Assembly (NCBI GenBank): GCA_946008205.1
Contig: CAMGAZ010000001.1
Span: 1-28,644 of the forward strand
Length of the DNA: 28,644 nucleotides
Source of the DNA: an uncultured Clostridium sp.
GTDB lineage: Bacteria > Bacillota > Clostridia > TANB77 > CAG-508
Direction of reading: 5' to 3'
Shown: in pieces, positions 1 to 28,644 of the stretch
Position numbering within the stretch: the first letter of the stretch is position 1
Layout: each line of letters starts with the position of its first letter
Position numbers and translations under genes: made by a program
The notes under the pieces: generated by a model
Told to the model about the DNA's origin: nothing
Databases searched by the model: none
Seen by the model: the letters and a program-made list of their open reading frames with translations, nothing else

Positions 1-100
1 TGACTTATTCTATGTTATCATTATTTTTAATAATAGACCCTTTTGTCTTAGGTTCACTCAATTTTTCCAAAATCGCTCACGCGACTAGGCCCCACCATCT
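1..100 (-). mobile_element. 5' part of a probable group I intron interrupting terL (continues off the window)
   Basis: Minus strand: exon ends ...AUCCCU, intron starts AGAUGGUGGGGCC. GGGG (93-90) pairs with exon CCCU with a G.U pair at the splice site (P1). A GUCGC-GUGA-GCGAU hairpin has a GNRA loop (P2-like, 85-72). AAUUGAGUGAA (63-53) resembles the J3/4-P4 element. All three frames stop within about 100 nt. Confidence 0.7.
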
Positions 101-703
101 AGGGATTATAACTTCATTCAGGATCGTGCCATCTACCCCGACGACCTCTTCTATAGTCCCATCGGTCCTACGTTTACCTCTCGAGGTCTCACGGGCAGCC
201 ACATTATCTATATACGAGCCATTCTTAAATAATATCTTGGTATAATCTTTTGATTTTGTTGTACCTTTACCCCTTCCCTCATAAATCTCGTTCTTAAGAG
301 CGGGAATAAGCTCGCATAATTCATCAACTTTCTCTGCTAAGATACCAGAGGCCTGTTCCTTACCACCAGAGGTTACGAACGAGTGTGAGTTAGGATAGAG
401 TATGGCTTTTACCATCTTGGCTAATACCGCGAGGAACGACTTCGAGTATGCGCGAGGGTAGACGGCATATACATACTTATGCCTAAGAGCCGCACGCAAG
501 AATACGCGCTGATAGTAATAGAACCGGAATTTATTATCTGGATTCAAACTTGCAAGCCAATCTACAAACAAATCTGGATACCATCTAAAAAATGAAATTA
601 TTTTTCTACCTTCTGCAACAGCATCCTTGAGGCGTTCTTCAGACATACCCATTTTAACAGTTTCTTTAGAATGAGAAAGATTTAATAAGTCATTAAGCGC
701 CAT
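101..703 (-). CDS. terL: Terminase large subunit, N-terminal ATPase exon
   Basis: FYYYQR Q-motif region, Walker A-like VYPRAYSKS, FKNGS coupling region, RGKRR and Walker B-like TIEE followed by ILNEVIIP. The ORF track runs to a stop at 77, but the last residues (RWWGLVA) read into the putative intron. Confidence 0.88.
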
Positions 704-1886
704 CTTCTTCCTCTCTTTCTATATCTGCGGCAAGTTCTTGCTCTTCAAACGCGCGCAGCTCCTGATAATCCTCTAAAGGCGAGTATTCTGGATCTTCGTC
801 TGCAAACTTCATTATTTCATCAATAGCATCCTGTTCTGTATGTTCATTTTCTTTTTCTATTGCTTTAATAGCACTTTCAATTAGCATATCAAGACTTGAT
901 TCAGTTTGTACAAGAGTGCGCAAGTAGCGTTTGGTATCTGCCAATGTCTCATCTACTCTGTCTTGCGGTTCTGGCGTATAATATTGCGGAATAAAACCAC
1001 CTTCTTGTTCACAAAGCGCGACAAACTTACCAAGACAATCAATTCCCTTAGATTCATCGCGGAGCTGGCTTGAAGTGAATTTGTTCTGCTTCATAAGGGT
1101 TTCATACACGCGTGTGAGCTTTTGGAACCCGTCCACGTCTCCAAGGTCTATTAACTGGTGGGCTTTGAGCGAGGTCTTGCAAATCATTTTTAAACTATCG
1201 CGCTCGCCCGCGGTCTGTATGTCATAGGATTCATTCATTTCAACCCAAAGTTGTTCTAACTTAACCCACTCATCAGGAGAATATGAACTACCCCATTTAA
1301 TAGAAAGATAATTAATATCATCTTCAGTTAATCCTAATTCTTCCGCAGATTGCGTATTAGATGCAAGAGGAGAAGAAATAGTTGCGCTTTCTGCTGCGGC
1401 TTTGCGCTCAGCTTCTTTAAAAATTTCTGGCTTTTCTAATGGCGCGCGGTCTTCCTCAAGGGTCTTTTGAATCTCGCTCTCGGTCTTTCCCTGCTGGCGC
1501 ATTGACACTTCTTTTTCATTATCTTCTACCTTCATAAGGTATTCAGTATCATTCCACCTGTATTTCTTATATTGCGCCATTCGCATCGCGCCCAAGTATC
1601 TACCTATAACGGTCATACCATTAACCTTGGCTGGGTCTTGACAGTAGGTTTTAAGTAACTTATTCCAAACGCGCGGTATGTAAGGCACGTCCGCTTCTTG
1701 TAAAATTGGTAAATAAGTATCTGCGTCCCAGTTGTCTACATTCATTGTGATACACTTTTTACAAATATTCATATAACCATTGTTTTTAGCATATTTTTCC
1801 AAATTACTTTTATAAAAACTATCTTCAACATATGTAGATTTACATTTTTCGCAGTAAATTTTTCTTTTTGTTGATGATCTTCCCAA
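693..1886 (-). CDS. Conserved phage protein with N-terminal CxxC...CxxC motif; candidate terminase small subunit by position
   Basis: 397 aa, TTG start behind an AAGGAGGTG RBS. Motifs CEKC...FYKS...ICKKC, acidic tail. Overlaps the terL start. Confidence 0.6.
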   Translation of the reverse strand: MGRSSTKRKIYCEKCKSTYVEDSFYKSNLEKYAKNNGYMNICKKCITMNVDNWDADTYLPILQEADVPYIPRVWNKLLKTYCQDPAKVNGMTVIGRYLGAMRMAQYKKYRWNDTEYLMKVEDNEKEVSMRQQGKTESEIQKTLEEDRAPLEKPEIFKEAERKAAAESATISSPLASNTQSAEELGLTEDDINYLSIKWGSSYSPDEWVKLEQLWVEMNESYDIQTAGERDSLKMICKTSLKAHQLIDLGDVDGFQKLTRVYETLMKQNKFTSSQLRDESKGIDCLGKFVALCEQEGGFIPQYYTPEPQDRVDETLADTKRYLRTLVQTESSLDMLIESAIKAIEKENEHTEQDAIDEIMKFADEDPEYSPLEDYQELRAFEEQELAADIEREEEDGA

Positions 1887-1913
1887 AAAGATAACACCTC
1901 CTTTATTTTATAT

Positions 1914-1955
1914 AAAAAAAGGTCAGACCATATTATAGAGGTCTGACCTTTTTAT
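1914..1955. terminator. Inverted repeat with A/T tails on both sides (bidirectional terminator-like)
   Basis: AAAAAAAGGTCAGACC-atattataga-GGTCTGACCTTTTT; overlaps the stop codon of 1933..2982. Confidence 0.65.
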
Positions 1956-2982
1956 TTCGACATTCTTTACAAATACTATAAAGTCCATCCTTGCTTGTTT
2001 TATTTCTAGTAAAATAACGAGGAATAGATAATTTATTTTGACCACATTTTGAACAACGTTTATATTTACCTTTTTCCTTTTCCGTATAATACCATTCAAG
2101 CCATTCTTCTTGCGCTTGTTCTGCTATTGTATTAGGTATCTTGCGACACCACAGAGAAGAAATAAATTCTTCTGAATATTCTACTTTAAAATCTTGCATT
2201 AATTTTTCTCGTATTTGAGAATTTGTTTTTCCATCTATCTTAGCAATAGCAATAGCATAAAGAATAGGATGTTTTGAAAGCGCGCGTTCGCTTAAGGCGT
2301 CAAAATCTCGTACCGCGGACCACATATCAGCGTTAAGTTCTTCTGAACAGTCCTGGTGCAATCGCGAGTAATTTTGAAGCATCTGCGCGCATACATCATT
2401 TCTTAAAAATGAAAAGCCTTCAATATTAAAGACACCTTCTTCATTTATTGAGATTTCTTCATTTAAAAAGATAACCGTCTTAGTTTTTGTAATTGCTTTA
2501 GGAATAATTGGAGGTCTATTACTCATTTTCATTAAGTATTGGTCTCTTCTCATTTCTATAAGCATTTTTTTTATCGCATATTTATTTCTTACCTCAGAGG
2601 TTTCTTTTAGTCTATCTTCCCAAAATTTTATTGTATCGAGCATCTGTTGCAAATCTTTATTTTCTTCTATGTCGCGCTTAGTAATAGTAATTTTAGGAGC
2701 TAAAAGCACATTTTTATTATCTGAAGTTAAATTATATATTCCATCTTCGCCGCCATCTAATTGAGAAACCAAGCCCTCAAATGAAGTTTCACGTTTTGCT
2801 ATAGTAGTCGCGCGATTAGAAGTTGTAACTTCTTTAGAGCGTTCTTTTTTTTCTATTGCAAAAACTAAATAATCGGCGAGGGTTTCTAGTGTTCGAGAAG
2901 ATGGATTAGGATTTTCTGCCAGAAATTCATTTACTTTTTGTAAACGCTCTTCTGGGTCTGTTATTTTTTTATCTACTATCAT
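1933..2982 (-). CDS. Conserved phage protein with HTH-like segment and C-terminal zinc ribbon
   Basis: 349 aa. C-terminal KRCSKC...LYSICKEC. The segment KIDGKTNSQIREKL...YSEEFISSLW is HTH-like. Confidence 0.75.
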   Translation of the reverse strand: MIVDKKITDPEERLQKVNEFLAENPNPSSRTLETLADYLVFAIEKKERSKEVTTSNRATTIAKRETSFEGLVSQLDGGEDGIYNLTSDNKNVLLAPKITITKRDIEENKDLQQMLDTIKFWEDRLKETSEVRNKYAIKKMLIEMRRDQYLMKMSNRPPIIPKAITKTKTVIFLNEEISINEEGVFNIEGFSFLRNDVCAQMLQNYSRLHQDCSEELNADMWSAVRDFDALSERALSKHPILYAIAIAKIDGKTNSQIREKLMQDFKVEYSEEFISSLWCRKIPNTIAEQAQEEWLEWYYTEKEKGKYKRCSKCGQNKLSIPRYFTRNKTSKDGLYSICKECRNKKVRPL

Positions 2983-3043
2983 TTTAGTTTATCAAACCAT
3001 TCCGCTTATTATAATTTTTTTCTTTTTACCAATTAACAAATAT

Positions 3044-3072
3044 ATTATACCAAAATTTTTATCTTTCGTCAA
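3044..3072 (-). promoter_or_regulatory. sigmaA promoter for 1933..2982
   Basis: TTGACG-17 nt-TATAAT on the minus strand. Confidence 0.8.
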
Positions 3073-3107
3073 GCGTATTTGCCCAAAAAAAATGCGCCGC
3101 AGCAAAT

Positions 3108-3136
3108 TTGACAATGCAAAAAATTTATGCTAAAAT
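3108..3136 (+). promoter_or_regulatory. sigmaA promoter, divergent
   Basis: TTGACA-17 nt-TAAAAT with an extended TG. Confidence 0.7.
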
Positions 3137-3270
3137 TTTGTTGTAAACAAAAAACAAACAAAAAAAAGCAAAAACTGTGTCGAGGTCTAGACTAAAACTC
3201 TATTATAAAAATTATAAAAAATATTATATAATAAATATATAAAGAAAAAGAAAGAAAGCGCAAAGAAAAA

Positions 3271-3299
3271 TTGGAAAACACAAAAAATTATGATATAAT
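3271..3299 (+). promoter_or_regulatory. sigmaA promoter upstream of AbrB gene
   Basis: TTGGAA-17 nt-TATAAT with an extended TG. Confidence 0.6.
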
Positions 3300-3350
3300 A
3301 AATATATCAATTCACTTAAAAAATTATTGCAAAAGGAAAGGAAAAATAAA

Positions 3351-3638
3351 ATGAATTTAATAAATGAAAGCGCAAGCCGCAAGATTGATGATTTAGGCAG
3401 AATAACTATTCCTAAGAATATGAGAAAAAGATTAAATGTAAGAGCGGGAGAGGATTTAGATTTTTATAGTTTAGAACATGAAGGTAAATATTATGTATGT
3501 TTAACTTCTAAGCGGAATCCGCCATCTTATAAATATAAAGTAGTAACAGATATTTTTAAAGAATATAATATAGAAGTACCAAAAGAATTTTTAGATGCAA
3601 TAGCAAAAGAAACATTTGAAGCAAGAGAAGAAAAGTAA
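3351..3638 (+). CDS. abrB: AbrB/SpoVT-family transcription regulator
   Basis: SRKIDDLGRITIPKNMRKRLNVRAGEDLDF matches the AbrB swapped-hairpin signature. ATG 3351 follows an AAGGAAAGG RBS. Confidence 0.85.
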   Translation: MNLINESASRKIDDLGRITIPKNMRKRLNVRAGEDLDFYSLEHEGKYYVCLTSKRNPPSYKYKVVTDIFKEYNIEVPKEFLDAIAKETFEAREEK

Positions 3639-3650
3639 AGGAGAAAGAGA

Positions 3651-3734
3651 ATGTTTGCGATATTAATAATTTTAGGATTTATATTTTTACCAACTTATTG
3701 TATGATTAAAGCGCAGGAAATGAATAAATATTAA
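3651..3734 (+). CDS. 27-aa hydrophobic small protein (not in ORF track)
   Basis: MFAILIILGFIFLPTYCMIKAQEMNKY behind an AAGGAG RBS. Confidence 0.5.
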   Translation: MFAILIILGFIFLPTYCMIKAQEMNKY

Positions 3735-3837
3735 TTTTTAACACGCAAGAGCAAAGAAAAAAGGAGCGCAGACTCTGATAAAAATTTGTCAGACACTGGC
3801 GCGTCTTATTTTAAAACATGGAAAGGAATAAAAGAGT

Positions 3838-4443
3838 ATGATAAATAATTATCAGAGTTTGCCGCCTGAAGAGCATGGCATCATTACCAACGCATGCATT
3901 TATAATATGAGTAATGCTGTGCGCGCGTCTAAATATCCTATGGCGGCAGATGTAAGTAAGTGTACTGATGAAATTAAGGATATTACAAAGAAACTTGCAA
4001 ACGCGCCTCGCGGAAGTGGACATGACAATTTTCTGCATGGAATTTTACTGGGATTTGATTTGACGCTTAGTAATAAGGCGTGGGTTGAATGGGAAAGGTA
4101 TCACTTCCAGGACATAGTCAGCTCTCAAAGTACTATGCACAGAATCGTAAAATTGGTAGATGAGAATGACCCTTTTAATGAGTGGGTTACTGATAATACG
4201 AAAGAAGAAGTTAGAAGATTGGTTGATGAATATAATAATGCTTCTAAGGAAGAGAAAGATGATGCTTATTTGACGCTTTTGTATAATGTGCCAAGTGGAT
4301 TAAAGTTGACTGCGGGAATTGTAACGAATATGGGTCAGATAAAGACAATGATAGGACAAAGAGAATTTCATAGACTGCCAGAATGGAGATACGTGATTGC
4401 TTATTTTAAAAAGGTGAGTGATTGGCTAGGAGTTGCCTTATAG
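3838..4443 (+). CDS. thyX: Divergent ThyX-like (flavin-dependent thymidylate synthase fold) protein
   Basis: GSGHDNFL, ERYHF..SSQSTMHR, TNMGQIKTMIGQREFHRLPEW resemble the clostridial/phage ThyX-like family. The canonical RHRx7SxR motif is altered. Confidence 0.62.
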   Translation: MINNYQSLPPEEHGIITNACIYNMSNAVRASKYPMAADVSKCTDEIKDITKKLANAPRGSGHDNFLHGILLGFDLTLSNKAWVEWERYHFQDIVSSQSTMHRIVKLVDENDPFNEWVTDNTKEEVRRLVDEYNNASKEEKDDAYLTLLYNVPSGLKLTAGIVTNMGQIKTMIGQREFHRLPEWRYVIAYFKKVSDWLGVAL

Positions 4444-4875
4444 GCAACTCCAAATGGTTTTAAGACTTCCCGTCTTTTAATTTTAAAATGGTTTTAAGAA
4501 AGTTTTTTTCCAGGCAATCTCGATATGCTTCACAATTTAAAGATTTACCCGTAATATACCCGCCCCACCTGTATTTTTAACTGATAAAAATATAACAAAT
4601 GTATTGTTGACTTGTTCAACTATTGTATAAAACAATTAAAATACACCCTGCTACACTGTAAACGTATAAAAGCCGTTTATAGTGTTTTTTTATGTGTTAT
4701 TGATACATTACACCTATAAGCATATAAAATCGCTTAAAACGCAATTTAAAGTCTTACAAGCCTATATATGATATATTCATGTGGTCGCTATTGCATCAGT
4801 TCTATATTTAATTAGTTACATCAAACAAATAAAAATTCAGATCTGAAAAAAATTGAAAAAAACTAAAAAAAGTAT

Positions 4876-4988
4876 TTGACATTGATTCGTAGGTTTGTTA
4901 TTATAATGGTGCGGACGGCGTTAAGGTCGAACGCAAGAAAAAAAATAAAAAATAAGGCTTGACAAACAAGTCTGAACGGTAGTAAAAT
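4876..4988 (+). promoter_or_regulatory. Tandem sigmaA promoters opening the early region
   Basis: TTGACA 4876-17 nt-TATTAT (TATAAT 3 nt further on); TTGACA 4959-18 nt-TAAAAT. Confidence 0.7.
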
Positions 4989-5119
4989 GATTACCGTAGA
5001 CAACTTAATACAGAGACACCCGACCGCGTGAAATAGGCTTTAAAGTCGGGGCGGCACGAAATAAGACCGCACAAAACGTATAACTATTGAAACATTAATA
5101 TAATTGGAGGTAAATTAAA

Positions 5120-5404
5120 ATGTTAAAATTAAAGTGTAATACGACTAACGTGAGACCTGAAATAGCTGCTGTAGTGACGGCAGCTTTAAATAAATCGTAC
5201 TGGATGAATGATGTTAAATGCATCATTCGACATAACAGTATTGAGTTTAATTCACGTCATTCAAGCTGGACTGTCGACATAGAGTTCGACCGTCAGACTA
5301 AAAAATATGAAGTCTGTTGGTTTGAAAATAATGTCGCTGACAAAATGATTATAATGGATTCTCCGGAACTCATTATAATGACCGTCATGGACACGTTTTT
5401 TTAA
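5120..5404 (+). CDS. Hypothetical early protein
   Basis: 94 aa, GGAGGT RBS. Confidence 0.8.
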   Translation: MLKLKCNTTNVRPEIAAVVTAALNKSYWMNDVKCIIRHNSIEFNSRHSSWTVDIEFDRQTKKYEVCWFENNVADKMIIMDSPELIIMTVMDTFF

Positions 5405-5415
5405 GGGGGCAAATT

Positions 5416-5661
5416 ATGTTACAAGATAGTAAATATTATATGAAAAAACTTTATAAATCTTTAAGTCCTTGTGAAACAATGTTTCATAAGGACGGACTTA
5501 TAAACATAGAAAGCAACATATCTGACAGATGCGTTGCTATTCTATGGATGTTTCATTATGCTGTTGTAAGCAATAACGGTATAGTGAAACAGTGGCACGG
5601 TGGACGTGCAAAACAGTATGCATTAAAATATGCATACGAAATATTAGAGAGAGAGGTATAA
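5416..5661 (+). CDS. Hypothetical early protein
   Basis: 81 aa, AAGGGGG RBS, operon spacing. Confidence 0.75.
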   Translation: MLQDSKYYMKKLYKSLSPCETMFHKDGLINIESNISDRCVAILWMFHYAVVSNNGIVKQWHGGRAKQYALKYAYEILEREV

Positions 5662-5662
5662 T

Positions 5663-5956
5663 ATGGTAAAAAAAATAGTTGGTATGTTATTAATAGGCGT
5701 TGTGATAGGCTATTGTCTACCACATACGCCAGTTCTCACCGATATAAAAGATGGTGAGAATTACGCTGTTGCTACATTCTTGGAGGATTCTAAGAATGTA
5801 GGTAATGGCGTATTCATTTATGACGGCGGTCATAGTACCGCCAGTAATAAGCAGGTGATTGATTCGCCTATAAAACGCGCACCATTACATGATGGTGCAA
5901 ATTATATAGTTAAACTCAGCAATGATTCAATTGTTGAATGGTACAGATTAAAATAA
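5663..5956 (+). CDS. Hypothetical protein with N-terminal membrane anchor
   Basis: 97 aa, GAGGT RBS, hydrophobic KKIVGMLLIGVVIGYC. Confidence 0.78.
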   Translation: MVKKIVGMLLIGVVIGYCLPHTPVLTDIKDGENYAVATFLEDSKNVGNGVFIYDGGHSTASNKQVIDSPIKRAPLHDGANYIVKLSNDSIVEWYRLK

Positions 5957-5970
5957 GGAGGTAAAAAATT

Positions 5971-6315
5971 ATGAAAAGCAATAGAATTAATACAATCACA
6001 CTGGCTGATTATAGTCAGTTTGTTGACGGCAAGCATCGCAACGGTGGATGTTACGGCTATGATACTATATACACATATAGTCCTGAACAGGATAGGTTTA
6101 CACGTGAGTGGTGTACTACGTGTGAACTCACACCAGACGGAGAGCCGGTTGACGGTTATCCACTGTATGCAACTATCAGCGAATTGATAGATTTTGTCCG
6201 TCAATCCGCTGATACGCCAAATTGCGCCGTATACGTAAATGACGTATGTGTGTGGGAGTCTACTCCGATAGACTCCCATGATATAGACGAATCAAGTCTA
6301 TATCTTGACGAATAA
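5971..6315 (+). CDS. Hypothetical acidic protein
   Basis: 114 aa, AAGGAGGT RBS, followed by a terminator. Confidence 0.8.
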   Translation: MKSNRINTITLADYSQFVDGKHRNGGCYGYDTIYTYSPEQDRFTREWCTTCELTPDGEPVDGYPLYATISELIDFVRQSADTPNCAVYVNDVCVWESTPIDSHDIDESSLYLDE

Positions 6316-6345
6316 AAACAAGGGCGTTACGCCCTTGTTTTTTTT
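6316..6345 (+). terminator. Intrinsic terminator
   Basis: AAACAAGGGCG-tta-CGCCCTTGTTT plus a T-run. Confidence 0.85.
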
Positions 6346-6349
6346 ATTT

Positions 6350-7375
6350 AAAGTGAACATACGTTCGTTTCACAAGTTAGTTAGTTAATCCTAACCAACG
6401 AACGTATGTTCGCTTTAGTACATTAAAGGGGTAAAGTAATTGCCCTGCACAAGAATATGCTTTAATGCTTTAGTGTATTAAAGTAATTTACATTTCATTT
6501 ATTAACTGTTCCACTTTAGTGTATTAAAGTGTTTCATTTGTTTATGATTTTCTTTTTTCGCTTTAATGCGATAAAGTATTTTACAAATGAAATATTGAAC
6601 TGTTCCACTTTATCACTTTAACGCGTTAAAGCAAGAAAATCATAAATCATTGCACTTTACCACTTTAATGTGGTGAAGTGCTGAAGCCGAGCCAAGACGC
6701 TGCATCTTTTTGGTCACTTGTTGCGTCTTGGCTCGGCATTTAATTGAATTGTGAATTACTGATTTTTTAATTGAAAAGTGCATAGAGCAAAAGTGAAATA
6801 TTGTACCCGAAACTATTGACCTCTGCATAAAAACACAAATGAATTATTAGTTAGTTCCATAGTTGCTGCCGCAACGTTCCACTTTTCATTATCCTCTTCA
6901 ATTTTTTCTGGTGTTGTAATCTCCTGTTCTCGATTGAATTTATAAATATATTGAGGTGTTCGAGAACAGGTGTTTAGTTCACAAGTAAAGTGTACGTGTG
7001 TTCGCTATTGCAATGTTCTTAAAAGAACAAGTATGTGGTTAAAAAGAACAAATATTCAGCTTATATGTTCTTTAATCGAACAAAAGAGAATAGATAAAAG
7101 AACTAATATGCAGAATATTTGTTTTAAAAAGCCAAAAAGACCAGTTGACGAACAAATATTCGGAATAAAAAGAATGAAATAGGTGTATATGTGGCTAAAA
7201 AGAACAAATATTTAGATTATGTGTCCGGGTCACAAGCAATAGAAGAACTAATATGCAGAACGCACGTTTGTGCTGCGTGCGATAAAAGAACTAATATGTA
7301 GAACATATATTCATGAACCAATATGTAGAACAGAGGTTTAAAGAACGTATGTATACAGAACAAATATTTGGAATG
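6350..7375. repeat. Non-coding module M1: SOS-box inverted repeat, CTTTA-N6-TAAAG array, GC hairpin, 15-mer, SOS-box array
   Basis: SOS-box IR 6350-6416; CTTTA-N6-TAAAG at 6413, 6468, 6514, 6561, 6616; 15-bp hairpin 6686-6737; CCCGAAACTATTGAC 6806; GAAC-N4-RTTY array 6964-7369. Confidence 0.85.
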
Positions 7376-7418
7376 AGATTGTACTGAAATAAAAATAATA
7401 TAAAATGCGTAAAATGTA

Positions 7419-7447
7419 TTGACAAATATATAAATCTGTAGTAATAT
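7419..7447 (+). promoter_or_regulatory. sigmaA promoter
   Basis: TTGACA-17 nt-TAATAT; nearly identical to the promoter at 8810. Confidence 0.75.
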
Positions 7448-7498
7448 GTATACATAAGTTAAAACAAATTAAAAAAAACAGTAAAGGATGGTTTTAAA

Positions 7499-7786
7499 AT
7501 GAAAAAGTTAATTATTTTAATATCAATTGTTGCTATTACATTCGGTTGTGGTTATGCACTTAAAGCAACAGAAAGTAAAGTACATACGTATACAGACGAA
7601 TGTACATATTATTCAAATAATCCGGAGTGCCCGCAGCTGGGCGGCTCGTTTTATGGCTCTGAAATATGGGATATAAACAATCCAACTTTAGAGGATGGTA
7701 AGACATACATGGTTGAATTAAGCAACCATAAAACGCCTGACGATGCGACAGACGATATTGTAATAGGGTGGACTTTACAGGAATAA
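7499..7786 (+). CDS. Hypothetical protein with N-terminal signal/TM segment
   Basis: 95 aa, MKKLIILISIVAITFGCGYALKA; AAAGGA RBS. Confidence 0.82.
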   Translation: MKKLIILISIVAITFGCGYALKATESKVHTYTDECTYYSNNPECPQLGGSFYGSEIWDINNPTLEDGKTYMVELSNHKTPDDATDDIVIGWTLQE

Positions 7787-7813
7787 ACGGCTCACGCCGT
7801 TTATTTTTTTTTT
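7783..7813 (+). terminator. Intrinsic terminator
   Basis: ATAAACGGC-tcac-GCCGTTTAT plus a T-run. Confidence 0.8.
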
Positions 7814-7879
7814 ATGTTCTATTGTGTATACAACATACAATATATTTTAAAAATATATGATGTTTTTTCTTAAAATGTA

Positions 7880-7908
7880 TTGACAACATTAGAAATACAC
7901 GTTATAAT
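7880..7908 (+). promoter_or_regulatory. sigmaA promoter
   Basis: Perfect TTGACA-17 nt-TATAAT. Confidence 0.85.
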
Positions 7909-7954
7909 AAGACATAAGTTAAATCAAGAAAACATAATGAGAGGAAGTAATAAT

Positions 7955-8176
7955 ATGACAAAGACAGCAAGAGAATTATTAATACAGAATGGTTTTGAAA
8001 CAACAGATAACAATGTATTTACATTGTATATCTTAAATGAAACCGTTATTTTTGACGGTGATAATATCACTTTTAAAAGCATAGACAGAACTGTTTGCGC
8101 TCCAACAGAAAATGATAAAATTGATTTTATTCTTAATTTTATCATGAGTAGTTATACAACTTGTTTTTTAGCATAA
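7955..8176 (+). CDS. Hypothetical protein
   Basis: ATG 7955 behind a GAGAGGA RBS; the longer ORF-track start lies inside the promoter. Confidence 0.72.
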   Translation: MTKTARELLIQNGFETTDNNVFTLYILNETVIFDGDNITFKSIDRTVCAPTENDKIDFILNFIMSSYTTCFLA

Positions 8177-8212
8177 AATAAAATGGTCTGATTTTTCAGA
8201 CCATTTTATTTT
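8176..8212 (+). terminator. Intrinsic terminator
   Basis: AAATAAAATGGTCTGA-tttt-TCAGACCATTTTATTT plus a T-run. Confidence 0.8.
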
Positions 8213-8301
8213 TATTTTAAATTGATTATTTTATTTTTTAAATTGAGTTTTTTATTTTTTAAATTGATAATTGTATATATGTACTGGATTCAATTTCACT
8301 A

Positions 8302-8330
8302 TTGCATTTTATAATTTTATATGTTAAAAT
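8302..8330 (+). promoter_or_regulatory. sigmaA promoter
   Basis: TTGCAT-17 nt-TAAAAT with an extended TG. Confidence 0.6.
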
Positions 8331-8355
8331 AAAATAAAAAAGGATGGTTTTAAAA

Positions 8356-8832
8356 ATGAAAAAATTAAATATCTACTTCGATATGGATGGTACTATTGCC
8401 AATCTATATGAATATAAAGACTGGCTAAAGCATTTGAGAAGTGAGTCAGTCGCACCATATGAATTTTGCAAACCTATGGTAGATATGGAGCAATTAAAAG
8501 AACTGTTACAGAATCCAATAATTAATAGTGTAAATATTATTAGTTGGACTGCAAAGCATGGAACAACAGAATACAACCGAAAGACAAGATACGCCAAAAT
8601 CAGATGGTTAGCCAAAAATGGTTTAGATTACCATTTGATAGATAAATATATAATCGTTCCTTATGGAACAGATAAAGCCGATGCAATAGGCAAACTAACA
8701 GAAAATGACATACTGTTTGATGATGAAAAACAGAACAGGTCTAATTGGATTGTAAAGGGCGGTCATGCTGAGGATGAAAAAAATCTAATAGAAAAATTGA
8801 AAAAATATATTGACAAATATACAAACCTGTAG
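8356..8832 (+). CDS. HAD-superfamily 5'(3')-deoxyribonucleotidase-like phosphatase
   Basis: HAD motif I IYFDMDGTIANL, motif II ISWT, motif IV ILFDD. Start 8356 has the same leader (AAGGATGGTTTTAAAA) as the gene at 7499. Confidence 0.85.
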   Translation: MKKLNIYFDMDGTIANLYEYKDWLKHLRSESVAPYEFCKPMVDMEQLKELLQNPIINSVNIISWTAKHGTTEYNRKTRYAKIRWLAKNGLDYHLIDKYIIVPYGTDKADAIGKLTENDILFDDEKQNRSNWIVKGGHAEDEKNLIEKLKKYIDKYTNL

Positions 8833-8838
8833 TACAAT
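8810..8838 (+). promoter_or_regulatory. sigmaA promoter inside the 3' end of the HAD gene
   Basis: TTGACA-17 nt-TACAAT. Confidence 0.8.
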
Positions 8839-8891
8839 AAAGATAGTTAAGGGCGGCAAGCAAAGCCGCCCAAAGAAAGGAGTAAAAAAAA

Positions 8892-9221
8892 ATGAATGTT
8901 TTAGAAAAAACAAAAGAATTATTATTAGAATGTGTTGATGAAACAGAAATATTTATTCAAGGTGATGACCGTTTCGCAAAAGGTCAGATTACTTTAAATA
9001 ACGGGAGCCTTGATATTAATTTTAGTTATAATGATGTGACGCATAAAGCAAGTATTAGAATCATATATAATACAACCAATTTTGATTTTGATGCGTGGAT
9101 ATGGGATACAACAAGTTTTACAGACTATTCTGCATTTTGCTATGGACTTATCGGAGTTCTTGCAGATTACAATAATTACAATGAAAAAGGTTTTATTATT
9201 AAAATATTACTTGATTTATAG
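8892..9221 (+). CDS. Hypothetical acidic protein
   Basis: 109 aa, AAAGGAG RBS. Confidence 0.8.
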   Translation: MNVLEKTKELLLECVDETEIFIQGDDRFAKGQITLNNGSLDINFSYNDVTHKASIRIIYNTTNFDFDAWIWDTTSFTDYSAFCYGLIGVLADYNNYNEKGFIIKILLDL

Positions 9222-9233
9222 AGGTGAAAAAAA

Positions 9234-9470
9234 ATGAATATGGAAATTTTAAACATTACGGCTATACAGATGGGCGCCCTTGTAAATGAGGGCGCCGATA
9301 GAATAACTGTTATGGGAATCAATAATCCCGTAGTTATGACCGCAATATACAAAGACAATAAACTGACTGTAACATATTATAGCCACGTAGTAAAAGAACA
9401 CATATTATATACAGGTATAACAACAGAGCCTGAAAAAGTGATATGTGGCTTGATGGGATTATTATTATAA
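9234..9470 (+). CDS. Hypothetical protein
   Basis: 78 aa, GAGGTG RBS. Confidence 0.78.
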   Translation: MNMEILNITAIQMGALVNEGADRITVMGINNPVVMTAIYKDNKLTVTYYSHVVKEHILYTGITTEPEKVICGLMGLLL

Positions 9471-9480
9471 GAGGTAAAAA

Positions 9481-9678
9481 ATGAAAAGTAAAATAAATAT
9501 CTTGATATTAAAAATAGTTATAAAGTTTTATAATATATTAATTAAAAAGGCAACTAAAAAAGGTAAAATGGATTTAGTTGAAGAATGCAAGGAAGAACAA
9601 AACAAACTTAAGGAATTAATCAGACATGAAAAAATAAGAAATGAATTAATGAAGTTTGCTAAAAAAATTGATTTATAA
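9481..9678 (+). CDS. Hypothetical basic protein
   Basis: 65 aa, GAGGT RBS. Confidence 0.7.
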   Translation: MKSKINILILKIVIKFYNILIKKATKKGKMDLVEECKEEQNKLKELIRHEKIRNELMKFAKKIDL

Positions 9679-9699
9679 AATTAAAGATTCACATTTTAA

Positions 9700-10535
9700 T
9701 TAGTTCCATACAAGAGCAAAGATTAAAATGTGAATCTTTTTTTAAACATATATACAAACAAGAGCAAAGAAAACATGGATACAATCGCGCGACGCAGCAA
9801 AATTTAACTGTTCGCGCGGTCAATAATTTCAAATGAAACTATTAGTATCTTCTTCTATTGCGCGTGAAATAATTGATAATGCTAATAGTTTCATTTGAAA
9901 TTATTACACTTTACCACTTTAGCACTTTAAAGCGCGAGCCGCGAACCTCGCTGTGTCGGTTGTGCCCTTTGACCGACACAGCGAGGCATTTACTGAACAA
10001 GTGAATTATCAATTTTTTAATTAACAAGTGCATAGTGAACTTGTTAATAGTTGCCGCCCGAAACTATTGACCTCTTCAAACACTTTAGCATAGTAAAGCA
10101 CTAACGCTTTAGTGCGCTAAAGTGAAAACTATAAACTCCCTCTTCAGCGCTTCATTGCGTTAAAGTGTTAATGTACTAAAGCGAAATTTAAAATATGTAT
10201 ACAACCATGCGGATTGTATACGATTTAAGAATTGTATACATATTTTAAATTTCGCTTTAGTACATTAACGTGGAAGAGCGCAATAATTGGCAGGGTCAAC
10301 GGTACGTCCGGTCGTGTATACAATATGCAACATACAAAATACAATGCTCCCGATGGAGCAAAAAACGAACTGATATGCAGAACAGTTGTTTGTCATGCTC
10401 CATCGGGAGCATTTCATAAGTGAATTATTGACTGGATCAATGATCGGAGCACGAAAACCTTGACCATATAAATAGTTGTCGCAGCAGATTATTTACAAGT
10501 GAAGATGCTCCCGTACTTTCATGTATACAATATAC
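9700..10535. repeat. Non-coding module M2
   Basis: 17- and 20-bp IRs; GC hairpin 9946-9986; CCCGAAACTATTGAC 10057; CTTTA-N6-TAAAG at 10083 and 10107; TGTATAC sites 10196-10240; TGCTCC-N4-GGAGCA at 10345 and 10396 flanking an SOS-like box at 10380. Confidence 0.85.
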
Positions 10536-10548
10536 ACGCTAATTTTAA

Positions 10549-10675
10549 TTGACATTGTGCCGACATTAGTTTATACTATAATTGTTCTTGAGGATAGGAA
10601 CACAACGAGAGTTGAAAACAAAGTTCTTAAGAATGAAAAAAAGTGCTTGACAATCTTACTTAAATGCTTTAAAAT
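10549..10675 (+). promoter_or_regulatory. Tandem sigmaA promoters
   Basis: TTGACA 10549-17 nt-TATACT; TTGACA 10647-17 nt-TAAAAT. Confidence 0.8.
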
Positions 10676-10761
10676 GGTAAGTGTCAAGGGAACTTGATAG
10701 AATTTAAAAATGTTTTAAAAGTCATGTAACAAGACTATAAAACCGAAAGGAATGGCAAATT

Positions 10762-11130
10762 ATGGCTAACAACAAAATTACACAGGTAAAGGCACTTGAA
10801 ACAGTTATCAACGCTATCAAGGATACGGATATCGTGTCCGCTGAAGTAATCAACAAAATTGTTGATATTAAAACGGCGTTAGAAAAGAAAGCAAACGCCA
10901 CAAGTAAGCGTGCAAGCAACGCTAATGCTGAATTGCTTGAAAAAGTACTCCCACTGTTTACGGATGTACCGAACACACTCACTGAATTACTCACGGCTAA
11001 TCGTGAACAGTTCGACGAACTTGGTATTTTAACAAGTCAGAAGTTGAACGCTGTTATCCGCCCAGCGGTTGAAGATGGTCGACTGTTCCGTGAAAAGAAC
11101 GGAAAGACTACAACATTCAGACTTGTATAG
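10762..11130 (+). CDS. Small protein with probable C-terminal winged HTH; paralog of 13732..14094
   Basis: Shares ...LTSQKLNxVIxPAVEDGRLFREKNGKTTTFRLV with 13732..14094. Confidence 0.85.
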   Translation: MANNKITQVKALETVINAIKDTDIVSAEVINKIVDIKTALEKKANATSKRASNANAELLEKVLPLFTDVPNTLTELLTANREQFDELGILTSQKLNAVIRPAVEDGRLFREKNGKTTTFRLV

Positions 11131-11200
11131 TAAATTTATTCATTATCACTTTAAAGGTTGGGAGCTTTACAGCTCCCACCTATTAAAGGGAGATTGCACA

Positions 11201-11587
11201 TTGAAAAATAAATATAATGAAAAACAGATTGTCAATTTAATGCAATCGCTTGATATTTCACGCAATGACGCAATAGAAATACTTCAAGCGGATGCGGAGA
11301 TTGACAAGGGTGCAAAGTTATTTGAACTCACACCGGAGCAAAAAGCCGTTGAAAAGAAAATGCGAAAAACTGTAAAAATTGTAGCACCAAACGGAAAAAA
11401 GGCTCAGCGGGAATTAAAAATTGACGACAACAGAGAAAAATTGCTGACGTCAATAATTGAATTGTTCAATGAAAAATTCTCAATTGAGAATATTGAACGA
11501 CCGCCCCGCACAACAAATAAAATTCGGTTTCAATTTTTCGGTGACACTTTTAGTGTCACTATTGCAAAAGAGAGGAAGAAAAAGTAA
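11201..11587 (+). CDS. Hypothetical protein; paralog of 14172..14534
   Basis: TTG start behind a GGGAG RBS. Shares GAKLFELTPEQKAVEKKMRKTVKIVAPNGKKA with 14172..14534. Confidence 0.82.
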   Translation: MKNKYNEKQIVNLMQSLDISRNDAIEILQADAEIDKGAKLFELTPEQKAVEKKMRKTVKIVAPNGKKAQRELKIDDNREKLLTSIIELFNEKFSIENIERPPRTTNKIRFQFFGDTFSVTIAKERKKK

Positions 11588-11591
11588 ATAA

Positions 11592-12299
11592 ATGTTTTAT
11601 AATTCAATTTTAAAAAAAGATAATCGTTGTACATATTATATGGTACTGGATACAGAAACGGCGGTTTATGACCCTACTATTAAAGAGATAAAAGGCACTA
11701 ATATGTTAGTTTATGATTTAGGATATGCTATTGTAGACCGTTATGGGCGCATCTATGAAACAGGCTCTTTTATTGTGAAAGATATATTTTATGATGAAAT
11801 AGAACGCATGAAATCTTGTTATTTTGCCGACAAGCGTTCAACTTATATTCAAGATATTGAAAAAGGTTTACATACTGTTGTAAACTGGAAAAACCTTGTT
11901 TTTTTACTTGAAGAGCGATTGAGTTACTGGAACGTACGTGCGATATGTGCGTATAATGCAATATTTGACTATGGGGCAATATGTCGCACGAATAATTTTG
12001 TAAATGGTAAATACTGGAAACCGCCTTTATTGAAAAAATATCCAGTATGGGATATTATGAAAATGACAGAAGATGTGCTATATAAGCGACCGACATATAG
12101 AAAATTCTGTTTTGACAATGGTAACTTGACAGCACACACACCGCCACGACCACAGAAAAAAGCGGAAACAGTAAAACAGTATATTGAAAATAATCCACAG
12201 TTTAAAGAAGTGCATACAGGACTTGAAGATGTTTATATCGAAAGTGAAATATTAGCAAAATGTTTTGCTACTCACAAGAAAATGAGACGTGAATTATAA
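11592..12299 (+). CDS. DEDDh 3'-5' exonuclease
   Basis: ExoI VLDTET, ExoII AYNAIFD, ExoIII HTGLED. Confidence 0.9.
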   Translation: MFYNSILKKDNRCTYYMVLDTETAVYDPTIKEIKGTNMLVYDLGYAIVDRYGRIYETGSFIVKDIFYDEIERMKSCYFADKRSTYIQDIEKGLHTVVNWKNLVFLLEERLSYWNVRAICAYNAIFDYGAICRTNNFVNGKYWKPPLLKKYPVWDIMKMTEDVLYKRPTYRKFCFDNGNLTAHTPPRPQKKAETVKQYIENNPQFKEVHTGLEDVYIESEILAKCFATHKKMRREL

Positions 12300-12360
12300 T
12301 AATTTAAAGGTCAAGCAATTATTATTAATTGCTTGACTGATAAAACAAAGGAGTAGGCAC

Positions 12361-12702
12361 ATGAACGAAAAAATCATAAATACATTAATTAAAATATGTG
12401 AAAATAACGGAGAATATACAACTTTGTATATACCGAAACACGATAGAATCTCACTTGTATATACTTCTAATTTAAATGATGAGATTCTGTACATTGAAAC
12501 AATTAACAATACAGAATATAAATTTGAAAGTGATTACGACGAACTTATAGACACAAACATAGAATATATTATCTTAAGTATATATGATACTTTAATAAAA
12601 ATAAAACTAGAATCTTTAACTGGAGATTTATATATTGATAATGTAAATGATTTCAACGATATAATTACAATTGTAAATAATATAAGAGAAAAATATTGCT
12701 AA
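12361..12702 (+). CDS. Acidic Ile/Asn/Asp-rich hypothetical protein
   Basis: 113 aa, AAGGAG RBS. Confidence 0.75.
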   Translation: MNEKIINTLIKICENNGEYTTLYIPKHDRISLVYTSNLNDEILYIETINNTEYKFESDYDELIDTNIEYIILSIYDTLIKIKLESLTGDLYIDNVNDFNDIITIVNNIREKYC

Positions 12703-12718
12703 TGAAAGGAATAATATA

Positions 12719-13042
12719 ATGAATATGATAAATATTATTAATGAAATAAATAAACATTTAAACATCTATGAAATAGCACAGACAGTTGAAAATGTAATAG
12801 GTAACAATGATTATAAATTTGAAATAATTGATAATGATTTAATTGTTAGTGATATCAATGACAATACAACAATTACAATATTATCTAATAACTTTTTAAA
12901 AACTCACGATTTGGAAGAAGTAATTTATAACATAAAAGTTGCAATATTAATTTATGAAATAAATATTCACTTTGACAATTATTGTCTTGATAATGAACAG
13001 ATTGATGCGATGCTAAGTATTGTTACAGGTTTGATTTATTAA
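12719..13042 (+). CDS. Acidic Ile/Asn/Asp-rich hypothetical protein
   Basis: 107 aa, AAAGGA RBS; weak similarity to the preceding gene (YKFE motif). Confidence 0.75.
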   Translation: MNMINIINEINKHLNIYEIAQTVENVIGNNDYKFEIIDNDLIVSDINDNTTITILSNNFLKTHDLEEVIYNIKVAILIYEINIHFDNYCLDNEQIDAMLSIVTGLIY

Positions 13043-13050
13043 TAAGTGAA

Positions 13051-13510
13051 ATGCTCCCACTACTTTATCACTCTATTGCGGTAAAGCGTTGGGAGCATCA
13101 CTTTAGTCCTTTAATACTTTATCCTACTAAAGCGGGAGCACGAACGAACAAATGTTCGGGAGCACCACGAACACGAACAGGCGTTTGCGAACACATGTTC
13201 TTGGGAGCACTGACCCTCGCTGTGACGCCCAAAGGGCACGGTCGTCACAGCGAGGGATTTAACTGAAACTTCACTTGTGAATTATTTGCTTGGATAAGCA
13301 AACTATTAGCATGACAACTATTTCGCCCGAAACTATTGACATATGCAATAATTCACTTGTGAAGCGAAATTGTATACGTGTTTTAATGCAAAAGGATTGT
13401 ATACAATCTGAAAATTGTATACAAGTTCTTTAATCTCATAAAAAAATACAATTTTAACGCGTTAAAGCGCCGAAGATTGTTAAAAATTTAACAAAAAGTA
13501 TACAAAATAC
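13051..13510. repeat. Non-coding module M3
   Basis: GGGAGCA x5; CTTTA 8-bp tandem 13101-13132; SOS boxes at 13146, 13175, 13189; GC hairpin 13214-13256; CCCGAAACTATTGAC 13326; TTGTATACAA at 13397 and 13415. Confidence 0.85.
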
Positions 13511-13633
13511 ATAAAAAATACACAAAATTTCTCAAAAATGCTTGCAAAAAAGCAAAAAATTTGTTATTATTATAGTACAAACAAGAGGGAAAGAAAAAAG
13601 TAATCCTCTTCAAAAAAAGTTTAAAAAAAAGTA

Positions 13634-13662
13634 TTGACAAACCCTTAAACCTATGTTAATAT
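13634..13662 (+). promoter_or_regulatory. sigmaA promoter
   Basis: TTGACA-17 nt-TAATAT with an extended TG. Confidence 0.75.
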
Positions 13663-13731
13663 ATAAGTACAAAAGGGGAACAAAACAAAGTCAGCTGAAA
13701 AAGACGTTAAAACAGAGAAAAGGACAAATTA

Positions 13732-14094
13732 ATGGAAAAGATGACACAGAAGAAAGCAATGGAAATTACTATCGCAGCATTAGAAAACAAGGAAATAGTT
13801 TCAGATGAAGTTATTGGCAAACTCAAGGATATTCTTACTGCGCTTGACAAGAAGAGCAAGAGTGTAAGTAAGAAGAAAACAGAAGAAAACGCGGAATTAC
13901 TTGAAAAGGTGCTTTCTCTGTTTAGTGACGCGCCAAACACACTGACTGAAACACTTGTCGCGCATCGTGCTGAATTTGACGAACTGGAAATACTTACCAG
14001 CCAGAAGTTAAATTCTGTAATTAAGCCAGCCGTAGAAGATGGCAGACTGTTCCGTGAAAAGAACGGAAAGACAACAACATTCAGACTTGTGTAA
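13732..14094 (+). CDS. Paralog of 10762..11130
   Basis: 120 aa, near-identical C-terminus; AAAGGA RBS. Confidence 0.85.
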   Translation: MEKMTQKKAMEITIAALENKEIVSDEVIGKLKDILTALDKKSKSVSKKKTEENAELLEKVLSLFSDAPNTLTETLVAHRAEFDELEILTSQKLNSVIKPAVEDGRLFREKNGKTTTFRLV

Positions 14095-14171
14095 CTAATA
14101 ATTAATAATTAAAATGTCAAACAACGGGGTGAGTGTAAAAACTCACCCTTTAAAAAACAAGGGGTGAATTA

Positions 14172-14534
14172 ATGAACAAAGAAATTGAAAAATTAATGAA
14201 AACTCTTGATATTTCAGAAGAAGAGGCACGGGAAATTATTGAAACTGACAAAGAAATTGACCGCGGCGCGAAGTTGTTTGAACTTACGCCAGAGCAAAAA
14301 GCTGTTGAAAAGAAGATGCGAAAAACGGTTAAAATAGTCGCGCCGAATGGTAAAAAGGCAGAGCGTCCACTTAAAATAGACCCTACGCGCGAAAGTCTGA
14401 TGCAAGCTATCACAGACGCGCTGAAAGAACGTACAGATGCAATCACGCGCCCTGAAAAGACTACAAACACAATGTTATTGGATATTGGCGTAGATACCTT
14501 CAAAATAGTTGTTTCAAAAATACGTAAAAAATAA
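14172..14534 (+). CDS. Paralog of 11201..11587
   Basis: 120 aa, shared central block; GGGGTG RBS. Confidence 0.85.
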   Translation: MNKEIEKLMKTLDISEEEAREIIETDKEIDRGAKLFELTPEQKAVEKKMRKTVKIVAPNGKKAERPLKIDPTRESLMQAITDALKERTDAITRPEKTTNTMLLDIGVDTFKIVVSKIRKK

Positions 14535-14558
14535 GTGGTAGAAATACCACTTTTTTTG
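14535..14558 (+). terminator. Intrinsic terminator
   Basis: GTGGTA-gaaa-TACCAC plus a T-run. Confidence 0.75.
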
Positions 14559-14587
14559 TTGACATTGTGCGCGACCTGTAGTATAAT
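14559..14587 (+). promoter_or_regulatory. sigmaA promoter
   Basis: Perfect TTGACA-17 nt-TATAAT. Confidence 0.85.
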
Positions 14588-14614
14588 AAAGACAGTTAAG
14601 GGAGGTAAACAAAA

Positions 14615-15022
14615 ATGAACAAACTAACACAAACAGAAATTTATACAGAGGATGCAAAAGGAAGAAGATATGTGGGCGCAAGTAAGCATTTTAGATATAA
14701 TGATTTACTGGAGCGCGCGACCTACAAGCCGACTTCCTATGAAGAATTTATTCAGAATTTAGAATCAATTATTGATTCGTATTATATAACGTCACTTGTT
14801 GATGTAGAATATCAGCCGAATATCAAAATCATTGTGGAAAACGTTCCTTTAAATACGGAATTAATCACATGGGGATACTCAGAAATTATGGAAAGACTTT
14901 TAGAAGAAGAAAAAAATGCTTTCAATCTTTCAAAGGGTTTAATCTCAGTAGACCGGAACAAATACAAAAAAGCAAAAGAAGAAGAAAAAAGGAAATTTAT
15001 AGAAAAATATGAAAGTAGGTAA
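14615..15022 (+). CDS. Hypothetical protein
   Basis: 135 aa, GGGAGGT RBS. Confidence 0.82.
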   Translation: MNKLTQTEIYTEDAKGRRYVGASKHFRYNDLLERATYKPTSYEEFIQNLESIIDSYYITSLVDVEYQPNIKIIVENVPLNTELITWGYSEIMERLLEEEKNAFNLSKGLISVDRNKYKKAKEEEKRKFIEKYESR

Positions 15023-15025
15023 AAA

Positions 15026-15499
15026 ATGAAATTATTAATTATATTCACAATCTTAACAATTATAAACGTTATCGCATCAACAATAAAATCACTTCTCACC
15101 GTAAATGGTGGGAAGTGGTTGGCATCAATAAGTTCTGCGGTCTATTACGGCTATTATAACATTGTTTTGATATACACCGTAGCAGACTTCCCGATGTGGC
15201 AAAAAGTCGCTGTAACAGCCGCTTGTAACGTTATAGGTGTATTCCTTGTTAAATGGTGTGAAGAACGCGCGGAAAAAACAAAACTCTGGAAAGTTGAGGC
15301 TACGTGTAAGTGGAATGAGGCGGGCGCGCTTATAGAAGAATGTGAAAATAAAGATTTATCATTTAATTATATTGATGTAAATAAATATATTATTTTCAAC
15401 TTCTATTGCGCTACGAAAGAGGAAAGCGCACAAGTGAAAGAAGTATTGAAGAAATATGGAACTGTAAAATATTTTGTTTCTGAATCAAAAAACTTATAA
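15026..15499 (+). CDS. Membrane protein with about 3 TM helices plus a small soluble domain (DUF5698-like)
   Basis: Hydrophobic N-terminal 75 aa, LTIINVIASTIKSLLTV, polar C-terminal domain. Confidence 0.75.
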   Translation: MKLLIIFTILTIINVIASTIKSLLTVNGGKWLASISSAVYYGYYNIVLIYTVADFPMWQKVAVTAACNVIGVFLVKWCEERAEKTKLWKVEATCKWNEAGALIEECENKDLSFNYIDVNKYIIFNFYCATKEESAQVKEVLKKYGTVKYFVSESKNL

Positions 15500-15506
15500 A
15501 AATATC

Positions 15507-15535
15507 TTGACATTGTTCCCCTATTGTATTAATAT
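15507..15535 (+). promoter_or_regulatory. sigmaA promoter
   Basis: TTGACA-17 nt-TAATAT. Confidence 0.75.
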
Positions 15536-15581
15536 ATAATTACAAAAGGGGAACAATGAAGAAAAGAAAGGAAAGTAAAAA

Positions 15582-15908
15582 ATGTTAGGATTTATTGCGG
15601 CAGGTTTAATACTTACGGTTTCGGTCGGCGCGTTCTTTGCGCTAATATTGACAATGAAGTTAGAAGGAAAAACAAGAATTATAATTGCTGTTATTCTTGC
15701 TTTTGTAATAGGTTTTGGACTTTTAAAGATATTAATGCTTAACGCAGAAAAAGAAAACGAAGAATGGAACAATGGTATTTGTATCAAATGTGGTGGAAAA
15801 TATGAATTTCAAAGTAGTTCATATAGAAGGCATTCAAATGATGAATATTATTATACTTGTAAAAACTGTGGCTACACAATAGAATTAAGCAGTTTAAGAA
15901 ATAGTTAA
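15582..15908 (+). CDS. Membrane protein with C-terminal zinc ribbon
   Basis: Two TM segments, then CIKC...CKNC. Confidence 0.8.
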   Translation: MLGFIAAGLILTVSVGAFFALILTMKLEGKTRIIIAVILAFVIGFGLLKILMLNAEKENEEWNNGICIKCGGKYEFQSSSYRRHSNDEYYYTCKNCGYTIELSSLRNS

Positions 15909-15917
15909 AAAAATATC

Positions 15918-15946
15918 TTGACACAAGAGAAAAGAAGTAATATAAT
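15918..15946 (+). promoter_or_regulatory. sigmaA promoter
   Basis: Perfect TTGACA-17 nt-TATAAT. Confidence 0.85.
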
Positions 15947-16005
15947 AACATTGTAAGGGCGCGACAGCAAAACGCGCCCCAGTAAATAAAAGGAAGGAAG
16001 AAAAA

Positions 16006-16434
16006 ATGAAAAACACATTTGAATACGCAAAGATAAAAGAAGAAAAAATGAAAAAAAAGAAATGTTTTAGATTTAAACATGGAAGATGGGAATGTAATTA
16101 TTTTTTAGTTCCTTTGATTCCTATAGTTGCAACTTATGAAAAGATTAATAAATTTTATAATAACAGACTTACTTGGAGTGAGAAAAAAGCCACTAAAGTA
16201 TTAAATAGTATCTTACCTAAAATCCTTTGGTACGATTCTAAAAACGATGTATACAGTTATGACACAGGCTGTAGAACATGGATTTTTGTAGATAATGCAC
16301 CTTTAATATATCGGTCATGGACAAAGAAATATCGCGAATATTTAGAACACTATCTGATAGATAATTACGAAAATCCATTATATAACAAGTCTATTGAAGA
16401 TGATTATATAATTTTTAGTGAAAAGACAAAATAA
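16006..16434 (+). CDS. Hypothetical protein
   Basis: 142 aa, AAGGAAGG RBS. Confidence 0.78.
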   Translation: MKNTFEYAKIKEEKMKKKKCFRFKHGRWECNYFLVPLIPIVATYEKINKFYNNRLTWSEKKATKVLNSILPKILWYDSKNDVYSYDTGCRTWIFVDNAPLIYRSWTKKYREYLEHYLIDNYENPLYNKSIEDDYIIFSEKTK

Positions 16435-16510
16435 TATCTTGATGCAAAAGAAAGAAGGTATATGGGCGCGACAGCAAAACGCGCCCAGTAAATAAAAGGA
16501 AGGTAAAAAG

Positions 16511-17080
16511 ATGGCACATAATTGGAAGTGGTACGTTAAAAATAATGATTTTGAAGGCTGTTTAGAAAGATTCAATGCAGCAAATAAAGGTTGGAAGAAA
16601 CATTGGTTTAGTGTTTTAGAAGATATATATAATAATTGTAAAGAATGGTCAAAAAAATATATTCTTGACCCTGTAGAGATGGTAGTTATAACCATTTCAG
16701 ATTGTATTAAAAAGACAACTAAAAAAGTGCAGAATCTTGTAAATGGTGCGAATAGCCATACATATTTAATAAATATGTATGATGAAGAGGATAATTTGGT
16801 TTTTACAAAAATTGGTAAAGCTGACAATATTAATAAAAGATTCAACGCTCTTGAGCGTCAGTATTACGCTACACAAGACATACAAATTGCGCGTATTGAG
16901 CCAGTCCATGTATTTAACGTCAAGAATGACGACCTTGCGCAAGTGCTTGAAAGTTTCATCAGAAATCTATTCCGCAAAACGCGCGACTTTATTCCAAACG
17001 ATAGATTTAAACCCTTTACACCATCAGAAGAGGAATGGAAAGAAATGGAAAGATATTATAAATTAGTTTGCGCAGAATGA
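16511..17080 (+). CDS. T5orf172/GIY-YIG-superfamily domain protein
   Basis: TYLINM...FTKIGKADNINKRF...LES resembles the Y-x-I...KIG...R...E pattern. Confidence 0.7.
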   Translation: MAHNWKWYVKNNDFEGCLERFNAANKGWKKHWFSVLEDIYNNCKEWSKKYILDPVEMVVITISDCIKKTTKKVQNLVNGANSHTYLINMYDEEDNLVFTKIGKADNINKRFNALERQYYATQDIQIARIEPVHVFNVKNDDLAQVLESFIRNLFRKTRDFIPNDRFKPFTPSEEEWKEMERYYKLVCAE

Positions 17081-17090
17081 TAAAAAAGGT

Positions 17091-17119
17091 TTGACAAAAG
17101 CCTTAATATATTATATAAT
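17091..17119 (+). promoter_or_regulatory. sigmaA promoter
   Basis: Perfect TTGACA-17 nt-TATAAT. Confidence 0.85.
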
Positions 17120-17157
17120 TAAGATACAAAAGGGGAACAAAAGAAAGAAGGTAAAAC

Positions 17158-17334
17158 ATGAAAACAACAGCAAGAGGAATAATAAGACGTTTTGATGACT
17201 TAGGCAGAATTGTAATTCCTAAAGAAATCCGCCGTAAATTTAAAATCAACGCGGGCGAGCCAGTTGGAATATATATAACTGAAGAGGGCATATTATTAAA
17301 GCCTTACAATCCCGAATCAAAAAGTAAGTTTTAA
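17158..17334 (+). CDS. abrB: Second AbrB-family regulator, 58 aa (missed by the ORF track)
   Basis: MKTTARGIIRRFDDLGRIVIPKEIRRKFKINAGEPVGIYITEEGIILKPY; GAAGGT RBS. Confidence 0.9.
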   Translation: MKTTARGIIRRFDDLGRIVIPKEIRRKFKINAGEPVGIYITEEGILLKPYNPESKSKF

Positions 17335-17354
17335 AAAATAATTTAAAAAGGGGA

Positions 17355-17383
17355 TTGACAAAACTCAATCCCCATGATATACT
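17355..17383 (+). promoter_or_regulatory. sigmaA promoter firing into non-coding module M4
   Basis: TTGACA-17 nt-TATACT with an extended TG, embedded in the IR GGGGATTGA/TCAATCCCC. Confidence 0.7.
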
Positions 17384-17393
17384 CATTTTAAGT

Positions 17394-17900
17394 AGAACGT
17401 CTGCGAACAAACAGGTGTTCTTTTTATTTTTGGCGCGAACAGATATTCGGAAAAAACTTTATTGCTTTACTGCGCTAAAGTGTTTAAAATGTTAATAGTT
17501 GCGCTTTAGCCCAGTAAAGTGATAAAGTAGTTGAATTGTAAAATATTGCGCTTTAGTAGTTTAGCGCTTTAGCGCGATAAAGTAGTTGAATTGTGAACTG
17601 GTCGTCGGCGGAGCAGACGACCAGAATTTTCCATTTAACCCGTCCTGCCAATTTTTTCCAGCAAAACCCCCATAGCGCGAGCCCCTAGAATCCGCCCGAA
17701 ACCAAGCATAGCGCGCACGGGCCCCATAGCGCGCAGACAAAAAACCCGGTTCGCTTCGCTCACACAAATGGCGCGAAAGCAAGCCACATAGCGAGCACCT
17801 CTATTTCTTGGCGCGGAATCAACCGCGGCGCACAAACCAAGCAACCCGGTAGCGTGAGCAAGCCACCAGTGCGGAGCGCTATCCTGAGCTTTTTCTCAGA
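17394..17900. repeat. Non-coding module M4 and GC-rich repeat tract
   Basis: SOS-like boxes at 17409 and 17437; CTTTA-N6-TAAAG at 17465, 17504, 17567; hairpin 17598-17624; CATAGCGMG repeats 17670-17795. Confidence 0.8.
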
Positions 17901-18045
17901 AAGCCCTTTGAATCACACGCAAGAGGAAAGAAAAAAAAGAATCGCGCGAACCGCAGTAAAACTTGACAATCACAAAAATTTTATAATGTCAACTGCGGGC
18001 TTACAGTAAAATCCGCGTTTTCTTTTTATTATAACATAAAAAATA

Positions 18046-18070
18046 AAGGAAAGCAATTAGCGCTTTCCTT
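18046..18070 (-). terminator. Terminator at the convergence point
   Basis: AAGGAAAGC...GCTTTCCTT overlapping the stop of 18057..18860. Confidence 0.6.
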
Positions 18071-18860
18071 CATTTTCTTCTTCAAGTTTTTGTAGTTTGC
18101 GCGCAAGCTTGTTCTCATCCTTTTGTTTTTGCTTTTGAATATTTAATTCTATTTCATGGGCAGTCAAAGGCTCTTGATCTATCTTAGGTAAGGTTCTAGG
18201 TATAAAGCACCACTTTTCGGCGAATTTGCAAACCGCGTTAAAATATTTTTCTTCCTCTTGTGCTTTGATAATATTACCAGTTTCTTCCCAAGAAAAATGT
18301 CCATTACAATATAATAACACAACTTGTTTTCTATCTACAAAATTAGACTTAAATTGCTCGCGCAAACATTCTTTCCAGAAATCGAGCGCATTTACCTCAT
18401 TCTCATTTATATCTTTTAGATATTCATATTTACCATCAGTCTTCATCCAAACCCAAGCGGTATCATCCCAATGCTTATTATAATCTTCATTAATAATAGT
18501 TCCATACTTGCGCGCAGCCGTAGAAGTCTTATGCTCCCACCTGTCGCGCACATCTTTTCTAGATCTTGCTATATTAGCCGCGGTATTATGAGGAAAATCC
18601 TTAAGTTCTTCTGCAAGACTTTCACGATAATCTTTATCCATCTCTTGCTTGCGTTTATCGTTATAGCGGACATATTCTGAGGTATCAAACTCTTCTTTGA
18701 GAATGATGTCACCACCTCGCGCCTTTTCGATATATTCAAAGTCAAAGTAAGATAACCAGTATGCAGAATAATCATCCCATTTGCGACTTATTGTTCTTCT
18801 ATTTTCACCTAAAAAAGAGCAAAACTTAGTTATAGAATATTTGTTTGGAGATATAATCAT
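18057..18860 (-). CDS. Hypothetical protein, distant paralog of 19407..20150
   Basis: 267 aa. N-terminal NKYSITKFCSFL...YFDFEY parallels NKEYSTTAFLKIL...YFDYEY. GAAAGGA RBS. Confidence 0.8.
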   Translation of the reverse strand: MIISPNKYSITKFCSFLGENRRTISRKWDDYSAYWLSYFDFEYIEKARGGDIILKEEFDTSEYVRYNDKRKQEMDKDYRESLAEELKDFPHNTAANIARSRKDVRDRWEHKTSTAARKYGTIINEDYNKHWDDTAWVWMKTDGKYEYLKDINENEVNALDFWKECLREQFKSNFVDRKQVVLLYCNGHFSWEETGNIIKAQEEEKYFNAVCKFAEKWCFIPRTLPKIDQEPLTAHEIELNIQKQKQKDENKLARKLQKLEEENEGKR

Positions 18861-19071
18861 TATAACACATCCTTTCTTTCAATATCTCTCATATTATATA
18901 AAAAATCAGTAACAAACATTCTAATAAAATGTCCTGAACAGTGAAATATGGCTTATAACAGTTTTTCTGAGCTTTTGGTCAAAAAATCTGAAGCCTGACG
19001 TCGCATGACCGCCGTAGGCGCGAGCGATAGCGAGCCATCTATCTTTTAAGAATTTTGAGTTTTGTTGTAGT

Positions 19072-19143
19072 CTGAGAAAAAAAAATGAGCAGAAAATTCC
19101 ACGTCTTTATAAAGAGGATTTTCTGCTCATTTTTTTTTCTCAG
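19072..19143. repeat. Long inverted repeat (25-bp perfect arms)
   Basis: CTGAG-A9-TGAGCAGAAAA ... TTTTCTGCTCA-T9-CTCAG. Confidence 0.9.
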
Positions 19144-19406
19144 CCGTGGTTTTGATTTCGTCCTAGAATCTGTTCCTTGGTTTTGAATTGAAAATTTGAT
19201 TTGCTCCTTGAGGTTGTTTTTAAAATGAAAATTGTGATTGCCCTCCGGGCAATCATTTTTTTAAAATGAAATTTATTGTCGTTCCGTATTCTGGCATAGA
19301 GGGGGTGTAACTAGGGTTTATAAACCCCCAGTAAAAAAATCCCTATTTTTTGCATAGTAAAAGTGATGTGGTTGCTATTTATAGCAACCACGCAACCATA
19401 TCACTC

Positions 19407-20150
19407 TTACCATGCTCCTTGTGATTGCTGCGGAGCAGCTATCACCCCTTTCTTCTCCCTCAGCGGCATTAACATAGGATACTTTCCAGTGTAATGTCTA
19501 AACTCATTCTTTGCAGCAATATATCGAGATAACTGTCCTTGTTTCATAGCTTCTAAACTTAATTCTCCCTCTTGATACATCTCTAATTCTAATGCTTCTT
19601 CTTCTAAATTCTCAGAACATTTCCACAATCTATAAAATAAATCTATTTCTTCATCTTCTAAATTAACTCTTTCTGGAATTCCATCCTCATTATATACTAT
19701 CGCGCGCCACTTGCGCTTTGCCTTATTAATATCGTAATGATTCTTCAAGGAACTGCGCGCTTGCCCCTGACAAGTTCTTCGCGCATATTCATAAGGATTA
19801 CCATCTTTATAATATATGTGATCTCCTATCTCGGATCCATTTACATATGCGCCATTTTCTTTTATATACTTATCTACTGTTTCGTCTACATATTCCATCA
19901 CCTTTTCTATTTGATACTTGCGCAAACCCATTCCTTCCGGTATTTCATCTTCTAAAATCTCTTTTATTTTAAAATACCATCTGTTACTATTCTTTTTCTT
20001 TTGATAATATTCATAATCAAAATAATTTTTAAATAATTCTAAATAGCGTTCTTTGTTTTTAGAAAAAGTCATAGAACCAATTTTTAAAATTTTTAAAAAA
20101 GCTGTAGTTGAATACTCTTTATTCAACTCTATTTCATTAATAAGATTCAT
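19407..20150 (-). CDS. Hypothetical protein, distant paralog of 18057..18860
   Basis: 247 aa, GAGAGGTG RBS. Confidence 0.8.
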   Translation of the reverse strand: MNLINEIELNKEYSTTAFLKILKIGSMTFSKNKERYLELFKNYFDYEYYQKKKNSNRWYFKIKEILEDEIPEGMGLRKYQIEKVMEYVDETVDKYIKENGAYVNGSEIGDHIYYKDGNPYEYARRTCQGQARSSLKNHYDINKAKRKWRAIVYNEDGIPERVNLEDEEIDLFYRLWKCSENLEEEALELEMYQEGELSLEAMKQGQLSRYIAAKNEFRHYTGKYPMLMPLREKKGVIAAPQQSQGAW

Positions 20151-20287
20151 AAAAGAATCACCTCTCTTTCATATGTTATAAAAAATCTTATCAATAACTT
20201 ATTATTTTTCGCCCAAAATCTTTTCAAGACCAAACTCTAGTTTAACGCCCGAATAGTGAAAAAAGTAAATATACTTATTTTTATTGA

Positions 20288-20343
20288 AATGTAAACTTCG
20301 ACGGACTCGTAATATTCTTTATGAATCCGTCGAAGTTTACATT
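20288..20343. repeat. 18-bp perfect inverted repeat
   Basis: AATGTAAACTTCGACGGA ... TCCGTCGAAGTTTACATT. Confidence 0.9.
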
Positions 20344-20537
20344 CTTATTCATATCTGCGATTTAACTACTTTCACTGCGCGGTCGTGATAGCTACTCCGT
20401 AGCGATCACACGTCCAATCCTTATAAAGCGTAGCTTTCACTATAAGACGTGTGATAGCTGCTTCGCAGCAATCACAAAAAACTTCTTCCCTTTTAAAATA
20501 ATGTGATTGCTGTTAAACAGCAATCATAATAATCATA

Positions 20538-20566
20538 TTCAAATTCTCAAAAAAATTTGTTATAAT
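20538..20566 (+). promoter_or_regulatory. sigmaA promoter
   Basis: TTCAAA-17 nt-TATAAT with an extended TG. Confidence 0.65.
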
Positions 20567-20642
20567 AATTATAGAAAGTGTGATTGCTATTGCATAGCAA
20601 TCACGAAATTTAAAGAGAATACATAACGAAAGGACATTTTGT

Positions 20643-22553
20643 ATGATGAATAACATTACATTTACAAACCTCCAGCAGATAGCGCTTTTAGTTCTTACAA
20701 AAACAGTAACAACAAGTGATTGCTGCGAAGCAGACAATCACAAAACCGAGCACGTTATGACTTGTGACGCGCTCTTGCATAGCGGTATTATATTTATAGA
20801 CGAGAACGATTTACCTATGTCTTCAGTTCCTAAAGCTATCGCGCAAACAGCAATAAGCTTTTATGGCTACAATAACGAAACTTTCAATAGCACATTAATA
20901 GAATCATTCGCGGCAGTTGCTAATATGTCACGAGATGAATTCTATTTAACACAGATACTCCATTATCTTACAACTTATGGAACTAACTTTACTACTCCAT
21001 TTACAGTGGGCGCGCGCACATTTACTCCAGAAGAAACAAAAGCGCTCAAAATAACTATCATACGCGCGGAATCAGCTTCAAGATCTTTGGAGAGGATTAA
21101 TGAACTTTTCGCAACTACTGTCGCGCCAAAGGCTCAGAACATTCACTATTATCGCGCTCTTGCGCCTTTAACAACAATCGCGCCGGAAGAAGTAAAGTCC
21201 AGAGAATTAATGATAATGATGTGCGCGGAACGCGGTATAAAACCTTCTGACCCAGAGACGCTCTTCAGATATCTGGTGTATTGCGCGACTAAGGAAACGC
21301 TTATTATTAAAAATAAGAATCTTATTAGTATAATAAAGCGTGCAGCGCGCAATAATATAGAACTTATCAATTCTCTTACAGAAGATGAAATGAAAGCGCT
21401 CGCTTCTATCTTCTACAGATATAAGCCTTTATTCCTTGCGTTCAAGACACCGGAGACCGCGAGCGTTATCAATAAGATACGTAGGCTTGCCGTTAAGTAC
21501 CATAAGCCGCAGTCCGCGAATACCATCAAGAACTTTGTAAACTTAAGCTCAAAAGAACAGGCAGCAATAATCGCGCGCGCAACCAACAGAGAACTGATAA
21601 AGCTTAAAAACGCGCTTGCAATACCTTCATGCACTCGTGTAATCCAGATCCGCAATGGAAAGATATGGGTTAAAGAAGAAGAAAAAGAAGGAAAAGTTTC
21701 CCTCGGAAGTCTTTTAGATAAAATTCGCGCGGCTAGTGCAATTGACATTGAACTGCGCAAGAGGTTAAAGAACTATAGAGGAATGACTGTCTATATACCG
21801 CGCGGAATCAGCTATGCGGTCCCATACTCAGAGAAACAGTTCTCAGGTACAATTCCATGGGGAACAGCTATATGCGCAACTGATAAAGAAAACGCATTTA
21901 CCATAGGCGTTCATTGGGTTAATGATCCAGATGAATCCGGTTGTGACTTAGACTTACATGCGCATACTCCTACTAGACGCTTTGGTTGGAATAATTATTA
22001 TATATCTGAAGATGGTGAAATCATCTACTCTGGAGATATGACAAACGCGCCAGCGCCTAAAGGAGCAGCGGAATCATTCTATATCAATAATATAAATGAA
22101 CCAGTTATATTAACTCTTAATGCTTTTAGAGCGAATAAAAACAAACAGTTCCAGTTCTTTATGACAGAGGGTAAGGATGATGAGATGCGCGAGCGTGCGA
22201 CTTTTGACTCCTCAAAACTCATAAGCGCGCCACTTCCACTTGCTTTTGCAGATAAGAATTCATTGTCACTCGGCATATTTAATAATAAGACTTTCTATGT
22301 TTATGGCGGAAATGTTGCTGAAGGTGCAATACCTTCGCGCGATTACCCAAAGTTTATAGAAGCATTATTAAATCGTATGTCTAGCACATATAGATTTGAA
22401 GCTCTTGCATCAGCTCTTAAGATAAACATAGTACATGAAGTTCCTAAAGATACACCGTTCTTAGACCTTTCTCCGGAAGCGCTCACAGTAAACACTTTAC
22501 TGGATTTTGTCGACGGGAATCTTGATAAATTACAGTTCTCTACTATTGCATAA
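20643..22553 (+). CDS. Large protein with C-terminal TerD-like domain
   Basis: 636 aa. GVHW...CDLDLHA...GWN...YSGDMTNAP...GAAESFYI resembles TerD-family beta-sandwich motifs. Confidence 0.65.
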   Translation: MMNNITFTNLQQIALLVLTKTVTTSDCCEADNHKTEHVMTCDALLHSGIIFIDENDLPMSSVPKAIAQTAISFYGYNNETFNSTLIESFAAVANMSRDEFYLTQILHYLTTYGTNFTTPFTVGARTFTPEETKALKITIIRAESASRSLERINELFATTVAPKAQNIHYYRALAPLTTIAPEEVKSRELMIMMCAERGIKPSDPETLFRYLVYCATKETLIIKNKNLISIIKRAARNNIELINSLTEDEMKALASIFYRYKPLFLAFKTPETASVINKIRRLAVKYHKPQSANTIKNFVNLSSKEQAAIIARATNRELIKLKNALAIPSCTRVIQIRNGKIWVKEEEKEGKVSLGSLLDKIRAASAIDIELRKRLKNYRGMTVYIPRGISYAVPYSEKQFSGTIPWGTAICATDKENAFTIGVHWVNDPDESGCDLDLHAHTPTRRFGWNNYYISEDGEIIYSGDMTNAPAPKGAAESFYINNINEPVILTLNAFRANKNKQFQFFMTEGKDDEMRERATFDSSKLISAPLPLAFADKNSLSLGIFNNKTFYVYGGNVAEGAIPSRDYPKFIEALLNRMSSTYRFEALASALKINIVHEVPKDTPFLDLSPEALTVNTLLDFVDGNLDKLQFSTIA

Positions 22554-22649
22554 TTTAATGATTTTCGCCTCGGATTTCATTAATAGATTTTAAGAAAGTC
22601 CCTAGTAAAGGGGACTTTTTTATTATAACATATAAAGGAGAGTTAAGCA

Positions 22650-23549
22650 ATGCGTTATGTTCTTAAAAATAAAAATATTTCCGATAAAGGAACATTTGAA
22701 TTTTACAAAGGATTATTAAATATGGAATTAAATAAACATGAATTTAAAATATTAACAATGGTTTTAGCATTAAAGAATGATAATAAAATATATAGCGGCA
22801 AACTTGCAAATATGTGTGAATTCTTAAATATAGGTAAAAATAGTAAGAATAATAAAAACATTAAAGAAACTATAAACGATTTAAGTGAAAAAGGCTTATT
22901 GGTTTATTATGTTAATGGTTATACTTGGACATTAATATTTAAAGATTCTGCACTGGAAAATAAAGAAATTTTACAGTTAGATAAGGCTTGGCTTGATACT
23001 GTAAGATTGTTTAGAACAGATGAAAATAATAGCGTAGATTGGAGCAATTTATTAAAGGTGTTTATATTTTTATTTAGTAATAATAATAAAGTATTTACAA
23101 TAGAAGAAATAAGCAGAGTAACAAATTTAAGTAAAGATATAATTAAAAAGGCGCTTGCAGCTATAAAAGAAATTAATGCGGCAGGCGGTTTTGGTTGCGG
23201 TTTTACTATAGAGCGCAAATATTATAATAATCATACTTTTTCTGAAAAACCACAAAGTTTCTATCTTTATAAATATGAGGATATTAATAGAGAAATTGTC
23301 TATATAGGACAGACAATTTCTTTAACACAAAGAATTCAGCAGCATACTCAAGATAAATTACAAGATTTTTCTGGAATAGTTTATTATGTAGAATGTGGTT
23401 CTAAAGAGGAAATGGATTTTTTAGAAAAAGTTTTAATAAACTATTATAAGCCAAAATTTAATGTAATTCATAAAGATAGAAATGATTTAACTACAAAACT
23501 TATTAATATAAATTTAAACTGGCAATTTTATACAAAAATAACAGACTAA
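22650..23549 (+). CDS. wHTH + C-terminal GIY-YIG endonuclease
   Basis: FYLYKY...VYIGQT...RIQQH...E...KPKFN at the C-terminus; HTH-like FTIEEISRVTNLSKDIIKKAL. Confidence 0.85.
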   Translation: MRYVLKNKNISDKGTFEFYKGLLNMELNKHEFKILTMVLALKNDNKIYSGKLANMCEFLNIGKNSKNNKNIKETINDLSEKGLLVYYVNGYTWTLIFKDSALENKEILQLDKAWLDTVRLFRTDENNSVDWSNLLKVFIFLFSNNNKVFTIEEISRVTNLSKDIIKKALAAIKEINAAGGFGCGFTIERKYYNNHTFSEKPQSFYLYKYEDINREIVYIGQTISLTQRIQQHTQDKLQDFSGIVYYVECGSKEEMDFLEKVLINYYKPKFNVIHKDRNDLTTKLININLNWQFYTKITD

Positions 23550-23567
23550 CCCTCTAAAATCTCAAAA

Positions 23568-23596
23568 TTCAAAAACAATAAAATTTTTGATATAAT
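23568..23596 (+). promoter_or_regulatory. sigmaA promoter
   Basis: TTCAAA-17 nt-TATAAT with an extended TG. Confidence 0.65.
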
Positions 23597-23629
23597 ATTA
23601 TTAAAGATAAGGAAAGGAAATAAAGAAAA

Positions 23630-23947
23630 ATGATGACAGCAACAGAATTAAGAAAGAAAATAACTGCGCGACCGCGTTTAAAAATGGATGATGTTGTAGA
23701 TTTCTACGAAGATTTGGAAGAATGGTTAATAAGTGTCGCAACTAAAAATTATACATGGGGAAACACTTTCTTCTCTTGTCCAAAAAGTAATTTTAATTCT
23801 ATGAATGAATTTGAGCGTGCTTGTGAATTAGATTTACTATCGCCACTTAAAAACTTAGGTTATGATATTAGAACTAAATACTTTGTCGGTATTAATGAAG
23901 AATGGACTATATCTATATGGTTAGGATGGGAGGATAAAGAATGCTAA
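23630..23947 (+). CDS. Hypothetical protein
   Basis: 105 aa, AAGGAAAGG RBS. Confidence 0.8.
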   Translation: MMTATELRKKITARPRLKMDDVVDFYEDLEEWLISVATKNYTWGNTFFSCPKSNFNSMNEFERACELDLLSPLKNLGYDIRTKYFVGINEEWTISIWLGWEDKEC

Positions 23948-24204
23948 AATTAATTCGTCAAGAACTAATAGATAAAATATTTGAAGCTATTGCAAAAGGA
24001 ATTGAAGAAAAATTATTTCCAGTTACTTTTGCTTTTGGTTTTGAAACTTCAGACTATGAGGACGAATGGCGCGAATGCTGCAAAGCACTAATGCGCCAGG
24101 TCATAGCGCCGCTGCTTGAAAAATATGAGTTAAGTAATGTAGCTTTCTATGATGATTTAAGCTTTGAGTTTACAATAGAAGAAAGAAGGGAGACTTTTAT
24201 TTAA
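23941..24204 (+). CDS. Hypothetical acidic protein
   Basis: 87 aa, GGGAGG RBS, overlaps its neighbours. Confidence 0.78.
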   Translation: MLKLIRQELIDKIFEAIAKGIEEKLFPVTFAFGFETSDYEDEWRECCKALMRQVIAPLLEKYELSNVAFYDDLSFEFTIEERRETFI

Positions 24205-24617
24205 TGAGTTATAATATTATGAACAAAGAGGATGAGCCGGGTCAGTTCCCGTGCAAAAGTGAATCAGTTATACAGGAAATGTTTAAGACCACTTCTGAAA
24301 ACACAGAAGAATTACAGCATTTAACGGAAAGTTGCAAATACAATAGAGAAAAAGTTGAAGAAATTATAAAACATTTAGAAACAGAAACCGCGCGAGTCAG
24401 CAGATGCTATGACGAAACAATGGACACTGTTGATATGTATTTTGAAGAAGTTACCGATACATTAAATACTATGCAGAAAGTTAATGACGCGCAACTGGAA
24501 GATATAGATAAAGAAATAGCGGAAGCGCGCAAGATGCAGCTCAGAACACATATAGTTTGCGCCATTGCTATGATTTCTTCTATTGCAAGTATAGTTTTAA
24601 CGATAATATTAGAGTAG
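24204..24617 (+). CDS. Coiled-coil protein with C-terminal TM anchor
   Basis: 137 aa, TAATG coupling, hydrophobic tail IVCAIAMISSIASIVLTIIL. Confidence 0.8.
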   Translation: MSYNIMNKEDEPGQFPCKSESVIQEMFKTTSENTEELQHLTESCKYNREKVEEIIKHLETETARVSRCYDETMDTVDMYFEEVTDTLNTMQKVNDAQLEDIDKEIAEARKMQLRTHIVCAIAMISSIASIVLTIILE

Positions 24618-24631
24618 CGGAAGGAAAAAAT

Positions 24632-24904
24632 ATGGAAGCTTTACAGAAAGAATTAACTAAATATTTTAGGGAAAGAATTGACGCGGCTATGAAAAAAGAA
24701 ATTGCCAATCGCGCGACTACTGAATATAAATTTCACGAAGTCTATACTTGTTATTTACCCCATGATGATATTTATAAAGGAGAAGACCCATTGCAGCGTG
24801 CAATTATAAAAGCTATAAATGAAGTAATAGAAGAGTGGCATATTAATGATTATGATGTAGAACCTTTTCAAACAGGTGATTGTTATGGAGTATACTGGAA
24901 CTAA
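24632..24904 (+). CDS. Hypothetical protein
   Basis: ATG 24632 behind a GAAGGA RBS (MEALQKELTKY...). Confidence 0.75.
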   Translation: MEALQKELTKYFRERIDAAMKKEIANRATTEYKFHEVYTCYLPHDDIYKGEDPLQRAIIKAINEVIEEWHINDYDVEPFQTGDCYGVYWN

Positions 24905-24923
24905 TGATAACAGGAGCGATATA

Positions 24924-25301
24924 ATGATTAATTTAATTACAAAAGAAGAACTGATAGATAAGTCACCAAGCGCTTCTTATGAGCGCGCAGTAGAAAATGC
25001 GCAGGACATAATTCTTAAAAACATTAATGCTTATTTGCTTTTTCTCCTTACTAAGCGTCCACAGGTTCTCGAAAATTTTGATGGCGCTGTTGTAATAAAA
25101 AGACATAGAGTTGAAAAGAATAAGGCTGCGCGTAATATAATTACAGTTGCTTGCGAGCGCGCTCTTAAAAAGATCCTTGAAGCAGGATATAATGCCAAGT
25201 ATGAAGTTAAAAGAGCGAAAACCAACGCCGGCGCGATTTATGAAGATAGAATTACTATTTACTGGAATGACGCAGCAGATAAGATTTATAATATGATTTA
25301 A
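24924..25301 (+). CDS. Hypothetical protein
   Basis: ATG 24924 behind a CAGGAG RBS. Confidence 0.75.
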   Translation: MINLITKEELIDKSPSASYERAVENAQDIILKNINAYLLFLLTKRPQVLENFDGAVVIKRHRVEKNKAARNIITVACERALKKILEAGYNAKYEVKRAKTNAGAIYEDRITIYWNDAADKIYNMI

Positions 25302-25316
25302 GTGGAGGAGAAATAA

Positions 25317-25751
25317 ATGACTAATAGAGAAATTTTTACTAAAATTTTTAATAATCCTACTTTTAAGGACCACTCCTGCTCACGCTCTTGTAATATGTTA
25401 GTGCCTTGCGCATCTTGCGACTGGTGGAACGAAGAATATGCCGATTCAGAAGAAAAGAAGCCACCTTTTAAGATATTTATTAGTCAACCTATGAAAGGTA
25501 GAACCTATGAAGAAGTTATGCAAGAGCGAAATAGAATAATGGCAAAATGGACAAATGCTTCTGTTAAATTTATTAATTCTTTCTTTCGCGAACCCGGTAA
25601 AAATTTTACAGACTCACTTGGTAAATCTATATCTTTAATGAGTGAAGCAGACTTGGTCGTATTCGCGCCGGGATGGGAAAACGCGCGCGGATGTAGGATT
25701 GAGCACGAAGTGGCTAAAGAATATGGAATACAGGTTTCTTACTTTGTTTAA
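25317..25751 (+). CDS. Cys-motif N-terminus fused to a DUF4406/nucleoside-deoxyribosyltransferase-like domain
   Basis: KIFISQPMKG...LGKSISLMSEADLVVFAPGWENARGCRIEHEVA; N-terminal CxxxCxxxxxCxxC. Confidence 0.8.
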   Translation: MTNREIFTKIFNNPTFKDHSCSRSCNMLVPCASCDWWNEEYADSEEKKPPFKIFISQPMKGRTYEEVMQERNRIMAKWTNASVKFINSFFREPGKNFTDSLGKSISLMSEADLVVFAPGWENARGCRIEHEVAKEYGIQVSYFV

Positions 25752-25769
25752 TTAAGAAAGGTTTAGAAT

Positions 25770-26210
25770 ATAATAAAGAAGGTATGTAAAATTATAGCTG
25801 GCATTTTTATTATTCTTATAGTTATTGGTATATTAGGCTTATGTTTGTTTAAAGACGATTCATCTACAAATACTACCTCTATTTCTATTGCAGAAGAAGA
25901 ATCTGTAGTTCCACAGGAGTATACTAATGCTTTAGAGAAAGCTGAAATCTATTCAGATTTTATGCATATGTCTAAAAGTAAGATATATGAACAACTTACT
26001 TCTGAGTATGGTGAAAATTTTCCATCTGATGCTGCACAATATGCTATAGATAATTTAAAAGCTGATTATAATGCTAATGCTCTTGCAAAAGCGAAAGATT
26101 ATTATGAACAGATGCATATGTCAAAACAGGGTATTTATGACCAGCTTGTTTCTGAATATGGCGAAGCTTTTACGACTGAAGAAGCTCAGTATGCAGTAGA
26201 TAATTTATAA
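25770..26210 (+). CDS. ltp: Ltp-family surface protein (superinfection-exclusion type), two Ltp repeats
   Basis: Repeats ALxKAxxY...MHMSKxxIYxQLxSEYGExF..xAQYAxDNL. The open frame extends upstream of 25845 through a TM segment to an RBS-positioned ATA at 25770. Confidence 0.85.
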   Translation: MIKKVCKIIAGIFIILIVIGILGLCLFKDDSSTNTTSISIAEEESVVPQEYTNALEKAEIYSDFMHMSKSKIYEQLTSEYGENFPSDAAQYAIDNLKADYNANALAKAKDYYEQMHMSKQGIYDQLVSEYGEAFTTEEAQYAVDNL

Positions 26211-26448
26211 TTGTAAATTCTGCTGTCTTGGGCGCGTTACTATAATCTACTGAATAGATTTTTTATATTATATGAAATATATTCGTTGCAAAGGATATGT
26301 TTTAGTGCTTTAATTTAATTATACTACTCAATTACATTTAAACTTTTTTTCCGAGGAGAGAATATCTTAGCGCAAAGATATTCTCTTTTTTTAAATGTAA
26401 TTGATAACACTTAAAACTTTTTAAATTAAAGTAAAGGAGAAATAGTTA

Positions 26449-27504
26449 ATGTCGTATAAAAACAAGTATAAATTAAATAAAGAACATGACAAAAATATTC
26501 AAGCGAGAACCTTTAATATGGAAAAAGATTCTCCATTTTTACATTATCAAACAGATGATTTACTCTTTGGAGAATTAAATGCAATTTGTTCTTATAGCGA
26601 TGAAATAGATATAGGAATACCCTGTCATCTATATGTTCTAAAATCAGATTTTAGAGAATTTAGACAAATGTTTTCTAAAAAAATAGGAGTAGATGAAAAA
26701 ACTGTTAGCAACCATTTAAAACATTTAATAGAGAAAAAAATGGTTATAGAATTTTCAACTATATATAATGGGCAAAGAAAAAAATGTCTTGGAATTCCTG
26801 ATGTTCCAGAAGATATAACTTCTATTACCATACCTCTTGCAAAAATAAAAAATTTTCCTTTACAGGAAAAGCACAGCTTTCGTATTTATTTATATTTACT
26901 AAATAAATATAGAAATAATGAAATAAATTTTACTTATAAGGAAATAGCCTCTGCAATGGGATATGAAGCTACCGATAAAGGTACAACTATAGATAAAATT
27001 TCTATAGTATTACAAAAATTACAACAAGAAAAAATTATGGAGTGGACAGAATTTTATCGTGTGTATAATAATCATCCTATTCCTTATAAAAAAATTCTTT
27101 CAGCAGACCTTTCTAAAATAAAAACAAAAAACTTCAAAAAAGAATCAGTTAAAAAATTTAATAATCAAGATAATAAAGAAGAAGAAAATAAAAAAACTAC
27201 ACCAAAACTTATAAAAGGTTTTTATCTTTATAAATACGAAAATCTTGATAAAGAAATTGTCTATATCGGACAAACAATTTCTTTATCACAAAGAATTCGA
27301 CAACACACTCAAGACAAATTACAAAATTTTTCTGGTATAATTTATTATGTAGAATGTGGGTCTAAAGAAGAGATGGACTTTTTGGAAAAGGTCTTAATAA
27401 ATTATTATAAACCAAAATTTAACATAATCCACAAGGAGAGGAAAGATTTGATGGTAAATCTGATAAATCTAGATTTAAATTGGCAATTCTATAAGGAAGT
27501 GTAA
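26449..27504 (+). CDS. wHTH + C-terminal GIY-YIG endonuclease
   Basis: C-terminal about 90 aa nearly identical to 22650..23549; two HTH-like segments (FSKKIGVDEKTVSNHLKHL, FTYKEIASAMGY). Confidence 0.85.
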   Translation: MSYKNKYKLNKEHDKNIQARTFNMEKDSPFLHYQTDDLLFGELNAICSYSDEIDIGIPCHLYVLKSDFREFRQMFSKKIGVDEKTVSNHLKHLIEKKMVIEFSTIYNGQRKKCLGIPDVPEDITSITIPLAKIKNFPLQEKHSFRIYLYLLNKYRNNEINFTYKEIASAMGYEATDKGTTIDKISIVLQKLQQEKIMEWTEFYRVYNNHPIPYKKILSADLSKIKTKNFKKESVKKFNNQDNKEEENKKTTPKLIKGFYLYKYENLDKEIVYIGQTISLSQRIRQHTQDKLQNFSGIIYYVECGSKEEMDFLEKVLINYYKPKFNIIHKERKDLMVNLINLDLNWQFYKEV

Positions 27505-27522
27505 TTACACTTCCTTTTTTTT
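27494..27522 (+). terminator. Intrinsic terminator
   Basis: AAGGAAGTGTAATTACACTTCCTT palindrome plus a T-run. Confidence 0.75.
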
Positions 27523-27852
27523 TATACCTTTTTATAATAAAAATTAAACAATATATTTTACTTTTATTAAAAATTTTGGTCTATTCAGTACTATACAGCA
27601 AATTCCATATCACGAATACTCAAAATCTTTTTGCAAGAATCCAAAGGAATAGTATAGCTGCTACGCAGTAAAAATAGGTCCGCGCCTTGCAAGGCGCCCC
27701 AGCTACAGACGAATCCGACCGCGCCCATTATTTTGCTGCAAGCGCGCGGCACATTTTTAAAAATTTTTAAAATTTATGATAAAATATAAATGTAAACAAA
27801 AGAAAAAGTCAAATGACTAAAAAATAAAGAGCGTCTGAGGAGGAAGTTTAAT

Positions 27853-28221
27853 ATGAGTTGGAAAACTAAATACTGCGAAGCTCTTGCGCTTGTGCCTTAT
27901 GCAATAGATAAAGACGTAAATGAAGTAAACCTTTGTGAAGAAACACTTTGTAAGGATTGTGTATTCCAAAATTTTGCTCATTGTGATGCAGTTAATCGCG
28001 CGAACTATTATGAAGAACATTTTGATGAAATATTTTCAAAGAAAATAAATAGAACGCGCCCAGCGGTTGGGGTTACTGAAGATAGCCACATAGGCGGTTG
28101 TAGTGATATGGATTGCTATGAATGTATCTTTAGGTTTTCAGGCGAATGTAGTATTATGGCTGAAGAATTTATATGGGAGAAAATAAATGAAGAAAATAGA
28201 GAATCCACAGATATTGAATAG
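27853..28221 (+). CDS. Cys-rich protein with two CxxxxCxxCxF repeats
   Basis: CEETLCKDCVF and CSDMDCYECIF; GAGGAGG RBS. Confidence 0.8.
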   Translation: MSWKTKYCEALALVPYAIDKDVNEVNLCEETLCKDCVFQNFAHCDAVNRANYYEEHFDEIFSKKINRTRPAVGVTEDSHIGGCSDMDCYECIFRFSGECSIMAEEFIWEKINEENRESTDIE

Positions 28222-28382
28222 AATTTTTAAACTACTACAGAAAGAATTAGGTGTAGATGCAAAGACTAATCAGCCTTTTCTCTGGTGTCGATAAAGAGAT
28301 AGAGTGCGATGATTGCGCGTTTGAAGATTCTTATTTCTGTTGTACGCCTACGTTAATAGTTTGGTTAGAGGAGGAGATATAA
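28187..28382 (+). pseudogene. Cys-rich small gene broken by a 1-nt insertion
   Basis: ATG 28187 (GGGAG RBS) gives MKKIENPQ...NQPFLWCR* (stop 28292-94). Removing one G at 28284-85 gives ...PFLCVDKEIECDDCAF...WLEEEI*, whose TAA overlaps the next ATG. Confidence 0.7.
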
Positions 28383-28644
28383 TGACAAGATTTGAGAGAG
28401 ACAAAGATATAATACTTGATATATTAGCAGAAAATACTGGTGTAGGTATTGGAGATAATAGAATATATTATTGTAATGAAATTAATTGTGAAGATTGTTT
28501 AATGGAACCTATTTGTCGTGAACCTCATAGTGTCTTAGCAATGCATAAATGGATAGAAGAGAATTTTGAGAAGTGGAATGAAGATATTGTAGATTATATC
28601 TATGATACAATAGCAGTAGACGCACGGGACAAAGACTATACCGA
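28382..28644 (+). CDS. Cys-motif hypothetical protein, runs off the window
   Basis: MTRFERDKDIILDILAEN...YYCNEINCEDCLM...; GAGGAG RBS; no stop before the window end. Confidence 0.75.
   Translation, partial: MTRFERDKDIILDILAENTGVGIGDNRIYYCNEINCEDCLMEPICREPHSVLAMHKWIEENFEKWNEDIVDYIYDTIAVDARDKDYT

Follow-up and report, generated by a model that had tools for sequence, protein, structure and literature searches.

Putative protein-binding arrays in four gene-free modules that separate early operons of a large Clostridia phage from the gut

What purpose is served by long gene-free spacers, filled with operator-like repeats, between the early operons of a large and apparently virulent gut Clostridia phage? 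The stretch of DNA analyzed here, referred to as the window (28,644 nt), contains four such spacers, M1 to M4, at about 6343-7400, 9679-10540, 13043-13530 and 17384-18056. Within the boundaries drawn in this analysis they comprise 3081 of the 28,644 bases, in line with the 3 kb estimated in an earlier sequence-only reading. Their description in that reading as four related non-coding, operator-like modules is borne out by motif counts, a shared core and the absence of long ORFs: with genetic code 11, 15 or 4, the modules contain none of 94 aa or longer. Module indels among relatives have lengths that are not multiples of three. The parts listed in the earlier inventory were recovered, but M4 had been ended too early (at 17900 instead of about 18056) and several repeat families had been named only partly (TTGTATACAA, GGGAGCA, CATAGCGCG and the 25-bp GAAC-N9-GAAC-N4-RTTY unit). 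All four modules share one setting, in which the terminator of an early operon is followed by the module and then by strong predicted sigma-A promoters of the following operon; all early promoters are oriented rightward. A terminator precedes the start of each module, and a search for promoters inside the modules gave no good candidate. Many module sites are 0.3-1 kb away from the closest promoter, a distance at which simple operators are rarely found.

Table 1. Positions of the elements of M1 to M4 and of adjoining signals in the window
Module	Feature	Position	Strand	Remarks
M1	Intrinsic terminator closing the operon before M1	6314..6342	+	13-bp stem, then T-run
M1	Two perfect LexA-type boxes (6355, 6400), inverted orientation	6352..6414
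M1	M1a, tandem 46-55-bp units, each with CTTTA-N6-TAAAG	6413..6680		5 exact, plus near-copies
M1	GC-rich hairpin	6686..6737		15-bp stem
M1	Conserved core flank	6738..6820	+	ATTTAATTGAA .. GTGAATTA-N17-AAGTGCATAG .. CCCGAAACTATTGAC
M1	M1b array, GAAC-N4-RTTY boxes and 25-bp GAAC-N9-GAAC-N4-RTTY units	6960..7375
M1	Sigma-A promoter of the operon after M1	7419..7447	+
M2	Left edge, terminator-like hairpin and T-run	9683..9743	+	-23.6 kcal/mol, z -9.0
M2	CTTTA half-site run, full palindrome at end	9909..9932		8-bp period
M2	GC-rich hairpin	9946..9986
M2	Conserved core flank, CCCGAAACTATTGAC at end	9987..10071	+	95-100% identity to G001
M2	Additional CTTTA-N6-TAAAG sites; perfect palindrome with TGTATACA repeats	10083..10269		38-nt arms
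M2	GGGAGCA repeats, one GAAC-N9-GAAC-N4-GTTT unit, TATACAATAT repeats	10343..10530
M2	Two sigma-A promoters following M2	10549..10675	+
M3	GGGAGCA repeats alternating with CTTTA/TAAAG sites	13052..13140
M3	Three LexA-type boxes	13146..13200		GGGAGCA on flanks
M3	GC-rich hairpin	13214..13256		Reverse complement of M2 hairpin, including loop
M3	Conserved core flank, CCCGAAACTATTGAC at end	13257..13340	+
M3	ATTGTATACA repeats	13362..13425		n=3
M3	Sigma-A promoter following M3	13634..13662	+
M4	Left edge, promoter, then immediately strong terminator	17355..17421	+	LexA-like box in stem
M4	LexA-like box followed by CTTTA-N6-TAAAG (three exact sites) and runs of half-sites	17437..17582
M4	GC-rich hairpin	17598..17624		9-bp stem
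M4	CCCGAAAC-containing core flank followed by a block of CATAGCGCG-type iterons	17625..17900		50%-GC block
M4	Promoter-like site directly before terminator	17963..18040	+	Convergent end of early region

All motif families are restricted to the modules and far above chance. CTTTA-N6-TAAAG occurs in 12 exact copies in the window, every one of them within a module (five in M1, three in M2, one in M3 and three in M4), against 0.14 ± 0.40 expected by shuffling; none of 100 shuffles reached 12. Sites of the Clostridial LexA type, GAAC-N4-GTTY, are found at ten distinct positions, all inside modules (14 strand hits versus 1.46 expected), and when one mismatch to GAAC-N4-GTTC is allowed, 15 of 16 sites fall in modules. 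The earlier assignment of these boxes to the SOS type holds, as they fit the Gram-positive LexA operator, which is GAAC-N4-GTTT/C in C. difficile and C. perfringens (PMC4234289). Further repeats are TTGTATACAA, GGGAGCA and CATAGCGCG, while CCCGAAAC is present in exactly one copy per module. The 35-mer reported as common to M1 and M2 is real and, as a degenerate pattern, matched only relatives of this phage in public collections. DnaA boxes are at chance level, and neither parS nor Spo0A boxes occur in the modules.

M1 to M4 recur, in unchanged order, in seven further genomes of related metagenomic phages (79-90% identical), where they display both the conservation and the copy-number variation that the sequence-only reading had proposed to look for. 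Relative to the most distant of them, G001, the modules are 83-91% identical over aligned columns and so exceed the surrounding genes in conservation; the neighboring early genes reach 84% at codon positions 1+2 and 61% at their 509 four-fold sites. High conservation spans entire modules, beyond the recognizable sites (90% between sites), and the M1 core is 88-100% identical to G001 across 6703-6782 (40-nt bins). CTTTA-N6-TAAAG is absent from the rest of the 75.8 kb of G001 outside the modules. Block type and position are constant among genomes; box copy number and block presence vary. G001 carries two additional tandem units in M1a, four perfect GAAC-N4-GTTC boxes within unrelated sequence at the M1b position, six boxes in the LexA-box block of M3 (a block that, together with the core, is absent from the relatives L124 and L126) and two perfect GAAC-N4-GTTC boxes replacing part of the 17437..17582 block of M4. 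The CATAGCGCG-type iteron block of M4 measures 220-322 nt, depending on the genome.

Two modes of constraint can be discerned. CTTTA-N6-TAAAG has its half-site centers 11 bp apart; when the 59 distinct sites collected from six genomes are compared, the central spacer holds little information, and the flanks prolong the symmetry, extending the 16-bp palindrome to about 24 bp in the form (TA-N-YR)CTTTA-N6-TAAAG(YR-N-TA). Likewise, LexA-type boxes keep RAAC/GTTY across genomes while their spacers change: in the M1 pair, each box retains RAAC-N4-GTTY in six genomes, and complementarity between the spacers is lost in three of the six. Fixed half-sites combined with drifting spacers indicate protein recognition sites. 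The modules also share a ~130-bp core with a GC-rich perfect hairpin (-18 to -36 kcal/mol, z -3.3 to -6.9, for the four) and a conserved flank of ~90 bp. In the M2 hairpin, six of 18 predicted pairs have changed on both sides with pairing kept, and the M4 hairpin has undergone two independent compensatory C-G to T-A changes among relatives. Such changes, which include one G.U on the + strand, point to constraint on structure.

Documented so far are the make-up of the modules, their statistics, their conservation and the way in which they are constrained; the probable binders and the effect of their binding are inferred. Sequence supports reading the modules as arrays of protein-binding-type sites; that they are, moreover, cis-acting non-coding nucleoprotein-assembly regions controlling the early programme is a proposal with about an even chance of being correct. 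The 11-bp spacing of half-site centers in CTTTA-N6-TAAAG is that of sites for dimeric proteins with a helix-turn-helix or ribbon-helix-helix fold. As this motif is confined to the phage clade, a phage early protein is its most likely reader. CTTTA-N6-TAAAG, TTGTATACAA and CATAGCGCG are no commoner than reversed controls in the 1.77-Mb co-binned bacterial genome, which makes a phage protein the probable binder of the first, and binders of all three are more likely phage-encoded than host-derived. The Clostridial-type LexA boxes would most likely be read by host LexA. The recA and lexA boxes of the co-binned bacterium are AAAC-N4-GTTT rather than GAAC; as no CRISPR spacer linking the phage to this bacterium was found, its status as host is unproven. 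TTGTATACAA, GGGAGCA and CATAGCGCG may represent clade-specific repeats for other binders, with the compensated hairpin and its flank as a putative further component of each module. Among the products of the early region are two DNA-binding proteins of the AbrB/MazE fold, with genes at 3327-3638 (the first Pfam-matched gene) and 17158-17334 (the last gene), and about 25 small proteins without assigned function. Most early proteins had no match in Pfam and PHROGs; for the 120-aa protein whose gene follows M2/M3, the AlphaFold model gave none either. Most likely, occupancy of the arrays would set the temporal order of the early programme: the operons with their strong promoters would be shut off, insulated or activated in sequence, and the host SOS state would feed into this programme via the modules. 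Other phages have arrays of their own. In a second, distant phage from the same bin (30-55% aa identity), a different repeat, TTATGTAAAC, forms inverted pairs, and these arrays precede early sigma-A promoters by 30-100 nt; any LexA-type box is located between the repeats or next to them. The early spacers of Enterococcus phage EF1 are long and hold palindrome arrays particular to that phage.

An alternative that we consider unlikely is stepwise genome entry, in which the modules would act as pause or pull points for incoming DNA in a T5-like injection-stop or ratchet mechanism. Past each terminator, entry would need array-bound proteins (at first host LexA, later the products of operons that have come in), drawing in the next promoters. 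The location of the modules exactly between terminator and next rightward promoters, the co-orientation of early promoters, and a site mix that differs from module to module agree with this, as do the close anatomical parallel of the T5 repeat regions, a T5orf172-domain gene and a HAD 5'-deoxyribonucleotidase-like early gene (8344-8832) that parallels T5 dmp in function. However, there is no evidence of a terminal repeat or of genome ends at fixed positions; in the source run, depth of assembly is flat (15-20) from 3373 to 20000; the early region occupies arbitrary positions within 137-140-kb contigs, and DnaA boxes lack enrichment.

Improbable as well is a role as decoys, sequestering host LexA (with SOS derepression after replication) or buffering a phage repressor as a threshold timer of early shut-off. 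The many high-quality sites away from promoters would suit such a role, as would weaker near-sites on two promoters, at 8810 and 14559, whose -10 boxes are overlapped by CTGTA-N6-TAAAG. The proposed sponge for host factors is unsupported for CTTTA-N6-TAAAG, given its lack of enrichment in the co-binned bacterium, and there is no host regulon to derepress for this motif, TTGTATACAA or CATAGCGCG. LexA titration on entry, also proposed, is implausible because one genome copy brings only 10-18 sites and cannot titrate an abundant repressor; after replication or late in infection, hundreds to thousands of sites per cell would make it arithmetically possible only. Moreover, a pure sponge needs neither conserved order, nor hairpins, nor 90% conservation between sites, and L124 and L126 do entirely without the M3 box block. 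We know of no natural phage example of decoy-site arrays. In a synthetic yeast system, repeated decoy sites for a transcription factor sharpen dose-responses (Lee and Maheshri 2012, PMC3322331); tandem binding-type sites away from regulated promoters are common to both, whereas sequestration is purely hypothetical here.

We attach a similarly low probability to an RNA-level function, with the modules transcribed into structured non-coding RNAs or into processing, stability or termination signals of early transcripts. The compensatory hairpin changes, G.U included, fit this reading. RNA-seq run X19 covers the early region, with contigs (strandless, and with DNA carry-over possible) across 7305-7932, 10239-11597 and 16002-17936, and is nearly empty beyond 18309 on the right, where DNA runs do give coverage. 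Such contigs across parts of modules leave some room for an RNA-level role, at least for the hairpins. The main repeats, on the other hand, are sequence-conserved palindromes rather than covarying stems and weak as RNA hairpins (5 bp, four of them A-U), the copy number of iteron blocks varies, no Rfam family matches, and the modules begin past terminators with no good promoter of their own.

Still less probable are replication origins with initiator iterons, or centromere repeats resembling sopC or parC. F sopC and the omega-binding heptad arrays of pSM19035 consist of tandem units with a short palindrome or heptad; in plasmids, several dispersed arrays upstream of promoters can be bound by one small dimeric protein. 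The 46-55-bp units of M1a, each with a 16-bp palindrome, recall sopC, AT-rich stretches adjoin the GC hairpins, and large phages may have several origins. Yet four dispersed copies would be unusual, DnaA boxes are at chance level, parS is absent from the modules, and no initiator, ParA, ParB or ParR gene was recognized in the window, nor any known protein that binds centromeres or any partition ATPase, leaving the suggested centromere-like loading arrays unsupported; no lysogeny or plasmid functions were seen, and the context is neither plasmid nor prophage. Finally, cassettes between modules differ among relatives (5120-5661 and 12361-12702 diverged beyond recognition, 7499-8340 missing in G001, 9237-9677 missing in L026) and cores swap sequence between modules (the L024 end matches the M2 core more closely than the M1 core, and the L125 M3 hairpin carries the M2 stem), but recombination linkers or functionless selfish repeats, kept alike by homologous exchange while cassettes are swapped, are very improbable, needing neither precise palindrome arrays with fixed half-sites nor compensatory hairpin evolution, nor LexA-type boxes recurring at the same place within an unrelated-sequence block, as in G001.

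Nucleoprotein-assembly regions controlling the early programme would have partial counterparts in known systems. With LexA operators of the C. difficile regulon (PMC4234289), SPbeta (PMC8270828) and GIL01 (PMC4551915), the boxes share GAAC-N4-GTTC/T and an RNRY-type spacer, and they are clustered as at SPbeta yolC/yolD; known LexA boxes belong to temperate elements, in which they overlap the promoters of the genes under control, whereas the 10-18 boxes per genome of this phage lie in non-coding spacers, mostly off recognizable promoters. Phage phi29, a lytic Firmicutes phage, likewise has multiple sites for a host global regulator (Spo0A there, putatively LexA here), through which its early programme responds to host state (PMC2731898); its sites are few and located at early promoters and replication ends, in contrast to multi-motif arrays mostly off promoters. 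Contrary to the initial impression that no described element has such a layout, T5-like phages offer a close analogue. Their pre-early DNA contains three untranslated repeat regions, which are conserved, bear boxes for host factors and have a ~131-bp unit that recurs from region to region; in T5 they lie in the left terminal repeat, and a candidate for the injection stop signal is among their features (Davison 2020, doi 10.1101/866236). Sequence homology is absent and protein homology not detectable, the host is Gram-positive (Clostridia), the boxes are of LexA type instead of paired DnaA boxes, and there are four regions, each ahead of an operon, the terminal repeat and two-step transfer being T5 features. 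In both, gene-free stretches (0.2-1.2 kb) in the first-expressed DNA of a large virulent siphovirus combine host-factor boxes with a ~130-bp unit common to the regions, and roles are only proposed. The role considered most likely here, ordering of the early programme in time, is of a kind that has been proposed for those T5 regions too.

All parts of the layout that the sequence-only reading had described for the four non-coding spacers M1 to M4 are present in the sequence, and its observation was both confirmed and extended. CTTTA-N6-TAAAG (motif A) occurs in 12 exact copies versus 0.14 expected, all 12 inside the four modules. The LexA-type box GAAC-N4-GTTY is found at 10 distinct sites, again all within modules (14 strand hits versus 1.46 expected), and when one mismatch is allowed in GAAC-N4-GTTC, 15 of 16 sites fall in modules. 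Each module contains one copy of CCCGAAAC, and a four-way alignment reveals a core of ~130 bp common to all modules, in which a GC-rich perfect hairpin is followed by ATTTA..TGAA, GTGAATTA, a T-rich stretch, (GTG)CATAG and CCCGAAAC(TATTGAC). Non-coding sequence makes up about a tenth of the early DNA of the phage.

Hidden coding in the modules was rejected, as open reading frames called there with genetic codes 11, 15 and 4 were short chance frames only; code 15 was included because it is used by the distant relative phAss-1. On the left, M3 begins directly after a stop codon and the other modules are bordered as listed in the table; on the right, each module has one or two strong promoters downstream. 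Read by eye, the TTGAC in CCCGAAACTATTGAC is not followed by a usable -10 box in any of the modules, arguing against the core as a sigma-A promoter. Likewise, the GC-rich hairpins were rejected as ordinary terminators, having tails of merely 3-4 U versus the long T-runs at the clear terminators of the phage. Two promoter-like sites (17355-17421 and 17963-18040), each with a strong terminator within about 10-40 nt and kept in the related metagenomic contig G001, would yield transcripts of only about 40 nt.

Modules, their borders and repeat families, and early genes with recognizable products (window positions)
Feature	Position	Strand	Remark
Non-coding spacer M1 (sub-arrays M1a, M1b)	~6343-7400		
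Non-coding spacer M2	9679-10540		
Non-coding spacer M3	13043-13530		
Non-coding spacer M4	17384-18056		
Terminator or terminator-like hairpin	6314-6342		left border of M1
Terminator or terminator-like hairpin	9683-9743		left border of M2
Terminator or terminator-like hairpin	17394-17421		left border of M4
Repeat family TTGTATACAA			M2, M3
Repeat family GGGAGCA			M2, M3
Repeat family CATAGCGCG			M4
25-bp unit GAAC-N9-GAAC-N4-RTTY			M1b, M2
AbrB/MazE-fold protein gene	3327-3638	+	earliest Pfam-matched gene of early region
Early HAD-type 5'-deoxyribonucleotidase-like gene	8344-8832		HAD motif DMDGT; PHROG 2643 (5'-3' deoxyribonucleotidase), E 8e-9
AbrB/MazE-fold protein gene	17158-17334	+	final gene of early region

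Relatives were retrieved by a degenerate pattern of the M1/M2 core and by protein search with contig look-ups. They comprise the collinear G001 (75.8 kb, 79% identical), four short contigs (about 90% identical) and six loci on contigs of 27-140 kb (83-90% identical). Metagenomes from animal guts and wastewater commonly contain this clade, with dozens of contigs. Near and distant blastn searches against 50,697 phage records gave no DNA match, a protein-pattern scan of viral contigs and a pattern scan of genome contigs returned no relatives, and, of the matches in a 16-mer scan of viral contigs, 9 were unrelated and 1 was a true relative. Conservation in related phages, which the sequence-only reading had left to be checked, was borne out: all four modules recur in the order M1-M4 in every related genome, each with one CCCGAAAC, and copy number varies (11-16 exact CTTTA-N6-TAAAG per genome), with the exception of two contigs, L124 and L126, whose M3 lacks the box block and the core. 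Over the full 75.8 kb of G001, CTTTA-N6-TAAAG is restricted to the modules.

When the window is compared with G001, identity is 61% at the four-fold degenerate sites of 15 early genes (n=509) and 84% at codon positions 1 and 2. The modules reach 83-91% identity over aligned columns, with long stretches of M2 at 93-100%. On this comparison, the modules evolve more slowly than the neighbouring genes. Since they are non-coding and yet slower-evolving than their surroundings, whatever they do must matter to the phage. They are real cis-acting DNA under strong constraint.

CTTTA-N6-TAAAG was compared at 59 distinct sites drawn from six genomes: there is little information in the six central bases, and the flanks extend the symmetry to ~24 bp; the half-site centres of this main palindrome lie 11 bp, or one helical turn, apart. 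Likewise, the LexA-type box pair of M1 keeps RAAC-N4-GTTY in six genomes with varying spacers, and complementarity between the boxes is gone in three of them. Fixed half-sites with drifting spacers are what would be predicted if dimeric proteins bind these sites sequence-specifically. From module to module the GC-rich hairpins have different sequences, and their changes are compensatory. Of the 18 pairs predicted for the M2/M3 hairpin family, 6 carry double changes that preserve pairing, one is U.G and few positions are broken; the M4 hairpin displays two independent C-G to T-A switches, and the M3 hairpin corresponds to the M2 hairpin in inverted orientation, including its loop. Selection on the hairpins appears to act on pairing rather than on sequence.

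Compared with the window, G001 carries two more units in M1a, four perfect boxes in place of the M1b array, and six rather than three boxes in M3, and the iteron block of M4 ranges from 220 to 322 nt across genomes. In the related contig L024, the core behind the M1a array (3786-3900) is closer to the M2 core of the window (94%) than to the M1 core, suggesting that sequence may be exchanged between modules. In the contig L127 (Logan SRR25571835_323, 83.8 kb), the early genes flip from rightward to leftward near the M3 position (about 3024-3505), reflecting either palindrome-mediated inversion or an assembly artefact.

The window is the entire contig C1 of a fragmented metagenome bin of 331 contigs (1.84 Mb, 31% GC), whose RecA is 89% identical to RecA of uncultured Clostridia/Clostridiaceae genomes. 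This contig is DNA of a phage. PHROGs matches of the leftward genes are to large Firmicutes phages, a sigma-factor family among them, and a 397-aa protein has remote homologues (25-38% at the amino acid level) in phages of ~115-142 kb, namely Enterococcus EF1, VRE9 and H1, Geobacillus E3, the Lactococcus 949 group and the gut phage phAss-1. From ~3100 to 17400 on the + strand, about 25 small genes lie behind at least 14 promoters that match 10-12 of 12 sigma-A consensus positions and have A-rich tracts upstream, as is typical of an early or host-takeover region. A two-gene cassette directly after M2 (10924-11425) has a duplicate after M3 (13888-14381; 74-76% DNA identity), and an old segmental duplication seems to have produced M2 and M3 along with the genes behind them. 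No family match was obtained for the 120-aa product of this cassette, and its AlphaFold model (pLDDT 72) matched no fold.

Outside the early programme, non-early genes have a T-run and then TATAWMAWAT at 10-15 nt ahead of their ribosome-binding sites (1905-1914, 18891-18900, 20171-20180 (- strand), 22624 (+)), a candidate promoter for recognition by the sigma-like protein that the phage encodes (1933-2982). Another hairpin family, GTGATTGC..GCAATCAC, is present at 19234-20604 in at least 6 copies, which lie in the spacers of the leftward genes 18057-20150 and ahead of 20643, and the bin contigs C12, C111 and C156 carry promoter-plus-hairpin sequence resembling it. The window also contains two GIY-YIG + HTH homing-endonuclease-like genes (22650-23549 and 26449-27504) and a gene for an Ltp-type surface lipoprotein (25845-26210; Pfam PF07553, E 1e-48), a class that is usually associated with superinfection exclusion.

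The module boxes match GAAC-N4-GTTT/C, the operator consensus of Clostridial LexA (PMC4234289), with spacers mostly RNRY. A perfect GAAC/GTTC core is also found in the boxes of SPbeta to which LexA of B. subtilis binds (PMC8270828). In G001, the boxes recur at the corresponding place inside otherwise unalignable sequence. None of the strong promoters in the window carries a box; distances between boxes and promoters range from 40 to about 1000 nt. In the co-binned bacterium, the SOS boxes, two at recA (contig C164) and one over the lexA -35 (contig C3), read AAAC-N4-GTTT, a variant near to, not identical with, the usual GAAC-N4-GTTC; the bin may not be the phage host, and no CRISPR-spacer-like match from the bin to the phage was found.

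We favour, with about an even chance of being right, the view that the modules are protein-binding control regions of the early programme. The arrays would be bound by a phage-encoded dimeric protein, host LexA and other early proteins, thereby controlling the early programme, and the GC-rich hairpins would have a structural role. Copies of CTTTA-N6-TAAAG with one mismatch overlap the -10 boxes of two promoters, at 8810 and 14559. A hunt for the binder with Pfam and PHROGs among about 30 early proteins returned only the two AbrB/MazE folds, the T5orf172 domain of a protein encoded in the early region and the HAD nucleotidase-like protein.

The alternatives, each of which we rate as somewhere between unlikely and very unlikely, begin with a stepwise entry of the DNA as considered for phage T5. 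Decoy or timer arrays come next. Decoy arrays are known from synthetic work (PMC3322331), and the sequence-only reading had proposed a sponge for host or phage regulators. In 1.77 Mb of non-phage contigs of the co-binned genome, however, motif A occurs 5 times versus 8 for its reversed control, and motifs C and E, two other clade-specific repeat words of the modules, occur 6 versus 7 and 1 versus 2 times, respectively. As CTTTA-N6-TAAAG, TTGTATACAA and CATAGCGCG do not exceed their reversed controls, they are not operators of a host regulon in this bin; phage-encoded binders would be the simpler reading. The host-factor sponge thus finds no support for the main motif, a result that covers motifs A, C and E and not the LexA-type boxes.

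Function as RNA would draw on one public RNA-seq run, in which contigs of a relative cover the early region (including 7305-7932, 10239-11597 and 16002-17936) and almost nothing lies right of 18309, where DNA runs do give cover. This suggests that the early transcripts are real, with at least read-through into the modules, although the contigs are strandless and may reflect DNA carry-over. Given contigs across parts of the modules, the hairpins may have roles at the RNA level; the main repeats make poor RNA structures and lack covariation. Rfam 15 (E<=1) gave only sub-threshold, chance-level matches in the modules, and ARAGORN detected no tRNA or tmRNA. For a replication origin there are iteron-like arrays; no initiator gene was recognized in the window, and DnaA boxes are as frequent as chance would give (TTATCCACA allowing one mismatch, 9 versus 8.3 expected), M1b having two one-mismatch hits (7034 and 7190) that do not form a paired array. 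Against a centromere, no ParA/ParB/ParR-type gene was matched among the proteins of the window (Pfam, PHROGs), and the modules contain no parS. They also lack Spo0A boxes and Rex, CodY or cre sites. Recombination linkers complete the alternatives.

A second phage in the same bin (30-55% protein identity; contigs C114 and C180, also C184, C161, C211, C30, C40 and C252) has a short module of inverted TTATGTAAAC pairs before each early operon, 30-100 nt upstream of sigma-A promoters. Some of these modules hold a perfect LexA-type box (e.g., CGAACAAATGTTCG) between or beside the TTATGTAAAC repeats, one spacer carries CAGCTG arrays (about 12 CAGCTG/AGCTG repeats; C114 2830-2990), and tRNA genes are found in the early operons. 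Enterococcus phage EF1 (MF001358.1, 5300-15080) has early spacers of 0.4-1 kb with palindromes of its own, comprising six Rex-box-like TGTGAA-N4-TTCACA, many AAATAACA..TGTTATTT words and GTAAGCGCTTAC palindromes. A literature search on the repeats of Lactococcus phage 949 found nothing relevant. Judged from these sequences, array-rich spacers before early operons seem to be general in this phage group, the main repeat is lineage-specific, and the LexA-type box is common to the two Clostridia-associated phages. A virulent Firmicutes phage carrying host-regulator sites that read the host state is known in phi29 (PMC2731898). With a single phage-specific palindrome and the LexA-type boxes as clean, countable motifs, the modules point to concrete binders to seek, and similar array-rich spacers occur in the second bin phage and in Enterococcus phages of the EF1/VRE9/H1 group, which can be grown on laboratory hosts.

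Among described elements, those of phage T5 come closest. Its repeat regions have stood unexplained for decades. T5 has three untranslated repeat regions in its pre-early DNA, called 'extremely complicated', which keep their order in 25 relatives, are conserved above the adjoining ORFs, and contain paired DnaA boxes and a 131-bp unit present in two of them; a role in stopping DNA injection was proposed, not shown (doi 10.1101/866236). In the window, too, the first-expressed DNA includes several long untranslated regions with abundant repeats and palindromes, and the modules likewise keep element order in relatives and exceed neighbouring ORFs in conservation. The pre-early dmp gene of T5 is a functional parallel of the early nucleotidase-like gene. 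In contrast to T5, the modules have neither T5 sequence nor paired DnaA boxes, and the phage has no DNA match to T5-like phages, its protein relatives being Firmicutes phages only. No sign of a terminal repeat has emerged so far for this phage; assembly depth from 3373 to 20000 has no step in the source run, and the early region lies at arbitrary contig positions in relatives. We consider it unlikely that the spacers are checkpoints of a multi-step early programme, with arrays for host LexA and for products of operons already expressed, whose binding would draw in or unlock the next operon or buffer a phage repressor as a timer; in its unlocking form, this would be a several-step version of the two-step transfer of T5. 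As a Gram-positive counterpart of the T5 regions, the modules may help to explain the timing or gating of the early programme in large virulent phages, and how these phages sense the DNA-damage state of the host. The claim that no described element has this layout fails, since the T5 regions share its anatomy, and the finding is a Gram-positive variant of a known but unexplained phage element.

Follow-up and report, generated by a model that had tools for sequence, protein, structure and literature searches.

Within a contig of 28,644 nucleotides (hereafter the window), palindromes of the form GAAC-N4-GTTC accumulate in non-coding DNA, which raises the question of which protein reads them and to what effect. 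A first-pass annotation interpreted positions 6350-7375 as a dense array of Firmicutes LexA boxes and proposed that they titrate LexA or place early genes under DNA-damage control. The boxes, their surroundings and their counterparts in related genomes were therefore analyzed.

The phage and its early-gene block

The window is a phage contig that was binned into a Clostridia MAG. The whole phage genome comprises about 137 kb and belongs to a phage of uncultured gut Clostridia. It was compared with two relatives, G001 (123 kb) and G002 (76 kb), and with the remaining 1.8 Mb of the MAG. The phage lineage has almost no annotated genes. Neither an integrase nor ParA nor a LexA_DNA_bind match was found in G001 and G002; the lack of the first two argues against a temperate lifestyle, and the phage is apparently virulent. 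Searches of a deposited phage collection in near and distant DNA similarity modes returned no match to the region, and a search for further relatives via a flanking gene in viral and metagenome collections yielded only G002 and its duplicate. The phage is assigned to its host by binning only. Short exact matches within the bin and in 200 genomes of the host family revealed no CRISPR or prophage link, only similarities in AbrB genes and AT-rich promoters.

The rightward early block extends from approximately 3.3 to 17.3 kb and consists of small orphan genes behind near-consensus sigmaA promoters. It includes a gene for a HAD 5'-deoxyribonucleotidase similar to T5 dmp (8344-8832), and the early region encodes two AbrB/MazE-type proteins (3327-3638 and 17158-17334). 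Four untranslated modules, M1 to M4, break up the block, each of them carrying several operator-like motif families; no meaningful Rfam hit (permissive thresholds) or tRNA was detected within them. M1 measures 1.15 kb. Its left edge is an intrinsic terminator on the forward strand (6314-6345; a 13-pair stem followed by a T-run), which closes the operon 3327-6315; G001 and G002 keep it, but the sequence of its stem differs there. Between 6406 and 6680 lies an array of seven to nine CTTTA-N6-TAAAG palindromes, a non-LexA family, at a spacing of 46-55 bp. This array is kept in both relatives, and the window holds 12 perfect copies of the palindrome against 0.28 expected. Also outside the LexA-like family is a forward-strand element (6686-6820) composed of a GC-rich hairpin (6686-6737) and the conserved 15-mer CCCGAAACTATTGAC (6806-6820), which is seen again at 9945-10071 and 13214-13340. 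To the right of M1, a sigmaA-type promoter (TTGACA-17-TAATAT, forward strand, 7419-7447) is located 50 bp downstream of the last array unit, and a TGTATACA palindrome overlaps its start region. The first gene 3' of the array (7499-7786, forward strand) is predicted from its translation to encode a small lipoprotein (MKKLIILISIVAITFG/C...). This gene and 7880-8176 make up a cassette that is missing from G002, which lacks window positions 6820-8349. The boxes share their modules with three or four other palindrome families; the CTTTA-N6-TAAAG, TGTATACA and GGGAGCA families occur there. As these three cannot be LexA sites, the phage probably encodes site-specific binders of its own. The four modules represent a compact collection of at least four operator families.

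Number and consensus of the LexA-type boxes

GAAC-N4-GTTC with at most one mismatch occurs 16 times in the window (four perfect and 12 one-mismatch boxes), compared with 6.67±2.61 in shuffled sequences, none of which reached 16 in 100 trials. The count of 15 given in the first-pass annotation was real and non-random, but is to be raised to 16, with additional boxes at 10380 and 11930. The latter is located inside a gene and is probably fortuitous. Nine of the 16 boxes fall within 6355-7339. For the stricter motif RAAC-N4-GTTY, 13 copies were found where 2.6±1.6 are expected. The proposed matrix scan against background pointed in the same direction: with a matrix trained only on the relatives and a threshold of at least 13 bits, the window contains 12 strong sites versus 0.42±0.66 expected, which is about equal to the approximately 11 strong sites in the remaining 1.8 Mb of the MAG. 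Apart from 11930, the boxes are confined to the four non-coding modules of the early region. G001 harbors perfect boxes only at the M1 end of its 123 kb, and all nine perfect boxes of G002 lie between 53.9 and 64.8 kb.

The likeness to Bacillota and clostridial LexA operators, on which the original reading was based, extends past the tetrads. An RNRY spacer is present in 23 of 27 module boxes but in only two of 19 background boxes (Fisher 5e-7), a C precedes GAAC in 56% of the boxes compared with about 17% in the background, and boxes abut as exact 14-mers in three places. These features were not used in box finding, yet they fit the published Gram-positive LexA consensus CGAACRNRYGTTYC (PMC2248561). 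In Bacillus, the LexA dimer recognizes 14 bp (PMC4551915), and clostridial LexA boxes, including those of C. difficile, have the form GAAC-N4-GTTT/C (PMC4234289). At the sequence level, the GAAC family is a 14-bp palindrome, CGAAC-RNRY-GTTYG, that is indistinguishable from the Bacillota/clostridial LexA operator. The palindromic core of such an operator is present, and the extended 14-mer with C/G flanks and RNRY spacer characterizes the module boxes but not most units of 7016-7375.

Between relatives, the cores and positions of the boxes change while the motif persists. The bin contains another phage-like contig, C114, which is only distantly related. It has different lineage-specific repeats (TTATGTAAAC) and nevertheless carries one CGAAC-AAAT-GTTCG box per intergenic module. 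Since the box is common to both phages and the other repeats are not, a factor shared by the two is indicated. No comparable enrichment was observed in the distant Enterococcus relative VRE9_4 (14 LexA-type boxes versus 10 in the control, none of them in the syntenic non-coding region), and the palindromes that distant Enterococcus relatives carry at the syntenic position are of other kinds.

Inverted repeats and iterons of module M1

The inverted repeat IR-A (6349-6417) contains one perfect box per arm, GAACATACGTTC at 6355-6366 and GAACGTATGTTC at 6400-6411, scoring 18.6 and 21.6 bits; the 14-mer of the second box reads CGAACGTATGTTCG. Both boxes lie where the first-pass annotation had placed them. 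Their arms (6349-6369 and 6397-6417), described there as 20 bp, are 21 nt long and 95% complementary. In G001 and G002, the tetrads and flanks of IR-A are retained and the N4 cores are swapped or inverted. A hairpin function was considered for IR-A and rejected due to the different cores on the two G001 arms: as these arms are mismatched to each other, the boxes and not the hairpin are conserved. A second inverted repeat, IR-B (6904-6989), is 77% complementary and bears the box GAACAGGTGTTT (6964-6975) in its right arm. Its left arm is degenerate in the window and near-perfect in other assemblies. Within 6889-6970, Logan contigs from three runs show 19 differences from the window (15 of them T>A), which restore the 27-bp arm CTTGTGAACTAAACACCTGTTCTCGAA, which includes AAACACCTGTTC. 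The one-mismatch box GTACGTGTGTTC (6992-7003; 13.7 bits) follows.

The remaining part of M1 is a direct-repeat array on the forward strand (7016-7375) with about 10 units of the consensus ATAAAAGAAC-W-AATAT-KY-AGAAY, some of which run on into a GAAC-N4-RTTY box. All one-mismatch boxes annotated in this part of M1 (6964, 6992, 7046, 7150, 7258, 7301 and 7328) were recovered, and reading of the sequence corroborated the two-mismatch boxes at 7113, 7202 and 7358. By matrix score, 6940-7400 contains four strong and three weak LexA-type sites. The strong sites 6964, in the right arm of IR-B, and 6992 are located left of the iteron block. Within the block, 7150 (13.1 bits) and 7258 (15.5 bits) are strong, and 7301, 7328 and 7358 are weak (8-9 bits). 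GAAC and GTTC tetrads add up to 20 in 6940-7400 against 3.3 expected, and the excess of GAAC over GTTC (15 versus 5) indicates that the array consists chiefly of direct repeats. Thus, the boxes of the proposed dense LexA-box array are real and clustered, but 7016-7375 is built mostly of same-direction half-site iterons, AAAGAAC-W-AATAT-KY, in which AATAT represents conserved positions foreign to a LexA site. On the other strand AAAGAAC reads GTTCTTT, which we take to be no more than a resemblance to a SinR-type heptamer.

The paired composite unit noted earlier, GAACYAATATGYA-GAAC-N4-RTTY, was confirmed at 7245, 7288 and 7315, with a variant at 7100, as was its recurrence at 10367-10391 in M2, where the copy reads TGAT instead of YAAT. 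As GAAC-N9-GAAC-N4-GTTY, a full box plus a lone half-site, the arrangement is found at 7245, 7288, 7315 and 10367. The array 7016-7375 is best explained as a strain-specific tandem amplification of this unit, in which a lone GAAC half-site precedes a GAAC-N4-GTTY box by 13 nt; partial decay then left few copies that are still good palindromes. The motif AGAAC-N-RATAT-KY occurs six times in the array, seven times in the 1.8 Mb of the MAG and not at all in G001 or G002, and the iteron has no occurrence elsewhere in the phage genome. It is very unlikely that the array is a neutral by-product, that is, a recent tandem duplication of a GAAC-containing segment with functionless one-mismatch boxes. 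Such an origin is compatible with a likeness of 68-87% between the units and their higher-order period of 156 bp, with strong sites that take in only four of the approximately 15 half-sites in 6940-7400, and with the lack of the array in G002. However, G002 harbors four perfect palindromic boxes at exactly the position of the array, a relative of about 94% identity from another study (run X4, covering 6962-9379) has retained the array, and M2 of G002 preserves the composite unit in full.

The 1.15 kb of M1, with iterons, a GC hairpin and boxes in both inverted repeats, would also suit a cis-acting DNA-handling site in place of a transcriptional element. Such a site could be a replication origin with iterons, a boundary for packaging or of a terminal repeat, or a region that stops injection as in T5. 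The dmp-like gene and the strong sigmaA promoters recall the T5 pre-early region, whose long terminal repeat contains three untranslated repeat regions with paired DnaA boxes inside inverted repeats (bioRxiv 10.1101/866236), and G001 ends at positions corresponding to window 6615 and about 20120, so that it lacks exactly the early block. Nevertheless, this interpretation appears improbable. Depths of contigs from run X1, available as Logan per-contig values only, fall gradually from 20 to 10 (20, 18, 17, 15, 10) with no clean two-fold step at M1, and one X1 contig runs across M1. One-mismatch DnaA boxes do not exceed background in the array, where only two are found, and GC skew tracks gene orientation only. 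Of the attributes of replication-origin iterons, direct repeats are present, but neither a rep nor an initiator gene adjoins them. Moreover, an essential origin or packaging site would hardly be expected to be missing from a relative, as the array is from G002.

Modules M2 to M4 and the position of boxes relative to promoters

The composite unit of M2 (10367-10391, forward strand; half-site plus box, GAACTGATATGCA-GAACAGTTGTTT) scores 15.6 bits and corresponds to a 33-nt stretch that is identical in G002. M3 is a cluster (13142-13200) of CGAACGAACAAATGTTCG followed by the abutting 14-mers CGAACAGGCGTTTG and CGAACACATGTTCT, with scores of 20.4, 19.6 and 20.7 bits. In G002 these boxes are kept with changed cores, one is shifted by an indel, and two extra boxes are present. 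M4 (17394-17448, forward strand), immediately downstream of the AbrB/MazE-type gene 17158-17334, contains the box AAACAGGTGTTC (17409-17420; 17.3 bits) within a terminator hairpin (17394-17421) and thereafter the box GAACAGATATTC (17437-17448; 14.5 bits). The hairpin shows compensatory changes in G002, and box 17409 forms half of its stem. The boxes listed in the first-pass annotation for these two modules (13146, 13175, 13189, 17409 and 17437) are all located at the positions given there.

Most boxes do not overlap a promoter. Operators that overlap or lie just downstream of a regulated promoter were not the rule here; instead, boxes are positioned either at the ends of operons or ahead of the nearest strong promoter by 50-490 bp. 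Such an arrangement does not indicate that early promoters are under classical SOS repression. A possible exception is the pair 17409/17437, which is located downstream of a putative promoter at 17355 that is not conserved in G002.

Candidate binding proteins

The factor that binds the GAAC family is most likely a LexA-type dimer, and going by sequence the simplest candidate would be the host's own LexA. On contig C3, the host bin carries a gene for a normal LexA of 219 aa whose cleavage site is Ala-Gly. This contig gave the only match to the LexA_DNA_bind profile; none was obtained in the window or the phage relatives, and Pfam and PHROG scans of the window revealed no HTH repressor, in agreement with the earlier remark that no lexA or cI gene is present there. 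The lexA operators of related genomes contain both AAAC and GAAC half-sites, which also speaks for host LexA, with GAAC forms only in the more distant relatives. On the other hand, the SOS operators of the bin itself (one at lexA, two at recA, and sites on C32 and C44) are CAAAC-N4-GTTTG whereas the phage boxes are mostly CGAAC. The binning-only host link, the distances to promoters, the Enterococcus relatives without box enrichment, the double use of box 17409 as half of a terminator stem, and the dominance of direct repeats in M1, with conserved positions that LexA would not require, have to be counted against host LexA as well. Taking both sides together, we give an even chance to the boxes being operators for host LexA or a LexA-like dimer that acts by sequestration or insulation.

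Some of these observations would be accommodated if boxes and iterons were operators of a phage-encoded protein that times or shuts off early transcription, a role presumed for the other palindrome families as well, the LexA likeness being due to convergence or mimicry. Candidates are the AbrB/MazE-type proteins 3327-3638 and 17158-17334, an orphan early protein, or a truncated LexA-like protein of the GIL01 gp6 type. The presence of AbrB/MazE-fold genes in the early region, one of them directly upstream of M4, fits this view, although no AbrB-type protein is known to read a GAAC-N4-GTTC palindrome. It is also consistent with the unrelated palindrome families in the same modules, the strain specificity of the array with its direct iterons and conserved AATAT, the different palindromes at the syntenic position in Enterococcus relatives, and the AAAC-type operators of the host; moreover, phage GIL01 encodes a small LexA homologue (PMC6182141). 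However, the match to the LexA consensus reaches the flanks, the spacer pattern and the 14-bp unit length, searches of the window and the relatives for HTH, winged-helix or LexA-like domains were negative, and the C114 phage has the box but neither the other repeats nor a detectable regulator in common. A phage-encoded binder is the less probable reading but a serious rival.

If host LexA is the binder, the location of the sites at operon boundaries or far upstream makes promoter occlusion an unlikely mechanism. The sites would probably load LexA onto the first-expressed DNA, where they could insulate early operons from each other or act as roadblocks between them. As phage genomes replicate, LexA would also be soaked up, each genome offering 12 or more strong sites compared with about 11 in the remainder of the bin. 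Given that strong sites are about equally numerous on the phage contig and in the whole host MAG, the titration proposed in the first-pass annotation would be arithmetically possible. Either effect would link early functions of the phage to the SOS state of the host. More speculatively, and with low confidence, a virulent T5-style phage may place LexA operator arrays in its first-expressed DNA for capture of LexA and not for repression. These arrays would first insulate or hold the incoming early region, and later, once genomes multiply, drain LexA from the chromosome and switch on the SOS regulon of the host without DNA damage, the half-site array serving as a tunable decoy.

Comparison with known systems

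The use of host LexA by phages is known mainly from temperate phages, in which one or two promoter boxes tie induction to DNA damage. In the present 137-kb phage, which is apparently virulent, the number of strong LexA-type sites in the early region about equals that in its whole host bin, and the sites lie off promoters. Binding by LexA would make them a naturally occurring, phage-borne array that serves as a transcription-factor decoy or an insulator; binding by a phage protein would mean that the operator of a host global regulator is mimicked.

Chromosomal LexA operators (PMC4234289; CGAAC-RNRY-GTTYC, PMC2248561) share with the phage boxes the 12-bp palindromic core, the C/G-flanked 14-mer, the RNRY spacer, the tolerance of GTTT and one-mismatch variants, and occasional tandems. 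They overlap or adjoin the promoters of SOS genes, with one to three operators each, whereas the phage has at least 12 strong sites in non-coding modules, mostly off promoters, and those of M1 are found within half-site iterons. The M1 array also resembles iteron and centromere arrays (plasmid and phage origins, F sopC, pSM19035 omega heptads) in its approximately 10 same-direction repeats of about 20 bp, its spacings of 27-54 bp, its non-coding location and a short recognition core per repeat. Unlike in those systems, no adjacent initiator or partition gene was found (ParA included), the repeat is not conserved in a close relative, and its core is a LexA half-site.

Phage T5 (bioRxiv 10.1101/866236) is virulent and large, as the present phage apparently is. 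In both, the block expressed first combines strong host-type promoters with a dmp-type nucleotidase, and several untranslated regions full of direct repeats, inverted repeats and palindromes interrupt it. Paired boxes for a host DNA-binding protein, a putative one in the present phage, are situated inside inverted repeats; in T5 these belong to the first-injected DNA, whose untranslated regions include the injection stop signal. However, the host protein in T5 would be DnaA and not LexA, and the untranslated regions of T5 are highly conserved among relatives, which the array described here is not. The likeness is one of layout; a terminal repeat and two-step injection are only hypothetical for the present phage.

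A parallel in operator architecture is GIL01 of Bacillus thuringiensis, also a Bacillota phage without a classical repressor of its own and with tandem LexA boxes. GIL01 is a 15-kb temperate tectivirus with boxes in or just downstream of promoters that maintain lysogeny, whereas the phage described here measures about 137 kb and lysogeny genes were not found. In GIL01, host LexA and the phage protein gp7 act at dinBox1/dinBox1b and dinBox2/3, and gp6 is a LexA homologue (PMC4551915, PMC6182141). With the help of gp7, LexA occupies a full box and an adjacent half-site (PMC4551915, PMC6182141), so that poor sites can be filled by LexA through the action of a small phage protein. The composite unit of the present phage resembles dinBox1/dinBox1b: as in the GIL01 sequence CGAACaagcGTTTTataagtGTTCG (PMC4551915), a full box stands next to a lone half-site, at a spacing of 13 nt here and 11 nt in GIL01.

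LexA-type boxes in the early region

Palindromes of the form GAAC-N4-GTTC are real, clustered and LexA-like. The window contains 16 such boxes with at most one mismatch, compared with 6.7±2.6 in dinucleotide shuffles, none of which reached 16. Nine of them lie between 6355 and 7339, and the boxes at 6355 and 6400 make up the two arms of an inverted repeat of 21 nt (IR-A, 6349-6417). The others are located at 10380, 13146, 13175, 13189, 17409, 17437 and 11930; the last one lies inside a gene and is probably fortuitous. All box coordinates reported by the first-pass annotation were correct on recheck.

Four untranslated modules occur in the rightward early-gene block: M1 (6350-7460), M2 (9830-10560), M3 (13043-13700) and M4 (17390-17960). 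The untranslated stretch at M1 (6346-7498) is bounded by the terminator at 6314-6345 and by P7419, a sigmaA-type promoter (7419-7447). Each module combines several motif families, namely CTTTA-N6-TAAAG, TGTATACA, GGGAGCA, the 15-mer CCCGAAACTATTGAC preceded by a GC hairpin, and GAAC boxes. No palindrome in the window is more over-represented than CTTTA-N6-TAAAG (12 perfect copies versus 0.28 expected), which is limited to the modules (6406-6680, 9917-10270, 13071-13467, 17465-17582). The palindrome TGTATACA is present in 10 copies versus 0.8 expected (7350, 7447, 7825, 10196, 10233, 10315, 10522, 13398, 13416 and 16248). Several of these adjoin or cover early promoters, as at 7447, where the copy overlaps the P7419 start region. 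A non-coding tract at the right-hand end of the block (17600-17960) is GC-rich, contains repeated units resembling CATAGCGCGAGC and is unlike the rest of the phage in composition.

Phage genome and relatives

The window is phage DNA and forms an entire contig of a 1.84-Mb, 331-contig MAG. Its genes include one for a phage sigma factor (1933-2982, phrog_5767) and, according to the PHROG scan, members of several PHROG-only families. Probable homing endonucleases, scattered between conserved genes, are encoded at 22650-23549 and 26449-27504 (both GIY-YIG endonucleases with HTH domains) and at 16511-17080 (a T5orf172-domain gene). The closest named relatives are Enterococcus phages of 134-142 kb with ~38% protein identity, and IMG/VR holds two close relatives, G001 (123.4 kb, sigma factor 98% identical) and G002 (75.8 kb, 93% identity). 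The contig ends of the 98%-identical phage G001 map to 6615 and ~20120 of the window, either side of a 13.5-kb early block; as G001 and this block add up, the full genome comprises ~137 kb. Several assemblies break at ~20.55 kb, where a short repeat (20538-20579) is common to bin contigs C12, C111 and C308. Either a long terminal repeat or a hypervariable block could account for these ends and breaks, and depth data fit neither decisively. The phage looks virulent from its gene content: neither the Pfam and PHROG scans of the window nor searches of G001 and G002 detected a tyrosine integrase, ParA or a LexA DNA-binding domain. Apart from the window, the bin represents an uncultured gut member of the Clostridia, of the "Clostridium sp. 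CAG:245/CAG:780" kind.

Conservation and turnover of the boxes

G002 possesses the same four modules with the same motif families, and the CTTTA-N6-TAAAG family is kept in both relatives. Perfect boxes are found only in the modules in all three phages: across its 123 kb, G001 has none except at the M1 end, and the nine of G002 all lie within 53.9-64.8 kb. In IR-A, the tetrads and the 27-nt inter-arm spacer are kept in 3/3 phages, with the central four bases swapped or inverted (window ATAC/GTAT, G002 AAGT/ACTT, G001 GTAT/AAGT). The G001 arms, carrying different cores, are no longer complementary to each other, which rules out a conserved hairpin and indicates that the constraint acts on the boxes. 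That M1 is a cis-acting DNA-handling site is improbable. In M3, one box survives an indel that displaces it by 2 nt, and two additional boxes are present in G002; in M4, box 17409 lies within a terminator stem showing compensatory changes. Comparison of the three sequences thus indicates that boxes are gained, lost and rebuilt, always inside the modules.

The similarity to LexA sites extends to features unused in box finding. Module boxes have C before GAAC and G after GTTC, 23/27 carry an RNRY spacer versus 2/19 boxes elsewhere (Fisher 5e-7; ~21% expected from composition), and three box pairs abut as exact 14-mers, e.g. CGAACAGGCGTTTG joined to CGAACACATGTTCT at 13174-13201. They match the published Gram-positive LexA consensus CGAACRNRYGTTYC (string in PMC2248561), the 14-bp unit of Bacillus LexA (PMC4551915) and the clostridial form GAAC-N4-GTTT/C (PMC4234289). 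A position matrix trained solely on boxes from G002 and C114, another phage-like contig of the bin, identified 12 sites of at least 13 bits in the window versus 0.42±0.66 in simulations. Window and G002 boxes are partly homologous, so that the spacer, flank and matrix counts are not fully independent. Three sites of at least 13 bits occur in G001, all at the M1 end, and 14 in the other 1.81 Mb of the bin, of which three are in C114.

The 7016-7375 array

The description of this region as a dense array of LexA boxes is overstated for 7016-7375, where iterons prevail. Positions 6940-7400 harbor 15 GAAC and 5 GTTC tetrads versus 3.3 expected in total, but only the sites at 6964, 6992, 7150 and 7258 reach scores comparable to those of the relatives' boxes, the first two being strong sites left of the iteron block. 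Those at 7301, 7328 and 7358 are weak and the remainder score below 8 bits. The aligned units show the consensus ATAAAAGAAC-W-AATAT-KY-AGAAY with invariant GAAC and ATAT positions, and some run on into a GAAC-N4-RTTY box 13 nt downstream. The iteron AGAAC-N-RATAT-KY has six copies in the array, is at background level in the bin and is absent from G001 and G002. At the homologous place G002 contains just four perfect palindromes (CGAACATATGTTCC, CGAACACACGTTCA, AGAACCTACGTTCT, TGAACGCGCGTTCT), followed by a promoter and the HAD 5'-nucleotidase gene. It lacks the two-gene cassette present in the window, the first gene of which (7499-7786) encodes a small predicted lipoprotein. The array is thus a "half-site plus box" unit amplified in this lineage, at a position whose conserved feature is a cluster of LexA-type palindromes; neutral amplification as an explanation of the array is very improbable. 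The composite unit of M2 (10367-10391) is identical in G002 over 33 nt. A strain from another study, ~94% identical, covers 6962-9379.

Logan contigs of three sequencing runs (X1-X3) differ from the window at 19 clustered positions in 6889-6970, 15 of them T>A, and are otherwise identical across 4000-8376. Applying these changes turns a weak inverted repeat (6904-6933/6960-6989) into a near-perfect 27-bp repeat; its left arm in the window could be a genuine variant or result from misassembly.

Candidate binding proteins

We give about even chances to the boxes being operators, bound by host LexA or a LexA-like dimer, that act by loading or sequestration and not by promoter repression. This is favored by the match to the extended consensus in flanks, spacer and 14-mer, and no LexA-like domain was detected in the window, G001 or G002. 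The 5.4-kb C114 is a fragment of a second phage, distantly related to that of the window. Its lineage-specific repeat, TTATGTAAAC, is a different one, yet each of its intergenic modules contains a single CGAAC-AAAT-GTTCG box, which suggests a factor shared by the two phages. C114 also shows strong sigmaA promoters and an odd CAGCTG-rich tract. However, the bin's own operators are CAAAC-N4-GTTTG: one overlaps the -35 of lexA and is kept in more than 30 relatives, recA has two, and more precede a RecG-like gene and one other gene. GAAC-type lexA operators were seen only in more distant relatives of the bin host, and the phage was assigned to this host by binning only.

The main rival, binding by a phage-encoded protein, is possible but clearly less probable; the CTTTA, TGTATACA and GGGAGCA families of the same modules imply binders specific to the phage. 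Among the early-block proteins, DNA-binding folds are recognisable only in two of AbrB/MazE type (17158-17334, 3327-3638). The gene of the 58-aa AbrB/MazE protein is 80-85% identical in DNA over ~60 nt to abrB-like genes of many host-family genomes, which points to a host origin. In VRE9_4, a distant Enterococcus relative, the syntenic 1.2-kb non-coding region contains other palindromes and is not enriched in LexA-type boxes.

Proposed action and known systems

Measured to the next strong promoter downstream, boxes are 50-460 bp away in M1, ~170 bp in M2 and 445-490 bp in M3; those of IR-A and M4 are at operon ends. Simple promoter occlusion is therefore unlikely. The number of strong sites per phage genome is close to that of the host bin, so that sequestration of host LexA by replicated phage genomes would be numerically plausible. 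A precedent for the arrangement of full box and lone half-site is GIL01, where a phage cofactor helps LexA to occupy both (PMC4551915, PMC6182141). Another sort of precedent is the first-injected region of T5, with several untranslated repeat regions and paired host-protein boxes in inverted repeats (bioRxiv 10.1101/866236). The likeness to T5 extends to a HAD-type 5'-deoxyribonucleotidase-like gene in the early block (8344-8832; phrog_2643, E 8e-9), whose G002 orthologue contains a DMDGT motif and which recalls the T5 pre-early gene dmp.

Follow-up and report, generated by a model that had tools for sequence, protein, structure and literature searches.

Small palindromic insertion repeats are already known from bacteria, Rickettsia and mitochondria, and cassettes that join a promoter to a stem-loop are known from T4-type phages. 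The palindromic elements of Rickettsia, reportedly described by Ogata and colleagues in 2000, are said to be 100 to 150 bp long, to insert in frame into protein genes without destroying them, and to add a folded peptide segment. On a smaller scale, the sequences GC-GGA-GC and GC-GAA-GC belong to the very stable GNA mini-hairpin type, which has a parallel in N4 promoters. The palindromic GC clusters of yeast mitochondria (GC42 and its relatives) are treated by Wu and Hao (2015; PMC4478555), and the REP/REPIN-RAYT system has been defined, GTAG/CGTC tag included, by Di Nocera et al. (2013; PMC3733652), who also mention the Rickettsia elements. The PeSL cassettes of T4-type phages are composite motifs of about 100 bp that are shuffled by homologous recombination (PMC2839356, PMC4122927), and their promoter and terminator activities have been tested (PMC2839356). 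In the literature, we found no description of a 25-nt phage hairpin inserting into leaders, terminators and open reading frames (ORFs) with short flanking duplications.

Here, we describe a palindrome family in a window of 28,644 nt (the whole stretch of DNA that was analyzed); this contig is of phage origin and was binned into a MAG of 1.84 Mb. These palindromes are, we believe, probably clade-specific hairpin mini-insertion elements that serve secondarily as leader or terminator hairpins.

The palindrome family and its locus

The window holds eight copies of a palindrome of 23 to 26 nt (GTGATWGC..GCWATCAC) between positions 19234 and 20741, which bears out the count given in a first-pass annotation of this DNA, as do the GGA or GAA loops, on one strand or the other, of the copies at 19234, 19421, 20385, 20451 and 20716. 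The strict form of the pattern matches five times in the window, against 0.02 matches expected by chance. The copies and neighboring features are listed here, with the strand where one applies.

18057..18860, minus strand: gene of a 267-aa protein with an N terminus weakly resembling that of the 247-aa protein
19234..19256: copy 1, 10-bp stem with a TCC/GGA loop, followed by T7 on the plus strand (terminator-like)
19368..19391: copy 2, the GTGGTTGCTA/TAGCAACCAC variant (GTGGTT/AACCAC), perfect 10-bp stem, 4-nt loop
19407..20150, minus strand: gene of an orphan 247-aa protein, inside the palindrome cluster; two winged-helix-like domains in the predicted structure
19419..19448, minus strand: copy 3 with its flanks (palindrome at 19421-19445), a 30-nt in-frame insertion in the 247-aa gene; flanking repeat CCTT
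20385..20409: copy 4, intergenic, A.C mismatch at stem position 6
20451..20475: copy 5, intergenic, A.A mismatch at position 6, TTC/GAA loop
20503..20527: copy 6, intergenic, immediately upstream of the promoter of the 636-aa gene
20538..20566, plus strand: promoter of sigma-A type with extended -10 (TTTGTTATAAT), upstream of the 636-aa gene
20580..20604, plus strand: copy 7, an 11-bp stem without mismatches, placed in the 5' leader with GAAAG before it and TTAAAG after it, about 14 nt past the -10 box
20643..22553, plus strand: gene of a conserved 636-aa phage protein without an assigned function; insertions recur in its leader and in the N-terminal linker
20716..20741, plus strand: copy 8, a 26-nt palindrome bulged by one base and read in frame as SDCCEADNH within the N-terminal linker of the 636-aa protein

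All eight copies fold as DNA hairpins (-5.8 to -9.8 kcal/mol; z -3.3 to -8.6), and no strand preference was seen in their folding energies. The consensus unit comprises an 8-bp stem base (GTGATWGC/GCWATCAC), two to four variable paired inner base pairs, and a loop of 3 to 4 nt; every copy starts with GTGAT or GTGGT and ends with ATCAC or ACCAC. Elements measure 22 to 27 nt while their 8-bp arms stay the same, so that arm spacing differs by 5 nt. The loops (GGA, GAA, TCC, TTC, TAA, TGC, TTTA, AAA and others) show no conservation and flip in orientation relative to the asymmetric arms. Paired cells make up 90% of the stem alignment, and the inner stem covaries at pairs 10-16 (GC 8/AU 7) and 11-15 (CG 10/UA 6), with a covariation score of 0.238 versus 0.159, reached by 0 of 500 shuffles. 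Among orthologous copies, compensatory changes extend into the conserved arms: copy 2 occurs as GTGATT/AATCAC, as the G.T intermediate GTGGTT/AATCAC, and as GTGGTT/AACCAC, and the orthologs of copy 4, which has no counterpart in L005 and L006, show CTAC/GTAG versus CCAC/GTGG and GTGAT/ATCAC versus GTAAT/ATTAC. Since the outer 8 bp are conserved while the inner stem covaries and the arm spacing varies, these sequences point to recognition of the palindrome as a hairpin and not as a duplex operator. Inheritance as a unit is indicated by a W.W mismatch that 11 of 16 distinct 25-mers share at stem position 6. An Rfam search with the palindrome yielded sub-threshold hairpin look-alikes only and no match. 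Two further hairpins had earlier been taken as related GTA-loop members; the one near 19011 has an unrelated 4-bp stem, and the one near 27655, perhaps a decayed relic (TATAGCTGCTACGCAG), is no family copy by the criteria used.

The whole MAG contains nine copies, eight of them within 1.5 kb and the ninth on another contig of the same phage; because it holds only this one more copy, a genome-wide REP family is excluded. The family is specific to a clade of gut (Clostridia-type) siphophages of about 120 to 140 kb, and all relatives examined have their copies concentrated at the same locus, a hyperplastic region of gene loss and replacement between leftward winged-helix genes and the start of the 636-aa gene. 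In four loci of 17 to 22 kb, all 15 copies lie within ~2.7 kb of that start, and the hot spot is shared by relatives whose 636-aa protein is as little as 54% identical; a 123-kb relative has two copies only, both in the same type of leader. An IMG/VR-wide scan with a 16-base pattern returned 32 matches, nearly all of which we judge, by reading, to be chance, being of diverse GC content and with unpaired centers; the exception is two contigs with a copy after a -10 box. A search of phage GenBank DNA with the region gave no match. A neighboring gene has >1000 homologs in gut metagenomes; the clade is abundant there, and insertion polarity, target choice and rate are therefore measurable from public data. 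Concentration at a single locus, together with conservation of the stem base deep into the clade, would also fit an array of binding sites, which speaks against a mini-insertion.

The 247-aa protein belongs to no known family by Pfam, PHROGs and remote-homolog searches (32 representatives), and a JGI metagenome scan with it gave no match. Its predicted structure (pLDDT 88.7) suggests a tandem winged-helix architecture; structure comparison gave winged-helix matches only, all low-scoring (VIA-align Z 3.2 to 4.3), Foldseek returned nothing at E ≤0.001, and no nuclease or recombinase fold was among the matches listed in the fold searches. The gene is nearly deleted in L068 and has an internal deletion in L016, and the case for its product as an indispensable partner of the palindromes is weakened because one lineage in which the gene is almost wholly lost still has six copies. 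The 267-aa gene is kept in every relative examined, its N-terminal similarity to the 247-aa protein amounting to a tblastn E value of 4.5e-4 in a small database. The 267-aa and 636-aa proteins, too, fall into no family by Pfam, PHROGs and remote-homolog searches, and the "TerD-like" label that the 636-aa gene had been given lacks Pfam support and has only a weak language-model lead in its favor.

Gain and loss of copies among close relatives

Site-by-site alignment of close relatives revealed full, half and empty palindrome sites, the palindromes being gained or lost as discrete units of 18 to 32 nt, with the direction (insertion versus precise deletion) inferred from outgroups at a few sites only; among these relatives, no insertion was seen arising de novo. 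Probes from which the palindrome was deleted align to the empty sites, with a duplicated flank of 0 to 7 nt. The site of copy 1, for example, is full in L006 (with a compensated center), half-deleted in L015 and L014, and empty in L013, and solo right-arm fragments (GCAACCATATCAC) come after copy 2. Copy 5 is missing from L005 and L014 and is flanked by GAAAG/GAAAA repeats in L013 and L016; copy 6 is found in L013 and, inverted, in L016, and is missing from L015, L005 and L014. Relative to L015, L016 and L049, copy 7 is a 31-nt insertion flanked by GAAAGT/GAAATT. At the site of copy 8, L005 has kept the right arm (GACAATCAC) and is missing the left arm and loop (18 nt).

Abutting direct repeats of at least 5 nt accompany 29% of copies versus 2.4% of random nearby positions, many of the counted copies being orthologous and hence not independent. 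Flanking direct repeats are often 4 to 7 nt long within a range of 0 to 7 nt, half of the copies being without any; some are homopolymer runs, and a frequent type is GAAAG-like. This variability differs from canonical transposition. Three paralogous promoter leaders carry a palindrome at the same GAAAG site, and one leader has a tandem double insertion in which each copy added GAAAGG. The position of copy 7 is also filled in the paralogous leaders C12:4733, G001:15177 and G001:26794 and in the orthologous leaders of L066 and L068. Landing places comprise 5' leaders, intergenic spacers, gene ends and in-frame positions within genes, and insertion also occurs between a ribosome-binding site and a start codon.

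Within coding sequence, copies 3 and 8 encode the peptides that the first-pass annotation had assigned to them, namely, GVIAAPQQSQ near the C terminus of the 247-aa protein, where about 10 residues are added, and SDCCEADNH, in frame in the 636-aa protein. Full-length homologs of the 247-aa protein, one of them at 48% identity, are without the VIAAPQQSQ insert in seven of seven cases, and the predicted structure is coil past about residue 234 (pLDDT 75 for residues 231 to 240 and <50 for 242 to 247). The N-terminal linker of the 636-aa protein is hypervariable: the palindrome reads as SDCCEADNH/GDCCGAVNH, VIAAEQSIT, VIAADAAIT or SDSCKAAIT, the last of these adding 10 aa to an allele that is identical elsewhere, and the commonest linker allele is without a palindrome. 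Across homologs of this protein, the palindrome occurs in two reading frames and at several positions, or is missing. Intragenic copies use only the two TGA-free frames; the third is found in L006, where its TGA is the stop codon of a gene. The peptide additions, of 6 to 10 residues, were shown to fall in predicted coil or hypervariable segments. The palindrome behaves as a mini-insertion repeat, a discrete unit present or absent in close relatives, in-frame copies included. The earlier suggestion of a small mobile palindrome spreading locally is supported by these data: both coding copies are insertions relative to homologs, presence and absence can be followed site by site, flanks are duplicated, and, far from being unchanged in all homologs, the copies vary and their stems covary.

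Mechanism and rival explanations

Given that only the stem base and the pairing are constant and that arm spacing varies, we infer that the unit may be recognized or copied in folded single-stranded form. Spread would be by copy-and-insert, either through template switching at short microhomologies during replication or repair or through a phage factor that binds the stem base. Inserted copies would act as RNA or DNA hairpins, tolerated or mildly useful, presumably as leader hairpins and, where they lie beside T-runs, as intrinsic terminators. The family accounts for three practical problems: assemblies that break at this locus, gene calls that carry spurious extensions at the N terminus, and the length polymorphism of two proteins. 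One speculative and rather doubtful extension is a dedicated copy-and-insert system, in which a phage factor outside the known transposase families, possibly with the tandem winged-helix proteins of the hot spot, recognizes the stem base with its position-6 mismatch or bulge and pastes the 25-nt unit at GAAAG-like single-stranded DNA targets. If true, the palindromes would be among the smallest actively mobilized elements, rewiring phage leaders, terminators and protein linkers, and such a factor would represent a new kind of hairpin-recognizing mobilization system.

Preservation of the stem-base sequence across the clade, the constant position of the cluster in a divergent control region beside winged-helix protein genes, and the placement of several copies ~5 to 30 nt downstream of a strong promoter would suit an operator-like array, that is, docking sites for a phage DNA-binding protein (the 247-aa and 267-aa proteins being candidates) that would control the divergent promoters and a few like them, with turnover as ordinary regulatory evolution. 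We consider this unlikely. A dimeric repressor calls for half-sites at fixed spacing, whereas the spacing of the 8-bp arms here varies by 5 nt and is therefore incompatible with a rigid dimer on B-DNA; moreover, palindromy and covariation continue through the center, copies lie in frame in coding sequence and beside T-runs, the lineage nearly without the 247-aa gene retains its six copies, and some 20 promoters of this type function with no palindrome. The promoter at 20538..20566 is itself part of a promoter-leader cassette that occurs many times in the phage, and the PeSL-type combination of an early sigma-70-type promoter with an adjacent stem-loop is found for the copy at 20580, for C12:4733, G001:15177 and 26794, and in the L066 and L068 leaders, but not for the remaining copies. 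This recurrent module, the T-runs that adjoin about a quarter of distinct copies (flanks judged by reading), the gene loss and replacement at the hyperplastic locus, and the precedent of T4-type cassettes with tested activity (PMC2839356) favor transcription punctuation (terminators, attenuators or 5' stabilizers) duplicated and exchanged by homologous recombination between repeated promoter-leader cassettes, with no independent insertion. That account also appears improbable: what separates a full site from an empty one is the palindrome with 0 to 7 nt rather than an entire cassette, cassette exchange cannot yield insertions in two ORFs or between a ribosome-binding site and a start codon, and termination needs no conserved stem sequence.

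It is very unlikely that the palindromes are single-stranded DNA or hairpin sites of a known type (N4-like hairpin promoters, single-strand origins, or REP/IS200-type HUH/Y1 substrates), even though the inner GC-GGA-GC and GC-GAA-GC match the GNA mini-hairpin type and covariation favors a hairpin geometry. The Y1/RAYT/HUH profile PF01797, which scores in six control genomes, found nothing in the MAG (87% complete) and in the related phage records G001 (79%) and G002 (49%); as far as these incomplete records go, a RAYT/IS200 reading is disfavored, and no transposase or other mobilizing enzyme for the palindrome was identified in them. The GTAG/CGTC tag is present in no copy, there is no REP-type dispersal through extragenic space (nine copies in the MAG and two in the 123-kb relative), and there is no Rfam match, so that the REP/HUH kinship initially proposed is not upheld. 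The N4 kinship finds no support either: the loops vary and flip instead of forming a conserved 3-nt purine-centered loop in fixed orientation, and the largest ORFs of G001 and G002 (2897 and 2992 aa) encode tape measure proteins (PF10145, phrog_34405), with no other ORF of >1200 aa in either record (G001 being 79% complete). An N4-like virion RNA polymerase was ruled out because the sole giant ORF, the largest in a 79%-complete relative, encodes the tape measure protein.

Comparison with described systems

Read as hairpin mini-insertions, the phage palindromes resemble the Rickettsia palindromic elements in entering protein genes in frame, the genes surviving, but those elements are reportedly 100 to 150 bp and contribute a folded segment, whereas the phage palindromes add 6 to 10 residues in predicted coil or hypervariable segments. 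The injection stop signal region of phage T5 (Davison, bioRxiv 10.1101/866236) is likewise a palindrome cluster bordering an early-gene block in a large siphophage. However, we rejected it as a close match because relatives of T5 share a highly conserved order and sequence in this region, while the palindromes described here turn over between near-identical phages. With REP/REPIN sequences (PMC3733652), they share the form of imperfect palindromes of 20 to 40 nt, often downstream of genes and probably transcribed, with some intragenic copies and an abundance that differs among strains; they differ in lacking the GTAG/CGTC tag, in that no RAYT was found, and in numbering nine copies only, in a phage host genome. 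With the PeSL cassettes (PMC2839356, PMC4122927), they have in common a phage-specific pairing of strong sigma-70-type promoters with stem-loops, hyperplastic regions, a stem-loop that may sit downstream of the -10 box, and a link to genome plasticity, but here the variable unit is the 25-nt hairpin alone, with short flanking duplications and in-frame entry into ORFs. The mitochondrial GC clusters (PMC4478555) are also short palindromes, relatively GC-rich in an AT-rich genome, with fast turnover between close strains, putative target-site duplications, fast-diverging centers and no transposase encoded by the element. Unlike those clusters, the present family resides in a phage and not in an organelle, is built as a 25-nt unit on a sequence-conserved 8-bp stem base, and is gathered at one locus instead of being dispersed.

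A local palindrome family in phage DNA

The elements considered here are the following:

19234-20741: cluster of eight hairpin palindromes, starting at 19234, 19368, 19421, 20385, 20451, 20503, 20580 (in the 5′ leader of the 636-aa gene) and 20716
19407-20150, minus strand: gene for a 247-aa protein, inside the cluster
20643-22553, plus strand: gene for a 636-aa protein

All eight copies reported in the first-pass annotation were recovered, with arms GTGATWGC/GCWATCAC, and its translations of the two coding copies (19421 and 20716) proved correct. The strict 25-nt pattern has 5 matches (0.02 expected), and each of the eight copies folds as a DNA hairpin (-5.8 to -9.8 kcal/mol, z -3.3 to -8.6), with no strand preference in folding energy across the eight. 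The rest of the MAG, which comprises 331 contigs (1.84 Mb, ca. 31% GC) and of which the window is the entire contig C1, holds one further copy; this lies on C12, another contig of the same phage, behind promoter sequence identical to that of copy 20580. The family is therefore a local cluster within a phage and not a REP family spread over the genome. Downstream of the second GIY-YIG gene, TATAGCTGCTACGCAGTAA (27652-27670) is similar to a family copy over the inner two-thirds of the latter; it may represent a decayed relic.

C1 is phage DNA by its gene content, which includes a phage sigma factor family, several PHROG-only families, two GIY-YIG genes, one T5orf172 gene and numerous small, rightward genes. 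The same phage is matched by at least 12 further MAG contigs, and related contigs (IMG/VR, ENA/Logan) reach 123-142 kb and encode a tape measure protein of ca. 2900 aa, which places the clade among the large siphophages. Public contigs of the clade often terminate within the palindrome cluster (L013, L015, L016, L049-L053 and the contig ends of the IMG/VR record G001), which suggests that short-read assembly is interrupted there by the repeats or by differences between strains at the repeats.

Folded structure of the unit

Among 16 distinct 25-mers, paired cells amount to 90%; the outer five pairs and pairs 7-8 are near-invariant, while pairs 10-16 and 11-15 alternate between GC and AU through double changes. 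The covariation score (0.238, versus 0.159 when shuffled) was reached by none of 500 shuffles. Orthologous copies also carry compensated changes in the conserved arms, namely, GTGAT/ATCAC to GTAAT/ATTAC, GTGATT/AATCAC to GTGGTT/AACCAC via a G.T intermediate, and GTGATTGCC to GTGATTACC with its partner. A W.W mismatch occupies position 6 in 11 of the 16 sequences, and a 26-nt class has a one-base bulge following GTGATTG; such asymmetries are inherited with the unit, and nearly all asymmetric copies, as read from the sequences, share one orientation relative to the genome. Elements are 22 to 27 nt long with unchanged arms, so that on duplex DNA the register of the arms would shift; in the hairpin, they always make the same 8-bp helix. 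It is chiefly for this reason that we take the folded form to be what matters.

Two other hairpins lie in the region. One (20288-20343), between the promoter region of the 247-aa gene and the palindrome cluster, has an 18-bp stem and an RNA fold of -25 to -37 kcal/mol; its structure is conserved although the stem sequence takes three wholly different forms among relatives, each fully compensated, which is strong covariation. The other (19072-19143) is a perfect inverted repeat of 26 bp bordered on either side by A9/T9 runs, is nearly unchanged in the related loci L006 and L013, and looks like a bidirectional terminator; against Rfam, it returned only sub-threshold hairpin look-alikes.

Gain and loss of copies among relatives

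We compared the homologous locus from 14 related contigs and two whole IMG/VR records. In these relatives, the family is found clade-wide, even where identity in the 636-aa protein is as low as 54%, and copies are always concentrated in the stretch bounded by the leftward genes and the initial 100 nt of the 636-aa gene. Four of the loci, 17-22 kb in length, have 15 copies in all, every one within ca. 2.7 kb of the start of that gene. The 123-kb relative G001 has only two, each in a leader of the same promoter type. Conservation does not extend to single copies: at nearly every site of the multiple alignment, full, half and empty states occur. Only the right arm is left in L005 and L015 and only the left in L014, and deletions abut some copies. 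These present/absent states support the earlier suggestion of a mobile palindrome spreading locally.

When each palindrome was excised and the joined flanks were aligned to other loci, the empty sites recovered differed from full ones by the palindrome plus 0 to 7 nt of duplicated flank.

Flanking repeats at individual insertion sites
Leader site (copy 20580): GAAAGT/GAAATT
Site of copy 20451, in relatives: GAAAG or GAAAA
Site after the 247-aa gene: GTAAA(A)
Another site: AATTTGC
Terminator site, empty in the window at ca. 17930-17940: CTTTTTT
One insertion in locus L066: none

At ca. 17930-17940, the window has a T-run alone; L013, L049, L052, L053 and L067 have a terminator-type copy flanked by T-runs. 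Direct repeats of at least 5 nt, no more than 2 nt from the element, accompany 20 of 70 copies, versus 2.4% of random positions within 1.5 kb. The same insertion point, TATAGAAAG^TTAAG, was hit in three paralogous promoter leaders; the orthologous leader in two more distant relatives also has an insertion, and in one phage that leader has two tandem copies, each adding GAAAGG.

Inserted copies occur in three contexts: directly downstream of a strong promoter with an extended -10, or separating the ribosome-binding site from the start codon; adjoining T-runs, as terminator-like hairpins; and in frame within protein segments that are hypervariable or predicted to be coil. As an insert, a stable hairpin is compact, and the effective leader spacing need not change. 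Since ca. 20 promoters of the same type lack the palindrome, we regard the putative leader and terminator roles as secondary. The promoter-leader cassette AAAAATTTGTTATAATAATTATAGAAAGTTAAGG is itself repeated ca. 20 times ahead of rightward genes in G001 (L054-L060), and in the window lies at 20550-20580 and 23580-23610.

The segment encoded by copy 19421 is missing from all seven full-length homologs of the 247-aa protein, one of them at 48% identity. Homologs of the 636-aa protein number more than 1000. The linker of this protein, which lies between ALLxLTKTV and MTCDxLLH, is hypervariable; across 20643-20770 and homologs P0012-P0119, this N-terminal linker varies in length and sequence, with more than 100 alleles. 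The palindrome there reads SDCCEADNH or GDCCGAVNH in one frame and VIAAEQSIT in another; further readings are VIAADAAIT, immediately after LTK, and SDSCKAAIT, which adds 10 residues to an allele that is otherwise identical. In the commonest allele, the linker lacks the palindrome. Intragenic copies are confined to the two frames in which the TGA of GTGA is avoided; in one relative, that TGA, read in the third frame, is the stop codon of a gene. The P0097 gene call has a spurious N-terminal extension beginning within a leader palindrome (ATGATTGC).

Mode of spread and comparison with known systems

How might the copies spread? Flanking repeats of such variable length speak against a canonical, fixed-stagger transposase and are compatible with microhomology-guided copying or imprecise repair. 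No Y1/RAYT domain was found in the MAG or in two IMG/VR records, all of them incomplete, by a search that scores control genomes. As for the 247-aa protein, it is an orphan (only 32 representatives in 1.8 billion proteins) with no Pfam or PHROG family. A tandem winged-helix architecture is predicted for it at high confidence: with a deeper alignment, the model (pLDDT 88.7) has two winged-helix-like domains linked by a long helix, and the palindrome-encoded tail past ca. residue 234 is coil (confidence 75 for residues 231-240, <50 for 242-247). Fold searches gave winged-helix proteins only, at low scores, with no catalytic fold among the matches listed, and nothing suggests that this protein is the enzyme. 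The gene has an internal deletion in one relative and has been lost almost entirely from the commonest lineage of the clade, which nevertheless retains six copies; the protein is thus a candidate binder, but it is not required as a partner. We favor, over a dedicated enzyme, a mechanism in which the folded unit would be copied at short microhomologies during replication or repair.

The HUH, REP and N4 readings proposed earlier are unsupported: of the features that would define a REP, the family has neither the GTAG/CGTC tag nor dispersal, and no RAYT was found; the N4-type reading lacks an N4 polymerase. Overlap with PeSL of T4-type phages is limited to the promoter-associated copies, and the palindromes of the T5 injection stop region are conserved, whereas the phage copies here are not. 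In behavior, the family comes closest to mitochondrial palindromic GC clusters and to intragenic REPs or RPEs.
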